A stretch of 57,888 nt of DNA, the filler included, from Jimgerdemannia flammicorona (lineage: Eukaryota), in assembly GCA_003990765.1 (NCBI GenBank). It is 3 parts of 3 records of this genome, joined end to end, with 100 filler letters (N's around TTAATTAATTAA, not from the genome) between each part and the next. Parts side by side here need not be neighbours in the genome. Positions count along the whole stretch, not along the records: positions 1 to 19,233 come from RBNJ01001993.1; 2 more parts are not named here. One strand, 5' to 3'. Shown one piece after another: positions 1 to 57,888 of the stretch. How positions within the stretch are numbered: position 1 is the first letter of the stretch; each line of letters starts with the position of its first letter. Below the pieces are notes generated by a model, which was not told the origin of the DNA, searched no databases, and worked only from the letters and a program-made list of their open reading frames with translations. Position numbers and translations under genes: made by a program.

Positions 1-60
1 GAGGGGGAGGGGGAAGGGGAAGGGGAAGGGGAAGGGGAAGGGGAAGGGGAAGGGGAAGGT
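1..60 (+). repeat. (GARGGG)n hexamer repeat encoding poly-(Glu-Gly)
   Basis: About 10 units in frame with the downstream acidic DDSDADDSEYST sequence. Confidence 0.85.
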
Positions 61-3000
61 GACGACTCGGACGCGGACGACTCCGAGTACTCGACGACGG
101 AGTCCGAGTCGGACTCCGAAGATGGTGCGAACGTGCAGGCCACCGAGGACGTGGCTGATCTCATCGCTATGTCGGTGGACTCATCGCCCACAATCCAGAC
201 GTTGATGTACCAGAGTGTTCAGGTCGTGCGTTCCACGGTTCCAGATCAGGCACAGGAGGCGATCGTTATTCCGGAATTCTCGCGCATATCTTGGCCGATG
301 CCTGTGATAGCCACAGTGCCCGCCGCCGCGTTCGTTCCGTATGCCGTCGATACTACCTCAACTTCCGTCGCGCCTATCCCATCCCCTGTCATGAGTGTCT
401 CAATTCCTGCCATGCTTACCTCAGCCGCTGCCACTCCCGCCTCGGTCCCTGCCACGCCTGCCTCTGCCGCGCGCACTTCAATCCCTTCCACGCCCACCTC
501 AGTTCACTCCACGCTTTCTTCAACAGCTATTACGCCTACATCTAATTCCGTGGCTTCTGCTAGTCCTACGATTGTCAAGACTTTCGCCCAGGTCTCGCTC
601 TACACACCAACGGTAGACTCCTTTACGCACGATTCGGGCCACACAGACAACCACGCCCCTGGCTCGAACGCGGCCGAGCCCGTCAACATGTTTGCGATGC
701 AGCAGAAGCTCAAGCGGCCGATACTTCGGTCCTCCGTCATCGGCCAGCCGAAACTGTTACCAGCACTGCCGTCTACCCATACGCAATTACTGCCGAAGCT
801 GCCAGCACTGCCACCTACCTCCACGCAATTGCCATCTACCCCCACGCAATTGCCACCTAACCCCATACAATTGCCGCCAGAACACGCGGAGTCCCAGTTC
901 CCGAACACGGTGGCCGCCACGCCGCAGCAGTTCCAGCGTTACATGGACTCGCATTCTACGTCCAAAGTACTGTTTCTGGACGTTCGACCGCGCGAGGATT
1001 TTGAGACGGCGCGTGTCAAGCACCGGTGTGTGGTCAATATCGACCCGGCGTTGATAAGAAATGGGTAATTTTGTTTTGTTTTTGTTTTTTGTTTTTCGTT
1101 GGGGAGCGGAGGAAGGAATCACTTGCCGACGAAAGAACCACTCACGGTGATCTTTATATGCCCATCATTGCTTGCTATCCACTTTGGCAGAGTTACAAGT
1201 GCGGATTTAGAATCCGCGCTCGCCACCGCCGCTAGGAACAGTGGAAATCGATCACGAGCAGTCGAGTTATCCTTTTTCAACCAACGCCACATATTCGACA
1301 TCATCATGTACTACGACAAGTGCACGTCGTCGACCAAGGCACCGACGAATCCCTTCGATCCGTTGCGGCAGCTGATCCAAGCGCTTTACGAGCGGGAGTT
1401 TTCGGCCAAAAGCCTCCCGCGGCCGCCCATTCTCCTGATCGGCGGCTTCGATGGCTGGGCGCGATGTTGGGGCGCAGACAAGGTGGTTGGGACAATGGCC
1501 GACGCCGGGAACAGCAAGACGGAGATGTACCCGTCAGTGGAGGACGGTGCAGAGCTCAGCAGCGTCCGTCGGCAGTCGTGGCGAGGATCGGCTGATGCGG
1601 CGGCGACTTTCGTGAGTGCTGGGCAGATGAGTGGCGGACAGGCCACAAGCCAGGTGAAAGTGCAACAGAGTGGCAGTAACGTGAACGACTACGTATGTAT
1701 CTCCTTTCATACACATCGTTACAACGGTTTTGTGTACAAGCTTACTATGCCCATTCTGCCCACCCATAAATTTAACATTGTTCGATATGACAATCCAGTT
1801 CCACCCGTTTTCGCAAACCAGTATGACGCATCATGATAATGTATGTTTGAGATGTTACTGTTGCGTAGATATTTAACAATTCGGAAGGGGAGAGGGGGGT
1901 TATTATCTATACCCCCAAAGAATCAAAAGAATATTAATTACTCATCGCGGTACCATATACGTTTCAATACCAACACTCTTCCCCATTCGCTCTTGCTACT
2001 GGCACGACACCGATGACCATCAAGCCTTTGTCGAAGTTACCACAAAATAACACATCGTCTGCCTTCATACCTTCGCCCATCACACCTGACTCTCCTCGAA
2101 CACCATCCGAGTTGCCGATCCCGGATTATTCACGCCCGCGCCTACCATCAAATCCTCCCGTCATAAACTCTTTCCCGACACTTACGTTCGATCACCAGTC
2201 CAGAGGTGCCTCCATGCCTATGAATTCCGGTCCATCGGTAATGAGCTTAACTAACGCTGCCGGACATCCACCGAAATCCAACAATGTCTCCGTGTCTTCA
2301 GCCCCCTTTCCACAACCATGGTTGCCTTACAATACGTCCACTCAACCAAGCTCGCAGGCTGCTCATAATGCAAACAATCCGTCATATCGTGGCAACCTTT
2401 ATCCTCCCCTTACCAATCTTTCTAACACCTCGGCAAACGATGTGTCGTCCTACAACACGGACAACATATACCCCCAAATTCCATCCTTCCCCCGATCTCA
2501 GCACGTATCCACCCCTTTGGCGAATTGGCCACAGACAACGAGTACACCACTAGATTCCTCCACACCACCGAACCACAACTCTGCGCCGGCGTCCCATACG
2601 CTCGTCAGTCCATATCAGCCGCAGCTGCATCAGACACAGACGATACAATACAGTTGGCCGCCGAACCCGAATTCTGCGCCGACTCAGACATCAAATCAGA
2701 ACACCAACACTTACTTTACGAATTCAAGGCAGATACCGCCACTACAACCTATCAACACAGACTTTTCTCAACAGCACTCGTATCAAAACACGTATGCGCC
2801 GGATCCGCTATCCACTCGAGTCGGCGAATATTCCAACTATTATACGCAACCGCAGCCATCATTACATCAACGGCCGCACTCGGCAGGTAATCCTCCTACC
2901 CACGTCCCTGCCACCTCTTCAGTATTGGCCGTGGAACAGTGGCGTCGCGCGATCGCGCGACCTGCTCAGGTTCCACATGCGAATTTGCCCGCCACCTCTC

Positions 3001-3590
3001 TTCAGGAGCTCAAGGGTCGAGCATTGGTGAGTGTTCTGGAAAAGGAGAACTATTTGATTAGCGGATGGATTAGCTTGGCGAAAAAACTGGGTGAACAGGT
3101 GGGTTCAAACGATGGGTTTGTCGAGATATAAGTATATATACTAGTCAGAAGCATTCTGTTCCACACCTTGCTAATAAGATTTAGTGGCCGACCTGTCCCT
3201 TAGGGAACGGAATGTGATGGGCAGGACGACCTTGAAAACGCATATGTTTCATATCGAAAGTGTATCAGGTAAGCTAATAGAAAGCTATCAGTTGTATGTT
3301 GAAATTCTTGTCATTACTTTTATATTCACTCATCTGTTCTCCCTCATGCCAGCATCGTCTTTGAAATCATTCCAGTACATTCTGGCTATGCAATTATTCG
3401 GAATGACGAGAGATATTTGGCTCTTCGAAAGGTATACAGGAGAGGCAAAATATCTATTTAGCAATTTCGTGGTTCTTACAGCGCTCTAAATGTTTCTTAC
3501 GTTTCATCGAATCAGGTGGCGGGCACGTATATGCCCCGCCTCGAAGAGATTACCCGGATTTTGATGCAGAGGTTCAACGCTTCTAGATAA
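1..3590 (+). CDS. 5'-partial Doa4/USP8 paralogue: acidic/low-complexity region, rhodanese-like domain, Pro/Ser/Gln-rich linker, C-terminal USP8-dimer/MIT-like domain; no UCH catalytic domain in the window
   Basis: Inferred exons <1-1064, 1191-1692, 1799-1840, ~2025-3098 (acceptor uncertain), 3204-3268, 3353-3431, 3516-3590; GT-AG and phase-consistent. Rhodanese segment VLFLDVRPREDFE...FDIIMYYD...LYEREFSAKSLPRPPILLIGGFDGW matches the neighbour's [13 protein letters not shown]...FDLIVYYD...[25 protein letters not shown]-terminus ATSLQELKGRALV...[37 protein letters not shown]...LRK|VAGTYMPRLEEIT matches the neighbour's N-terminus. Confidence 0.7.
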
Positions 3591-4117
3591 TCAAGATTGT
3601 CCTCCACAGTGATATATATACTAGAACTATTTAATCAATGCCATATTTTATAACACAACATAATACAAATTTTGACTTCGATTTTAAGTGCAGGCAAAAT
3701 TGGGCTATGTCGAAATACTACATACATTACTGGTAAACCCGCGAGTCACCCTCACCCAGTCCACTACAAGCGGTTGAAATAATTGATGTATAAAATGAAT
3801 TATGTGAAGTATTTTGATGTATTCACAACATAGAGAATATAGAATACAGCAGTGAGGGGAAACATTACGACAAAGTATTACAAAAATCTGTATTAGGGAA
3901 ATAACAAAAACAAACGGAGAAAAAAGTTCAATAGTAAATATACAACTGAATTATGTGCAAAAACAGCACAATCCACATATATATATACATATTGCTATAC
4001 AACCGAAATCGGGGTTCTGCCTGATAGAAATGTTCCTTCGTCGCCATCAATGGCTTCACCGAATGGATATACAATATAATTACCGCTCCAAATGAGTCAC
4101 ACTAAGCATTTTGATCA

Positions 4118-7100
4118 TCACACAGTCGATTTGACGTAGTAAAGTGTGTAGGCGGCGCGCGACTGTTGGGTGAAAATGTGCACACAACGAAGGAAAAATT
4201 AGCAGAACCCTTGTTTTGCCTGATCGAGTTCAGTCACGATACAGAAACCACCGTGGGTATGGTGATGCAGCGAATGCATAAACATGCTAAAACACCCATT
4301 TGAAACTATAACGGAGAAGGAAGGCAATATTTCCGTACGCATACCAGCCCGATATGCAAGATGAAAATCAATCAATCGCCACACTTACCACGACTGCACG
4401 TTCGTCCTCGAGCACTGAGAACCGCGAATCATCAAAATTGTGCCACTGGCCACGATAACCATTGCGTACAAACGCAGTATCTACGGATAGCAGTATCGAT
4501 GATGAAATGAAAAGAGATATGAGAAAACGACGTCTAGCAATCATGAAACTACTCTATGTATGATGTCTTTCATATGAATTCAGCAACAAAACAGTCGATG
4601 CAGAGAATACTAACAATGTCCACCGTTGAGCCCGCCAAAGTGGTTCTATGATGAAAAAAACAGCATCGAAGAAAGGAAAGGGCAATATGTTAGGATCGAT
4701 TATTAACTTTTCGCACGATCAGTTTGTAGAACACACATGGTAGATAAACTTCAAAGAAAGACATCATTACCGAAACAGCATAAAGATCATAAAGGGAATG
4801 TCCGTTCGGGGCGACCACGCCGTTGGGGCCCTTGATCGCACCGTTCAAAAAATAAGATGGCATAAAGGGGGTCAAATCCAACCCCCTAGCAAGCGAAAAG
4901 GCAAATATGGCGTTCATTAGAGTTTGTCATAGTCCACCAATTGTATCATGATTTCTTCAAACAGTGTTTGATGACAATGCATGATATACTATACATACCT
5001 GAGCGGGAATTCTACCATCGTCTCAAGTTTGTCACGGAATGGTCCATTGAACGAAAAGCGCTTTAAATGGATGAGAAGCACGTCCGGCAGCCGTGAAAGA
5101 GTGAGACGTTTTGACGCTCGTCGCCGAATCTTGCAACGCGGGCATAGCCTGAAATTGGATAGAAAGATACGGTATGTGGCGATCGGAATGAATGTCCAAG
5201 CCGCGTGATTCAAGATTGACAAAGTTATCACTCAACATACCACGCGTCAGTTCCCTCCAAAACCTCTTCGCGCACGAATTTATCGAGGCATTGTATCAGT
5301 GTCACTCTTCCCTGCCCGGGTTTAGGGATCGGCAATGAGAGATACATGAACGTATTGTAGGTCGTCGATGTCTTGCGTTATATAAATAAAAAATGTGGAA
5401 TGTTGGTCTATAGCGCGAATATGCGAATAGGTTCACTGATCAACACGATCGTCAGGCACTCTTTTCCTCGCCCATTTTCACATACCCCCCCTCGCTAATA
5501 AATAACCCAACTAATTTATCCTCCAACACAGTCCCCGAAGCTCACCTTTCTGCACGTCAAGCACTGAAGCATGTTCTTGAACTGCCCTTGGAACATGCTC
5601 ACAATGATGCTCGTGTTTCGCGTTAGGTATCTCTGCCACGCAAGCGTGCTTGCCTCCCAATCCGGCAACTTTTCGAAGCGTTCCTCCTCCTCCTCTGTGT
5701 CCGGGATTGCAGACGGCCGTTCCATGATTGTGTTGAGGTCCTCGTGTAGACCGTCGAGCAGGAAGGCGAGAAACTCTTGAGAATCCTGCTGTTCCGAACC
5801 CGCAAACTGGGGAGCGAAGCGGCCGATGGCTTCCTGTTGGACGTAAAAAATATGAGAGACTGAAATTTTGATCGAGGACTGAAACATACACCTCGAATTC
5901 ATATACGAACTGTAATCACGAGTGGTAACTCGTAGAACACATACCCTGAAGGTGACCGGCGAAACAAATGAGTACGATTCGCTCCACATCACACGAATGA
6001 GATTTGCGTAGGCTTCGGCGAGGACACCCTTTGTACCTAGCGGGTTTTGCTTGTTTATGTGATGTTTGTAAGACCCAGCTAGTATATTTTGTTGAAACAA
6101 AAATGGAAAGTCAAACTCATTAGCGAATCGGGCAGAAATCCCGGATCAAAGCACACGCTCAACAACATCCCATGTTACACGATTGCTGAACAAAAATAAT
6201 AATAAATTAAGTACTCACTCAAGAAGTACCTCGCCAACGGTGTCGTCCCGCTTAGACACTGTATAACCGAATTCATAAAGCATGTGTTCCCCAAATTTTT
6301 CAGCCCCGTCGTCCCGATCGACACGGCACCCAACTGCGAGAACGAGCTCGGCGACATGGGTAGCTGGCCCGCGGCGGGCCTGATCCCGACGTTGGGGTCG
6401 ATGTTCGACACGTGGTTCTTGGGCGGGATGGGCGGCGGCTGTGGTGGAGCGGGTCCGCCAAGAGCCGGGGGCGGCGGAACAGGCCGGCTGGGTTTCGGGG
6501 CGAGCGCGGGCGGCGGAGGCTCGTAGAGAGTGTTGGTGCTCGCAGTGGAGGTAAAGCCATTGTACGGGTTGTCAATGAAGGTATTGCGACGACTGAGACG
6601 GGTCGCGCCAGCGGCCGCAATCGTGCCTGCAGCGGATGCAGGGACGCCAGCGGATACAGCGCCAGGATATACCGTATTGTTCGGTTGCGCGGTCGCAGGG
6701 TCGATGGACATGGGCTCATCGCTCAATATACGTTGTTGGATCAGCGGCGGTTGTGGTACTGAAGAGGGACGATATGGCTGCGGTATAGGCATGTTCATTT
6801 GAACCGGTGGCGGTACACTGGCCTGATAGCCATTGTACTGCGTGATGGGCGGGGCGGCTGGGCCGAAATTTGGTTTAACCATAGATTGAACGTTGTTCCC
6901 GTCGCTTTGTTGGTGGAACTGGTAATGGTTTCGCAAATGTATATACATGAAAGCGATACCCGGTGCAAGTGTGGCAGGAGGGGAGTCGTATGCGAAACCC
7001 ACGTCAATGCTCGCCATAGAAATTAATAATAATAATAAATAAATAAATAAATAAAATAAAATAAAACTCACAAAATCAGTCACCGTCCGATTGATGGGTG

Positions 7101-9330
7101 GGAGCTCCGTCGTGTTTGCTCTACCTGGCGGCATCCTAGGGACATAGGCAGTCGTAGGAACAACACCACCGCCCACCCCTCGCGATGCGACGTTTTCCTT
7201 CTGTGTATTTTCAGCTGATCCTCCTCTGCTCCCGCCATCCTCCTTGAACACGTACACTCCTTTGTCCTTGGTATATGCGCGCCACGCCTCAAACCCGCCC
7301 ACCAACAGAACCGGCGTCCTCGGCAGGGACTTCGTGAACTCGTTCTCGTAGATGGCATTTTTGAGATTCTTAAGCGGGCTCACGTATGCGTAACCATTGA
7401 CACCAGATGGAGTGTTGTCCGATATGGAATTGCGGTCGTAGTAGACGATCAGGTCGAACCGATTGCGATTCGCGAACAGAAGTTTGTCGGTTTCGGGGTT
7501 CATGATGAGCGAGGATTCGATGTCGACGGATGTAATACTATCCAAGCAAGCGAAGGGGGGAGGAGTATTTAGCACACTCAATCGTAAAAAAACCCAATAT
7601 TTATAAATCACCAGGAACAGAAGGTGTCGCTATATAAACAATCTTTCCCTTTAACTTGTACTCATCACGCATCACTCCGCCCAGTTTTGTCCTCTCTTTT
7701 TCCGGGAGAGGGAGAGAATCATTTTCCACCTCTATCCACTACAACATACACAAAACGACATTGTGTAGCTTCCTCCTCTTTTTCTTTCCAACGTAACAAA
7801 ATATAACACGAAATGGCAACGGCAATATTAACAAAAAGGGAAGCATCCCCAATACCTACTTATTCCGTAATGTCAAAGGCTCCACTTGTATGATATACTT
7901 GTGTCTAACACATCCTCTCTCAAACTCCTCCTTCGGCCTCACGTCCATTAGCAGCACCGACGGCGGGTTCTGCTGTTGCGTCAGGTACTTGGCCAGCTGC
8001 TCTGGCATAATCGTCAGGGTCATCGGGAAATCGTTGTTCGTGAGCGAGGGAAGCGGGAACGTCGGTATAGCCTGGCCGGAAGAAGGCGGTGTGCCTGCAG
8101 CGTTCAAATGATTCGAGCCTGGGACCGGGATTAAGGATGGAATGACGGTCGAGCCCGGTGGCTGCCACGAGGCCGGTTTGGTCGAGGCTGGGGGCGGTTG
8201 CGGGGCGCCCACAACCCAATTTTGGGGTTTCGTGGAGGTCGAGGGAATGGGCGGCTGGGACTTCGATTTTTGGTTCGGCGGTGATATCTTGGCGCGGTTT
8301 GGAGAGGGAAGGCTGCTGGGCGGGGAGGGTAGGGAATCTAAGGCGCTGAGGTAACGCTCATGTGACTGTGTGGTGGGCTGTGTGGTGGGCTGTGAAGGCG
8401 GACGGTTGGAAGACGAAGCCGACCGAGGGTTGGAGTCAAATGATGATCGGCCGGACGCGCCGCCTCCGTTCTGAGAGGATTTAAATTGACCCTCAATAAT
8501 CCCAGCTATTTCCTCCACCTTAAGAAGGATTTTCTCGACGGTGCGCTGCATGAAATAAATGTCACACCAATATGATGAGATTTCTCACCGTCGAGAGGCA
8601 CTACTACAAACCGGTCGCCGACCAAGCAGATAACTCAACTACATGCAAACCAAGCATAATACTAATATGCTCACCTTCCGCAGATCAAAATAAGCCGGGT
8701 CCTTGCTACTTAATAACGTGCCGTACTGCGAATGTTTCGGTAAGATTTCTACAATAATTCTGTGTGCAGCATAGAATTTGTTAATATAAAGAGGATGCGG
8801 AATCTGAGGTATGTCAAAGTTATGAAACACCACTTACGTGCAACCCTTGAGATAGGAAACGTATGCGTTTTCAAGATCGCCAGAGGCGTAGGAAGCATCG
8901 CCCTAGGTATATTTTCAAAAAAAAAAAAAAAAGAGAGACAGAGAGAGAGAGAGAGAACGTTGCGATGGATATTAATAACGGAATGTGAGCCTCTGGTAAT
9001 CCAGTAGTTCTATCAAGAACTTGGGTGGTTTATTGGCAATCTTTTCTGGACGATTAGCTAGCATTTCGCCAATTGAATCGGTCGAATGGCACTGCTCAAG
9101 ACCTGCCAACCCCACTCTCACCTCCTTTCATCAAGCACCAAATAACCCAATCTCCCCCTTACCTGCTCATACGCCTTGGCTGCTGAATTAATCCACGCTC
9201 TAATGCCATACTTGTCGGCGTCCCCCGTGGAGACAACGGCGCGGGCTCTGAGCTCGGCGAGAGATGTGGCGGGAGCCTGGGGAACGCCGGCAGGACCAAA
9301 CGGGTGTGGCGAGGGTGCTGGTCCGCTCAT
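4118..9330 (-). CDS. DOA4: Ubiquitin C-terminal hydrolase, Doa4/Ubp4/USP8 family (USP8-dimer/MIT - rhodanese - peptidase C19)
   Basis: 14 phase-consistent exons: 9330-9163, 8902-8838, 8759-8675, 8545-7860, 7537-7072, 6918-6219, 6078-5945, 5833-5546, 5371-5241, 5148-4999, 4885-4771, 4645-4615, 4480-4389, 4162-4118. Cys box [50 protein letters not shown], His box [32 protein letters not shown]. Confidence 0.95.
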
Positions 9331-9427
9331 GTTCTCTTTGTGGGTGTTGTGTGTTGTGTTTCGGTGTAGAGCTTGGAACGGAGGCTCGAGCAAAAGAAAG
9401 GGTCTGGTCCTCAGCGTGACTTCCGTT

Positions 9428-9435
9428 TGACGTCA
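9428..9435. promoter_or_regulatory. Perfect CRE/ATF (bZIP) palindrome TGACGTCA about 100 bp upstream of the DOA4 ATG
   Basis: Sequence match and position only; a CCAAT on the minus strand lies about 20 bp further upstream. Confidence 0.35.
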
Positions 9436-9882
9436 CCTTGGGCCGTCACCCATTGGTCAGGTGCTCGCTACAATCCTCTTGGCAGGAGGATGATCACCTT
9501 CCCTTCATACAACCCACATGCACCACCAAAGACCAAATAAATCTACGCATATAGTTATGTGTGCCATATGTATATATATATATATATATAATGTGAACCC
9601 GTTGGCAAGGTATTCAACGTCTAAGATAAGGTATGATATATGTGCATGATGTAACTACATGTGTGGCAATGAAAGGTTGTTCACACAATCTGACGATAAA
9701 GGAATGTAGAAGAAAGAGGGTAATTGCGAGTACGAGATAGGTGAGAGAGTCAAAATCCATGAGGGCTAGTATCAAAAATCAAATACGCCCAATTATCTGG
9801 CTTAATGTCGGTTTTCTCAAATACAAAACTAAGGGCGGCCATGAACTCTCGGCGTGCCTGTCTCTTCCGGCCCTAACCCTCC

Positions 9883-12750
9883 CTAGACCTCCATGCTCAC
9901 CTCCCTATACCAATCGATCCCCTCCCTGACCCTATCTCCAATCAACCATCCCGCGACCTTCTCCGACCCCTCTTTTGCACCCATGACCCCGTTCACATTA
10001 ATCCCTTCACCCTCGTCATCCTCGCTCCCCGGCGCGCTACTCGACGCGCTCCCCGATCGACTCCTCGCCATGCCGACCTTCTCCGCCCCCGCCGCCGCAG
10101 CCTCGACCCTGATCTCCATCAGGTGCCGGATGTTGGCCTCGGATCTTCCGCCCACAAGATAGTCGCACATACGCTGGCGCTCGCGGTCCTGCAGGCAGGC
10201 CATGATGATTTCGCCTAGGATCGGGTCTACATTCTCGGGGATCGTGGGCATCGTCTGGTTCGGATCCGGGGCTGGGACGCCGGCCTCCTCGAGGCGCTGT
10301 AGTAACGCAAGATGGTACAGATGGCTTCGGGCCTCGTGCAGCTGATCCGTGCGCATAACGTCCAGGAGCCGTGTGGTGACGTCATAGACCTCGTACGAGG
10401 AGAGGACGCCCTGCTGGGCGAGCGTGAGGATCGAATCGAGGGTGGCTGCGTAGTGGTTATGGTGGTGCGGGAAGCAGAGCTGGTAGTGGCGCTGCAGGCA
10501 GACATGTTGCGCTTCGCGGGCGTGGGCTTCGAACGTGGAGAGGTAGTAAGCGAGCATGCGCTTCTTGTGGATTGGTGGGTGTTGAGGGTGCGTGATTTTG
10601 GAGTAAAGAGCGGTGGGGGTGGGCATAGGTGGTGGTGGGGGAGGATGCGCATATGGATAAGGTGGAGGATGGCCCTGAAAGCCCGGAGACATTTGCTGTT
10701 GCGGCGACATTCCCCGCGGTTGTAGCAACGGCGAACGTTGGGGCGAACGTTGGGGAGGAGGCAGCTGTGGAGAGCTCGAACGAAGAGATTCGTTGCTTGC
10801 ATGTCTTGAATTGGGAAGCGAACGTGGACCGTCTGTCCCATCAGGGAACGAACCGAGGACAGGGGAAGCATGCAGCATTTGCGGGTTCGGGTGCACATGT
10901 TGATGCTGATAGTAGGGCTGTGCGGGATACAAGTGCATCGGCGCCTGGTGGTTCGGGTACGGCCGACCTTGGGGCTGTGCTTCATCCGGTGGTGGCATCG
11001 TCATCTGTGTCTGTGGTGGAATAAACTCGGAGGGCGGACGCTGACGGAAGCTGGGTTTCCTGTACGCCTGTTGCACACGCAGCTTACGCCGCGTTGACGA
11101 GTTCCGTCGCACAATTTGCGTGAGAGACCGCCGTTTTGCCATCGCGCTCGCCGTTGCGCCCGATACCGCCTCCCCATCGTCCACGAAATCTGACGGGGGT
11201 AGTTGTTCTACACAATCAGACGGTGGCATAACGTCTTGCGCTTCGGCTTCCGTTTCGTTCTGATTTTCCTCCATTACGATAAGTACTTTCTCTTCTGCTG
11301 TAATCGCTACTGTAGTCTCCTTTACCTCCATCGTCTTTTTTACCTCTATCGTCTCCTTTGCCTTCGTCGTCTCCTTCGCCTCCGTCGTCTCCTTTGCCTC
11401 CGTCGTCTCCTTTGCCTCCGTCGTCTCCTTTGCCTCCGTCGTCTCCTTTGCCTCCGTCGTCTCCTTTGCCTCCGTCGTCTCCTTTGCCTCCGCCGTTTCC
11501 TTTGTCTCCGTCGTTTCCTTTGTCTCCGTCGTCTCTTTTGTCTCCGTCGTCTCTTTTGCCTCCTCATTTTTTTCAGAAACCACGATGTCTGCCTTGATGC
11601 TCTCGGTACCGAACCGTGACGCCAATTCCGAATATTCCTCTACCAGCATCCGAACCATCTCCTTGTTTCCATCATTTTCGCATTTCATCATCAACCACGC
11701 CCATACCTCTTCCATTCCTTCCTCAAACCCGATTTCGGAACAGCAAGCGAGCACACCGACCCCTTTCGCCAGATTGCCGCTAATTTCTCGCGTCCACTGC
11801 TTCGTGTACATAAGTCGAATCGTGGCGTAGAAATTGACCATATCTTCTTCGGAGACCCGCGGGGGCAGGCGCACGATAATCTGCTTGGACCCGGCAGCGA
11901 GCTGGTGCTTGAAGAAATTGGACTGGAAAAGGACGAGCGAATGCAGGTGGAGGACGGTGGGCACGCCCGCGCGCTGGGCCATACGGCCCTGATCTTCGAA
12001 GGCCAGGCGGACGTCCGAGTAGACGCGGCCGTGGGACCATAAGAGTTCGCCGACGGTAGGGTACGTGGTGGCGTTGCGGGAGGAGGGTTTGGAGGAGTTG
12101 GGCGAGCGCTGCGGTGTCGGCGGTGGAGAGGGAAGCTCCTTGTCAATGAAGATTTCGCCGATCGAGCGTCGCCGTTCGTCGGGTTCGTCTGTAGAATTCA
12201 CGGTGATAATGATGTGTTTGGGATCCACAGTGGTGGTGGAGAAAGTATCTTTCGTGGCTGGGTCAGCAGACGGGTTTGTGGACAAGGTCACAAGTTGAGC
12301 GGGGATAGATTCAGACAAAGGCGGCTGGCCAGACTTCACGTGCTCTCCTCGTTGTACCACAACATGTACAGACAGCACGTCCGACGACGGGGCTCGAATG
12401 GTGGTTGCCTCTTGCGCTGTTGCAGATGAGGGCCGTTGAATGGTCGAACCAGCCAGCTCCTGCCGTGACTCCTCGGCCACAGGCGAGGTCGCGATTGCTT
12501 GGTATGTTGCCGAGTTGACTTGATGCTGAAAGTCGACCTGTTGCTGAAAGTCCACCTGTTGGAGCTCCTGCCCCACCGGAGATGGTGGTGGAAGGCCCTT
12601 CATGGCAAAGGCGGGCCGGTTGTATTGATCTTCCGGTGGTGGTGTTGGGAGCATATGGGCTTCAACATGTTTTTCGAAGGTGGAGGGCAAGGGATAGGAT
12701 TTAGCGTCTGCCGGCGGTGTAGGCGGCAGTGCCCTTGTTGGAGAAGGCAT
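9883..12750 (-). CDS. 955-aa single-ORF protein with a BTB/POZ-like domain, ETTEAK repeats and Pro/Gln-rich regions
   Basis: Long ORF. YSDVRLAF...LHLHSLVLFQSNFFKHQL...FYATIRLMYT fits the BTB pattern SDV.l...HK.vL...S.yF...f..llrylYT. Confidence 0.8.
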   Translation of the reverse strand: MPSPTRALPPTPPADAKSYPLPSTFEKHVEAHMLPTPPPEDQYNRPAFAMKGLPPPSPVGQELQQVDFQQQVDFQHQVNSATYQAIATSPVAEESRQELAGSTIQRPSSATAQEATTIRAPSSDVLSVHVVVQRGEHVKSGQPPLSESIPAQLVTLSTNPSADPATKDTFSTTTVDPKHIIITVNSTDEPDERRRSIGEIFIDKELPSPPPTPQRSPNSSKPSSRNATTYPTVGELLWSHGRVYSDVRLAFEDQGRMAQRAGVPTVLHLHSLVLFQSNFFKHQLAAGSKQIIVRLPPRVSEEDMVNFYATIRLMYTKQWTREISGNLAKGVGVLACCSEIGFEEGMEEVWAWLMMKCENDGNKEMVRMLVEEYSELASRFGTESIKADIVVSEKNEEAKETTETKETTETKETTETKETAEAKETTEAKETTEAKETTEAKETTEAKETTEAKETTEAKETTKAKETIEVKKTMEVKETTVAITAEEKVLIVMEENQNETEAEAQDVMPPSDCVEQLPPSDFVDDGEAVSGATASAMAKRRSLTQIVRRNSSTRRKLRVQQAYRKPSFRQRPPSEFIPPQTQMTMPPPDEAQPQGRPYPNHQAPMHLYPAQPYYQHQHVHPNPQMLHASPVLGSFPDGTDGPRSLPNSRHASNESLRSSSPQLPPPQRSPQRSPLLQPRGMSPQQQMSPGFQGHPPPYPYAHPPPPPPMPTPTALYSKITHPQHPPIHKKRMLAYYLSTFEAHAREAQHVCLQRHYQLCFPHHHNHYAATLDSILTLAQQGVLSSYEVYDVTTRLLDVMRTDQLHEARSHLYHLALLQRLEEAGVPAPDPNQTMPTIPENVDPILGEIIMACLQDRERQRMCDYLVGGRSEANIRHLMEIRVEAAAAGAEKVGMARSRSGSASSSAPGSEDDEGEGINVNGVMGAKEGSEKVAGWLIGDRVREGIDWYREVSMEV
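11345..11560 (-). repeat. Coding 18-bp tandem repeat, about 12 copies (ETTEAK/ETTETK)
   Basis: (ctttgcctccgtcgtctc)n on the plus strand. Confidence 0.95.
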
Positions 12751-13739
12751 TGCAGTTAGAGGGAGAAAAAGAAGAATTGTTCAGGAAAGAAAGAGATGGG
12801 CAGGGATTTGGCCTTTTAGCGAAATGGCATGAGCTATGGTGGTCGTTGTATTATAATAAAAGTTGGTCGGACGTCTAGCCCAATCCTCGTAATCGTCGAA
12901 AATAAGGGCACCGTCTGCAGCGCTAGAAGTGGTAAAAATAGCTGCATGTAACCACCAAGCATAGGAAATCTCGCTTTTTCGGGCCAGCATCCTCCCATGC
13001 GCGCGTAAGCCACCGTTGTGGCATTGTGGCCAGCTGCAGGAACCTGTCGGCCCTCGTCTGCCTAGAAACCAGAAGGATGCATCGTGCTACGACCGGATCG
13101 AATCACAGCAAAGCCAACCTTCGTTTCATGCTAGCAGCGAAGATTCATCCCACGCAACCATATGGCCAGCACACTTACAAATGAGAAAAGGACGCAGAAA
13201 ATGTCCCAAGACAGTCTGGTCTCAATCGTGATGTGACTAATTACCCCCTTACCTGCCTATTCGCATACATTTTTGTCTGGACTTGCTAAAAATCATGTGG
13301 AAATACAGCACTTATGCCTATCACATGTGAGAGCTCGGCCATTCGTCGAAATGGCAAACATAAAAAACAAATGCTTGTATGAAACATATTCATTATTAAT
13401 TGAGACCAGGGCTATTAGGCAACGGAGCACCACTACACAAAAAGGATCTTGGAAACGTGACGCGTGCCTTCTTAATTCGTCATATTACGAGTTATCTGCT
13501 CCGCAGTTCACTTGGAAACGTGTTCGATGACGTATATCGCTTCCGGAAATTAAACTCGAAAGAAAAAAAGTCGGTGAAGGACCAAACCGGACGAAACGGA
13601 GACTAAAAACTGAAAAGATGGAGATTCTTCATCCCCATTCGTCCATGCTTGAAAATCATTGGGAAAAATCAATATATAAATTTCGCAAATGCCCCTCTTC
13701 GATATGGGCCATCGTAAGTCACCATTTTTTATGCAAGAG

Positions 13740-13774
<35 letters not shown>

Positions 13775-15246
13775 TGATATCTCTGACCGTTTTCTTCTAC
13801 TCAAGAAGAAAGATGGACAGAACTTTATCTCGATGCAGACTGATTCGGTTTGGTTTTTCAATCTTAATCTACATGGCAAGAGATATCGATCAGATGTGAG
13901 ATAATCCATATAATAGTGGCTCAAAGCCAAGTGAAGAATGCCTCTATTTATTTATTTGCGCGGACGGTTTCAAATTCCCCTACTAGCCATTCGTCTACCT
14001 CTACCTACAGCAAACAACTGCCTGAATTGAATCCATGAACTATATTTATCGCAATGTTGCTGGGGTATCGGAGATCACTTGGGCAATGGGCATCTTGCAC
14101 GACCAGAATTGTTACCCCATATAGATTTTGTGACGCACCTACTCACCAACCAGTTGTGCTTTGCAAATATTTCGCTCTGCACATTGTCAGCTCCCGATCA
14201 TCTGCAAGCGAGCTAGTCACATCTCCTTTATCCACAAACCTGAGCCCAGTGCCCCCCCCAATCCCGTGTGAAGAAAGGGAGTGCTGACAGTGGAGCGGCA
14301 TTGAATTAGGATCGTGGGGAGAAATCTCTTTCATAGCAATCGTACACCTCTGCCAAGCTGAGGCGCTTGGCGGCCTCCGGTTCTTCGGTGTTACCATAAT
14401 TCCATTTTATTTTTAGTAAAATCGCGCAGCGGCTCCTTCCTCCGTCGATATCGACAGCACCACGTAAGCTGATCCTAATTCCGTTCTTTCCCGAAAATTA
14501 CATCCTACCAACCGAAGCTTTCATCCCCCACACATCAGCTGAGGAGAGGGGGCTTTTTTCTTCTTGCCGCAGTTTACCGTGGGAAATAATCTTCACCAGA
14601 TAGCGGTGCTCCATCTGCGCGTTTGTACGAGGGGCCAGGCAACGACGATGTGGTTGTTTGTTCCCAAACAGGTAGAACCCCACAAACTCTTCCTCGCCGT
14701 GGGACTGAAAATAGGTCGACTCCCTCGTTGTCGGAGCATTTGGATTAGAGAACCATAAGGAGATCGCGTGGCCTTATTCAAAGGCCGCAGGGGATGTCGA
14801 AAGAATATGCAGGCTTGGAGTCATAAAATAAAACCGTCAAATCCTATCCTACAAAATAAAAATTGTCATGGTGCATTGAAGTGAAGGGATGGGAGATGTT
14901 TGTAGTTGACTGAAAGGAGGTAAGGAAGTTGTCAACGAGTGCTGTTCCCGGGTGCGCGAAGTTTATATACTACAAACTCTTGACGTCTGCTCTGGCAACG
15001 GCCATTGAAGGCCATTGTAAACATAAAGATAAATGAATACGTTAACGTTCCTGCTTCTCAACTTTTTTGTATTGATGAGAGTCTCAGTCTACCGTTCGAT
15101 TTGCCATCCACAGCTTATTTATTAGTGACCGCGCCACGTGGAGGTGGCAGATGTCAAGTTGTGTATGAAAAGGAAAGAAAAAAAGGGTTGTCGTAGGTAG
15201 CCAACACAAACGATATTTTCGAGAATCATATACCTAGCCACAAATC

Positions 15247-16116
15247 CTATTGGTGCGACGCTGCCGACAAGTTCAATTCACAATTCTCTGCCTTCTTAGT
15301 ATGCTCGTCGATATCGACCGCATCCCAGGGATACACCAACCACGTATCCGGCATATCCACTGCTGCAAAATAATACTTCATCACGTTCTCCGGTAACGAC
15401 ATCTTCTTTTTCTTGATCTTGTTGTGAAGCACAAACACGCCCAGCTTGGTCTCCCTTTCTCCGGGCCCCAGCCCCATCGCCTCCTCCTGCTTCTTTATGT
15501 CCTTGACCAGCTCCGCGACGGCAAACGCCAGGGTCTGCCGCGTGTCGTCCACTTCATCTACAATCAGGATGTTGCGCCCGACCAGGTTAACAAGGGAGTC
15601 GGCACCCCCAAAGTTGAGCCACTGCGTCTTGGTGACCTGCGGCTGGGGCGGGGCCGCCGGGGTGCTGAACCCGGAGTCCGAGACCACATGGCCAGAGGCG
15701 GCGACCTCTCCGTTGAAGATCTCGAGCTCCTCGTAGAGGGAAAGGCCGATGGCCTGGATAGGGATGTTCTTGTTGCGTTTTTTGAGGAAGGTGCGGAGGA
15801 TGCGGGCGGGGATGAAGCCGCCGCCTGTTGTTAGGGGGGGAAATATGAAGATCGCGCGTTAGTGTATATTGGTGGGTGTGTAGGGAGTTGTGGAGCGCGA
15901 AAACCAAAAGGCGGACACAAACCCCCGATGGCAATCATGATGTCCGGTTGGAAATCGTCATTGATGGAAAAACGCTCCACGGACTCGCGAATGGCAGTGT
16001 GGATCTGGTTGTAACTGAGGCAAGGTGAGCGTATAATCGTCCCCACGTTGTCAGGTAGCATAGGATGATTGGGCACTCTACCTGATATATAGCTTCGAGC
16101 TGTCGTTACTTGTCAT
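15247..16116 (-). CDS. Purine (hypoxanthine/xanthine-guanine) phosphoribosyltransferase, fungal HPT1/XPT1 type
   Basis: Exons 16116-16082, 16014-15923, 15824-15247 give ISYNQIH...DIMIAIGGGGFIPARILRTFLK...LSLYEE...TQW..., the PRPP motif ILIVDEVDDTRQTL, and WLVYPW. Confidence 0.92.
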
Positions 16117-16305
16117 CGTTCACATTTGATGAATTACAGCTACAGGACAGAATGTCGACGGCGCATGCTCGGTGGCTTGGCTATTGTGCGCCTCATGCCT
16201 CATATAGAAAAGAAAAGATGGCATTGACTCATATCACCTCACACCGACCTTGTCATACATATTAGAAGAATATAAATTAAAAAAGGGGCTATGGCACGGG
16301 GAACC

Positions 16306-16310
16306 AAAAA
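16306..16310 (-). terminator. Pol III oligo-T terminator of tRNA-Asn
   Basis: TTTTT immediately after the discriminator base. Confidence 0.75.
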
Positions 16311-16384
16311 CGCTCCTGGGTGGGCTTGAACCACCAACCTCCTGATTAACAGTCAGACGCGCTAACCAATTGCGCCACAGAAGC
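16311..16384 (-). tRNA. tRNA-Asn (GTT), intronless
   Basis: Minus strand GCTTCTG-TGGCGCAATTGGTTAGCGCG-TCTGA-CTGTTAA-TCAGG-AGGTT-GGTGG-TTCAAGC-CCACC-CAGGAGC-G folds as a cloverleaf with A and B boxes. Confidence 0.97.
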
Positions 16385-17639
16385 GATTAGCGATAAACAT
16401 GGTGTCATTAAGAATTTATATAATATTTGGATCCCAGAATCACACTATTTTTACCTACTTCGTTCCTTCTCCCTGAGGATTAAAGGTAGAAGTTGATCTT
16501 CCTAACGTGTCATTGCTCTCACTCCATCTATTCTCAAAACAATACAATGTGATGAAACTTGTATGTCGACGTTTCTGGGTACAAATATTTTGAAAAAATA
16601 AAAAAAATAAAAAAAAAAAATACTGCGATTATGTGTAACTCACACCTTGACCTTTCAAATGTGGTACCCTCGGTGTTTACTTCCGTGGTTATGGATGGCT
16701 CGAGTCAGATCCGATAGACAGCATTGGCCATTACTAGCCACCGCTGTCTTGAATCACCATATGTCCAACTGAGACCCTAAGGTTCTAAGGACAGCAAAGC
16801 CTAGAGGAAGATCCTCCGAGCGTATTGTTTATCATTATAAGCCACCACTAGCCCATTCGTCACTCACACCAGCCAAGGTGGAGGTAGGACATCTTGACAA
16901 ACACTCCCCGGAGTATTTGTGCTCAAGACAAAAGGGGGGCGTGTAAGGGTACGATTTTCTGGTCGCGTTTTGAGTCCATTCTTGACCGCCTTTCTTGAGT
17001 CGGCTTTCGAGACGTGGTTCGATGTATTGAGTTTTCTCACGACCCAATCTTTTTGTAAGGGCTGATCCCTGAGTAATTAATGCCTTGGTGTTTCACTGAA
17101 AGTTGACTAAAGTTATTAAAATATAACTGAAAGATATTTGTACATTTATTTCAAAGGCTATCTAGTAAGTAGCAAGAGTATGTGGATTGGCAGAATGGCA
17201 TGTCATTGTTGGTTGCGAAATCCAGATTTCGTGACATCAAACAAGCAAAAGAGCATCGCGCAATGCCAATCACAAAAAGGAGCGTTGCGCAAACAAACAA
17301 AAATAACAAAGAGCAAAAAACATAGAGAAAGAAAAGCCTGCATGAATTACATAAGGAACGATTGCCATTTATAGTCAATAGAGATCGTTAGCCATCATTA
17401 GGAGGAAATCTCTGAGCGATGTGGTTCAATTACAACGATACATAAGTATTATCTACTTTGTTCTCTAGAAAATGCTGATTAGAGAATATAAGGATACAAT
17501 ATAAAAGGTGCCAAACAATGAAAACCCGATTTGGAAAAAGTTTTCGAAAATCTCTAATCGAGACCCAAGACCCAAGACTCAAACCCGACGCTAGCAGAAT
17601 AAAACAAATCAATACTACAAAGGGAACTAGATCGTCCAA

Positions 17640-18934
17640 TCACGCCTCTAATAGATCCCTTGGTCTCCAATTACGTCGGCGAGGGCGCGTGGTAGATGTA
17701 TTAGACGCTTCGAAAAGGGACTGCGCGGCCGGCAGAATATCGGATAGCTTTTGAATGGATTGGCCTGTGTGTCCGACGGCAGTGCTACGAGAGGCGGTCG
17801 TTACTGAGGACGTAGTGGTAGGAGAGGTGGGTATCGCGAAACCCATTCGCTGGTTGTCGGTATCGAAGATTGTGTAGAACTCCTCAATGAAGACATCACC
17901 TATAGAGGTGGTACGGAGTGGGTTTGAAGGGTAGGAAAGAGGGAGTTGGTGGATGAGCTGGGATGAAAATGAAGATCGACTCGGAAATGCGAACCTGTTA
18001 GGAAAGTGAGACATACCTAGGAACCACATATCCGTTCGGTCCTGTGATATTATTAACAGAGGCCAAAATTCAATGAATCAGTATATTTGCGAGCTCACTT
18101 CTGAATTCCGAATGGCAAGTACTCCCTCCACATCTCAATCCCTTAGCCAGAATCACATACCGACAGTGCTTGCAGCTTAGAGTAGCATAAGTTCTCGGCC
18201 TCGTTGTAGAAGTAGATGTAGCTCTGGTATGGAATCTGAAACTCGTATGCCCAAATCACGATGGCTAGGTTGGGCAGTGTGCGCGCGTGGGCGCAGTCGA
18301 CTTTGTACATCGATGTCACGGAGTCAAATTTCGCGCCCATGATCTTGTGGTACTCGTCCGCCTGGGCCTGTGGCGCGATCATCCAACTGGTGCCTGTTTC
18401 GAGAAATGCGTGAGTGCATACATACATATAAAATATACCAATAGCGGCAGGCAGAATCACAAAATATCATCCCCGCCCCACATACCCGTATCGATGAATG
18501 CGACGGCCGTCTTCTGCACCTCCACAGATTGGCTTCCCAGGCGTACCCCCTTGAGTCCTATGGTCCAGAACGGAGGCTCACCGTTCGAGGGGTTCTGCAG
18601 GGGTACCCAAGCGATATCCCCGGTGAAGCGAGCGGTGTCAATGTCGCCGAACAGGATCTCGCCGCCGTTGGTCGAGTGGGATTGGTTAAATTGCAACGGG
18701 TTCATCCAGACGGAGAAGATGTTGCGCGCAATCACATTCTGCAGTCGCATGTTTTCCACGGCGAGGACATAGGCTACATTAGGGGATTGAGGGGATGAGT
18801 TCCATATGGGGCGCGATAACAGGTGGTGTACTTGCAAGAACCATTCAAATTCCGTGTGAGATGTGACTTACCGTTGGCGTCATCCACCGGGTAATATCCG
18901 CCCAGGTAGAAAGCACCCAACCCGAAAAGTCCAT
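17640..18934 (-). CDS. Pepsin-family (A1) aspartic protease, 3' half; 5' exons lost at the gap
   Basis: Exons 18934-18872, 18773-18486, 18393-18161, 18041-18017, 17899-17640 give DGLFGLG, IFSVWM, GGEILFGDIDTARFTG, second catalytic motif AFIDTGTSW, WFLGDVFIEEFYTIFD..NQRMGFA, then a Ser/Thr-rich tail. Confidence 0.9.
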
Positions 18935-18978
18935 CTAAGAAAACCAGTCAGTAAATAAAATAGGCTGCGTCAATCTTC

Positions 18979-19233
18979 TCCTTCCAAACATTCCTCCCTC
19001 CCTCGAAACTTCCTTCCAAACATTCCTCCCTCCCTCAAAACCTCCTTCCAAACATTCCTCCCTCCCTCGAAACCTCCTTCCAAACATTCCTCCCTCCCTC
19101 GAAACTTCCTTCCAAACATTCCTCCCTCCCTCGAAACTTCCTTCCAAACATTCCTCCCTCCCTCAAAACCTCCTTCCAAACATTCCTCCCTCCCTCGAAA
19201 CCTCCTTCCAAACATTCCTCCCTCCCTCGAAAC
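18979..19233. repeat. 31-bp intronic minisatellite, at least 8 copies, running into the gap
   Basis: Unit ~ccttccaaacattcctccctccctc(g/a)aaac(c/t)t. Confidence 0.95.
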
Positions 19234-19333
19234 NNNNNNNNNNNNNNNNNNNNNNNNNNNNNNNNNNNNNNNNNNNNTTAATTAATTAANNNNNNNNNNN
19301 NNNNNNNNNNNNNNNNNNNNNNNNNNNNNNNNN
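19234..19333. other. Assembly gap / contig-join spacer
   Basis: N44-TTAATTAATTAA-N44; the linker has stops in all six frames. Confidence 0.97.
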
Positions 19334-19339
19334 ATCTAT

Positions 19340-19480
19340 AGACTAATAAGTTAAAATACAGTTATATAGTATTATATTAATCTAACTATACTAATGACTT
19401 CTAAGCTATTTATATATTTAGATACTGTTTAGATAGTCTTTAGTAAGATCACTATCAATAATATTATCTCTGATAAAGTA
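19340..19480 (-). mobile_element. Fragment homologous to the interior of the LTRs at ~21340-21480 and ~32720-32870
   Basis: ctaactatactaatgacttctaagctatttat...gatagtcttt...ataaagt aligns with both LTRs. Confidence 0.7.
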
Positions 19481-22074
19481 GTTATCTAGAAAGAGTAGGT
19501 TTTAGATTATATATATATATATATTTTTTTATATAATATTAGATTATCTCTCTCTATTTATTCATATAGTAGTATATTGGAATGAAGTGATTGTTCTACA
19601 GAATGACATCATCTGTCTTATATTATAGTATTAATAGATAGAGAAGGGGTGAATTATCTTCACTTTTATCTAATTTACTATTAGTATATCTTTAGTAGAT
19701 TATGATATTATATATTATATAGTTATAGTATACTGACAGTTGTTCTTCATATTACTTATACTCAGGAGATGGGGTTGTTGATTCTATCTTGAGAGTTGTT
19801 TAGAGATATAGATTATATTATCTTATTTCTTTATTATAGTTGAAGTAGTTAGATATGAATTCAGATTGATACTTATACTAGTAGTTATCTCAATAGGTCT
19901 TGTAAATAGTTATAAACTATTATAAGTTTATTGGTAAGATTAGTAGGATGATCAAAGCTGGTAGAGATCCTTAACTAAAAGTTATCTTGATATTAGAGAG
20001 ATTATTATCTTATACTTTATTATTATTGAACTGAATTATATTATAGATGTCCTTTATGATATATCCAACTTGAGGCCTTTGCAGAATATAGTAGGAATGG
20101 TCTATTAGTAGTTCAGACATACTCAATATATTTCTGATTAAGTTCTTATACTATTTTATCAATTTGGCCATAGATCAGAGTAGTGATCATTTTAGCAGTA
20201 GTAACTTAGAGATAGAGAATAAAGATACTATACTCATAAAAAAGTTCTTGGTATTTATATACAATGAGCTTCTGGTGTTGAGATATTTCAGTAGTGCTCT
20301 AAATAAGCTGATCTAGATCAATTTGAAGTAGCTTATAGGTGATATAATTTGATATATCAATATTATTGTTTTGATTTCCAAATTAGACAATTAAATATTG
20401 ACATCATTCAAAAGCTCTTAATAATGCCTTTCTAATGATATTAAGAATATTAAAATTAGATGATATGTTGCCAAGTTATCAAGAAAAATATCTAACTTGG
20501 CAATTTTCAAAAGAATATTTTTATTAATAACTTAATAATACATTATCTACAGAGCACCTCTTCCTGATATATCTCATGTTATACAAATATATATCAACTA
20601 CTTTTATACCATTCTTTAGAGAAATATCTTAAGAACATATTCTTGAATCAGAGTTCTATAAAGTGTACTGAGCAGAGTGACCCCAGTATATTTGACTGAC
20701 AGTATGTAGGAAGAGATCAAAGAACAGAGTTGGAGATTATAAGAGGGTTACTTATTAGAGTAACTGTTACATAGTTCTGGAAGGGTTTTCTGGAAGTTCT
20801 AGATATTCTGAAAGACTGTTTTCTTAAGGTTGAGATCAATTTTATATAGAGTGCATCCTCTATACTTATTGATTTCAAGATCAGATTAATATTTTAACCA
20901 AAGTCCTTTTTTGGACTAGTTCTGAATATTCAGAATTTTCTATATTTCAGAAAGTTCAAGAAACTAAGACCAGCTTAGTTTAATTGGTGCATCACTGCAG
21001 ACAATACCTAATTAGGAAATTTTATAACATAGTTAGGAGTAGGATCTAACAGAGTTTAGTTTTACTTAAGAGTAGTTTGTGAGTTATTAAATAGATTTAT
21101 TCACTATTCATGATATTGCTATACTAAGAGTAGTTATGTGAAGAGATATTGTGGGAAAGTGTTCAGAAGTTATATTCAGATTGTTCAAGTCTGAGATTCT
21201 GAGATCTGGAGAAGGGGGTATTTATACTAGTGAGGAGCTATCTGGGCTAGGCTAAATATGAATATAGCACTTACTATCTTACTGAGTCAGAATATAGTCA
21301 TATAGTATAAGTATGATCTAATATATCAAGAGATCATCTGACTGCTGAGTCAGTTCACAGTTATATCATATAAGACTAATCTAACTATACTAATGATTGC
21401 TAAGCTATTTATAGATTTATATGCTATCTGAGTAGTCTTTGATGATATTACTATTGATGACATCATCTTTAATAAAGTCTGAGCAGTTTTCTAACTTCTG
21501 ATCTCATTAGTTTCAAAGGTATCATTACCTCTATCTCTTGTAAAATTAAGACTATTCTCAGTGATAGTAGTTATATAAGAATAACAGGTCTTGGTTCTCT
21601 TTTTTTTTGAACTACTGATACATTTGTGAGAACTGGTCATCTTTATTTAGGATAAGGGCTCTCATTATTATGGCTGGGGGTTCAAACCTCTCAGAAATGA
21701 TATTTTTTATAATCTGAGGTAATTTTTAATAGTAATATCTATCATGTGGATGGATTTAAGATTGGTTTTGATAATGTTGGCTTTTTTGAGTTCAGATGAA
21801 TCTGTCATTCTCTAACAGAGGTAATATAGATAGAGTGAACAAGGTTGTTCAAATATATTTTGCTTCTGCTAAGTAATGAGGTCTTATATAATTGCAGTGT
21901 ATCTTAGTCTTGAGTTGATAAGTGTGATTTGTGAACCTTTGATAGATAATATAGAGGCCTTTTTATCTTAGTTTGAGTTTGGTACTTTAGTTTCTTTTTA
22001 TAATAGTACAGTATACCAAAACTAGTTATAGAGGTTCAAGGTTGGTCTTATAGTTATAGTTAGTGCTCTGAATG

Positions 22075-22400
22075 AGTCAATTCGAATCAAATCCAGATTC
22101 GATTCATCATATGATGGTTTGATCCGAATCTCAAATCTGAAGCCATCCAAATCAACTTGGATTAATCCAAATCACCCCATCCAAATCACTTCATCTGAAT
22201 CACCCATCTGAACCACCCCAATCCGAATCACTCAATTTGAATCACTTAATCTGAATCACTCAATCCAAATCACTCAATCTAAATCACTCAATCTGAATTC
22301 TCCAATTTGAATCCTCCAATTTGAATCCTCCAATTTGAATCCTCCAATCCAAATCCTCATCTGAATCCTTCAACCGAATCCTCCAATCCAAATCCTCCAC
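22075..22400. repeat. Left subterminal short-repeat array of the hAT
   Basis: Dozens of AATC(C/T)(G/A)AATC-type units with a 10-15-nt period. Confidence 0.85.
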
Positions 22401-22539
22401 ATGACTCATATACCAGATGTGTCTACAATACATTATACATACATATATACACAATATACACACACATACACACATGCACATGCAAATATGCAAACACACA
22501 TGTTGACAGATCAGTCTTCAACAGTTCACAGTACCAATG

Positions 22540-23970
22540 ATGCTTCAAGTTAAATATCCCTGATAGTTCCATACCTTCCATACAATCCTCACTCTGAAAT
22601 CTGGTAACATTGTGCTAAGATAGGAGATGATGTTGTTTGTAATTATTGCAGGTAAAAAATTAAGACACACCTATTGACTTGTTTGACATATACATAATAT
22701 TGTTTCATCTACCCCTATAAACTGCACCAGCCAGAAGTTCAAAATGCTTGGTGGTATGACCTTGAATATGAATCGACACATAAAAGATAAGTACTCTGAC
22801 AAAATCAAAAAGAACATGGAGACAAATAAAATTGACATCCAAGCTATGGTGGGTATGTTTATCCGATTGCCCAACTATTTCTGTACCAACAATGTCATTT
22901 AATCAAAAATATTTAGCCATACTCTTTGGCAGAATTTCGAAATCAGCTCATTCACTGGATTGTGTGTACAGACCAGCCATTTACAACCATTGAGAGTGAT
23001 CAATTGCATAGCATCTTTGGCCTCCTCAAGTATGATTTATATTTGCCAAGTACTGATACTATTCATAAAGATGTCCTGGAGGCCTATAGGAAGGAGCATG
23101 ACAATCTCCGCCAGACACTTCACGTAAAATAAGAGCAGCACTGTGACCTTTGCAAGCTGAATTATATAAAAGAGCTCACCAATTTAACCTTACATTCAAT
23201 AAGTAGAATTTGGCAGGCAAAATTTTGTTTACGATTGACATATGGACATCCCCCAATGCAATTTCATTTCTGGGCATTACTGGTCATTGGATTGACCTTG
23301 ATTGGTAGCTTAAATCTCTCACCCTTGACTTCATCAAACTTGCTAGCCCTCATTCTGGAGACAATATTGCAGATGCTTTTATTAGTTATATCTAAGAGCT
23401 TGGGATCACAACCAAGGTAAAAAAAGGGGGGCTTACTGTCAGGTTGGTGTTTTGAGGGAGGTCCTTAAACAGAACAGATTTTGTTGGTTATTTATTTTCA
23501 CATAATTTGCCAACTGAATATTTCAAGTATAGATTTTGACCATTATAATGGACAATGCCATAAACAACTCAACATTTTTCCAAGTTTTAGCAGCCAGCCT
23601 CAAACAGAAAAATGTGGCCTTCAGTGCAGAAAGCTACCATGTGCAATGCCAGGCCCATGTACTGAACCTCGCTATTCAGGACTATCTTATACATATAGAC
23701 AAAACATCCAAGAGAGGAGGGGCCCTGAGTATAATTTCCAAGCTGTGCAAACTGGTTGTATCAGTCCAATCATCCCCACAATGATGAGACAAATTCACTG
23801 CACAGTATAGGACAATTAGTTTAGCCCTGAAAGAGCTTATATTGGATATCTGTACACATTGAAACTCAATATTTGCAATGATCCAGCACATGCTGGCATT
23901 TGCTGTAGTATGCATTCTTTTTTTCTTTGGTCAGCTAAAGCAACTGTTTCAGATGATAGAAGATTTATTT

Positions 23971-24001
<31 letters not shown>

Positions 24002-24013
24002 AAAAAAAAAAAA

Positions 24014-24049
<36 letters not shown>

Positions 24050-25130
24050 CCAATAGATTCAATGATGGCTGCCGACAAGGAAATATGGGCCGAGGTTTTA
24101 GGTGAAAGCAAGTGGGATATACTTAGGAATATTGTCAGAGTTTTGGAAGTAAGTGGTGGTTGCTCTGGCTCCACACTCATTTTGTCTGCCTCTGTATAAT
24201 ACAATACCTCACCACATATAACTGCCAGTGTTTCAACAATTATACGAAGGATATAGTCAAATAAACAACCCTGACAATAAGCTCTGTGATACCAGTATAC
24301 AATCTTCTGATTGACTGGCTAAAGGACAAGCTCAAGGATAGGCTGGAGGGTTGTAGTGATTTACAGTTAAGCCCAGATCAGAGAGACACTGTAGAGGTTG
24401 CTCTAAGCAAGCTCAGGAAATACTACTCCCAAACAGATACTGCCATATACTCAATCAGTACAGGTATATCAATATTGGTGTGTGGCTATTGCCTCTTCCA
24501 AAACAGAGGAAACTCCGCAAAAACTCACTCTCCTTTTCTTCGAACAGTGCTGGACCCATACTTAAAGCTACAATACCATAAAGATCAGGGCTGGGAGCAG
24601 CACTTCATTGAGAGAACCAAGCAGACTGTAATTGAAGTGTACTGGAAAAACTATGCACCACTGCAAGGTTCTGGCCAAAGTCTAGATGAATATGCTGAGA
24701 GTTCCCTCCTGTCCCACATTTACTTCAGCAGAAAGAAGAAGAGGGAGCCATCAGTGGAAGAGCTGCCATCAATAGATGAACTTACCATTTACCTTACCAG
24801 CGACTGCATGGTCCTGCTGGAGGGCACAGAGGTGCTCAACTGGTGGAAGGTGGGTTGTCAGGTGGGCATTGTCAGGTGGGTGTTGGGCCAATTTAACCCA
24901 CCAATCTAACCACCACTCTACCCACTGGGGCATGCAGCTGCATCAAACAGACTTCCCCAGCCTATATGGTATGGCTTAGGACTACCTGATGATTCCTGCC
25001 TCCAGCACTCCTGTCAAGCAGATGTTCTCAGATAGGGTGGACCTCATTGCCCCAAAGAGGTGTGTGCTGAATGCTGAGACAATCCAGGTGTGTATGTATC
25101 TGAAGTCTTGGTGGGGCTTGGGCCACTAAA
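22540..25130 (+). pseudogene. Spliced hAT transposase (BED finger, DDE core, C-terminal dimerisation domain) with stops and frameshifts
   Basis: SEIW*H...VVCNYC...MNRHIK; WIVCTDQPFTTIES; TIDIWTS...FLGITGHWID; HSGDNIA; IIMDNAIN; QCQAHVLNLAIQD; TH*NS; VLDPYLK; VLNWWK...FPSLYGMA*DYLMIPASSTPVKQMFS...LNAETIQVCMYLKSW. Confidence 0.92.
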
Positions 25131-25284
25131 ATTTGGTGAGTCCATAGATAAGTTGGTTGGCCTTGTGGAATATTTAATACCTTTCAAATTAATACCTTTC
25201 AAAATAATAAAAAAGGAAAAAAAACCTGAGGACTTGGCCTGGAGTTTGCAGCCCAAGTGGGGTGGGGTTGGTGGTAGCGGCAGA

Positions 25285-25755
25285 GAGAGCACACAATATT
25301 TGCAGCCCTCAGCCAGCAGCAAGGGGCAGCCCTAAGCTGCCAGTGCCTGGGTTGGTGGGTGGGTCAGTGGGCAGATCAGTGGGTCAGTGGAAGGAGTGCA
25401 CAAAATTTGCAGCCCTCCACTGGCAGCAAGGGGCAGCCCCAAGCCACAAGTATCCGGGTCAGGGGGGTAGGCGGAGGGAGTGCGCAAAATTTGCAGCCCT
25501 CCACCAGCAGTGAGGAGCAGCCCCAAGCTATCAGTGCCCAAGCTGTCAGTGTCCAGATCAGTGGGTGGGGTTGGTTGGCAGGTTGGCAGGCATGGAGTTG
25601 GCAGAGGAAGCATGCAAAATTTGTGGCCCTCTGCCAGCAGCAAGGGGTAGCCTCAAGCTACAAGTGTCCGGGATAGGCAGGGCAGGTGGAGGGAGTGTGC
25701 AAAATTTGCGGCCCTCCACCAGCAGCATAGGGGCAACTCCAAGCCATCAAGGAGT
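25285..25755. repeat. Five ~60-bp direct repeats with variable G-rich spacers, between the convergent 3' ends of the two hAT genes
   Basis: Core gtgcaaaatttgcagccctccaccagcagcaaggggcagccccaagc at ~25290, 25395, 25480, 25612 and 25695. Confidence 0.85.
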
Positions 25756-26045
25756 CTGGAGTGGAGGGTACTTCTGGCAGTTGGAGGGTGCTTCTGGTGG
25801 TCGGAGAGTGTTTCTGACAGTCGAAGTCACTGGTTCAGGTCCCATGGGTACCCTGGCCCTATGTTGCAGCACTGCACCAGTGGCACTATAGAGCAGAGCT
25901 GAGGGGCTGATAGGGCCCTGTATAATGGCTAAGCTAGTGCTACATAAGAGGTGCCCGGCCCATATAAGACTGCCCAATCCATACAAAATGGCTGCCTAAC
26001 CCACACAAAATGGCTGCCTAACCCTTATGAAAGATTGTCTAACCC

Positions 26046-28174
26046 TCACAAAAACTGTTCCACCCACTGGTCCCAGGCCTTGATGAGCCTATCATCCATT
26101 GTGAGTATGACAACTATTGTATCCGAGCTCTCCTCGAAGGCGATGGTACTATGGTAGTTATATGGTTGGAATAGGATAGCCATGTTGGCTACAAATAGGA
26201 CCCCAAAACCATAGGTGAGGTCATACTAGACTCCACCACTATTCTCCCAGGTTGGGCCCTTCCTTTCCGGGATATAAAACATTATCAGGGTAATATTGTT
26301 GTCTGTGTGTATAGGCAGGGAAAGGTTGCGCCCAATATATCCTAATGTGACATAAGCATACAGTTGGATGAACTCTTGGCCCAGGACCTCATACTGCCAG
26401 GTTGTGCTGGTGGATGCCTGCCCTTGGTCCAGCCCTGGGAGTCTCGGCTTGGAAACCTACCAAAATAGATGGCAACTGGTCAGTCCTTTTTGCATACGGG
26501 GGGGCAGAAACCCCCCAGACTACAGTACCCTGAAAAAGCAGAGCTCCTCACCTCATATGGCATGCTAAATTGCACCAAGAATGTATGTACAGCTGTACCA
26601 AGATCACCACCAAGCTGGTCTGCCATATGCTCTACCAATCTGCTCAAAGAACCCCAGATCATAGCCACCATCACCATACAGGCCATGTTATGCTTACATG
26701 CAGTTTGCTCTTTGACAGCACTTCTAAAGTTCTGATAGAGGTACAGAATCTTGTACATCCCTGGAATTGTATCAAAAAGAGTATGTTGGCGAAGAGTTTG
26801 ATTTATCTGGGGAGGGGTTAAAAAAAAAGGGAGACGAGTGCGGGGGATTTTGGAACTCCAGAACCCACCCTTTGTCAGTGTTGCAGTATACTCAATTCCC
26901 ATCCAAACCCCCCTCCTTGCTTTTTTCGCCCCCTCTTTTCTGCCACCCAGTATTTGATGCAATCCTTGTAAATCTCATTGATATGGTGGTGAAGCTCATT
27001 GCCATAGAGATTCCTTACCACCACCACAACCACCTCTCCACATTTGTTAATAAAGATATAGTTCTCTTCATCGTTGGTTACTCCTACTGGCCAATGGACC
27101 CCTTGGTCAAGTATGATTGGCTCTGATTCGAATGTAGACCCCCAAGCCTTGATGATGATGCTGGTACTGCTCATGCTGAACATCTTGCCCTTGAATTTCT
27201 CTATTTGATCAGATACCAGATGTGGTTGAACTCAGGTAACTTTGAACTCTCCTTTCCAATGGAACTGAGCCCTGATCTGAGGGACTGAGATAAGTATGCA
27301 GATGGGTTGCATGTGGGCAGGTTGCGTGCAGGTGGGTTGCATGCAGGCGGGTTGTGGGCAGGTTGTGTGCAGGTGGGTTACATGTGGGTGAGTTGTGTGT
27401 AGGCGGGTTGTGTACAGGCAGGTTGCATACAGATGTGGGTGTTTTTTAGGAGGAGATCACATAAAAATGAAATTAAATAAAACACAGAGATGGGTATTTC
27501 AGAAAAAGAGTATGAGTGAGTGAGTGAGTGAGCTGCATGCCAATGAGTTGCATGCCAATGAGTTGCATGCTGATGAGTTACACAAGTTGCACAAGATTGC
27601 TCACAAAGGCTTGCTTCTATTCCTTTTGAGACCTCTGCCATGCGATACATTGACTCAACAGCTCAGCTACCAAAGGTATGCCCTGCAACGTCCACCAGCC
27701 TTTCTTCATCTTGACCAGATGTTGCAAATAAAGTTGGCAGATCTCGCCATAGAGCTGTGGACCCTAAGAAAAGTATGAGGTAAATTGGGTCATGCTGGGG
27801 AAGTTTAAATAAATACAAGTAAACAAGTGGCAGCTGAGTGAGCAACCTACATCTACTATTGGCTACTCCAAAAAGGCTGCTGTGTATATAGCTGTGAGGT
27901 CTGTGAATTCTGAGATCTGAAGGGCTACCATGAGTTATTGCCGGAATTCTCCCTCATCCCTGCCATCGCCATCACCATTGCCACTGCCACTGCTGTCATC
28001 CCTTTGGCTCTTGATGAGTAGCTTATGTACTATCTATATGAGAAAGAATCTAATATTGTCAGCAGAGAGTGCGTTTCCACCTTGAATACTCCCTCTTTTG
28101 ATGATCATTGCAGAGTGAAAAATGAGTAGACTGGACCAACATATGAATTAAGGGCTGCTGTTTTGTTTGCTCAT
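26046..28174 (-). pseudogene. hAT-borne, intron-containing putative 2OG-Fe(II) dioxygenase, TET/JBP-like; a few nonsense transitions
   Basis: Phase-0 exons ~27276-26869, 26806-26552 and 26456-26046; upstream exons and start are tentative. Last exon: YVTLGYIGRNLSLPIHTDNNITLIMFY...ENSGGV*YDLTYGFGVLFVANMAILFQPYNYHSTIAF...IVVILTMDDRLIKAW, with HxD at 26309-26301 and a distal H at 26153-26151. Confidence 0.6.
27298..27600. repeat. Short 10-15-bp tandem repeats (gcaggttgtg; atgagttgcatgcca), probably in an intron of the cargo gene
   Basis: Direct inspection. Confidence 0.7.
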
Positions 28175-28319
28175 AATGCAGCAGGAAAGAATAAAGAAAA
28201 AGAACAAAGAAAAGAACAAAAGAAGAGAGAGAGCAAAAGAAAAGGGTGATGTCACCAAAGTGTGGTAGGAAAAAAAAAACAAGAGTGAAATGAACAAAAG
28301 AAAGAGTGATATCACCAAA

Positions 28320-28560
28320 GATTTCAATCCAGATAGATCAATCTGGATGGACCAATCTGGATGGACCAATCTGGATGGACCAATCCAGATGGACCAATCC
28401 AGATGGACCAATCCGGATCAATCCGGATGGATTAATTCAGATGGATCAATCCAGATCAATCTGGATCAATTCAGATCAGATCACGAGACCAATCTGAGTT
28501 GATTCGAATCCATCACATGACGAATCTGAATTGAATCTCATCCAGATCAACTCCATCCAT
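28320..28560. repeat. Right subterminal repeat array of the hAT
   Basis: 14-bp (atggaccaatcYRg)n and related GATCC/GATTC units. Confidence 0.85.
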
Positions 28561-29149
28561 TCGGAGCACTAGTTGTAGTACTTCTTCTGATATTCTTGTA
28601 TTTTGGCAGTAGGTTCTCATACTTACTGGCATATTTTGTATAACCAGGTGATCTCTTCAGTAACTTGTTTTGTAGTCTTGTATGTGGTTTCTGAATTAGT
28701 TCTGAGGGTAATATGTAATTTTAGTGGCTTAGAGGTTGTGCACTTACAACTCTCTCCTTCTTAGTTTTTGATGTTCTCATTGAGGCCTTCTAGTTTGATC
28801 TAGTGTTGTTGTATCATTTGAATGGTTCTTGTGGCTGTGTTTGTTGAGAATTTTTTCAACTTTGTATTCTTCTTAATCATTAATAATGACAGATACAGGT
28901 GGTTTTATAGTTCAGTTCAGAAATATGTCTAGGACTTTCTGGAGTAGAGGTCTGACATAGCTGTCAACTTTGAGAAAGTCTTCTTCAGAGTTCTTGGGTT
29001 CTTCTTTGGATGGTCAGATGGAGATAGCAAAGAGAGAGCATTTTTTGGCTAATTTCTTGAGTTGTAGCTTATTGATATAGATGATCTTTGAGTCAGAATT
29101 ACTAGAACTGAGTGGGTCTTTCTTGCCTTGTAGTTTGAAATTGTAGCAT

Positions 29150-29500
29150 CCCTTCTTAATAGTCAGAGAGTGGTTTACCCAATCAATCATAAAGTTCTCC
29201 TGTTTTAACTATGGGGTCCTAAGGATGATTTCATTGTCAGGAAGTAGTATAATCTGAAGAATAATATGTACTTAGTAGTCACCAATTCAGAAGGGTAGAT
29301 TGCAGACTTTCTTGCTAATGATATGAGAGGTTTCATTAGCTGTGACAACTGCTTGAGTTTGTTGTACTGAAGAGATCAGAACTTTGAGTCTGTTGGCTGT
29401 TTCTTTATTGATAAAGTTGTCTGAGACACTACTGTCTATTATAATCTTAACAGGTACTCAATTGACAAAAACTTGAAGTATAAGCAGTTTGTCTGATCCA
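29150..29500 (-). pseudogene. Retropepsin (gypsy protease) remnant
   Basis: VKIIIDSSVSDNFIN (decayed DSG motif) and IILRTP*LKQENFMIDW (consensus ILG.PWL..hNP.IDW). Confidence 0.8.
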
Positions 29501-29689
29501 ATAGTGATAATTTTAGTTGTAAGAGCTTTCCTTCTGTTGGTTCTTCTTTGGATCAGTTTGTTGATATAAGAGAAGTAATTATTGATTATTTAGGAAGAGT
29601 ACATTCCAATACCATAGAGGCATCAGCCATTTGGTACATATCTATCTTCAATTTTCTTGTAGAATTATTCTTCTTTACTTGTAGTAGGT

Positions 29690-30120
29690 TGGGCTAGAGC
29701 CTTGTTTAATGAGCCAAATCCTTTGAATTCTTGGATGGTAGGTAGTAGTTCAGAGACTTCCTTGACTGTCAGAGTTGACTTGATTTTTTCAAATAGAATC
29801 TGGGTAATATAGAAATCAATGGGGATCTTGAAGAGTATCCAACTATAGTTTTGGATAAGAACAATAATTTCACCAGTATAATCCTCATCAATGACTCCTC
29901 CTTCTACTGAGAGTTCTTTCAATACTAAGCTACTGCAACAGTATATTCTTCTAATATATCTTTCAGGAATTTGAATGCTAATCTCTATATAGACTTGCTT
30001 GACTTCTCAGTTGGAAACAATAGCTTCTTCAGCTATATATAAGTCATAACTAGCTGTTTTTTGACTTTCTTTGATTGGGGCCTTGGCAGTTTGTCTTAAC
30101 TTAACAAAGTCCAATATCTT
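29690..30120 (-). pseudogene. dUTPase domain of the LTR element
   Basis: VKL...AKAP...ASYDLY (motif 1), GGVIDEDYTGEIIV (motif 3), ITQI (motif 4), PTIQEFKGFGS (motif 5). Confidence 0.9.
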
Positions 30121-30184
30121 GGTAATCAGATTGTTGAGGTGATATAAAGTGGTAACAGTTGCTCATATTGCTATTCAGGGTTTA

Positions 30185-31700
30185 TGGTTAGAGCAGGCAC
30201 TGGCTATATGTCCTGTCTTTCAGCAATAGAAGCATGCTCTACTTCTTTGAAGTTCATTTCTTTCTCCTTTAGTGAGTTTCTTAAAGGTACTCAGCTGGGT
30301 AGATTCATGATTTCAGAGTATCCAAGAGGTGGATATAGAGAGAGCTTAGGATGCTTTATACTTAGATTTCTCTTTCTTGATCCAAGTCTTTTCCTTGTTA
30401 AATTATCTTTAAGGCAGAATTGATCCAGCTGTTAGGATTTACTTAATCATAGTCTTAATTCTTGTTAGATACCATTATTGGTAATCACAACCAACTGGAC
30501 ATCCTTGTTCTCAGATTTTTCTTGTAAGCCATTTAGGCAGTGCATTAAATAAATAGTCTGCTCTTATACTATTTCATACTTTATCATTGGCAATATATCC
30601 TATGCCAATAGTGTTCAGGAGTGACTCAAGTTTTGTACAGAAGGTTTCAAATTCCTTCTTGCTATTTATATCAAATTTGAGGTTGCAGAGTTTTACTCAA
30701 GATTTAGCAATCAGAGTTTTTCTATAATATTGAACAATTATGAGTTGTTTGAGTCTAGGAGCTATAGGATGGGCTCTATATTCTAGAGCATTATTTGCTG
30801 CATTTTGGGCAACCACTGTAGGTTGGGTATCCCATATGAGGGATTTTTCAGAAAGGGTTCACCACTATTCTTCAGTGAGTTCTTGAAAGAATATAACAAC
30901 TTGACAGATATAGGCCATAGTAGTAGCAAAGAGTTGTTCCAAAGTATGGTCTTGATTGTTTGTCAGAAAGCAGTTAGCAACTTGCTCATTGATCTATTAG
31001 TTGACTTTGAAGTTGGTATCAACTATACTAATAAAGCTTTGGACTTCTTGTATAGTACTATTGAAGGTATATAGACTCAGATTTTTTGTTGATTGAGTCT
31101 GTTCAGCTAAGGTAGTAATGGTTGCTGCCATTATTGCTACCTGGGCTATAAGATCTAGAATTTGTTGATTTGCCATATTGTTTACTGGAGGCAGTTGGAC
31201 TACTGGTAATAGTGTTACTGATATAACTTGAGATACTGATACAGAGTGTGATGGTATTCTTTGAGTCTATATAAGTTGCTAGAGTAATAGTTGTGGGTCT
31301 GGAGTAAGGGCTCAGTAGATAGCTGTCTGTTACTATATAGATATATTCTGTCCTGATGGAGGTACATCTCCTTTGGTAGTATATCCAGGATCAAATTCAC
31401 TGAGATACTTCTTCTTCTCTTCAGTTTGGTCCCCTGTAATTGAGTTTGCTTGACATCAAAGTAGACAGAATCAGTTATATATCAGATTTCAGATAGACTT
31501 AATTTAAAGTCAGGTTCTGATTCAATATTGATCTTGGTTTCAGGTAGAGTTGTAGCTAGGCCTGCTTCTGACTCAGGGTCAGATTGTTGACAAACAGTTT
31601 CTCTTACTTCTTCTTTAAGAATATAGTGGGCCTTGCAATTCTGGAAGTAGTAGTATAAGGCAGTCTTAGTTCTTATATAGTGAAAGTTAGTAGAGTTGAG
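30185..31700 (-). pseudogene. Gag remnant with a CCHC zinc knuckle
   Basis: EKERNELQRSRACFYC*KTGHIASAC at ~30270-30194; upstream limit approximate. Confidence 0.75.
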
Positions 31701-34700
31701 CCACTTAGCTATAGAGGCTTGGGCTTTATAAAGAACTAAGGCTAGAAAGACTGCTGCTAGTTGTCAAATTTGTGGAGCTGACAAAACTCTTATTGAGAAG
31801 AGTAAAGAAGGCTTCTATAAGACCTTCTTTATCTTAACTTGCAGAGTGTAGGGCAAGAAGTTCAGTATATAGAGTTTTATCTATTTGCTGATTTAATTGG
31901 AGTACTTCTTTCTTTGAATGAAGTCTATCTCACTTGTTATAGGTATGGAGGTCAAATTGTCCTTATATATCAGGTTCAATTTTCTCCAGATTGTTAGATA
32001 GTTTGGAATAAATTCCAGTTCAGAAGTTGGGCTTTATATCAACTTGTAGGAATTCTCAGAGGGATTTGTAGTAGAGTGAGGAAGTGTCTTGAAGCAGAAT
32101 TAGATTATAAACTACTACTACCAAGTTATAAGATGATTACTTATTATGATAACTGTTATGTAGTTCTGAAAGAGTTTTCTGGAAGTTCTGGATATTCTGG
32201 AAGACTGTTTTCTTAAGATCAAGATCAATTTTATATAGAGTACATCCTCTATACTTATTGATTTTAAAATCAGATTGATGTCTCAACCAAAGTCTTTTTT
32301 TGGACTAGTTCTGGATGTTCAGGATTTTCTATATTTCAAGAAGTTCAAAAAACTAAGACCAGCTTAGTTTAATTGGTGTATCACTGCAGACAATACCCAA
32401 TTAGAAAATTTCATGATGTAATTAGAAGTGAGACCTAATGGGGTTCAGTTTTACTTAAGAGTGGTTTGTGGGTTATTAAATAGATTTATTTGTTATTTAT
32501 GATATTGCTATACTAGGAGTAGTTGTGTGAAGGGATATTGTGGAGAAGTGTTTAGAAGTTATGTTCAGATTATTTAAGTCTGAGATTCTGAGGTCTGGAG
32601 GAGGGGGTATTTATACTAGTGAGAGGTTATCTGGGCTAAGCTAAATATAAATATAGCACTTAGTATCTTATTGAGTCAGAATGCAGTCATATAGTACAAG
32701 TGTGATCTGATATGTCAAGAGATCATCTGGCTGCTGAGTTAGTTTACAGTTATATTATATAAGACTAATTTAACTATACTAATAACTGCTAAGCTATTTA
32801 TAGATTTAGATATTGTCTGGGTAGTCTTTGATGACATCACTATTGATGACATTATCTCTAATAAAGTCTGAGTAGTTTTCTGACTTCTGATCTCATTAGT
32901 TTCAAAGATGTTGTTATCTCTGTCTCTTGTAAAATTAAGACTATTCTCAGTGATGGTGGTTGTACAAGAATAACAGGTCTTGGTTCTCTTTTTTTTTAGA
33001 CTACTGGTATATTTGTAAGGATTGGCCATTCTTGTCTAGGGCAAGAGCTCTCATTGTTATGGCTGGGGGTTCAAACCTCTCAGAAATGATATTTTCTATA
33101 ATCTGAGGCAATTTCTAGTAGTAATATCTGTCACATAGATGGGCTTGAGATTGGTTTTGATAATGTCAGCTTTCTTGAGTTCAGATGAAGTATCTGTTAT
33201 TCTCTAATAGAGATGATACAGATAGAGTAAATGGAGTTGTTTAAATACATTTGCTTCTGCTAAGTAATGAGGTTTTATATAGTTGCAGTATATCTTAGTC
33301 TTGAGTTGATAAGTGTGATTCATGAACCTTTGATGAATGAGATAAGATCCTTCTCATCTTAGTTTGAGTTTGGTACTTTAGTTTCTTTTTATAATAGTAT
33401 AGTATACCAAAACTAATTATAGAGGTTTAGGGTTAGTTTTATAGTTGTAGTACTTCTTCTAATATTCTTATATCTTGACAGTAGGTTCTCATGCTTGCTG
33501 GTATATTTTGTATAACCAGGTGATCTCTTCAGTAACTTGTTTTGTAGTCTTATATATAGTTTCTGAATTGGTTCTGAGGGTGACATGTGATTTTAGTGAC
33601 TTAGAGATTATGTACTTACAGAGATACCAAGTACTTTGTCAGAAGATAGGGGGGTTGGCAGTGATAGAAGAGGAGGCATGGTACAGTCAGGGGGGAAGCA
33701 GATGAGCTTTACTAAGAAGGTCAAGCAAGGGGATCTGGTGGCTGGACTAGATGAATGGCTATAGAGTGATAAGAAGAAGGCTGCTGCTGAGAGGTCAGAA
33801 GGAGCTCTCTTAGGGGTGTTGAGTGAAAGGGCTGGTGGAGTAGTGGCTGAGAGTATGACTGCTGATAGAGTGGTGACTAGCAATCTGGAAAAAAATCCAG
33901 ATTGACTACTGATGGTGGGGCTGGAAAGATAGAGTCTGGGTGGAGGAGAGACCTTGCAGATAGTATAACAGGCCTGGTGGTAGCTCTGTTACTCAAGAAG
34001 TCAATTTTGGAGTTTGCAGTTACTTTGTACTTCTGAGGCTTAGTAGTGATGGAAAAAATAGTCTTGGGGCTGATTGCTAAGTAAATGGAGGGTATAGTGT
34101 CTATGAAGTTCTTGAGAAGTTTGGAAGAAGTAAAGATAGCTGGTAAGGTGGCAGGAAGGCAGAGGAGAAAGAGAGTATCCTGGGCTTCTACTAGATTGGC
34201 TAGGCTTTTGGAAAATTGGACAGGTCTTTTGGCCCTAGAGGGGGTAGAGGACTGGAGATTGATGCAGGTTAAGCTGGAGGTAGTAGAGTTATAGCAGGTG
34301 TTGAGAGAGGAAGAGGAGATATAGATGCAGAGTTTGGCTGTACAATTATACTGACAGGAGCTAGAGGAGAGAGAGAGACCCTCTAAGTATCTTTCAAGGA
34401 TCCTTTGGATAAGGAGAGTGAGGTAGAGATGGGAGGGGGTACTGGATTCTGATAGGCTACTAGTGTACAGTCTACAAGACATTCTAGGTTCATTAAAGGA
34501 GAGATAGAGTGATTTGTAGAGTAAGGAGGAGGGTGGGGCTGATGCTGCTGCTATTGAACATACTTTGGAGAATTGGTACCCACTACATATAGATGGGCTA
34601 GACAGCTTGGTGATATTGGTACAGAAGGAGAAAATTTACCAGGTTCTTGCTATAACTATACTAGATATGGTACCAGAAGAGGATGGTCTGCTCTGGGACT

Positions 34701-37499
34701 TTTAGAAGAAGATGATTAGAATTTCTAGAGTGCTGGGAGAGATGATAGTGCTTTGTGACTTGGTACTATAGTCAGGGAGGTGGGTGGGTGAGTAATATCT
34801 GGGGCTAGTGGCATTACTTTATAAGAACAAGAGCAGAAGGGAGTACTGGAAGAACTGGTGGCCTATCATACTTCTGGATATGGACAGAAAGTTGGTCACT
34901 AAGGTGGTGGTGGCAAGACTGTAGAAGATGGCCCAGCAAGTCTTGGGTGAGGAGCAGTAAGGTTTTGTAGGAGGCTGGCTCATTAGGGATGATATGGCTT
35001 AGGTGCATGATATCATTGAAGAGACTCAAGCCTGTGGACTGAATGGAAGATTGGTCTTCTTGGATTAGAAAAAGGTATATGATTATATTTAGTAGGTCTG
35101 GTTGGTGAAGATACTGGATAGGATTGGTATCCCTCAGTAGTTCTGAGTGACAATGATCAGCCTACTAGAAGGGAGTAGAGCAGTGCTTATATATAATGGG
35201 TATTGAGGGGTAGTATTTTCTCTGGGTAGGAGTATTCCTTTTATTTTGTATACTCTATCCTTGGAGCTATTGATAGATAGGATTTAGTGAAAGGTAGTGG
35301 GGTTCTTAGTATTTAGCATTGTGTAGAAAGTTGAGGCCTTTGCAGATAATATAGTAGTTAGTCTGGGATCAGTTGCAAATGTTAAAAAACTCCAGAAAAT
35401 GGTGCAGTAGTATGAGGTATACTCTGGGGCTAAACTCAACTGACATAAGTATGAAATGATGGTATTGGGTAATGGTCTGGTGGGAGGAGATGTCATTGGA
35501 ACAATTGTCTCTACTAGAGAGGCTGTGAGATACTTGGACATCTATCTTTCAATATATAGGTCAGTCCTACCAAGATCTTGATAGAAGCAGCAGGTGACTA
35601 TTTGGGGAGAGGCCCTGAGGAGCTAGGGAGGCCACCACTTGTCTTTGGTGGGATATGTTTCAATTTTGAATGTCTACTGGCTACTAAAGCTATAGTATTT
35701 GATATATAATCTAGACTTTTCTGCCTGAGTGGTGAAGAGGCTATTGAAGCTGGCCAAAGGTTAGATCTGGGCTGGGAGGAGGAGTCAGATTAGTTGAGAA
35801 ATCTTGTCATTACCAGTGGCTAGAGGAGGTCTTGGGCTGGTTGACTTTCCAAAGAGGCTGCATTGTCTGAGAGTATAGTGGCTGAAGAGATCTGTAGAAC
35901 TGAGGGGTGGTAGCTGGGTTCCTCTGATAAAGAAGGTCTGGGAGATGAGATATTCATCAAGAGGCTTTACAGAAGATCTACTATTCTTGGTTTGGCTTCC
36001 AAATAGTGGGTGCATGTGGTATAAGAGCTTCTGGTGTAGAGTAGTTGGTGAGGCACACTATATCAGTATTTGTTAGCAAGGGGCTGAAGAAGAGATACTT
36101 TGGGGTCTGATGATATAGAGATAGGATTGAGTATTTTTGAGAGATACTCTTCTGATTGACTTCAATATTGGTGATAGGGTTGAGTACCAGAGGGGGTTAG
36201 GACAGGATGTTTGGCCTAGTGGTTGACAGATAGTGGGTATTGGAGAAGAGTGGGACTAGAATGGGATCTGGGCCTAGAGTGTGAAGATATAGTAATAGAT
36301 ATCACTTAAGTACTGAGTGGTTTGGTAGTACATACTATAGAGGAATATTATACTCAACTTTCACTCAGGTCATCTGGTAGAGAGGAGTAACTTTGACTGT
36401 GAGGAGTATTATAATGTAGGACAGAAAAGGAGATTTGTGCAGATACCAGAATATTGGCTGAGAGAGTGTGAGGTACTAGCAACTTTTGGTTAGTAGTTGG
36501 GAATTGATTGGGTATTGTGAGAAGGAGAGATAGTGAGAGGAGATGATGGGAGGATCTGAGAGATAGATTGTTAAGGAGGATTGAAAAGAAGTAGCTTACT
36601 ATAGATTGGGTTTTGGCTGTATAGATGGAGCTAGTGGGATACTGATTGTTTGTTTTTAAGGAAGAGAGATTTTTGAGATTGAGGAGTGGCTATTGTGGTG
36701 GGAAGGGTTGATGGAGGACATCTTGATAGGCTGGTGGCTAGGATGGAGTCTATAGGACAGTTGGAGACATTATTTGATAGAGAAAATTTGTGGACAGAGC
36801 AGAGAGAGAGTTGGTATAGTGGGTGGTAGGGTGGTGTTTAAGTGAGAAAGTATGGGGGGGGCCTCCCCTAGGAGGATTGAGTAGTGGGAGGAGATACTAT
36901 ATTTTTATTTAATAGACTAGTAATAAATAGCAAAGTCCAAGTAACTATAAAATATATATCTATCTAATTTTAATATTCTTGATATCATTAGAAAAGCCTC
37001 TTTAAGAGCTTTCAAATGATACCATAATTATCATAATTGGATGATTTTTCATCAAGTTATTAATATAAATATTTAATTATCTAATTTGGAAATCAAAACA
37101 ATGATATTGATATATTGAATTCTCTTCAAATTATACTATCTATAAGCTACTTTGAATCAATCCAGATTGGCTCATTCAGAGTACTAATATCTATATTATA
37201 GTAATAATTAACCATATCTTTCAGAAGATGGCTGATTTGATAGTAGTTTGAGATTTGTCTGATTCAATAGGTCTTACTAAGCATGTTTCAGGGCATTCTA
37301 TCAGGCTTCTATAAAATAGAGGAGTATTAGGCTATAGATATTTATGAGAGACAAGAGCTCTGTGGTCTGATTGATAATAATATTACAAATGTCAGTATAG
37401 GTATATTTGTAGACTTCAGTAGTCATAGCTGGATATATATTTGAGAGTTATAGTTATTGTTTAGTTTGTTATGGTTCTCTGTTTTGGTATATCATATGT

Positions 37500-38516
37500 C
37501 TGGTATATATGCTTTTAATCTTGATTAGTGAAGTTCTATTTTCATACATCTTATATTCTGTAACTTTGAGTTAACTCAGCTTCATAATCTGTAACTTTAG
37601 TTTGACTTAGCTTAGAATTTTTTATCAATATCAAAAGTTTTTTCTCAGTAGTATATACTAATTGACATACTGAGATTATTAATTTTGAGCTTAAGCTAGA
37701 TTCTCAATTATAATTTGGCTCAAGTTGCATATTTAGAGAAGAAATTCTTTAATAGCTTTAATAGTAAAGAGTTTATCTATAGTTCTAATAAGAGTCAGAG
37801 AGGTGTTTGGATTTTATTCTATATTGATAAAGAATGAGATCATTTTAAGGAAGTTTGTTTGTTGTTATTATAGATAAACTCAACTATAGTAAGATGTTTA
37901 TACTAATTATCTTATCTATAGAAAATATAGTTTCTTAACATTTGCTCTAGAGTCCAGTTTATTCTTTCAGTTTAGCTATTAGTTTTAGGGTAAAAAGCTA
38001 TAGATAGTATTAGTTTTGTTCCAAGGTATAAGTATAGAGCTTTCCAAAAATAGCTAGTAAATTTCATATCTTAGTCACTAATAATGATCATAGAAAGACT
38101 ATGATAGTAGAAGATATTATTAAACAGAAGAGTAGCAATTTTAGGTACTATTATAGTAGTAGATATGAAGTAGGTTTGTTTGCTGAGATAATCAATGAAG
38201 ATAATAATTGTATCTTTTCTGTTCTTAGTTCATAATAGTTATATATCCAATTGGCAGAAAGTACTGAAATAGGATAAAGTAGTTCAGATTTTATTAGAGT
38301 TAAGAACTTGTTACATTAGCAGATATTACAAGAAGTAATATAAATCTTCAACTAGTCTGTCATATAGGGCCAATAGAAGTTTTGGAAGATAACTTCATAG
38401 TATTTATTAAATTCTAGATATCTGGCTATAAGAGAATGATGACATTCAAACAGAATAGTTCTTTAGAAATCTTAATTATTAGAAACATACAATCTATTCT
38501 TATAATAGATAGTATT

Positions 38517-38520
<4 letters not shown>
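37500..38520 (-). mobile_element. Ty3/gypsy integrase remnant (likely the outermost element of the nest)
   Basis: LFNNIFYYHSLSMIIISD*DMKFTSYFWKAL..LGTKLILSIAFYPKTNS*TERINWTLEQMLRNY is a decayed HGLP..IVSDRD..FTS.FW...STAFHPQTDGQTER.NRTLEQMLR. Confidence 0.85.
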
Positions 38521-38564
<44 letters not shown>

Positions 38565-38664
38565 NNNNNNNNNNNNNNNNNNNNNNNNNNNNNNNNNNNN
38601 NNNNNNNNTTAATTAATTAANNNNNNNNNNNNNNNNNNNNNNNNNNNNNNNNNNNNNNNNNNNN
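38565..38664. other. Assembly gap / contig-join spacer
   Basis: Same N44-TTAATTAATTAA-N44 spacer, preceded by a long poly-T. Confidence 0.97.
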
Positions 38665-41600
38665 CCTATCTGATTCCCCTAGGGCCCCCCCTCCCCCCCC
38701 CCAACTCCCTCTTGATTAAAGACCACTAGGTTATTAATCACCTCCATCTGCCCACCACTCTGTCTACAAATCACTTCTTTTTTTTAGTCACTTGGACTCT
38801 GCCTTTATTACCAGTCTATGAATAAGTATACAATATCACCACCTACTATCCGATCCTCATAGGGGAGCCCCTCTCCATCCCTTCATGAATAAAGATCACC
38901 CTTTCACCAATAACTCCAACTCTCTCACTGCTCCATCTACATATTTTCTCTACCAAGCAGTGCCTCCAGCCCCCCTGCAGCCCCCAACCAAGCCACCAGC
39001 CTGTCAAGGTGTCTTCCATAAGTCTCTACCACCATGATACCCAGCTCTCTAAGCTCTGTTGCCTCCCATCCTCAAAAACAAATAGCCAGTGACTGGTCAG
39101 CCCAACCCAAATAGCCAATACCCAACCTAAGGTAATCCACTCCTTTCCTACCCCTCCAACCAATTGATCCCTCAAGTCCTCCCACCTCCCCCATACTTCA
39201 CCTCACCCCCAAGCAGTCCCCGATGACCCACCAGAAGTCTCCCAACACCTCACACTCGCCTAACCAATGTTCTGGTATCTGTACAAAGCCCCCTTCCTGC
39301 CCTACATTATGGCACTCCTTATAGTCGAAGCAACCCCTATAATAAGGTGCCCTGAGTGAAAGTTGAGCATTACATTTCTCCTCAACATATGCCACCAGAC
39401 CACCCAGTACTTCAGTGGCATCTATTTTCACACTGTGGCACTCCAGCTCCAAATACCATACCAGTTCCATTCATCTCCAATTCCAACTCCTTGCCAACTG
39501 CTAGGCTACAGATTCTGGCCTGGTCCTCTTTGGCATTCTATTCCATCTCCAATGTCAAACTCAAGCAAAGACATATCACCTAGCAGAATGCTATCCCATC
39601 TCCACATCACCAGATCCCAAGCCTCCTCCCCCTCATTCCCCTACCAGTGAATACCAATACAGTGTGCCCCCTCCACAATCCCCTACCAGAAACCTTTATA
39701 TCGTAATTGCATAGTGTTCTGAAGTCCAACCAATGAGAGAAGATCACCAGTTGAGCCTCTCAGTGATGACCGCCTCTCCCAGACCTTCTGCAGCAGGGGA
39801 ACCCAACCCCCTCCTTGCAACTCTACTGCCCTCTTAAGCCACCAAGCTCTCAAGCAATGTAGTTATTCGGGAAAGTCCACCAGCCTAAGACCATCTCTTG
39901 CCACTGGTAGGGACAAGGTCTCCCAACCAATCTGGCTCTGTCTGCCAGCCCAAATCCATCCCTTGGCTACCTTCACCAATCTCTTCACCACTCAGGCTGG
40001 GAAGTCCGGATGATAAGCCAAATACCACAGCTTTGGCAGCCAATATACATTCAAAATCAAGACCCATCCTGTCAGAGAAAAGTGTCTTCCCCCCCAACCC
40101 CACAGGTCCTCCTCCCAAATTCCAATTCACTGCTCCCACCAAAGCCTGGGCAGAACTGACCCATAGACTGACAAATAGAAGCCCAAGTACTACACTGTCT
40201 CACTGGTGGGGACAATTGTTCCTATAACTTCTCCTCCCATCAGGCCATTGCCTAGTACCATTGTTTCACACTTGTACCAATTTAGCTTCGCTCCAGAGTT
40301 CTCCTCATACCACTCCACTGTCTTCTCTTGAGCTCCTCAACATCAGCGATCGAACTCAAACCAACCACCATATCATCTGCAAAGGCCCCAACTTTCCACC
40401 CAATGCTATAGATAGAGAGCCCCACTATCCTCCACCTAATTCTGTCTATTAGGGGTTCCAGGGAAAGAGCATACAAGATGGGGAATAGCAGGTCCCCCTG
40501 GGGCACCCCCCTACCCAGAGGGAATGCTACCCCTTTATGCCCATTATACATGAGTGCAGCCCTACTCTTTTCCAGTAGGCTGACCATTGCTGACTGAAAT
40601 TGGATTGGAACCCCCATTCTATCCAATACTCTCACCAGCCAGACTCATCACACCCGGTCATAAGCCTTCTCCTGATCTAAGAAGACCAGATGCCCATCCA
40701 GTCCACAGGTTCTAGCCCCTTCAATAACTCCATGTACCCAGGCTGTGCCATCTCTAATGAGCTGACCACTCACAAATCCCCTCTGCTCAACATCTACAAC
40801 TTGCTGGGCTACCTTCTGTAGCCTTATGACCACCACCTTAGTTACCAACTTTCTGTCCATAGCTAGCAACATTATTGGCTGCCAGTTCTTCCAATCCTCT
40901 CACCTTCCTTTGTTCTTATAAAGCAGCATCACCAGCCCAAGATCCTGCTCCCCCACCCATCTCCCTGTCTGCAATATAGAGCACACAATGCTGTCAACTC
41001 TTCTATCACACCAGGGACTCCAACCATTCACTTCCAGAAGTCCCAGGGTAGGCCATCCTCCCCAGGTGCTGTACCTGAGACTGTCATGGCAAGAACCTGG
41101 CAGATCTCATCCTCCTTTACAGGCATCACCAGGTCACCTAGTCCCTTAACTTATAGTGGGTACCAATCCTCCAATGTTCAGTCAATGGTAGTAACATCCA
41201 CCCCACCCTCCTCCTCACTCCACAATCCACTCCACCGCTCCTTCAGTGATCCAAAAATATCCTGTACACCATGCACTAGTATACCATCCAAGTCAAGTAC
41301 CCCCTCCCACTATTGCTGTACCCTTCTCACCTTAAGAGTCCTCATGAGAAACTTAGAAGGCCTCTCCCCTTTCTCCAGCCCCTGCCAACAAAGCCATGCC
41401 ACCAAGCTTCACACCCTTGCCTCTTCCTCTTCCTGCAGCACCTGTTGAAGTTCCCCAACCTCCATCTTTGCCCTCATTACTCTCCAATCTTCTTCTCTCT
41501 CCACCATTACCAGTCTCGCCCACTCCTCCAGAAGCCTAGCCAATCTAGTAGAAGCCCAATGCACTCTCTGCCTTCACTGCTTCCCAGCCTCCTTGCCAGC

Positions 41601-44600
41601 CTTGCTCCAGTACATCCTGGCCATCTCTTTCATCCTCATCCACCGAACCCCTATCGAGGCACCTTCCTGCCACCAGTTCTCCACTCTCAGCTAAATGTCT
41701 TTAGCCCACTCCTCCTACTGGGACTCATCATCTAACAAGGAGGAATTTAGGCACCAATGTCCAGGCCCATCCCCACTTCCCCCAAAGCACCCATGTCCCA
41801 AACAGCCCCAGTAATTCGACCATGGACACTATTCCACCTCCAGTAACTTCCAAACATCTCGGCCCCAACAGTTGGCCATCAGAATCCAATCGATCCTTGT
41901 CCCTAGGCCTCCATCCCAATGCATATATACCCTCCTATCCCCCCAGTACTCTCTACCAGTATCTACCAGCACTCCTAGTTTTTTGACTTCCTCCCACATT
42001 GCCAGCCCCCCACTCCTGCTCTCAGCACCCCATCCTCCATCTGTTCTATCTATCAGTATATTCTGAACCATATTGAAATCTCCCCCAAGCATATCCACCC
42101 CAGCCTCTGCAAGGATCCCACTCTCCTGGAGACCCTTTACCCAATCTACATGCTCTCCCCTTATGGCCAGGTAGTAATAAGAGTCAACTGTGACTGGCTC
42201 CCAGCCTGTATGAATCTATTCACCCCAGACCAGCCTCTCTCCCCAGCTTCTCACATCTCTTATCTCCCCTCTGCCTTTCCAAACCAGAATTCCAACCTTG
42301 CCATTCCAAATCGGTATGCCAACACATTCCTTTGTCCATTCCATCCTATTAGAGTCATCCTCACACCTGACATCCTGCAAGAGGAAGAGATTGGCCTCTA
42401 ATCCCTTCAGCCAAATAAAAATGTTCCTATGTCTAACAGTACCTTGTAGCCCATTTATGTTCAAAGAAAAATGTTAGTTGTATTGTTCATAATGAAATAC
42501 AGTTTGTTATCAGTTGATCTCTACTGCTCCATGCTCATCTCCTCCTGTGCTGTGTCCAGATTATGTTCTGCCATCACCTCCTCCTCTTCAGCCCTCTGAG
42601 CTTCCAATCCAGCCAACAGCTCATTTATCTCCCCATCCACCTTCTCCTCAAACTCCTCCCAGTACTCAATGCAAGCCTCCTGCCAAAGCTGCAATCTATG
42701 ATACTTATTCCAACAGTACTCAGCCCTCTCCCCAGTGACAACTGCCATCTCTGCCTCCTGCTCCTTGTCCACCTCATACCCTTCCTCCTCCAGATATACC
42801 ACAAGAATTTCTGCCTTCAGTGCCATCATCACTCCATCCTCCTGCAATATCCATGCCCAGTGCTCATCACCCATCACTCACAAGTCCACCTCCCCCAACT
42901 CTTCTGCTGCCAGGTTATTTATCATCCTGCACATCCAAAGTAGGTTCCCCACCTCCTTCCCTCCAGGGGTCGCTGGCCTCCCTCCATCCAGCATTGTGGT
43001 GTCAGCTCCAGCACTTGCAGCCTCATCCCACACCTCCAGGATATCCACCAGTTCCTCTTCCCTGACTGCCACCACATGTCCCCCATTCATCACCTCTGGA
43101 ATGCTGAATTTCACCCAATAGGTCCCCAGCATTATTATGTTCTCTACCATCTTGTTTCTGGAAGCCAGGCCCTGCCTGATAAGAGGAGAAGGAGTAGGGG
43201 AATCCTCTCAGATCTCATCCCAAACCTCCAAGGTGCCATCTGCATATGGGTCAATAATCTTCACCTCCTTCTCCTTCCCGGTCTCCTCTCCAGCATTCCC
43301 ACTCCTCTCACCAGCCCAGACACTCGCTTTGACCTCTTCCACACCCATCATCTTGCTCACATCCTCCTGTTGTTTGCTCCCCAGTTTAGCCAGCAGATCC
43401 TTCTGTCTCTTATGCCCCTGAGCCCTTTTCCACTGCACCTTGTTCACTCGAATCCTCTTTCCATCCACCACCTTCAGGTACATTGACTCCATGAAAGTCT
43501 TCCAAGCCTTTGCACACTGCTCTACAGCACTATCCAATTCTTCCAGTGCTTCCAATAAATTCTCTTCCTCCTCTTCACTACCTTTCACCCTTGTCACCTT
43601 GCACAAAATCACTCCCCAGACCATCACTAGAGGCCAGTCCCTTGTCTTCCCAGTAGTTTCTTTCTCAGCCAGCTGAATCCTCACATCCATGTCCTCAGTC
43701 CTGAGCGAGGTCCCTTCCCAGACCCTGAATCTGATATCCACTACCTTTCCATACTCTGCCATGACATCCTCAACTCTCTTTCTTGTCTCCATCACTATCA
43801 CTGTGGGCACTCCTTTCACCAGCAGTTGGACCACCCTCGGATCTCATTTCAGACACCTCACCATTGGAATACACACCTCCCCAACTACCAACCCAACCTT
43901 CAGTGCCTCCTCCAGTGGCCCAGCCTCCTCAAAACCCACCTCCACACCCTCTAGTACCTTCAAAAACTTCACCAATGCAGCTCCTGTCACCTGCTTAGTG
44001 ATAAGCTCTAGCATCATTTTCACCATCACCACTAAGCCCTGGAAGCACAGTGTAACTATGAATGCTGAGTTCAATTTTTTGAGTAACAGGGCCACCACCA
44101 GGCCTGTCACACCATCTGCTAAATCCCCTTGTCTTCTAAGCCTCAGCTGCTCAGCCTCACCAACAGCTGTCACATCTGGATTTTTTTCCAGATTGGCAGT
44201 TCTGTCGCCATCAGCAGTCACACTCCCCCCAGCCACTACTCCCTCAGCTCCACTGCCCCCCCTCCCAAGGGCTACTCTCCTACATGCCGCTGCCTTCTCC
44301 ATCTCCTTGCCCCTCCTCAGGCAGCCCTCCAGCCCTGATGCCTACTGCCTCCCCTTCACTGTCTCCACAAAGCTCACTCTCCCAGACCCTTGTCCACTAC
44401 CAATACTGCCACCTCTTCTACATCCTCCCACCAGCAGCCCCCTCATGCCCCCCCTCAGGCCCAGACCCCTTCCCACCTGCTGCCATTCAAAAGTGCTTGG
44501 GCTGCCCTGCCCAGTACATATCTCAGATTGCCTGTCGGTTGCCATGTTGTTAGCCTCTTTTCTCAAAAAACGATGTTGTAAGTACCTTCCAAAGGTTGTG

Positions 44601-47150
44601 TAACCTGAATGGTACTGGAGAAAGATGGTCTGATGCCCATTCACAAATCACTTCCACCAGACAGTGGCAATGTCTACCCTAGAGACCCCATCCAATCCAC
44701 TACTTTGTCAGTATATCTCCCAACAACCCCTCCCATCTTAACAACCTCTCCCACAGACCCAGCTGTTACCTCTCCTCCAAAATAAAAAGCCAATGTCCAG
44801 CTAGCCCTACCTATACAGCTAAAACCCACCCTACAGTAAGCTATTCATTATCCACCCCACCTACCAACCTAGTTCACAAATCTTCCCAGTGACCTCTCTC
44901 CCCCTCTGGTCTCCTCTCTACACCCAGCCAGTCCTCTACCATTATCCAAAAGTCCCCCAGCACCTCACACTCTCCTAGCCAATATTCTGATATCTGTACA
45001 AATCCCCCAACTTGTCTGATATTGTAGTATACTTTACATTCCAGTAGGCCACCATCCATCAGATGCCCAGCTTTGAAATTCAACATGACATTCCTCCTTA
45101 GTATCTGCCACCATACTACTCAGTACTTGGGAGGAAGCCACCTCTACACCTCAGCACTCCAAGCCCAGACTTCTGTCCAATTCCACTTCTTGCCAATTCT
45201 CACTACTTGCCAACTACTAGGCCAAAGATCCTGACCAAGTTCCCTCTGACACTCCACTCCTTCACCAATATCAAATTCAATAAGAGGAGTGCCCCCCAGA
45301 AGCAATCTGTCCCATCTCTACATAGCTGGTCCCCACGGCATCTCTCCTTCATTACTATGCTAGCACAAGCCAATGCAGTGTGCTCTATTAGCTACTCCCC
45401 ACCAGAAGTCCTTATACTGCAGCTGATGGCTTCCACCTAGGTCTACTAGGGAAAGCAAATCCCCCAAGGATTCCCTTGGGGAGAATCTCATCTCCCACAC
45501 CTTCTACATCAGCCATACTCATCCCCCTCTTCTCAGTTCCACAGCCCACTTCAACCACCAAGCTCTCAGACAGTGCAGCCTCTTAGAAAAGTCTACCAGT
45601 CCTAGCCCCCCTCGAACTACTGGTATTGAAAGGGTTTCCCAACTGATCTGGGACTGCCTCCTAGTCCAAATCCAGTCCCTAGTCAACTCTTCACCACCCA
45701 AGCTGGAAAGTCCAAGTAATAGGCAATATATCACAGCTTAGGGAACCAGTAGATATTCAGAATCATTATTCAGCCTATGAGAGAGATATGGCAACCTCCC
45801 CAGCCTCAAAGTGCCTCTCTCCAGATAACCACCTTCCTCTCCCACCACACTCACAGCAAGACTGATCCATAAATTGAGAGGAAGATACCTAGATACCTCA
45901 CTGCCTCTCCTGCTGGGACAATTGTTCCAATGATGTCTCCTCTCACTAACCCATTTCTCAGCACTATTGTCTCACACTTATGCCAGTTGAGTTTTGGTCC
46001 AGAGTATACCTTATATCATTCTACTATCTTCTTAAGAGCCTTAACATCTGTCACTGATCCAAGTCTAACCACTATATTATCCACAAAGGTCCCCACCTTC
46101 CACACCATACTATAGATAGCAAGCTCTGTCACCTTCTGCTGAATCCTATCTATCAAAGGTTCTAAAGAAAGGGCATATATAATAGAAGGCAGTGGATCCC
46201 TCCAAGGAACTCCTCTTCCTAAGAAAAACACCATACCCTAGTGACCATTACACATCAGCACCACCCTACTTCCCTCCAGCAAATTTAATATAGAAGCTTG
46301 AAATAGAGGGGGAACTCCTATTCTGTCCAGCACCTTGCCTAGGCACACTGACCAAACACAGTCATAGGCCTTCTCCTGGTCCGGAAAGACTAGTCTCTCA
46401 TCCAATCCACTAGCCCTTGCCCCTTCAATGACACCATGGACCCAGGCTGTCCCATCTCTGATAAGTCTGCCACTAATAAAGCCCTGCTGCTCTTCCCCTA
46501 ATACCTGTTGGGCAATCCTCTGTAATCTCACCACAATCACCTTAGTTACCATCTTCCTGTCTATATCTAACAATATAATCAGCCTCCAGTTCTTCCAATC
46601 CTCCCTTCTCCCCTTGTCCTTGTATAATAGGGCCACCAGTCCTAGGTCCTGCCCTCCCATCTACTGACCCCTCATGAGAACAAAATCACAGAGAGCTGCC
46701 ATCTCACCTAATACCCCAGGGACTCCCACCATCTTCTTCCAAAAGTCTCAAGATAGACCATCCTCTTCTGGTGCTATACTAAGCTTAGTTGCTACAAGAA
46801 CTCTCTAGACCTCCTTCTCTTGGACTGGAAGGATCAAAAAATTCCCCAGGCCCTCCACTTGTGGTAGCTCTTAGTTCACCAGAGTGTCTCCAATTACCTC
46901 TGCATTAGTACTCTCTTCCTCCTTACTCTACAGACTCCTCTACTGCTCCTTTAGCAACCCCAAGATCTATTGTATACTATGTACAATTTCTCCCTCAGCA
47001 TCAAGGACTCCATCCCACCAATGTCACACCCTTCTTATCTAGAGGAGTCTGGACAAGTACCTAGTCGGCCTCTCCCCCTCCTCCAGCCCCTGCCACCTCA
47101 ATCTAGCTGCCATTCCTTTTAAATGTGTCTCCTTCTCCTCTTATGATACT
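38665..47150 (-). mobile_element. LINE copy C: 3' half (RT and C-terminus) at 47150-44655 plus 38765-38665, split by copy B
   Basis: WKNWRLIILLDIDRKMVTK, QQGFISGRLIRD, DQEKAYD, GRGVP, GGLGLVDF. The flanks of copy B rejoin colinearly with copy F. Confidence 0.85.
38778..44642 (-). mobile_element. LINE copy B, full length (~5.9 kb), L1/Tx1-like: ORF1 ~44545-42521, ORF2 (APE endonuclease-RT-CCHC) ~42490-38890, mutated
   Basis: 12-bp TSD ACAAATCACTTC at 38766-38777 and 44643-44654; AATAAA plus an A8 tail. Motifs: SLNINGL, LLQD, LGGDFN, RIDWI, LVFLDQEKAYDRV, GVPQGD, AFADD. Confidence 0.95.
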
Positions 47151-50100
47151 AGGCTGGGGGCAGTTGTTGGGACTGGGGCAGGTGCTATATCTGTGGGACC
47201 TTTTGATTAGTATAGGGTGATTAGGTAGTAGATATCACTCTTGGCTACTTTTGGTGATTTATGAGATTGGACCTCAGTTGTTGGAAGTGATCAGAGGGCC
47301 CAAGGCTATCTGGATCAGGTGTCTTGACTATACTTAACTGGAATTAGGAGCTGATATAGCAATATGATTGAGGCCTACAGGCTCAACTGCCTTGCCAGCA
47401 TCTTTCTCCCCTACCATTCACATAATACAAACTTCAAAACACACTTTTGAACTGTTTATTAGAGAAAGATACTAAGGTCATGGTAATAAACAAGCAAGCT
47501 GATATGCATACTAGGTTGGGTGGACCTGGAGCCTTTGACTGGCAATATATCAGATGAGAGCATAGACTAGAGATGGGGTCTTTTGGGGGTTTGAGTGGGC
47601 AGGGCAGTTCCAGTAGTGGTAGCAGCACTGGAGGAGAGGCAGGATAGCAGAGGGAGAGGAGCTTTGCAGATATGCTGAAGACTGGAGGATGGCCTGCTGG
47701 TACTCAGTACTCATGGCAGATAGGCAGAAGGAAAGGGAAAGCAGAGGGAAGGAGAAGTGGGAGGTGCTAGATCTCAGCCAGTGGGTGGAAGGGCTGGTGG
47801 AGCAGCAGCTGGGAGTAGGGAGAGAACTACTAATAGTAGTATGACTGGAAATCTGGAAAAAAATCCAGATGTGACTGTTGATGGAAGAGCTAAGTGGATG
47901 GGCCCAAAGAGGAAGGGGGATCTGGTGGATAGTATGACAGGGCTAGTGGTGGCACCATTACTCAAGAAGTCAATCTCAGAGTTTTGTAGTGACTTTGTAC
48001 TTCCGGGACTTAGCTATGATAGTAAGGATGGTTCTGGGGATTATCTTGAAGCAAGTGGCTAGAGCTGCCTTAATGAAGTTTCTAAAGAGACTGGAGTGAG
48101 TTGAGGTGGGTTTTGAGAAGGCAGGTCTACTGGAGGAAGCTTTGAAGACTGGAGTGATGGTAGGAGAGGTGGTGGTCTCTATGGTACAGTATTTGAGGTG
48201 GAATCCCAGGGTGGTTCAGATGCTAGTAAAGAGAGTGCCTACAGTGTTGAAGGTTGAGACTAGGAGGAGAGTGGAGAAGGTGATAGCAGAGTATAGTGAT
48301 ACATATAGTCAATATTGAATTCCAGATATAGGAGGGGACTACTTTCAGAACTGAAGATGTTGATATCAGGATTAGACTGGCAGAGAGAGAGGCCATAGGG
48401 AAGATGAGTAACTGGCCTTCAGTTATGTTGTGGGGGGCCTTTATCTGTAAGGTATCAAGGATGAAGGGGAGTGAGGAGGAGGAGAAGGATCTGCTGGAGG
48501 CCATAGAGGAGATGAGCAGGACAGTTGAGCAGAGGACAAAGGCCTGGAAGATGTATGTAGAGACTATATATTTGGAAATTATGGATGAGAAGTATATTCA
48601 TATAGACAAAGGGCAGTGAAAGAGAGCTCAAGGGTGCAAGAGATAGAGAGAGTTGTTGGTGAGTATGAACAGAGGGGTGAAGAAGAATTCTAGTAGAGCT
48701 AAAGAGTCTGGAGGGGCTGAAGCAAGTGTCTGGACTAGTAAGAGAGGAGGGAATAGAGAGAAGGACCTGGATGGGGTCAGGAAGACACTGCATAATAATC
48801 CTTATACTGATAGTACATTCAAAGTCTGGGAAGAGGAATTGGATGATACTCCCTTATTTGTCAGGAGGGGTTCAGCTGAGAGAAAAAAGGCAGTAGAGGA
48901 TGTGCTGATACATGGTATCCAGTGAGTATACTTTGGAGTTCCTGATATAGCAAAAGAGAGATAGATGGTGGCAGTTAGTGAGGAAGAGCTGATAGATGTC
49001 CCAGAGGAGGAGTGGGATGAGACTGTGAGTATAGGGACCAATACCACAATGCTGGATGCCAGGAGGCCAGCAATACCAGAAGAGAAGGAGGTGGGAAACC
49101 CACTATAGATATGCAGAATGATGAATAACCTCATAGCTGAAGAGTTGGGAGAAGTGGACCTGAGAGTGATGAGCAAGGAGTATTGGATATAGATTCTGTA
49201 TAATGATGGAGTAGTGGAGGCACTGAAGGTGGAGGTGCTTGCAATTATTTTGGAGAAGTAGGGGTATGAGGTTGATAAGGAGAGGGAGGCCAAGCTGGCA
49301 GTTGTTGCTAGTGAGCAGACCACCTACTGTTGGGCAGAGCATCATGGTCTGAAGCTTTGACAGGAGGCCTGTCTGGAATATTATAAGGAATTTGAAGAAA
49401 AGGAGAATGGGGAAATGGCTGAACTTCTAGTTGGATTCAAGGCAAAGGAGGCTGAAGAGGAGGGATTAGCTGCTGAACATAACTTGGACATGGTACAAGA
49501 GAGAAGAGATGTGGATTTGTAGAAGATACATAGAACCCTACTTCTAAACATTATTCCCAATGAACAGTACAATTAACATTTTTTCTCTGAATGTGAATGA
49601 GTTATGGGGATCTGAGCAGTGGAAGAACATTTTCACTTGGCTTAAAAGATTGGAGGCTGATCTCTTTCTGCTGCAGAATGTATATTGTGAGGATTATATG
49701 GATCAAGTAGAGTGGACTAGAGAATGGGGAGGAGCTATGGCTTGGATTGACAAAGTAGCAATTTTAATATGGAGGGGTAAAGGGGAATTAGGTGGAATCA
49801 GAAGCTGGAAAGATTGGTTAGTTTGAGGGAAATGGTGTTGACCTGGGTGAGAGCTAGTATGAGTTAGCTCTTATTACTGCCCAGCAGCTAGGGGTGAGCA
49901 GATTGCATGGATTAAGGGTCTTCTGGATGAGGGCACATTATTGGATGATGGGGTGGATGTTCTGAGAGATAATTTCAATATGGTGCAGAATCTTCAGTTA
50001 GATAGAACTGATGGAGGAAGGAGTACTGGTGGATGGAGTAGTGGCCTGGATGTATGGAAGGAGGTAGAGAAGCTTAGCTCCTTAAAGGACATGAGCAGAA

Positions 50101-50619
50101 CACATTGGGGTGAAAAGAGGATTTACATGCATTGGGTGGCTGGCCTCAGTATAAGGATTGACTGAATACTGATGACTGAATACTGGGGCCTGGATGATTA
50201 GAGGACTCTGGAGGTAGAGTGGTACCCATGATCAGACCACTGGAGACTATTAGAACAGGGGCAGTTTGGGGGAAGTAGAGATGGACCCAGACATTGGTAT
50301 CTTAACTCCTCTCTGCTGACTGAGAAGATATTATAGGACCTTTGGGCAGAGGACATTCAGGTGAAGGTCATAAGCTGGGTACATGAGGGCTTGCAAGTGG
50401 ATGTCTGATAGATGAAGTTGAAAGAGGCTATAAGAGTCTACTGGGGAGAAGTTGGTAGGGATACTGAGAGGCAGAGGAGAAAAAGAATATGGTATGCTTC
50501 TAATAGGTTGGTTAGATTGCAGATGGAATGGGCTGAGTTGATAAACTCTGGTAGGGTGGATGATTAGAGGTTAGTGTGAGCTAGATTGAAAGTAATGGAG
50601 TTGCAACAGACACTATAAT
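47151..50619 (+). mobile_element. LINE copy D: 5' half (5' region, ORF1 from ~47480, ORF2 endonuclease from 49560), probably the inverted 5' part of copy C
   Basis: ORF1 aligns with that of copy B; MNSTINIFSLNVNEL, DNFN, RID, SDH. It ends at ...ELQQTL, where copy C begins. Confidence 0.85.
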
Positions 50620-52520
50620 CACTCCTTCTCCTATCTGTAACAGCTATCTCTTCTCCCATCCCAACTCTAAAAAACTGCCACCTATACTAGAACTATTCTC
50701 ACCAGAAAGCTTGCCAAAGCTCAGAGGGTCCCACTATAGATACTAGTGATCTGTAGGTAACCTACACTGGCACTTGATGTCCAAGGTTAGCCAACTCTAT
50801 ACACAGCCCATAATCCATCAGATGATATCTTGTTGATAATGGCAAAAAGGAAAAAAGTACCACACCAAAACAGATATACTTCAGATATAGCTAAAAATAC
50901 CAAAAACTGCAAAAAAGTGGAGAAGACACTGATCCAATACTTATAAAGAGGTAACTCATCACCATTGTCTCCCTCTCACTATATTCTTGCAGATATAGCA
51001 AACCAACCCAAGGTAGAGAGAGTAATAATAGAAGAAAGGTGACTTGGAAGATTACTTACCAAATCTTATAATTAGTAAAATAGCAGAGAAAGGAGTATGT
51101 GGAAACCTTATCTCTCAGACCTTCTGTATTAGTGGTATCTCTCTATCTCTCTATAGCTCAACAGTTTTCTACAATTACTAGGCTCTCAAGTAATATAGTC
51201 TCTTTGGAAAGTCTACCAGACATAGACCTCCTCTATTCACTAATATTCCTTAGCTATCTTCAATGACCTCTTTACTATTCAGATCAGAAAATCCAAATAA
51301 TATATCAGATATTATAGCTTTAGTAACTAGTAAACATTAAGTATTGATATATATAATACTAGAGAGATATGATGCCCTCCTCAGCTCTAAAGAGCCTCTC
51401 TCTAAACAATAATCTTTCTCTTCCACTAAGCTCTGAGTAAGATCAATCTATATACTGATAGAAAAATATTCAGATACTATACAGCCTCTCCAGTAGAGAT
51501 AATTATTCCAATAATGTTCCCACTTACTAGACTATTCTTCAACACTATTGTCTCATATTTATACTAGATAAGTTTTATCCCAGAGTACTTCTTATATCAT
51601 TATACTATCTCCCCCAATATATCCATATCAGCGACTGAGCCTAGACCAATTACAATATTATCTACAAAGACTCCAACTTTCTAAACTACTCTAAAAACTG
51701 AGAGTCTTGATATCTTGTAGTGAATTCTATTTATCAATAATTCTAATAATAGAGTATACAGAATAGGAGACAATAGGTCTCCTGAGGAACTTCTCTTCTT
51801 AATATAAATATAGTACTATAATGGCCATTATATACAAGTATCACTCTGCTATCCTTCAATAGACTAACTATTGAGATCTGAAACTAATAAGAGATACTAA
51901 TTCTATCTAATATCTTTTTTAGCCAGATTTATCAAATATGATCATAAGTTTTCTCCTGGTCTAGAAAGACTAACCTCCTATTTAGCTCACTAGTTATTAC
52001 TCTCTCAATTATGCTGTATACCTCTACTGTTCTATCTCTAATTAGCCAATCTTCAATAAAGTCTCATTGCTATTTATCTAATATCTGTTAGGCTATCTTC
52101 TATAGCTAGACAATAATTACTTTTATAACTAACTTTCTGTCTATATTCAGAAATATATATATAATTAGTCTCCAATTCCTCCAATTCCCTCTTCTATCCT
52201 TATCTTTATACAGCAGTACTACTAGATCAAGGTTATGTCTCTCAAGTCACTCTTCAGATATAAGGACAAATTCACAAAGTACTGCTATCTCCTCTAATAT
52301 TCCTGAGATCTCTACTATCTTTTTCCAAAAGTCCCAAGACAGACCATTCTCATCCAAAGCATATTTAATTTAGTAATCACTAAGACCTATAGAATTTTCT
52401 CCTCATAGACTGATAGAATCAAATCTCTAAGACTATTTATCTATAGAGGATACTAATTCTTCAGAGAGCACCCAATAGCCTCTACATCTTTACTTCCTTC
52501 CTTCTCACTCTATTGAAATA
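50620..52520 (-). mobile_element. LINE copy E, very degraded RT-region fragment
   Basis: Reverse complement shows decayed WDFWKK, LDQEKTYDH, VPQE, FVDN and GGLCLVDF segments. 50620-51100 is rearranged or of uncertain origin. Confidence 0.7.
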
Positions 52521-52639
52521 GTTCTTTGATATATAGGTAATTTATATAACAAGAGCAGATTTTTTATATAATTTCTGAATAATAATTTTAATATATAGAT
52601 TTTCTTATATATACAATTTCTGGTATAATGATCTTAGTA

Positions 52640-52850
52640 ATCTGGCATAATATGGCAAATTTGGCAGAATTTCTTAATAAGCAGTGAGTTGGCAAATTTG
52701 ACAGAATTCCTTAATAAGCAGTGAGTTGGTAAATTTAATAGATAGCTTAGATAGTATAGATTTTTCTAAATTGGTATAATAACTTAAATAGTATAGATTT
52801 TTCTAAATTGACAAAATAACTTAGATGGTGGAATTTACTCCTTAATAAAC
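52640..52850. repeat. Degenerate ~36-38-bp tandem duplications in AT-rich decayed repeat DNA
   Basis: tggcaaatttggcagaatttcttaataagcagtgagt x2-3; tagtatagatttttctaaattg x2. Confidence 0.7.
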
Positions 52851-55134
52851 AAAGTTATATCAAAGACTGCTTCATTTATATAAATAGATTCATTATAAAA
52901 ATATGTCAGATAGACTGGCTTTGTAGTAAAATAGTAGACTTTTTAAATAAAGTGGACTTCTTTTCTTTATATCAGAAAGTAGACCAGAGTGAAAAAGAAT
53001 ATCAAACTTACAATCTTCTAAAGTGGTCTTAGAGTGGAGATTTCTCCTAAATATTATAATTCTTTCTGAATTAGATGACTTTTGGCAGACATATCTCTTG
53101 AAGTATAGTAGGCAGACTTTTCTTTTACTTTTAGTTTTAATTTCAGACTAAGGTTTATTCATACAAATCTCTGGAGTATTTTATATAGTTGTAGTTATTA
53201 TCTGACTACTTTATGGCTAACTATAGGTTGCTAGTTCTGGTAATATTCAGCTATCTTTATTGAGAATATGAATCTCAAATTCTGATATAGTGTACTAGCT
53301 AGAAATACTAATCTCAAATTCTGATATAGTATACTAACTATATTCTTATTTAGCTATCTGGATTACTTAAAAAAGTTATTATAGTAGAGTAGTCCTAATT
53401 GTCTAGTATACTTGATATAGTATACATATGTCTAAATTATATTAACTAATTTGAATAATAATTTGATATATTTTTCTGCTAGCTTATTATATTATCATAT
53501 TAGCTCTCACTAAAGAATAGTATTAATATTTAGGATAATCTTGATTTTGCCTATATATATCAAGGGTCTATTATTTATTCTTCTATAATTATTCCTTATC
53601 TAGTAAGTTTGGATCTTAAGGTTAGTTGGATTTAAGTTTCTCTGAGTAACTGCATAGCTAGTTCTATACTAAGTATTATTATTCTTTCAGACTTGATAAA
53701 TTTATCTCTAAGACTGTAAAGATCATATCTTATATCATTCTGGTGAGATTTTATTAGAGGTTTGGTCTTAAAATATAGCAAGATATACTGGGTAATATCT
53801 TTACTGAGTTTGGATTGTCCTCAGACTGAGGCTCTAGTAGATATGAGTCCCTAGGCTCTAAGATTGAGGTGTGACCATCTGACTCCAGTAGAGGGATCTT
53901 AGAGATAATTAATTTTTCTTTTTTTTATTGAATCTAAGACTTTTATAAAGTTGATGATATCTTCTATCCATCTTTGGGAGATTTTATATCTAAGAGTATT
54001 ATTTTCTAGATTATAGATCTTAAGAGTCTTCTTCTTTAATTTCTTGATCTAATTACTTCAGATCTGAGCTCTGTTATCTCTTTTCTTTAGTATATATATA
54101 ATAATATATTAACTGAGATAAATCTTCTGATATAGAGAGTCTTGACAATCTGGGTGTTTTTTATGATTATAGTATTCTATTACTTAAAAATGTAGTTCTT
54201 AGTTATTGACTTCTTATTGTCTTAAGAATTAGTATCTGTCCTTATCATAAGTTGGGAAAAGGATAACTAAGGGCTATACTTCTGTTCTAGTGAAGTAAGT
54301 GGTTTCTTGAAAATAGTTATCTGTTGTAACAGTGATCTCAGAATGATGATATTATTATAAGAGATAGTCTTTTCTTACAAGTTATGTATCAGATCAGAGC
54401 ACAAGAAGATCATATAGCATAACTCACCCAGGCTATAAAATGAGTAATGATGACCAACCATGAGTCATTGTGGCCACAAGACAGACATCTTGAGAAATAT
54501 AAAAGAAGGATCAAGAAATCACAGTAGTAGTAACTCAAGCAAGGCTTACAGAAATAGTTCAAAAGACTTACCACAAATAAAATATCTACTGCTCACCAAA
54601 CCTCAAGGTCCAGGAACCACCAAGGCCCCTCAGTTTAGGAAAGGATGTTCCAAGACATCAGAAGAGCCATGAGGACCTGTATAAGAAGAACTTCTAGCCT
54701 CAACCTGAGTACTGGTGACTCTTATCACTATATTCTCTACTGCTATGAAATGGAAACAAAGATCACTATCACTACTAAGTACCTCTGAATATAGCAGGAA
54801 TATGAAATAGGAAACCTCCTCTGTTGGGAATTCCCTCAGGCTAGTTCCTAAGAGATACCAGATGTCACTTCTATAGATATACATAAAATAAGAATAGCTA
54901 AAAAAATTCAACAGGTCTTCAGACATACACCATGGTCAATCTCCAACTTGGAGTATACTAGAGTCTCAGACTTCAATAAATTGTCAGCCTGTCATACCAA
55001 TGTACTGGAGGCCATGGTGGCCACAGAAGTCCAGTCCACTATCACTCTTAATAGTGATGAAGTAGAAGAGTTCTGAAATTCCATCCTCCAGGACAATCCA
55101 GATCAATTCCTACAAGGATTGATCTCAGCATTCT

Positions 55135-57888
55135 AAGGTTGGGGTGGAGCTGGTAGGGAGGCAGAGAGAAGGAGGAGGAGGCGAATACAGTGTGCCTCAA
55201 ATAGGCTGAGGAGATTGCAGTTGGAGTGGGCAGATTTGCTTACGTCTGATGAGGTGGAGGATTGGAGGTTAGAGTGGGCGAAATTGGAAGTTGTAGAACT
55301 GCAACAGGTGTTACAAGAGGAGGAGGAGACTCATATGCAAGGAATGGCAGCCAGGCTTAGGTGGCAGGGGCTTGAGGAGGGGGAGCAGCCTACTAGGTAC
55401 TTGTCTAGGCTCCTCAAAGCCAGGCGGGTGAGGCATAGGTGGGATGGGATCTTGGATGCTGAGGGAGAGTTGGTGCATGGCACACAGCAAATCCTGGGAG
55501 TATTGAAAGAGAATTGGCAGGGTCTGTGGAGTGAGGAAGAAGGGGGTGCTGATGCAGAGGCGATTGATGACACACTGGAGGAGTGGGAGCCACCCAGGTA
55601 GAGGGGCTGGGTGACTTGATCCTACCAGTCCAGGAGGAGGAGATACAAGGTGTCCTGGCAGCGACCAAGCTTGGGACAGTGCCAGGAGAGGGTGGGTTAC
55701 CGTGGGACTTCTGGAAGAAGATGGTGCAAGTCCCAGGGATGCTGGGAGAGATGGCAGCCCTCTGTGACTATGTTCTTCTGAATGGCATATGGGTTGGTGA
55801 GCAGGACTTAGGGCTGGTTGTCCTGCTGTACAAAAATAAGGTCTGGCATGAGAATTGGAAGAACTGGAGGCCAATCATGCTTCTGGATATGGATCGGAAG
55901 TTGGTGACTAAGGTGATTGTTACAAGGCTACAGAAGGTTGCTCAACAGGTGCTGGGGGAGGAGCAGCAGGGCTTTGTAGGTGGTAGACTTATCAGAGATG
56001 GCACTGCCTGGGTGCATGGCATTATTGAAGGAGCCCGGGCCTGTGGACTGGATGGGAGACTGGTTTTTTTGGACCAGGAGAAGGCCTACGACCGTGTTTG
56101 GTGGGTTTGGTTGGGCAAGGTACTGGACAGAATTGGCGTTCTGCCACAATTTCGGGCCTCTATGTTGAGTTTGTTAGAAGGGAGTAGAGTGGCGCTGATG
56201 TGTAATGGTCACAGGGGTTTGGCATTCCCCTTGGGGAGAGGAGTCCCTCAAGGGGACCTGCTGTCCCCTATCCTTTATGCACTCTCCTTTGAACCTTTGA
56301 TGGACAGGATCCATAAGAGGGTGACTGGGCTCTCTGTATATGATGTAGAGTGGAAGGTGGGTCTTTGCAGATGATATGGTAGTTAGACTTGGATCAGTAG
56401 TGGATGTAGAGGCTCTTCAGGGAACAGTGGAGTGGTATGAGGCACACTCTGGTGCAAAGCTCAACTGGCATAAGTGATAGATGATGGTGCTGGGGAATGG
56501 GCTAGTGGGAGGGGATGTCATTGGAACAATTGTCCCCACAGGAGAGGTGGTGCAGTACCTAGGTATCTTCCTCTCTGTATATGGATCAGTTCTACCACAG
56601 ATATGGTGGGAGAGGAGGGTGGACATTTGGGGAGAGGCTCTAAAAGGTTGGAGGGGTCGTCACATCTCCCTGACAGGGAGGGTGGCAATTCTGAATATAT
56701 AGTGGTTCCCCAAGCTATGGTATGTAGCATATCACTTAGACTTTCCCACTTGGGTGGTGAAGAGGCTGATGAAACTGGCTAGGGATTGGATTTGGGCTGG
56801 TAGAAGGACCCAGATCAGTTGGGATACCCTTGTTGAGCCAGTACTTAGGGGAGACCTGGGCCTTGTTGATTTCCCTAAGCAACTACACTGCCTGCGAGCT
56901 TGGTGGTTGAGAAGGGCTATTGAGCTACAGGGTGGAGGTTGGGTGCCATTGATGAAGAAGGTGTGGGAGATGAGAGTCTCCCCCCAGGGGTCCACAGGGG
57001 ATCTACTCTCTTTGGTGGGTCTGAATGGAAGCCGACGGCTACGGTATAAGGGCTTCTGGTGGGGAGTGGTCAATGGGGTGCACCAGATAGGCCTGCGCTG
57101 GCGTGACAATGAGGGGGAGGTGGTATGGGGTCCAGCTATGTGGTGATGGGACTATCTGCTTCTAGGGGGAGTTCTACTCACTGAGTTTGACATTGGAGAT
57201 AGAGTGGAGTATCAGTGGTGAATTGGCCAGGATCTTTGGCTGAGTAGTTGGCAGGTGGTGGGGATAGGTGAATGGTGGGACTGGACAGGGATCTGGTCTT
57301 GGAGTACAGAGGTGCAGCAGTGGCTTCCCCCCAAGTTCTGGATAGTGTGGTGGCAAATGTTGCAGAGGAATATTATGTTGAACTTCCATGCTGGGCATCT
57401 GGTGGATGGTGGTCAGCTGGATTGTGAGGAGTGTTATAATGTTGGGCAAGTTGGGAGTTTTGTACAAATGCCGGAACATTGGCTGGGGGAGTGTGAGGTT
57501 CTGGGTGACTTTTGGATAGCTGTAGGGAACCGACTTGGGGTTGAAAGGAGACCAGATGGAGAGAGAGGTCGCTGGGAAGATCTGGAATCTAGACTTGTGG
57601 GAGGTGTCGGCAATAGGTGGCTTACTGTAGGGTGGGTTGTGGCAGTGTGGGTGGGGTTGGCTGGACATTGGCTCTTTGTTTTTGAGGAGGGGTGACAGAT
57701 AGGGATACAGGAGAAGTTATTGAGATGGGAGGAGTTGGTGGCAGATTTGCTGACAGGGTGGTGGGTTGGATGAGGACTGTAAGGTGGGCAACATCACTGT
57801 CTGGTGGAAGAGATCTGTGAGCAGAGTGGTGGGCAGGTGGAGATGGTGTTTGATAAAGTGGTCTTTCGTCGAGAAGAGGTAGGGGGGG
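55135..57888 (+). mobile_element. LINE copy F, 5'-truncated, least mutated ORF2 (RT and CCHC), running off the window end
   Basis: WKNWRPIMLLDMDRKLVTK, LVFLDQEKAYDRV, GRGVPQGDLLSPILY, FADD (frameshifted), YLGI, CEEC...EHWLGEC. Confidence 0.93.

Follow-up and report, generated by a model that had tools for sequence, protein, structure and literature searches.

The window, i.e. the whole stretch of DNA analysed (57,888 nucleotides from the root-associated fungus Jimgerdemannia flammicorona, assembly GCA_003990765.1), opens with two convergent genes arranged tail-to-tail. The gene on the minus strand (9330-4118) is an intact DOA4/USP8 orthologue, in which 14 exons encode 1051 aa comprising MIT, rhodanese and UCH domains in this order, the latter with its Cys and His boxes. 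The product is identical to RUP50002.1 at 716 of 723 positions, and at least 11 splice joints are seen in RNA contigs. Its plus-strand neighbour (<1-3590), referred to here as the paralogue, is a Doa4-derived gene with seven exons and the order rhodanese, linker, MIT, stop, encoding at least 966 aa. The window starts where the contig starts, and the 5' end of the paralogue is therefore absent. Both gene models were built from the window, with GT-AG introns throughout and open frames.

Exons of the paralogue are located at <1-1064, 1191-1692, 1799-1840, 2025-3098, 3204-3268, 3353-3431 and 3516-3590. The sequence begins with a hexamer repeat coding for Glu-Gly in frame (1..58), where genomic and RNA contigs alike break off. 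Exon 1 (1..1064), open at its 5' side, includes an acidic stretch, a region rich in Ser, Pro, Ala and Thr, and the first third of the rhodanese. The first Met is at 169, and the codons ahead of it have GC at third positions in 30 of 36 cases (p 0.009). Because these codons look coding, further upstream domains may exist, and the frame probably starts upstream of the window. The USP8-type rhodanese-like domain (aa 299-454, 895..1488) is split by a phase-2 intron (1065-1190), and its remaining part is in exon 2 (1191..1692), which ends at a DY|FH junction common to DOA4. A micro-exon of 42 nt follows (1799..1840), and the intron after it has an AAG acceptor. In exon 4 (2025..3098), a linker rich in Pro, Ser and Asn is joined to the first MIT segment, the equivalent of DOA4 exon 1. 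The linker carries a single YPxL-type motif (aa 661-665, 2397..2411), a weak candidate for a Bro1 V-domain site, with 0.13 such matches expected by chance. The USP8-type MIT domain (aa 859-964, 2991..3590) extends over four exons and reaches the stop codon. One of these exons, 65 nt long (3204..3268), is the counterpart of the DOA4 exon at 8838..8902 on the minus strand.

The paralogue domains are encoded by one spliced mRNA, which specifies an intact rhodanese of USP8 type, then a disordered linker, and at the C-terminus an MIT of USP8 type. Both domains were found together on single spliced contigs in two of four RNA runs (X1 and X2, from separate studies), as in record 6 of X2, which spans 59-4163. 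The 1692-1799 joint and the three joints within the MIT are present in X1 and X2, and a third study backs the joint 1840/2025. The micro-exon appears as 42 nt lying between its neighbours in record 1 of X1 and record 6 of X2, while a loose end ahead of 2025 in run X4 equals its last 17 nt. Gene models and spliced contigs thus confirm the domain orders given in a preliminary description of the locus, with rhodanese preceding MIT and a stop after MIT in the paralogue. The reservation made there, that the two halves may be separate transcripts or silent relics, fails since spliced contigs carry both domains. Both genes, the paralogue and DOA4, are expressed in the same samples. RNA also covers, without a break, the 527 nt (3591..4117) that separate their stop codons, and the 3514-4163 stretch of X2 record 6 crosses this space; the contig is unstranded, and its continuity is compatible with two transcripts. 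The unbroken cover indicates that the 3' UTRs of the two genes abut or overlap.

Relationship between the paralogue and DOA4

In blastp comparison, the two genes match at 30% over 319 columns in the rhodanese region (E 6e-32) and at 44% over 121 columns in the MIT (E 6e-22). Corresponding local scores are 298 and 198, whereas 500 shuffles reached no more than 55 and 48. A block of 36 aa, previously reported to align without gaps, does so with 18 identical residues. Doa4 profiles built without the window proteins detect the paralogue rhodanese with 136.9 bits (positions 2-147 of 150) and its MIT with 68.0 bits (positions 2-104 of 107), and most of the 150 rhodanese matches among those listed are Doa4-like. 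Conserved columns are retained at 9 of 9 positions in the paralogue MIT vs 8 in DOA4, and at 27 of 38 in the rhodanese vs 32. Pfam searches run exon by exon detected neither domain of the paralogue, as both are interrupted by introns. No homology between the linkers was detectable, alignment scores being below the shuffle means.

Five introns match between the two genes in position and phase, those flanking the rhodanese exon having phases 2 and 0 and those in the MIT phases 0, 2 and 0. The exon of 65 nt is common to both genes and holds the only blastn match between them (47 nt at 81%); the following exon is 79 nt long in the paralogue and 85 nt in DOA4. The proposal of DNA-level duplication with reordering is supported by these introns, which show copying of DNA, and by the domain matches. 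The introns give no date, since boundaries of the rhodanese exon also occur in other fungal Doa4 genes. In the MIT tree, the paralogue groups with DOA4 and Bifiguratus (support 80/94, unstarred), while its position in the rhodanese tree is not resolved.

Catalytic status and conservation

The UCH domain does not occur in the 966 aa visible. A second USP8-type UCH was not found among 44 contigs with a PF00443 match, in an assembly of 35,354 contigs which could lack one, and no third copy of the rhodanese or of the MIT (searched by the first-exon copy) was found in the assembly. The PF08969 profile search of the genome returned only an AMSH-like gene on contig C1282 and missed both known MITs, so the UCH and third-MIT searches are of limited sensitivity, and a diverged third MIT is less firmly excluded. 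A weak MIT-profile match on C17602 (E 0.03) was judged to be due to chance. Repeat-pattern searches of the assembly disclosed no upstream contig; the contig-end candidates C3826, C21165, C13622, C15431, C10088, C4352 and C14769 were rejected, as each shares at most 6 nt of repeat with the window start and lacks an end in a fitting frame. With the 5' end off both the genome and the RNA contig, the non-catalytic nature put forward in the preliminary description is an inference from the lack of a second USP8-type UCH in the assembly. It holds for the visible part, and we regard a 5' part without UCH as quite probable.

An orthologue of the paralogue rhodanese exon (P0001) was found in another sample, identical at 61 of 100 positions and forming a clade with the paralogue (support 100/100); in the same exon, DOA4 and Endogone DOA4 are 67% identical. 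Both members of the clade share an insertion of 8 residues in the rhodanese, and the stem branch is long (0.43-0.63), features that may reflect new partners. As the one orthologue found covers the rhodanese exon only, the reversed order is shown in a single species; 170 proteins were scanned, and all 21 of them with both domains have the MIT first. Three exon pieces gave no match in word-index searches of proteins, a weak result because one of these searches also missed P0001. JGI metagenomes yielded one locus among 333 candidates, with a 32% match, and no orthologue, and the ESM Atlas gave no match at ≥0.9.

The frame of 966 codons remains open across six introns despite >55% divergence, in agreement with the earlier observation. 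Among the variants listed, 6 of 12 in the paralogue are non-synonymous vs 1 of 7 in DOA4, and by this measure the paralogue appears to be evolving faster (Fisher p 0.17). The synonymous excess in the paralogue is borderline (p 0.05), and its 502-nt rhodanese exon has no variant in X1 or X2 among those listed. Retention of the paralogue under selection is supported by the orthologous exon at 61%.

Proposed function, origin and alternative explanations

Doa4 and USP8 combine a catalytic role with a poorly understood non-catalytic ESCRT-III role, and the function of their rhodanese is largely open (PMC5328624, PMC2064681, PMC12057046). The MIT-like N-terminus of Doa4 is described as binding the Vps20 MIM1, with Doa4 stabilising ESCRT-III non-catalytically (PMC5328624), its N-terminal 208 residues as sufficient for endosome targeting (PMC2064681), and both MIT and rhodanese of USP8 as peptide-binding domains (PMC12057046). 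By analogy, the paralogue MIT would bind ESCRT-III tails of the Vps20/CHMP MIM1 type and place the protein on endosomes, and the rhodanese would bind short peptide motifs of partners. Without the protease, the protein would occupy the docking sites of Doa4, and could compete with it, draw away the contact with Vps20 that is inhibitory, or perform alone the non-catalytic stabilisation of ESCRT-III. We give about an even chance to this reading, in which the protein is an adaptor without catalytic activity that docks on ESCRT-III and competes with Doa4 or tunes it in the sorting of membrane proteins. The gene would have originated by local duplication of DOA4 parts. The linker behind the rhodanese would then have been joined to duplicated DOA4 exon 1 instead of the UCH exons, and a new stop would have arisen behind the MIT; a simple inverted duplication would fail to give the reversed domain order. 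A more tentative extension is an Endogonales-wide gene in which the non-catalytic ESCRT-III-binding role of Doa4 has been split into a permuted protein, timing membrane scission or gating endosomal Doa4. Such a protein would represent an Rfu1-like regulator independently evolved from Doa4's docking modules, possibly co-regulated via overlapping 3' ends.

Adjacency to DOA4 does not imply regulation; human USP50 beside USP8 does not share the function tested (PMC11405836). Adjacency may mark only the origin of a non-catalytic scaffold moved to an unrelated job, with new partners or a new site, as the long rhodanese stem and the insertion common to P0001 could suggest. Precedents are Ubp5 of yeast, which moved to the bud neck by way of its N-terminus (PMC2064681), and USP50, unlike USP8 in the assay tested (PMC11405836). 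We consider this rather unlikely, given the fully conserved MIT columns and the binding of ESCRT-III tails reported for MIT domains of the family (PMC9477494). The unseen 5' part may instead carry a folded domain, be it another MIT, a domain of foreign origin, or a UCH that would make the protein an active DUB of permuted order, and the product would then be no plain decoy. The frame open to base 1, the coding-like codons before the first Met, the fragmented assembly, and an origin by tandem duplication, which predicts an upstream MIT, favour such a domain, but the searches for a second UCH and a third MIT, within their sensitivity, render it unlikely.

Direct inhibition of Doa4 via an MIT-MIT heterodimer, an idea that goes back to the preliminary description, would agree with the proposed dimerisation of the USP8 MIT (PMC12057046, citing Avvakumov 2006), the 44% identity of the two MITs and expression of both genes in the same samples; full-length USP8 is nevertheless described as monomeric in solution (PMC12057046), and we find this mode improbable. 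Far less credible is a transcribed relic without function. The 6 of 12 listed variants that change the protein and the linkers that cannot be aligned would fit it, whereas the long open frame, the orthologous exon, the rhodanese exon without a listed variant in X1 or X2 and the borderline synonymous excess argue against it.

Comparison with known systems

The reach of the case is modest, as it concerns a single fungal lineage and the general idea has known analogues in Rfu1, USP50 and Sfp47. Still, a natural protein with only MIT and rhodanese, the MIT at its C-terminus, offers a separation-of-function reagent testable in yeast, and the gene is a clean, intron-marked example of exon reshuffling next to its parent. 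With Doa4/USP8 (UBPY), encoded by the adjoining source gene, it shares the MIT (USP8_dimer, PF08969 type), the rhodanese-like domain and five introns, and differs in the reversed order, the C-terminal MIT and the lack of UCH downstream. The arrangement of AMSH/Sst2, in which a JAMM metalloprotease comes after the MIT, is not seen, the paralogue MIT being terminal; a separate AMSH-like MIT gene resides on C1282.

Yeast Rfu1 is small, has an MIT-like part akin to that of AMSH/USP8, and is not known to carry a rhodanese. It is reported to inhibit Doa4 at the late endosome without being catalytic itself (PMC6222566, PMC7653365), and to contact the V domain of Bro1 through a YPXnL motif (PMC8240856). 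A YPxL match occurs once in the paralogue, which is at least 966 aa long and includes a rhodanese; its MIT scores 138 against DOA4 and 45 against the AMSH-like gene of the same genome. These scores point to an origin of this MIT from Doa4 and not from AMSH and speak against orthology with Rfu1, and the parallel drawn in the preliminary description is no more than an analogy. USP50, a catalytically inactive USP8 relative adjoining USP8 head-to-head, acts in DNA replication (PMC11405836); it resembles the catalytic domain, while the paralogue, as a mirror image, keeps the two binding domains. In S. pombe, the Doa4 orthologue likewise has its targeting and its catalysis divided between proteins, Sfp47 recruiting Ubp4 and lowering its activity (PMC2935449). 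Ubp4, however, is devoid of the N-terminus and Sfp47 belongs to the SH3 proteins and is unrelated, whereas in J. flammicorona DOA4 is complete and the additional protein duplicates its modules.

The paralogue, DOA4 and their transcripts

The paralogue (<1-3590, plus strand) has 7 exons and at least 966 aa, while DOA4 (9330-4118, minus strand) has 14 exons, 1051 aa and the order MIT - rhodanese - UCH. Two blastp blocks link the proteins in swapped order, with paralogue residues 278-583 aligned to DOA4 260-550 (30%, E 6e-32) and 849-966 to 13-131 (44%, E 6e-22). These blocks had local alignment scores of 298 and 198, where shuffles reached at most 55 and 48; the linkers scored under their shuffle means. 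Domain profiles made from fungal Doa4 proteins, with both window proteins excluded, matched the paralogue over nearly their full length (rhodanese 136.9 bits, MIT 68.0 bits); a reversed-sequence control gave no match. The swapped blocks and independent profile scores thus establish the domain-swapped Doa4/USP8 paralogue adjoining DOA4 that the preliminary description proposed. It is not a family member in the strict sense, because the order MIT - rhodanese - UCH does not hold.

Five introns agree in position and phase in both genes, and the DNA-level duplication claimed from them is borne out; the common introns show DNA-level copying without dating it. The boundaries of the rhodanese exon recur where genomic ORFs of other fungi end (P0003-P0005), so these introns are old.

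The paralogue stretch is present in six runs, four of which (X1-X4) were compared, all as unstranded assembled contigs that represent graph paths, not single molecules. X1 and X2 were taken to be RNA by guess, and their GT-AG joints indicate splicing. Record 6 of X2 (3422 nt) covers 59-1063, 1190-1692, a 42-nt exon, 2025-3096, 144 nt (the MIT exons of 65 and 79 nt) and 3514-4163. Record 1 of X1, from another study, leads from 1190-1692 via 42 nt to 2025-3084 and into MIT; in X4, from a third study, the 17 loose letters 5' of 2025 correspond to the last part of the 42-nt exon. Pieces of the stretch are present in X3 as well, with no paralogue joint. Four paralogue joints were listed directly in the joint table and two more were deduced from record coordinates. 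The check proposed earlier, of junctions across 1840-2025, therefore places rhodanese and MIT in one mRNA in X1 and X2 contigs, with X4 in agreement at the joint. The paralogue is spliced as one mRNA, and two separate transcripts are unlikely because the joints are same-strand and in-frame.

Record 6 also crosses the gap between both stop codons into the last exon of DOA4 (3514-4163); the convergent 3' UTRs may overlap. DOA4 shares 716/723 residues with the public model (P0007, RUP50002.1) of Jimgerdemannia flammicorona, which starts inside an intron and omits MIT and the first third of rhodanese; the longer model, with MIT and full rhodanese, is backed by RNA. This identity places the host in J. 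flammicorona or a very close relative.

The 5' end and the catalytic domain

Window positions 1-19233 are contig C1993 from base 1, among 35,354 contigs in the assembly; the remainder is N or other contigs. The paralogue frame is open up to base 1, with the first Met at 169. G/C occupies 30 third positions in the 36 codons preceding it, against 64% overall (p 0.009), and the coding sequence therefore probably begins upstream of the window. The genome contig, like that of X2, ends within a hexamer repeat (1-58), and no upstream contig was found among those of the assembly. Contigs C1294, C2120, C4348, C14769 and C21165 start or end at similar G-rich hexamer repeats, which suggests that the assembly breaks there. 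The Zap1-type zinc-finger gene at C3826:1-1584 (minus strand) has an acidic tail that leaves the contig end and contains a Glu-Gly repeat of similar kind; having no overlap with the window start, it was rejected as the continuation.

A PF00443 (UCH) search of the assembly gave 63 matches on 44 contigs. Comparison of 49 loci spanning all 44 with the DOA4 UCH (22 with a match) revealed no second USP8-type UCH, the best non-DOA4 sum being 135 bits against 673 for DOA4. The nearest, on C22580, has a long insertion within the domain and is presumably USP4/15-type. Searches with pieces of rhodanese and of the first MIT exon, not exhaustive, returned the two known copies only; PF08969 detected neither known MIT, which marks their sensitivity limit. 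The earlier label "non-catalytic" thus gains from the 44 contigs and stays conditional on a frame open at the contig edge; the paralogue quite probably has no UCH domain.

PF08969 matches the MIT of an AMSH-like gene at C1282:21435-21608, directly downstream of a putative gene that we take to encode ribosomal protein S7. A 5S rRNA-like stretch, recognised by eye, adjoins dehydrogenase-like gene fragments at C21165:1200-1320. Within the window, all on the minus strand, are an intronless frame of ~955 aa (9886-12750) with some twelve 6-aa repeat units around 11260-11560 and only a weak Pfam Mucin match; a gene resembling by eye, in its motif, a purine phosphoribosyltransferase (15247-16112), with no Pfam match for the exon tested; and an aspartyl protease gene (17640-18867; PF00026 E 1e-15, one exon). 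A tandem repeat, open in several frames, runs to the contig end (18939-19233). Strong GC skew extends in long blocks over 33000-51000, on the other contigs of the window, first positive (+0.3 to +0.58), next negative (-0.37 to -0.5) and finally positive again (+0.4 to +0.5).

Conservation and origin

Exon 2 (1191-1692, the rest of rhodanese) was searched against 1.84 billion representatives (E 0.001 or better), giving 188 matches, the best 150 of which were listed. P0001, a genomic read-through on a 3101-nt contig from another sample, was the top match (139.9 bits); among the matches listed, the next genuine one had 58 bits, and P0002 and P0024 were discarded as repeat artefacts. P0001 and the paralogue share 61/100 residues, an 8-residue insertion and the intron at the end, and form a clade with support 100/100; for scale, DOA4 and Endogone DOA4 share 56/84 on the same exon. 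Part of the paralogue is thus conserved in another sample. Rhodanese before MIT was seen in one species, the P0001 comparison being limited to the rhodanese exon; both domains were detected in 21 of 170 proteins examined, all 21 MIT-first. Among the X2 variants listed, the paralogue has at least 6 synonymous and at least 6 non-synonymous, and DOA4 at least 6 and at least 1 (synonymous excess p 0.05; between-gene difference p 0.17), which fits a constraint that is weaker but present.

A single paralogue exon holds the linker that follows rhodanese together with the first segment of MIT; the DOA4 counterpart is linker and Cys box. The simplest history would be a tandem duplication of DOA4, a deletion fusing the linker of one copy to exon 1 of the next, a new stop codon 3' of MIT, and inversion with respect to the DOA4 copy that survived. 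In the MIT tree (19 rows; partial rows and two weak rows left out) the paralogue groups with DOA4 and Bifiguratus (80/94), and sisterhood to DOA4 was not rejected (p 0.37). In the rhodanese tree it is placed beyond the Doa4 clade of Mucoromycotina. A sister relationship to Jimgerdemannia plus Endogone DOA4 was rejected both with 26 rows (p 0.005) and with 22 rows after removing four more long ones (p 0.039); grouping with all Endogonales, presumably the order of J. flammicorona, (p 0.059) or Mucoromycotina (p 0.22) was not, the groups having been chosen after viewing a tree with few columns and a long stem. A two-step origin, with an older rhodanese copy and later MIT capture, is possible.

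Proposed function and comparison with known systems

In published work, the MIT-like N-terminus of Doa4 binds the Vps20 MIM1, a contact that inhibits Doa4, and Doa4 stabilises ESCRT-III independently of catalytic activity (PMC5328624). Its first 208 residues are enough for endosome targeting, and its rhodanese is without a catalytic site (PMC2064681). Seven ESCRT-III tails are ligands of the MIT of human USP8 (PMC9477494); MIT and rhodanese of USP8 are described as domains that bind peptides, while dimerisation of the MIT is under dispute (PMC12057046). Given this biology and the conserved columns kept (9/9 in MIT; 27/38 in rhodanese), the likeliest job, at roughly even chances, is that the paralogue would dock alongside Doa4 on ESCRT-III and leave ubiquitin uncut.

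As a Doa4 regulator, which we infer it to be, the docked paralogue may dampen Doa4 or help it, and sequence alone does not decide between the two. A new job unrelated to Doa4 is a minority possibility, and an extra domain in the upstream part of the paralogue is slightly less probable still. Direct inhibition of Doa4 by a heterodimer is improbable, and a relic very improbable indeed.

The paralogue's architecture is well supported and testable, with a reach of one lineage. It is apparently undescribed so far: no rhodanese-then-MIT protein was met in literature listings and abstract openings, mostly non-subscription. The paralogue resembles Rfu1 by analogy only (PMC6222566, PMC7653365, PMC8240856), and USP50 (PMC11405836) and Sfp47 (PMC2935449) are further analogues.

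Follow-up and report, generated by a model that had tools for sequence, protein, structure and literature searches.

A decayed hAT transposon with an 8-bp TSD and a putative TET/JBP-like passenger gene

We analysed a stretch of Jimgerdemannia flammicorona DNA of 57,888 nucleotides, filler included (hereafter the window), and found at positions 22061-28571 a hAT DNA transposon, formerly autonomous and now dead, whose TSD has the canonical 8 bp and which lies within a CpG-depleted repeat region. Beside its transposase the element holds a four-exon passenger gene, which we read as having the layout of a TET/JBP-like Fe(II) dioxygenase with an anti-silencing role in active copies; we put the probability of this combined reading at about 60%. 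The copy in the window is a fossil without present function.

Four soil-metagenome runs (X1 and X3 among them), with contigs of 62-465 bp, were used for comparison. The ends of the element and the features of its transposase side were as follows:

22061-28571, hAT element, defined by TIRs, TSD, empty-site contig and dimerisation domain
22053-22060, no strand, left TSD copy GTTATAGT, 7/8 match to the right copy
22061-22074, plus strand, left TIR TAGTGCTCTGAATG
22162..22399, plus strand, left subterminal array of short repeats (Tandem Repeats Finder: some 15 copies of a 14-bp unit)
22600..25129 (start approximate), plus strand, hAT transposase pseudogene of several exons, from three-frame translation
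24938..25126, plus strand, hAT C-terminal dimerisation domain, Pfam PF05699 (Dimer_Tnp_hAT), one TAG read as X
25279..25751, no strand, internal G-rich degenerate repeats between the convergent genes (self-blastn 70-72% identity; TRF rows)
28325..28456, plus strand, right subterminal array of repeats (Tandem Repeats Finder: about 9.7 copies of the 14-bp unit CAATCCAGATGGAC)
28558-28571, minus strand, right TIR TAGTGCTCCGAATG
28572-28579, no strand, right TSD copy GTTGTAGT, 7/8 match to the left copy, with an X1 empty-site contig

The two 14-bp TIRs were identical at 13 of 14 positions, and the TIR pattern, with up to two mismatches allowed, was matched four times in the window against 0.89 matches expected. 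The two of these matches that are not the element's own ends, at 20292 and 37186, were considered as partners of the inner element and ruled out, since they are the ends of an outer element, related to the inner hAT and with inverted ends of about 175-230 bp. In one X1 contig the left flank was fused directly to position 28572 with the octamer present once, as in an empty site, and in one X3 contig the match began exactly at 22061 behind a different, unrelated flank. Short subterminal repeats like those at both ends are typical of transposase-binding arrays. Identification of the element as a hAT follows from the TIRs, the 8-bp TSD, the empty-site contig, the subterminal arrays and the dimerisation domain, which scored 36.3 bits in Pfam (cut-off 21.4, E 4.8e-9) over 24938-25126 with X in place of the TAG; the 49-aa stop-free piece of this domain reached 20.9 bits by itself. 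The same boundaries, TIRs and TSD had been proposed in the original prediction, and they stand. By eye, the transposase also contained the blocks ..IDIWTS.., ..MDNAINN.. and ..CQAHVLNL.., for which no Pfam family was found and which presumably correspond to the hAT signatures D-x-W-T-S, D-N-A-x-N-N and C-x-A-H-x-L-N-L of the RNase-H-like DDE core.

The transposase was interrupted by several in-frame stops, among them TAG 23306-23308, TAA 23393-23395 and TAG 24977-24979; at 23394-23395, within the TAA, most of the read depth in X1 had another base. In 2-kb bins, the CpG observed/expected ratio was 0.88-1.20 from 1 to 20 kb and 0.00-0.20 from 20 to 58 kb, in agreement with the earlier view that the repeats are nearly CpG-free. 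Within the element it was 0.18, with ratios of 1.45 for TG and 1.34 for CA. Mutations in this copy were dominated by transitions and had inactivated both the transposase and the passenger; the element is therefore a fossil that no longer works as a system, and its CpG ratio means that any protection failed in this copy.

The passenger gene, of about 376 codons, runs on the minus strand from 27709 to 26046, convergent and tail to tail with the transposase. Its exons, compared with P0003, an intact relative of 374 aa, and with an intact gene on the metagenome contig L001, were as follows:

27605..27709, minus strand, exon 1, ATG at 27709, reading ...LLSQCIAWQRSQKE, a stop and KQAF; donor GTGAGC; broken by TAG 27619-27617
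26869..27276, minus strand, exon 2, reading IRAQF...YIFINKCGEVVVVVV...KRGRKKQGGG...TLTKG
26552..26760, minus strand, exon 3, reading GMYKIL...SMPYE; upstream acceptor CCAG, downstream donor GTGAGG; aligned to P0003 residues 167-227
26046..26456, minus strand, exon 4, with HTD, GG-x-Y, YGFGV and the distal His; terminal TGA stop 26048-26046

In tblastn, P0003 aligned with the passenger in collinear order over residues 91-154, over 167-227 and over 234-343, and the GT..AG introns had the same positions and phase as those of the L001 gene, with which exon 3 agreed in both respects. By tblastn, exon 1 aligned weakly with the opening exon of L001 (E 5.8), both ending in ..K.F before the GT, and exon 4 shared 74% identity with P0001 (E 7e-68) and 35% with P0003. 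Judged from its sequence, the passenger is a real gene, because it is collinear with P0003, has introns in common with L001 and agrees with P0003 in length.

Three stops and a 1-bp deletion were found in this passenger copy. A second spliced gene on the opposite strand, convergent with the transposase and now a pseudogene, had been foreseen in the original prediction, whose quoted motif strings are present in the sequence and whose TGA at about 27234 and TAG at 26228 are real in-frame stops (27234-27232 in exon 2 and 26228-26226 in exon 4, where relatives have W or F). Its third nonsense codon, the TGA at 26877, should not be counted as a primary lesion, as it lies out of frame behind the 1-bp deletion in the C-run 26908-26913 of exon 2, at which seven X1 contigs had the extra C (depth 90 of 116.7). 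Positions 26868-26761, counted earlier as coding, are an intron, and the TAG 27619-27617 of exon 1 is a lesion additional to those listed before.

Physical linkage of hAT and passenger was seen in one copy only, that of the window, where both genes lie between the TIRs; no transposase was found within the 3.7 kb of L001, and the metagenome contigs of 150-465 bp are so short that they cannot link the two genes. The single linked copy, together with the unrelated G-rich repeats that keep its two genes about 900 bp apart, would fit a separate nested element, or the capture of a host gene by this copy alone, instead of a constituent of the transposon family. Against this, the cargo and transposase regions were equally multi-copy and equally diverged in X1. 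We placed 2385 X1 contigs on 21500-29100 (253 at 99% or above, 622 at 95-99%, 952 at 90-95% and 558 below 90%), which covered 30 of 30 bins, with 11-13 contigs per site over the cargo and a similar 5-17 over the transposase; among the 15 joints listed of 30, none skipped the cargo. In addition, the passenger gene runs in full from ATG to stop and keeps every intron, and neither any of the 14 inverted-repeat pairs inspected brackets 26046-27709 nor does an internal TIR/TSD pair flank it. We regard capture or nesting as very improbable, and the passenger appears as a multi-copy gene that is part of the repeat.

The passenger family is small and poorly sampled. HMMER searches with the 136-aa last exon against 1.84 billion representatives gave seven matches at E<=0.001, five of them family members; P0005 and P0007 were discarded as repeat-driven false matches. 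Word-based homologue searches recovered only P0023 with P0003 and no new homologues with profile A2; when the 118-aa N-terminal piece was compared with longer proteins, no match appeared. A locus search with the family alignment A3 gave two metagenome loci among 138 pattern matches. The window's passenger has the residues of an HxD...H iron-binding triad, as HTD and YH. Conservation of these residues across copies had been set earlier as a test, and among the family proteins it was observed: 19 of 21 family proteins cover the HxD position, with HxD in 15 and HxN in four, and the distal H[GS][ST] is kept in 18 of the 21.

No match to Pfam, including PF12851 and PF20515, was obtained up to E 1-5 for five window cargo pieces, two L001 cargo exons and six relatives (P0001-P0004, P0006 and P0023), PHROGs gave no relevant match for the family, and PDB sequence searches returned no oxygenase. 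In the ESM Atlas, the top cluster for P0003 (0.96, 209 of 256 features shared) has PF20515 on 15% of its members, at a recognition value of 2142, which lies under the tool's 2300 mark; such matches serve as leads only. For P0004, the third-ranked cluster (0.90, 175 features) is named 'Tet-like 2OG-Fe(II) oxygenase' and has PF20515 on 72% of its members, and the sixth has PF12851 on 31%. The two queries are only 45% identical, and both bring Tet-like clusters. AlphaFold2 models were of unusable quality, with a mean pLDDT of 38.0 for P0003 (11 rows) and 37.0 for P0023 (12 rows), and suggested only a beta-rich C-terminal half. By eye, five motifs were collinear with three Agaricus PE-type sequences given in Table S1 of PMC12730594: a basic patch followed by ..SAG.., HxD/E, LD.GG.F, GV followed after 19 residues by HG[TS], and GLS..T..R.

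The passenger is plausibly a TET/JBP-like dioxygenase. The part of the earlier assignment that stood is the HxD...H motif, joined now by the ESM Atlas neighbours with PF20515 or PF12851 and the by-eye collinearity with PE-type proteins; a Pfam match and the canonical Arg are missing from it. These two absences, together with the empty PHROGs and PDB searches, the unusable AlphaFold2 models and the HxN in 4 of 19 sequences, would also suit some other small beta-rich protein, such as a different cupin or oxygenase or a non-enzymatic accessory factor of the transposon, in which HxD...H is a coincidence. We consider this unlikely, given that two divergent members lead to Tet-like clusters in the ESM Atlas, that the PE-type sequences compared agree in motif order and spacing, and that HxN occurs in sequences resembling decayed copies (P0006 and P0022 are truncated).

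Under the TET/JBP-like reading, the passenger protein of active copies would bind Fe(II) through the His-x-Asp...His triad and would then oxidise or otherwise modify 5-methylcytosine (5mC) on the element's own DNA, by which methylation-based silencing and C-to-T hypermutation would be counteracted. The passenger may in this way have had an anti-silencing role.

How such an enzyme would act depends on its co-substrate. The original prediction had remarked that the 2OG-binding Arg was not evident after the distal His, and this holds for the whole family: no member has an Arg 10-15 residues past that His, and the canonical one, at about 15 residues, is absent from every aligned member. The protein could accordingly be TET-like in fold without being a 2OG-dependent 5mC oxidase, using another co-substrate or acting on another base (thymine or 6mA). 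CMD1 of Chlamydomonas offers a precedent, being a TET homologue that works without 2OG, as a vitamin-C-dependent 5mC glyceryl transferase with 5-glyceryl-methylcytosine as its product. According to Kojima (2025; PMC12730594), CMD1 ranks first in HHpred for PE-type proteins (E 1.4 vs 19 for NgTET), and other activities are explicitly allowed for them; these HHpred values are, however, weak. Moreover, four of six aligned lineages (the window, P0001, P0002 and P0003) have a semi-conserved Arg some 8 residues past the GLS strand; in P0023 it comes one residue sooner, and the P0004/L001 group lacks it. This Arg could replace the missing one. We give an activity of this other kind a small chance, and hold to the dioxygenase reading.

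A bolder proposal, which we offer as a speculation with the odds well against it, is that the passenger represents a fourth, undescribed clade of transposon-borne TET-like enzymes, PE-like, with HxD and without the canonical 2OG Arg, which would use a CMD1-like non-2OG co-substrate or make a 5mC adduct rather than 5hmC, and which a hAT lineage with the canonical 8-bp TSD would have taken up in a soil fungus outside the rusts. Its intact relatives would then belong to AT-rich fungi without CpG loss, as exemplified by L001. If the passenger is TET-like, the transposon lineages that independently captured such genes extend to canonical hAT elements outside rusts, a divergent clade missed by current Pfam models is added, and intact family members could show whether transposon-borne TET-like proteins remove or alter 5mC and which co-substrate they need for it.

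Among known systems, AG-type TET (CcTET) was reportedly found with Kyakuja/Zisupton (KDZ) transposons by Iyer et al. in 2014. The element in the window has in common with it the idea of a transposon-borne 5mC oxidase, and differs in its transposase superfamily and in that CcTET-like proteins are recognised as TET/JBP, whereas the passenger had no detected similarity to them. CMD1 is unlike the passenger in being a host gene and not transposon cargo. According to PMC12730594, CcTET has been shown experimentally to oxidise 5mC and 6mA, and anti-silencing is the standard hypothesis in the literature on transposon-borne TET genes.

That work describes TET/JBP genes within fungal DNA transposons of 11 lineages, of which hAT is one, with 20 TET+ hAT7 families in Puccinia (Kojima, 2025; PMC12730594), which makes the earlier remark that such genes were unfamiliar as hAT cargo outdated. 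Like those described for hAT7, the element belongs to the hAT superfamily, has a TET/JBP-type gene (putative in this case) beside its transposase and resides in a host with C-to-T decay of repeats. It differs in its TSD (7 bp in hAT7, 8 bp here from the empty-site contig and flanks), in its terminus (CAACGG in hAT7-1_PGr, the one hAT7 end compared, TAGTGC here) and in its cargo, which in hAT7 is PU-type (..GGTMW..GWRK.., HxD, Arg present), whereas the passenger family lacks the canonical Arg. In Table S1 of PMC12730594, as available with at most 400 characters a cell, we found no element starting with TAGTGCTC and none of the strings HTDNN, THTD, HVDED, SGYVG, FYNM, GRCA and YGVGV, and full-text literature searches brought up no description of a TET-like gene, whether PE-like or with HxD, from a hAT that has an 8-bp TSD.

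By eye, the passenger family seems nearest to the PE-type TET/JBP-like proteins, which are recorded there from transposons of Agaricus, Laccaria, Gymnopus and Pezizales (Kojima, 2025; PMC12730594). Both have, as judged by eye, the same motif order and spacing, lack the canonical Arg, are carried by DNA transposons and are invisible, or nearly so, in ordinary profile searches, but the three PE-type sequences compared show the hallmark HxE (HAE or HTE) where the passenger family has H[TV]D. TET-like genes are already known to ride on fungal transposons, and the element adds a further instance to those published; since TET/JBP genes on hAT elements have been published too (PMC12730594), its novelty is the new pairing of a canonical hAT, with an 8-bp TSD, and a PE-like protein that bears HxD.

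The region at 22061-28571 of the window is a well-bounded fossil hAT transposon with a TET-like passenger gene. Its termini and transposase are as follows:

22061-22074, plus strand: left TIR, TAGTGCTCTGAATG
28558-28571, minus strand: right TIR, TAGTGCTCCGAATG
Terminal sequence of the hAT: TAGTGCTCYGAATG
~22600-25129, plus strand: hAT transposase, multi-exon, with several in-frame stops

The two TIRs are complementary at 13 of 14 positions, the flanking octamers (GTTATAGT and GTTGTAGT) are identical at 7 of 8, and arrays of a 14-bp subterminal repeat are found at both ends. Contigs from two soil-metagenome sequencing runs (X1 and X3), aligned to window positions 21500-29100, lend independent support to the boundaries. 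The hAT with TIRs and an 8-bp TSD put forward in the original prediction was upheld. One X1 contig carries an empty site, in which 19 letters matching the left flank up to 22052 are followed by a match from 28572 on, with the octamer present once, which establishes a TSD of 8 bp. In X3, one contig begins to match exactly at 22061 after an unrelated flank, and one has 21988 fused to 28570.

The first 1-19 kb of the window hold genes with normal CpG content, including a ubiquitin hydrolase and an aspartyl protease, and from 20 kb on the window is CpG-free repeat DNA, in agreement with the earlier statement that the repeats have lost almost all CpG. The hAT is nested within an outer element some 16.9 kb long with extended inverted ends (20292-20466 and 36956-37186, about 175-230 bp, 77-88% identical), whose first 14 bases (TAGTGCTCTAAATA and TAGTACTCTGAATG) are nearly the same as the TIR of the inner hAT. 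No matching 8-bp TSD was seen around the outer element (TATTTCAG versus ATATCTAT), which may be a non-autonomous relative that relies on the transposase of the inner one. A dUTPase fragment at 29668-30006 (minus strand; PF00692, E 4.8e-13), in AT-rich CpG-free repeat DNA, probably derives from a decayed retroelement that lies inside the outer one. Reverse-transcriptase fragments (PF00078) of decayed retroelements lie at 40285-40644 (minus strand, E 2.3e-7), 46241-46660 (minus strand, E 1.1e-8) and 55571-56371 (plus strand, E 6.4e-20), and the 38-50 kb segment shows a strong G-versus-C strand bias (GC skew up to +/-0.48).

Pfam recognised the hAT dimerisation domain of the transposase at 24938-25126 with 36.3 bits (E 4.8e-9, TAG read as X; cut-off 21.4 bits), and its 49-residue stop-free piece by itself reached 20.9 bits. 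Pieces of the catalytic core gave no Pfam match; blocks resembling the hAT type can be made out there by eye. At the TAA stop at 23393-23395, most of the X1 read depth at 23394 and 23395 has a different base, which points to milder decay in other copies. The transposase gene region contains, at 23960-24057, an A-rich tract roughly 90 bp long in which runs of A are broken by TTTT; tracts like it are found at 13724-13775, 16583-16620 and 38513-38564.

In order to model the passenger gene we used as guides P0003, an intact relative of 374 amino acids that came from a HMMER scan over 1.84 billion representatives, and the intact gene on the soil-metagenome contig L001. As a tblastn query, P0003 matched the minus strand of the window in three collinear blocks. 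The resulting model and its lesions were:

27709-27605, minus strand: exon 1, ATG at 27709, donor GTGAGC
27276-26869, minus strand: exon 2
26760-26552, minus strand: exon 3
26456-26049, minus strand: exon 4, stop at 26048-26046
27619-27617: lesion, TAG
27234-27232: lesion, TGA
26908-26913: lesion, 1-bp deletion in a C-run
26228-26226: lesion, TAG (W or F in relatives)

The product spans about 376 codons. The second intron lies within a Gly codon, with position and phase as in L001, and the first and third introns correspond in position to those of L001. The gene is a second spliced gene, opposite to and convergent with the transposase as had been proposed, with G-rich degenerate repeats between the two. 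With three stops and one deletion this copy is, as also foreseen, a pseudogene. Among the stops listed originally (~27234, 26877 and 26228), the first and the last stood as true lesions and the TGA at 26877 turned out to be a product of the frameshift; part of the text first read as coding belongs to intron 2. A single C-to-T change at the CpG of an Arg codon (CGA) would produce the TGA at 27234-27232, and the base missing from the C-run is present in 7 X1 contigs (depth 90 of 116.7).

The X1 run yielded 2385 contigs on the 7.6-kb stretch 21500-29100 (253 at at least 99% identity, 622 at 95-99%, 952 at 90-95% and 558 below 90%), covering 30 of 30 bins. Counts per individual site were alike for passenger (11-13) and transposase (5-17), and the differences were nearly all transitions (A>G 265, T>C 238, C>T 121 and G>A 148, against 22 transversions). 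By these measures the passenger and transposase regions are equally repetitive and equally decayed. No inverted-repeat pair bracketing the passenger was found within the hAT. Linkage of the two genes is seen in the window copy alone, the metagenome contigs (150-465 bp) being too short to span both. Among the best-supported 40 of the 1047 X1 differences, only 9 of the 33 listed sites with T/A in the window and C/G in other copies are in a CpG context, and many are TpG>TpA or CpA>TpA, which suggests RIP-like or two-step decay beside plain CpG deamination.

Positions 1-3666 of L001 carry the intact four-exon homologue. The surrounding DNA is AT-rich (GC 34%, CpG o/e 1.2), and behind the homologue comes another multi-exon gene, of unknown identity. 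Another contig, L002 (1-2870), is 99% identical to it over 2717 bp and its homologue contains a stop; 19 of the 23 mismatches are transitions, 15 of them G>A or C>T in L002. The end of L001 (3490-3620) holds an array of GATTTGA-type short repeats that shares the 11-mer CGAATCAAATC with the left subterminal region of the window hAT (22083-22093). This array may be the subterminal part of a related hAT, and no TIR appears beyond it before the contig ends.

Membership of the passenger in TET/JBP is likely but unproven. The Pfam test for Tet_JBP (PF12851) was negative: five window pieces, two L001 exons and six relatives gave no match up to E 1-5; PHROGs returned nothing relevant, PDB sequence searches no oxygenase, and two AlphaFold2 models from shallow alignments had mean pLDDT values (38.0 and 37.0) too low to show a fold. 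Conservation of the predicted HxD/H signature was borne out across the stored family: H-x-D is kept in 15 of the 19 proteins covering the site (H-x-N in 4) and the distal H[GS][ST] in 18 of 21, together with GG-x-[FW]-Y-[ND] and YGFGV. In the ESM Atlas feature search, P0003 adjoins a basidiomycete cluster with PF20515 on 15% of its members (0.96, 209/256 features), at a recognition value of 2142, under the tool's mark of 2300. P0004, a relative 45% identical to P0003, adjoins a cluster named "Tet-like 2OG-Fe(II) oxygenase", 72% of whose members carry PF20515 (0.90, 175 features), and another with PF12851 on 31%. The Atlas neighbours and the short GT..AG introns suggest that the host is a fungus, probably a basidiomycete. 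In the alignment no family member has an Arg at 10-15 residues past the distal His. The caveat on the 2OG-binding Arg thus extends beyond this copy, and the absence of this Arg leaves room for CMD1-like chemistry.

The element is a hAT with a pseudogenised second gene from a conserved multi-copy family with a His-x-Asp...His signature. Intact passengers may be dioxygenases that use Fe(II) and modify 5mC within the element, an action that would counter methylation-dependent silencing or C-to-T hypermutation. The window copy, with a CpG o/e of 0.18, is unprotected from CpG loss.

Kojima (2025, PMC12730594) describes 11 lineages of fungal DNA transposons that contain TET/JBP genes. These include hAT7, named after its 7-bp TSD, with 20 families spread over six Puccinia species and with PU-type proteins. 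The view that TET/JBP genes were not known as hAT cargo is thereby corrected, and the anti-silencing hypothesis, like the concept of a TET gene carried by a hAT, has already been published. The window hAT differs from hAT7 in its TSD (8 versus 7 bp) and termini (hAT7-1_PGr starts with CAACGG, the window hAT otherwise), and its passenger looks more like the PE-type than the PU-type proteins of hAT7. Full-text literature searches found no other report of an 8-bp-TSD hAT with PE-like cargo. Compared by eye only with three PE-type sequences from Agaricus bisporus transposons in Table S1 of Kojima, the family has five motifs in the same order, and in both the GV motif and the distal HG are 19 residues apart, whereas the hallmark is HxE in PE-type proteins and HxD here. 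As reported there, the sequence link of PE-type proteins to TET is weak (HHpred E 1.4 for CMD1 and 19 for NgTET), and the link from predicted structures is clearer (E <1e-5 for CMD1, NgTET and CcTET). The window hAT with its passenger is a new example of this published kind of system.
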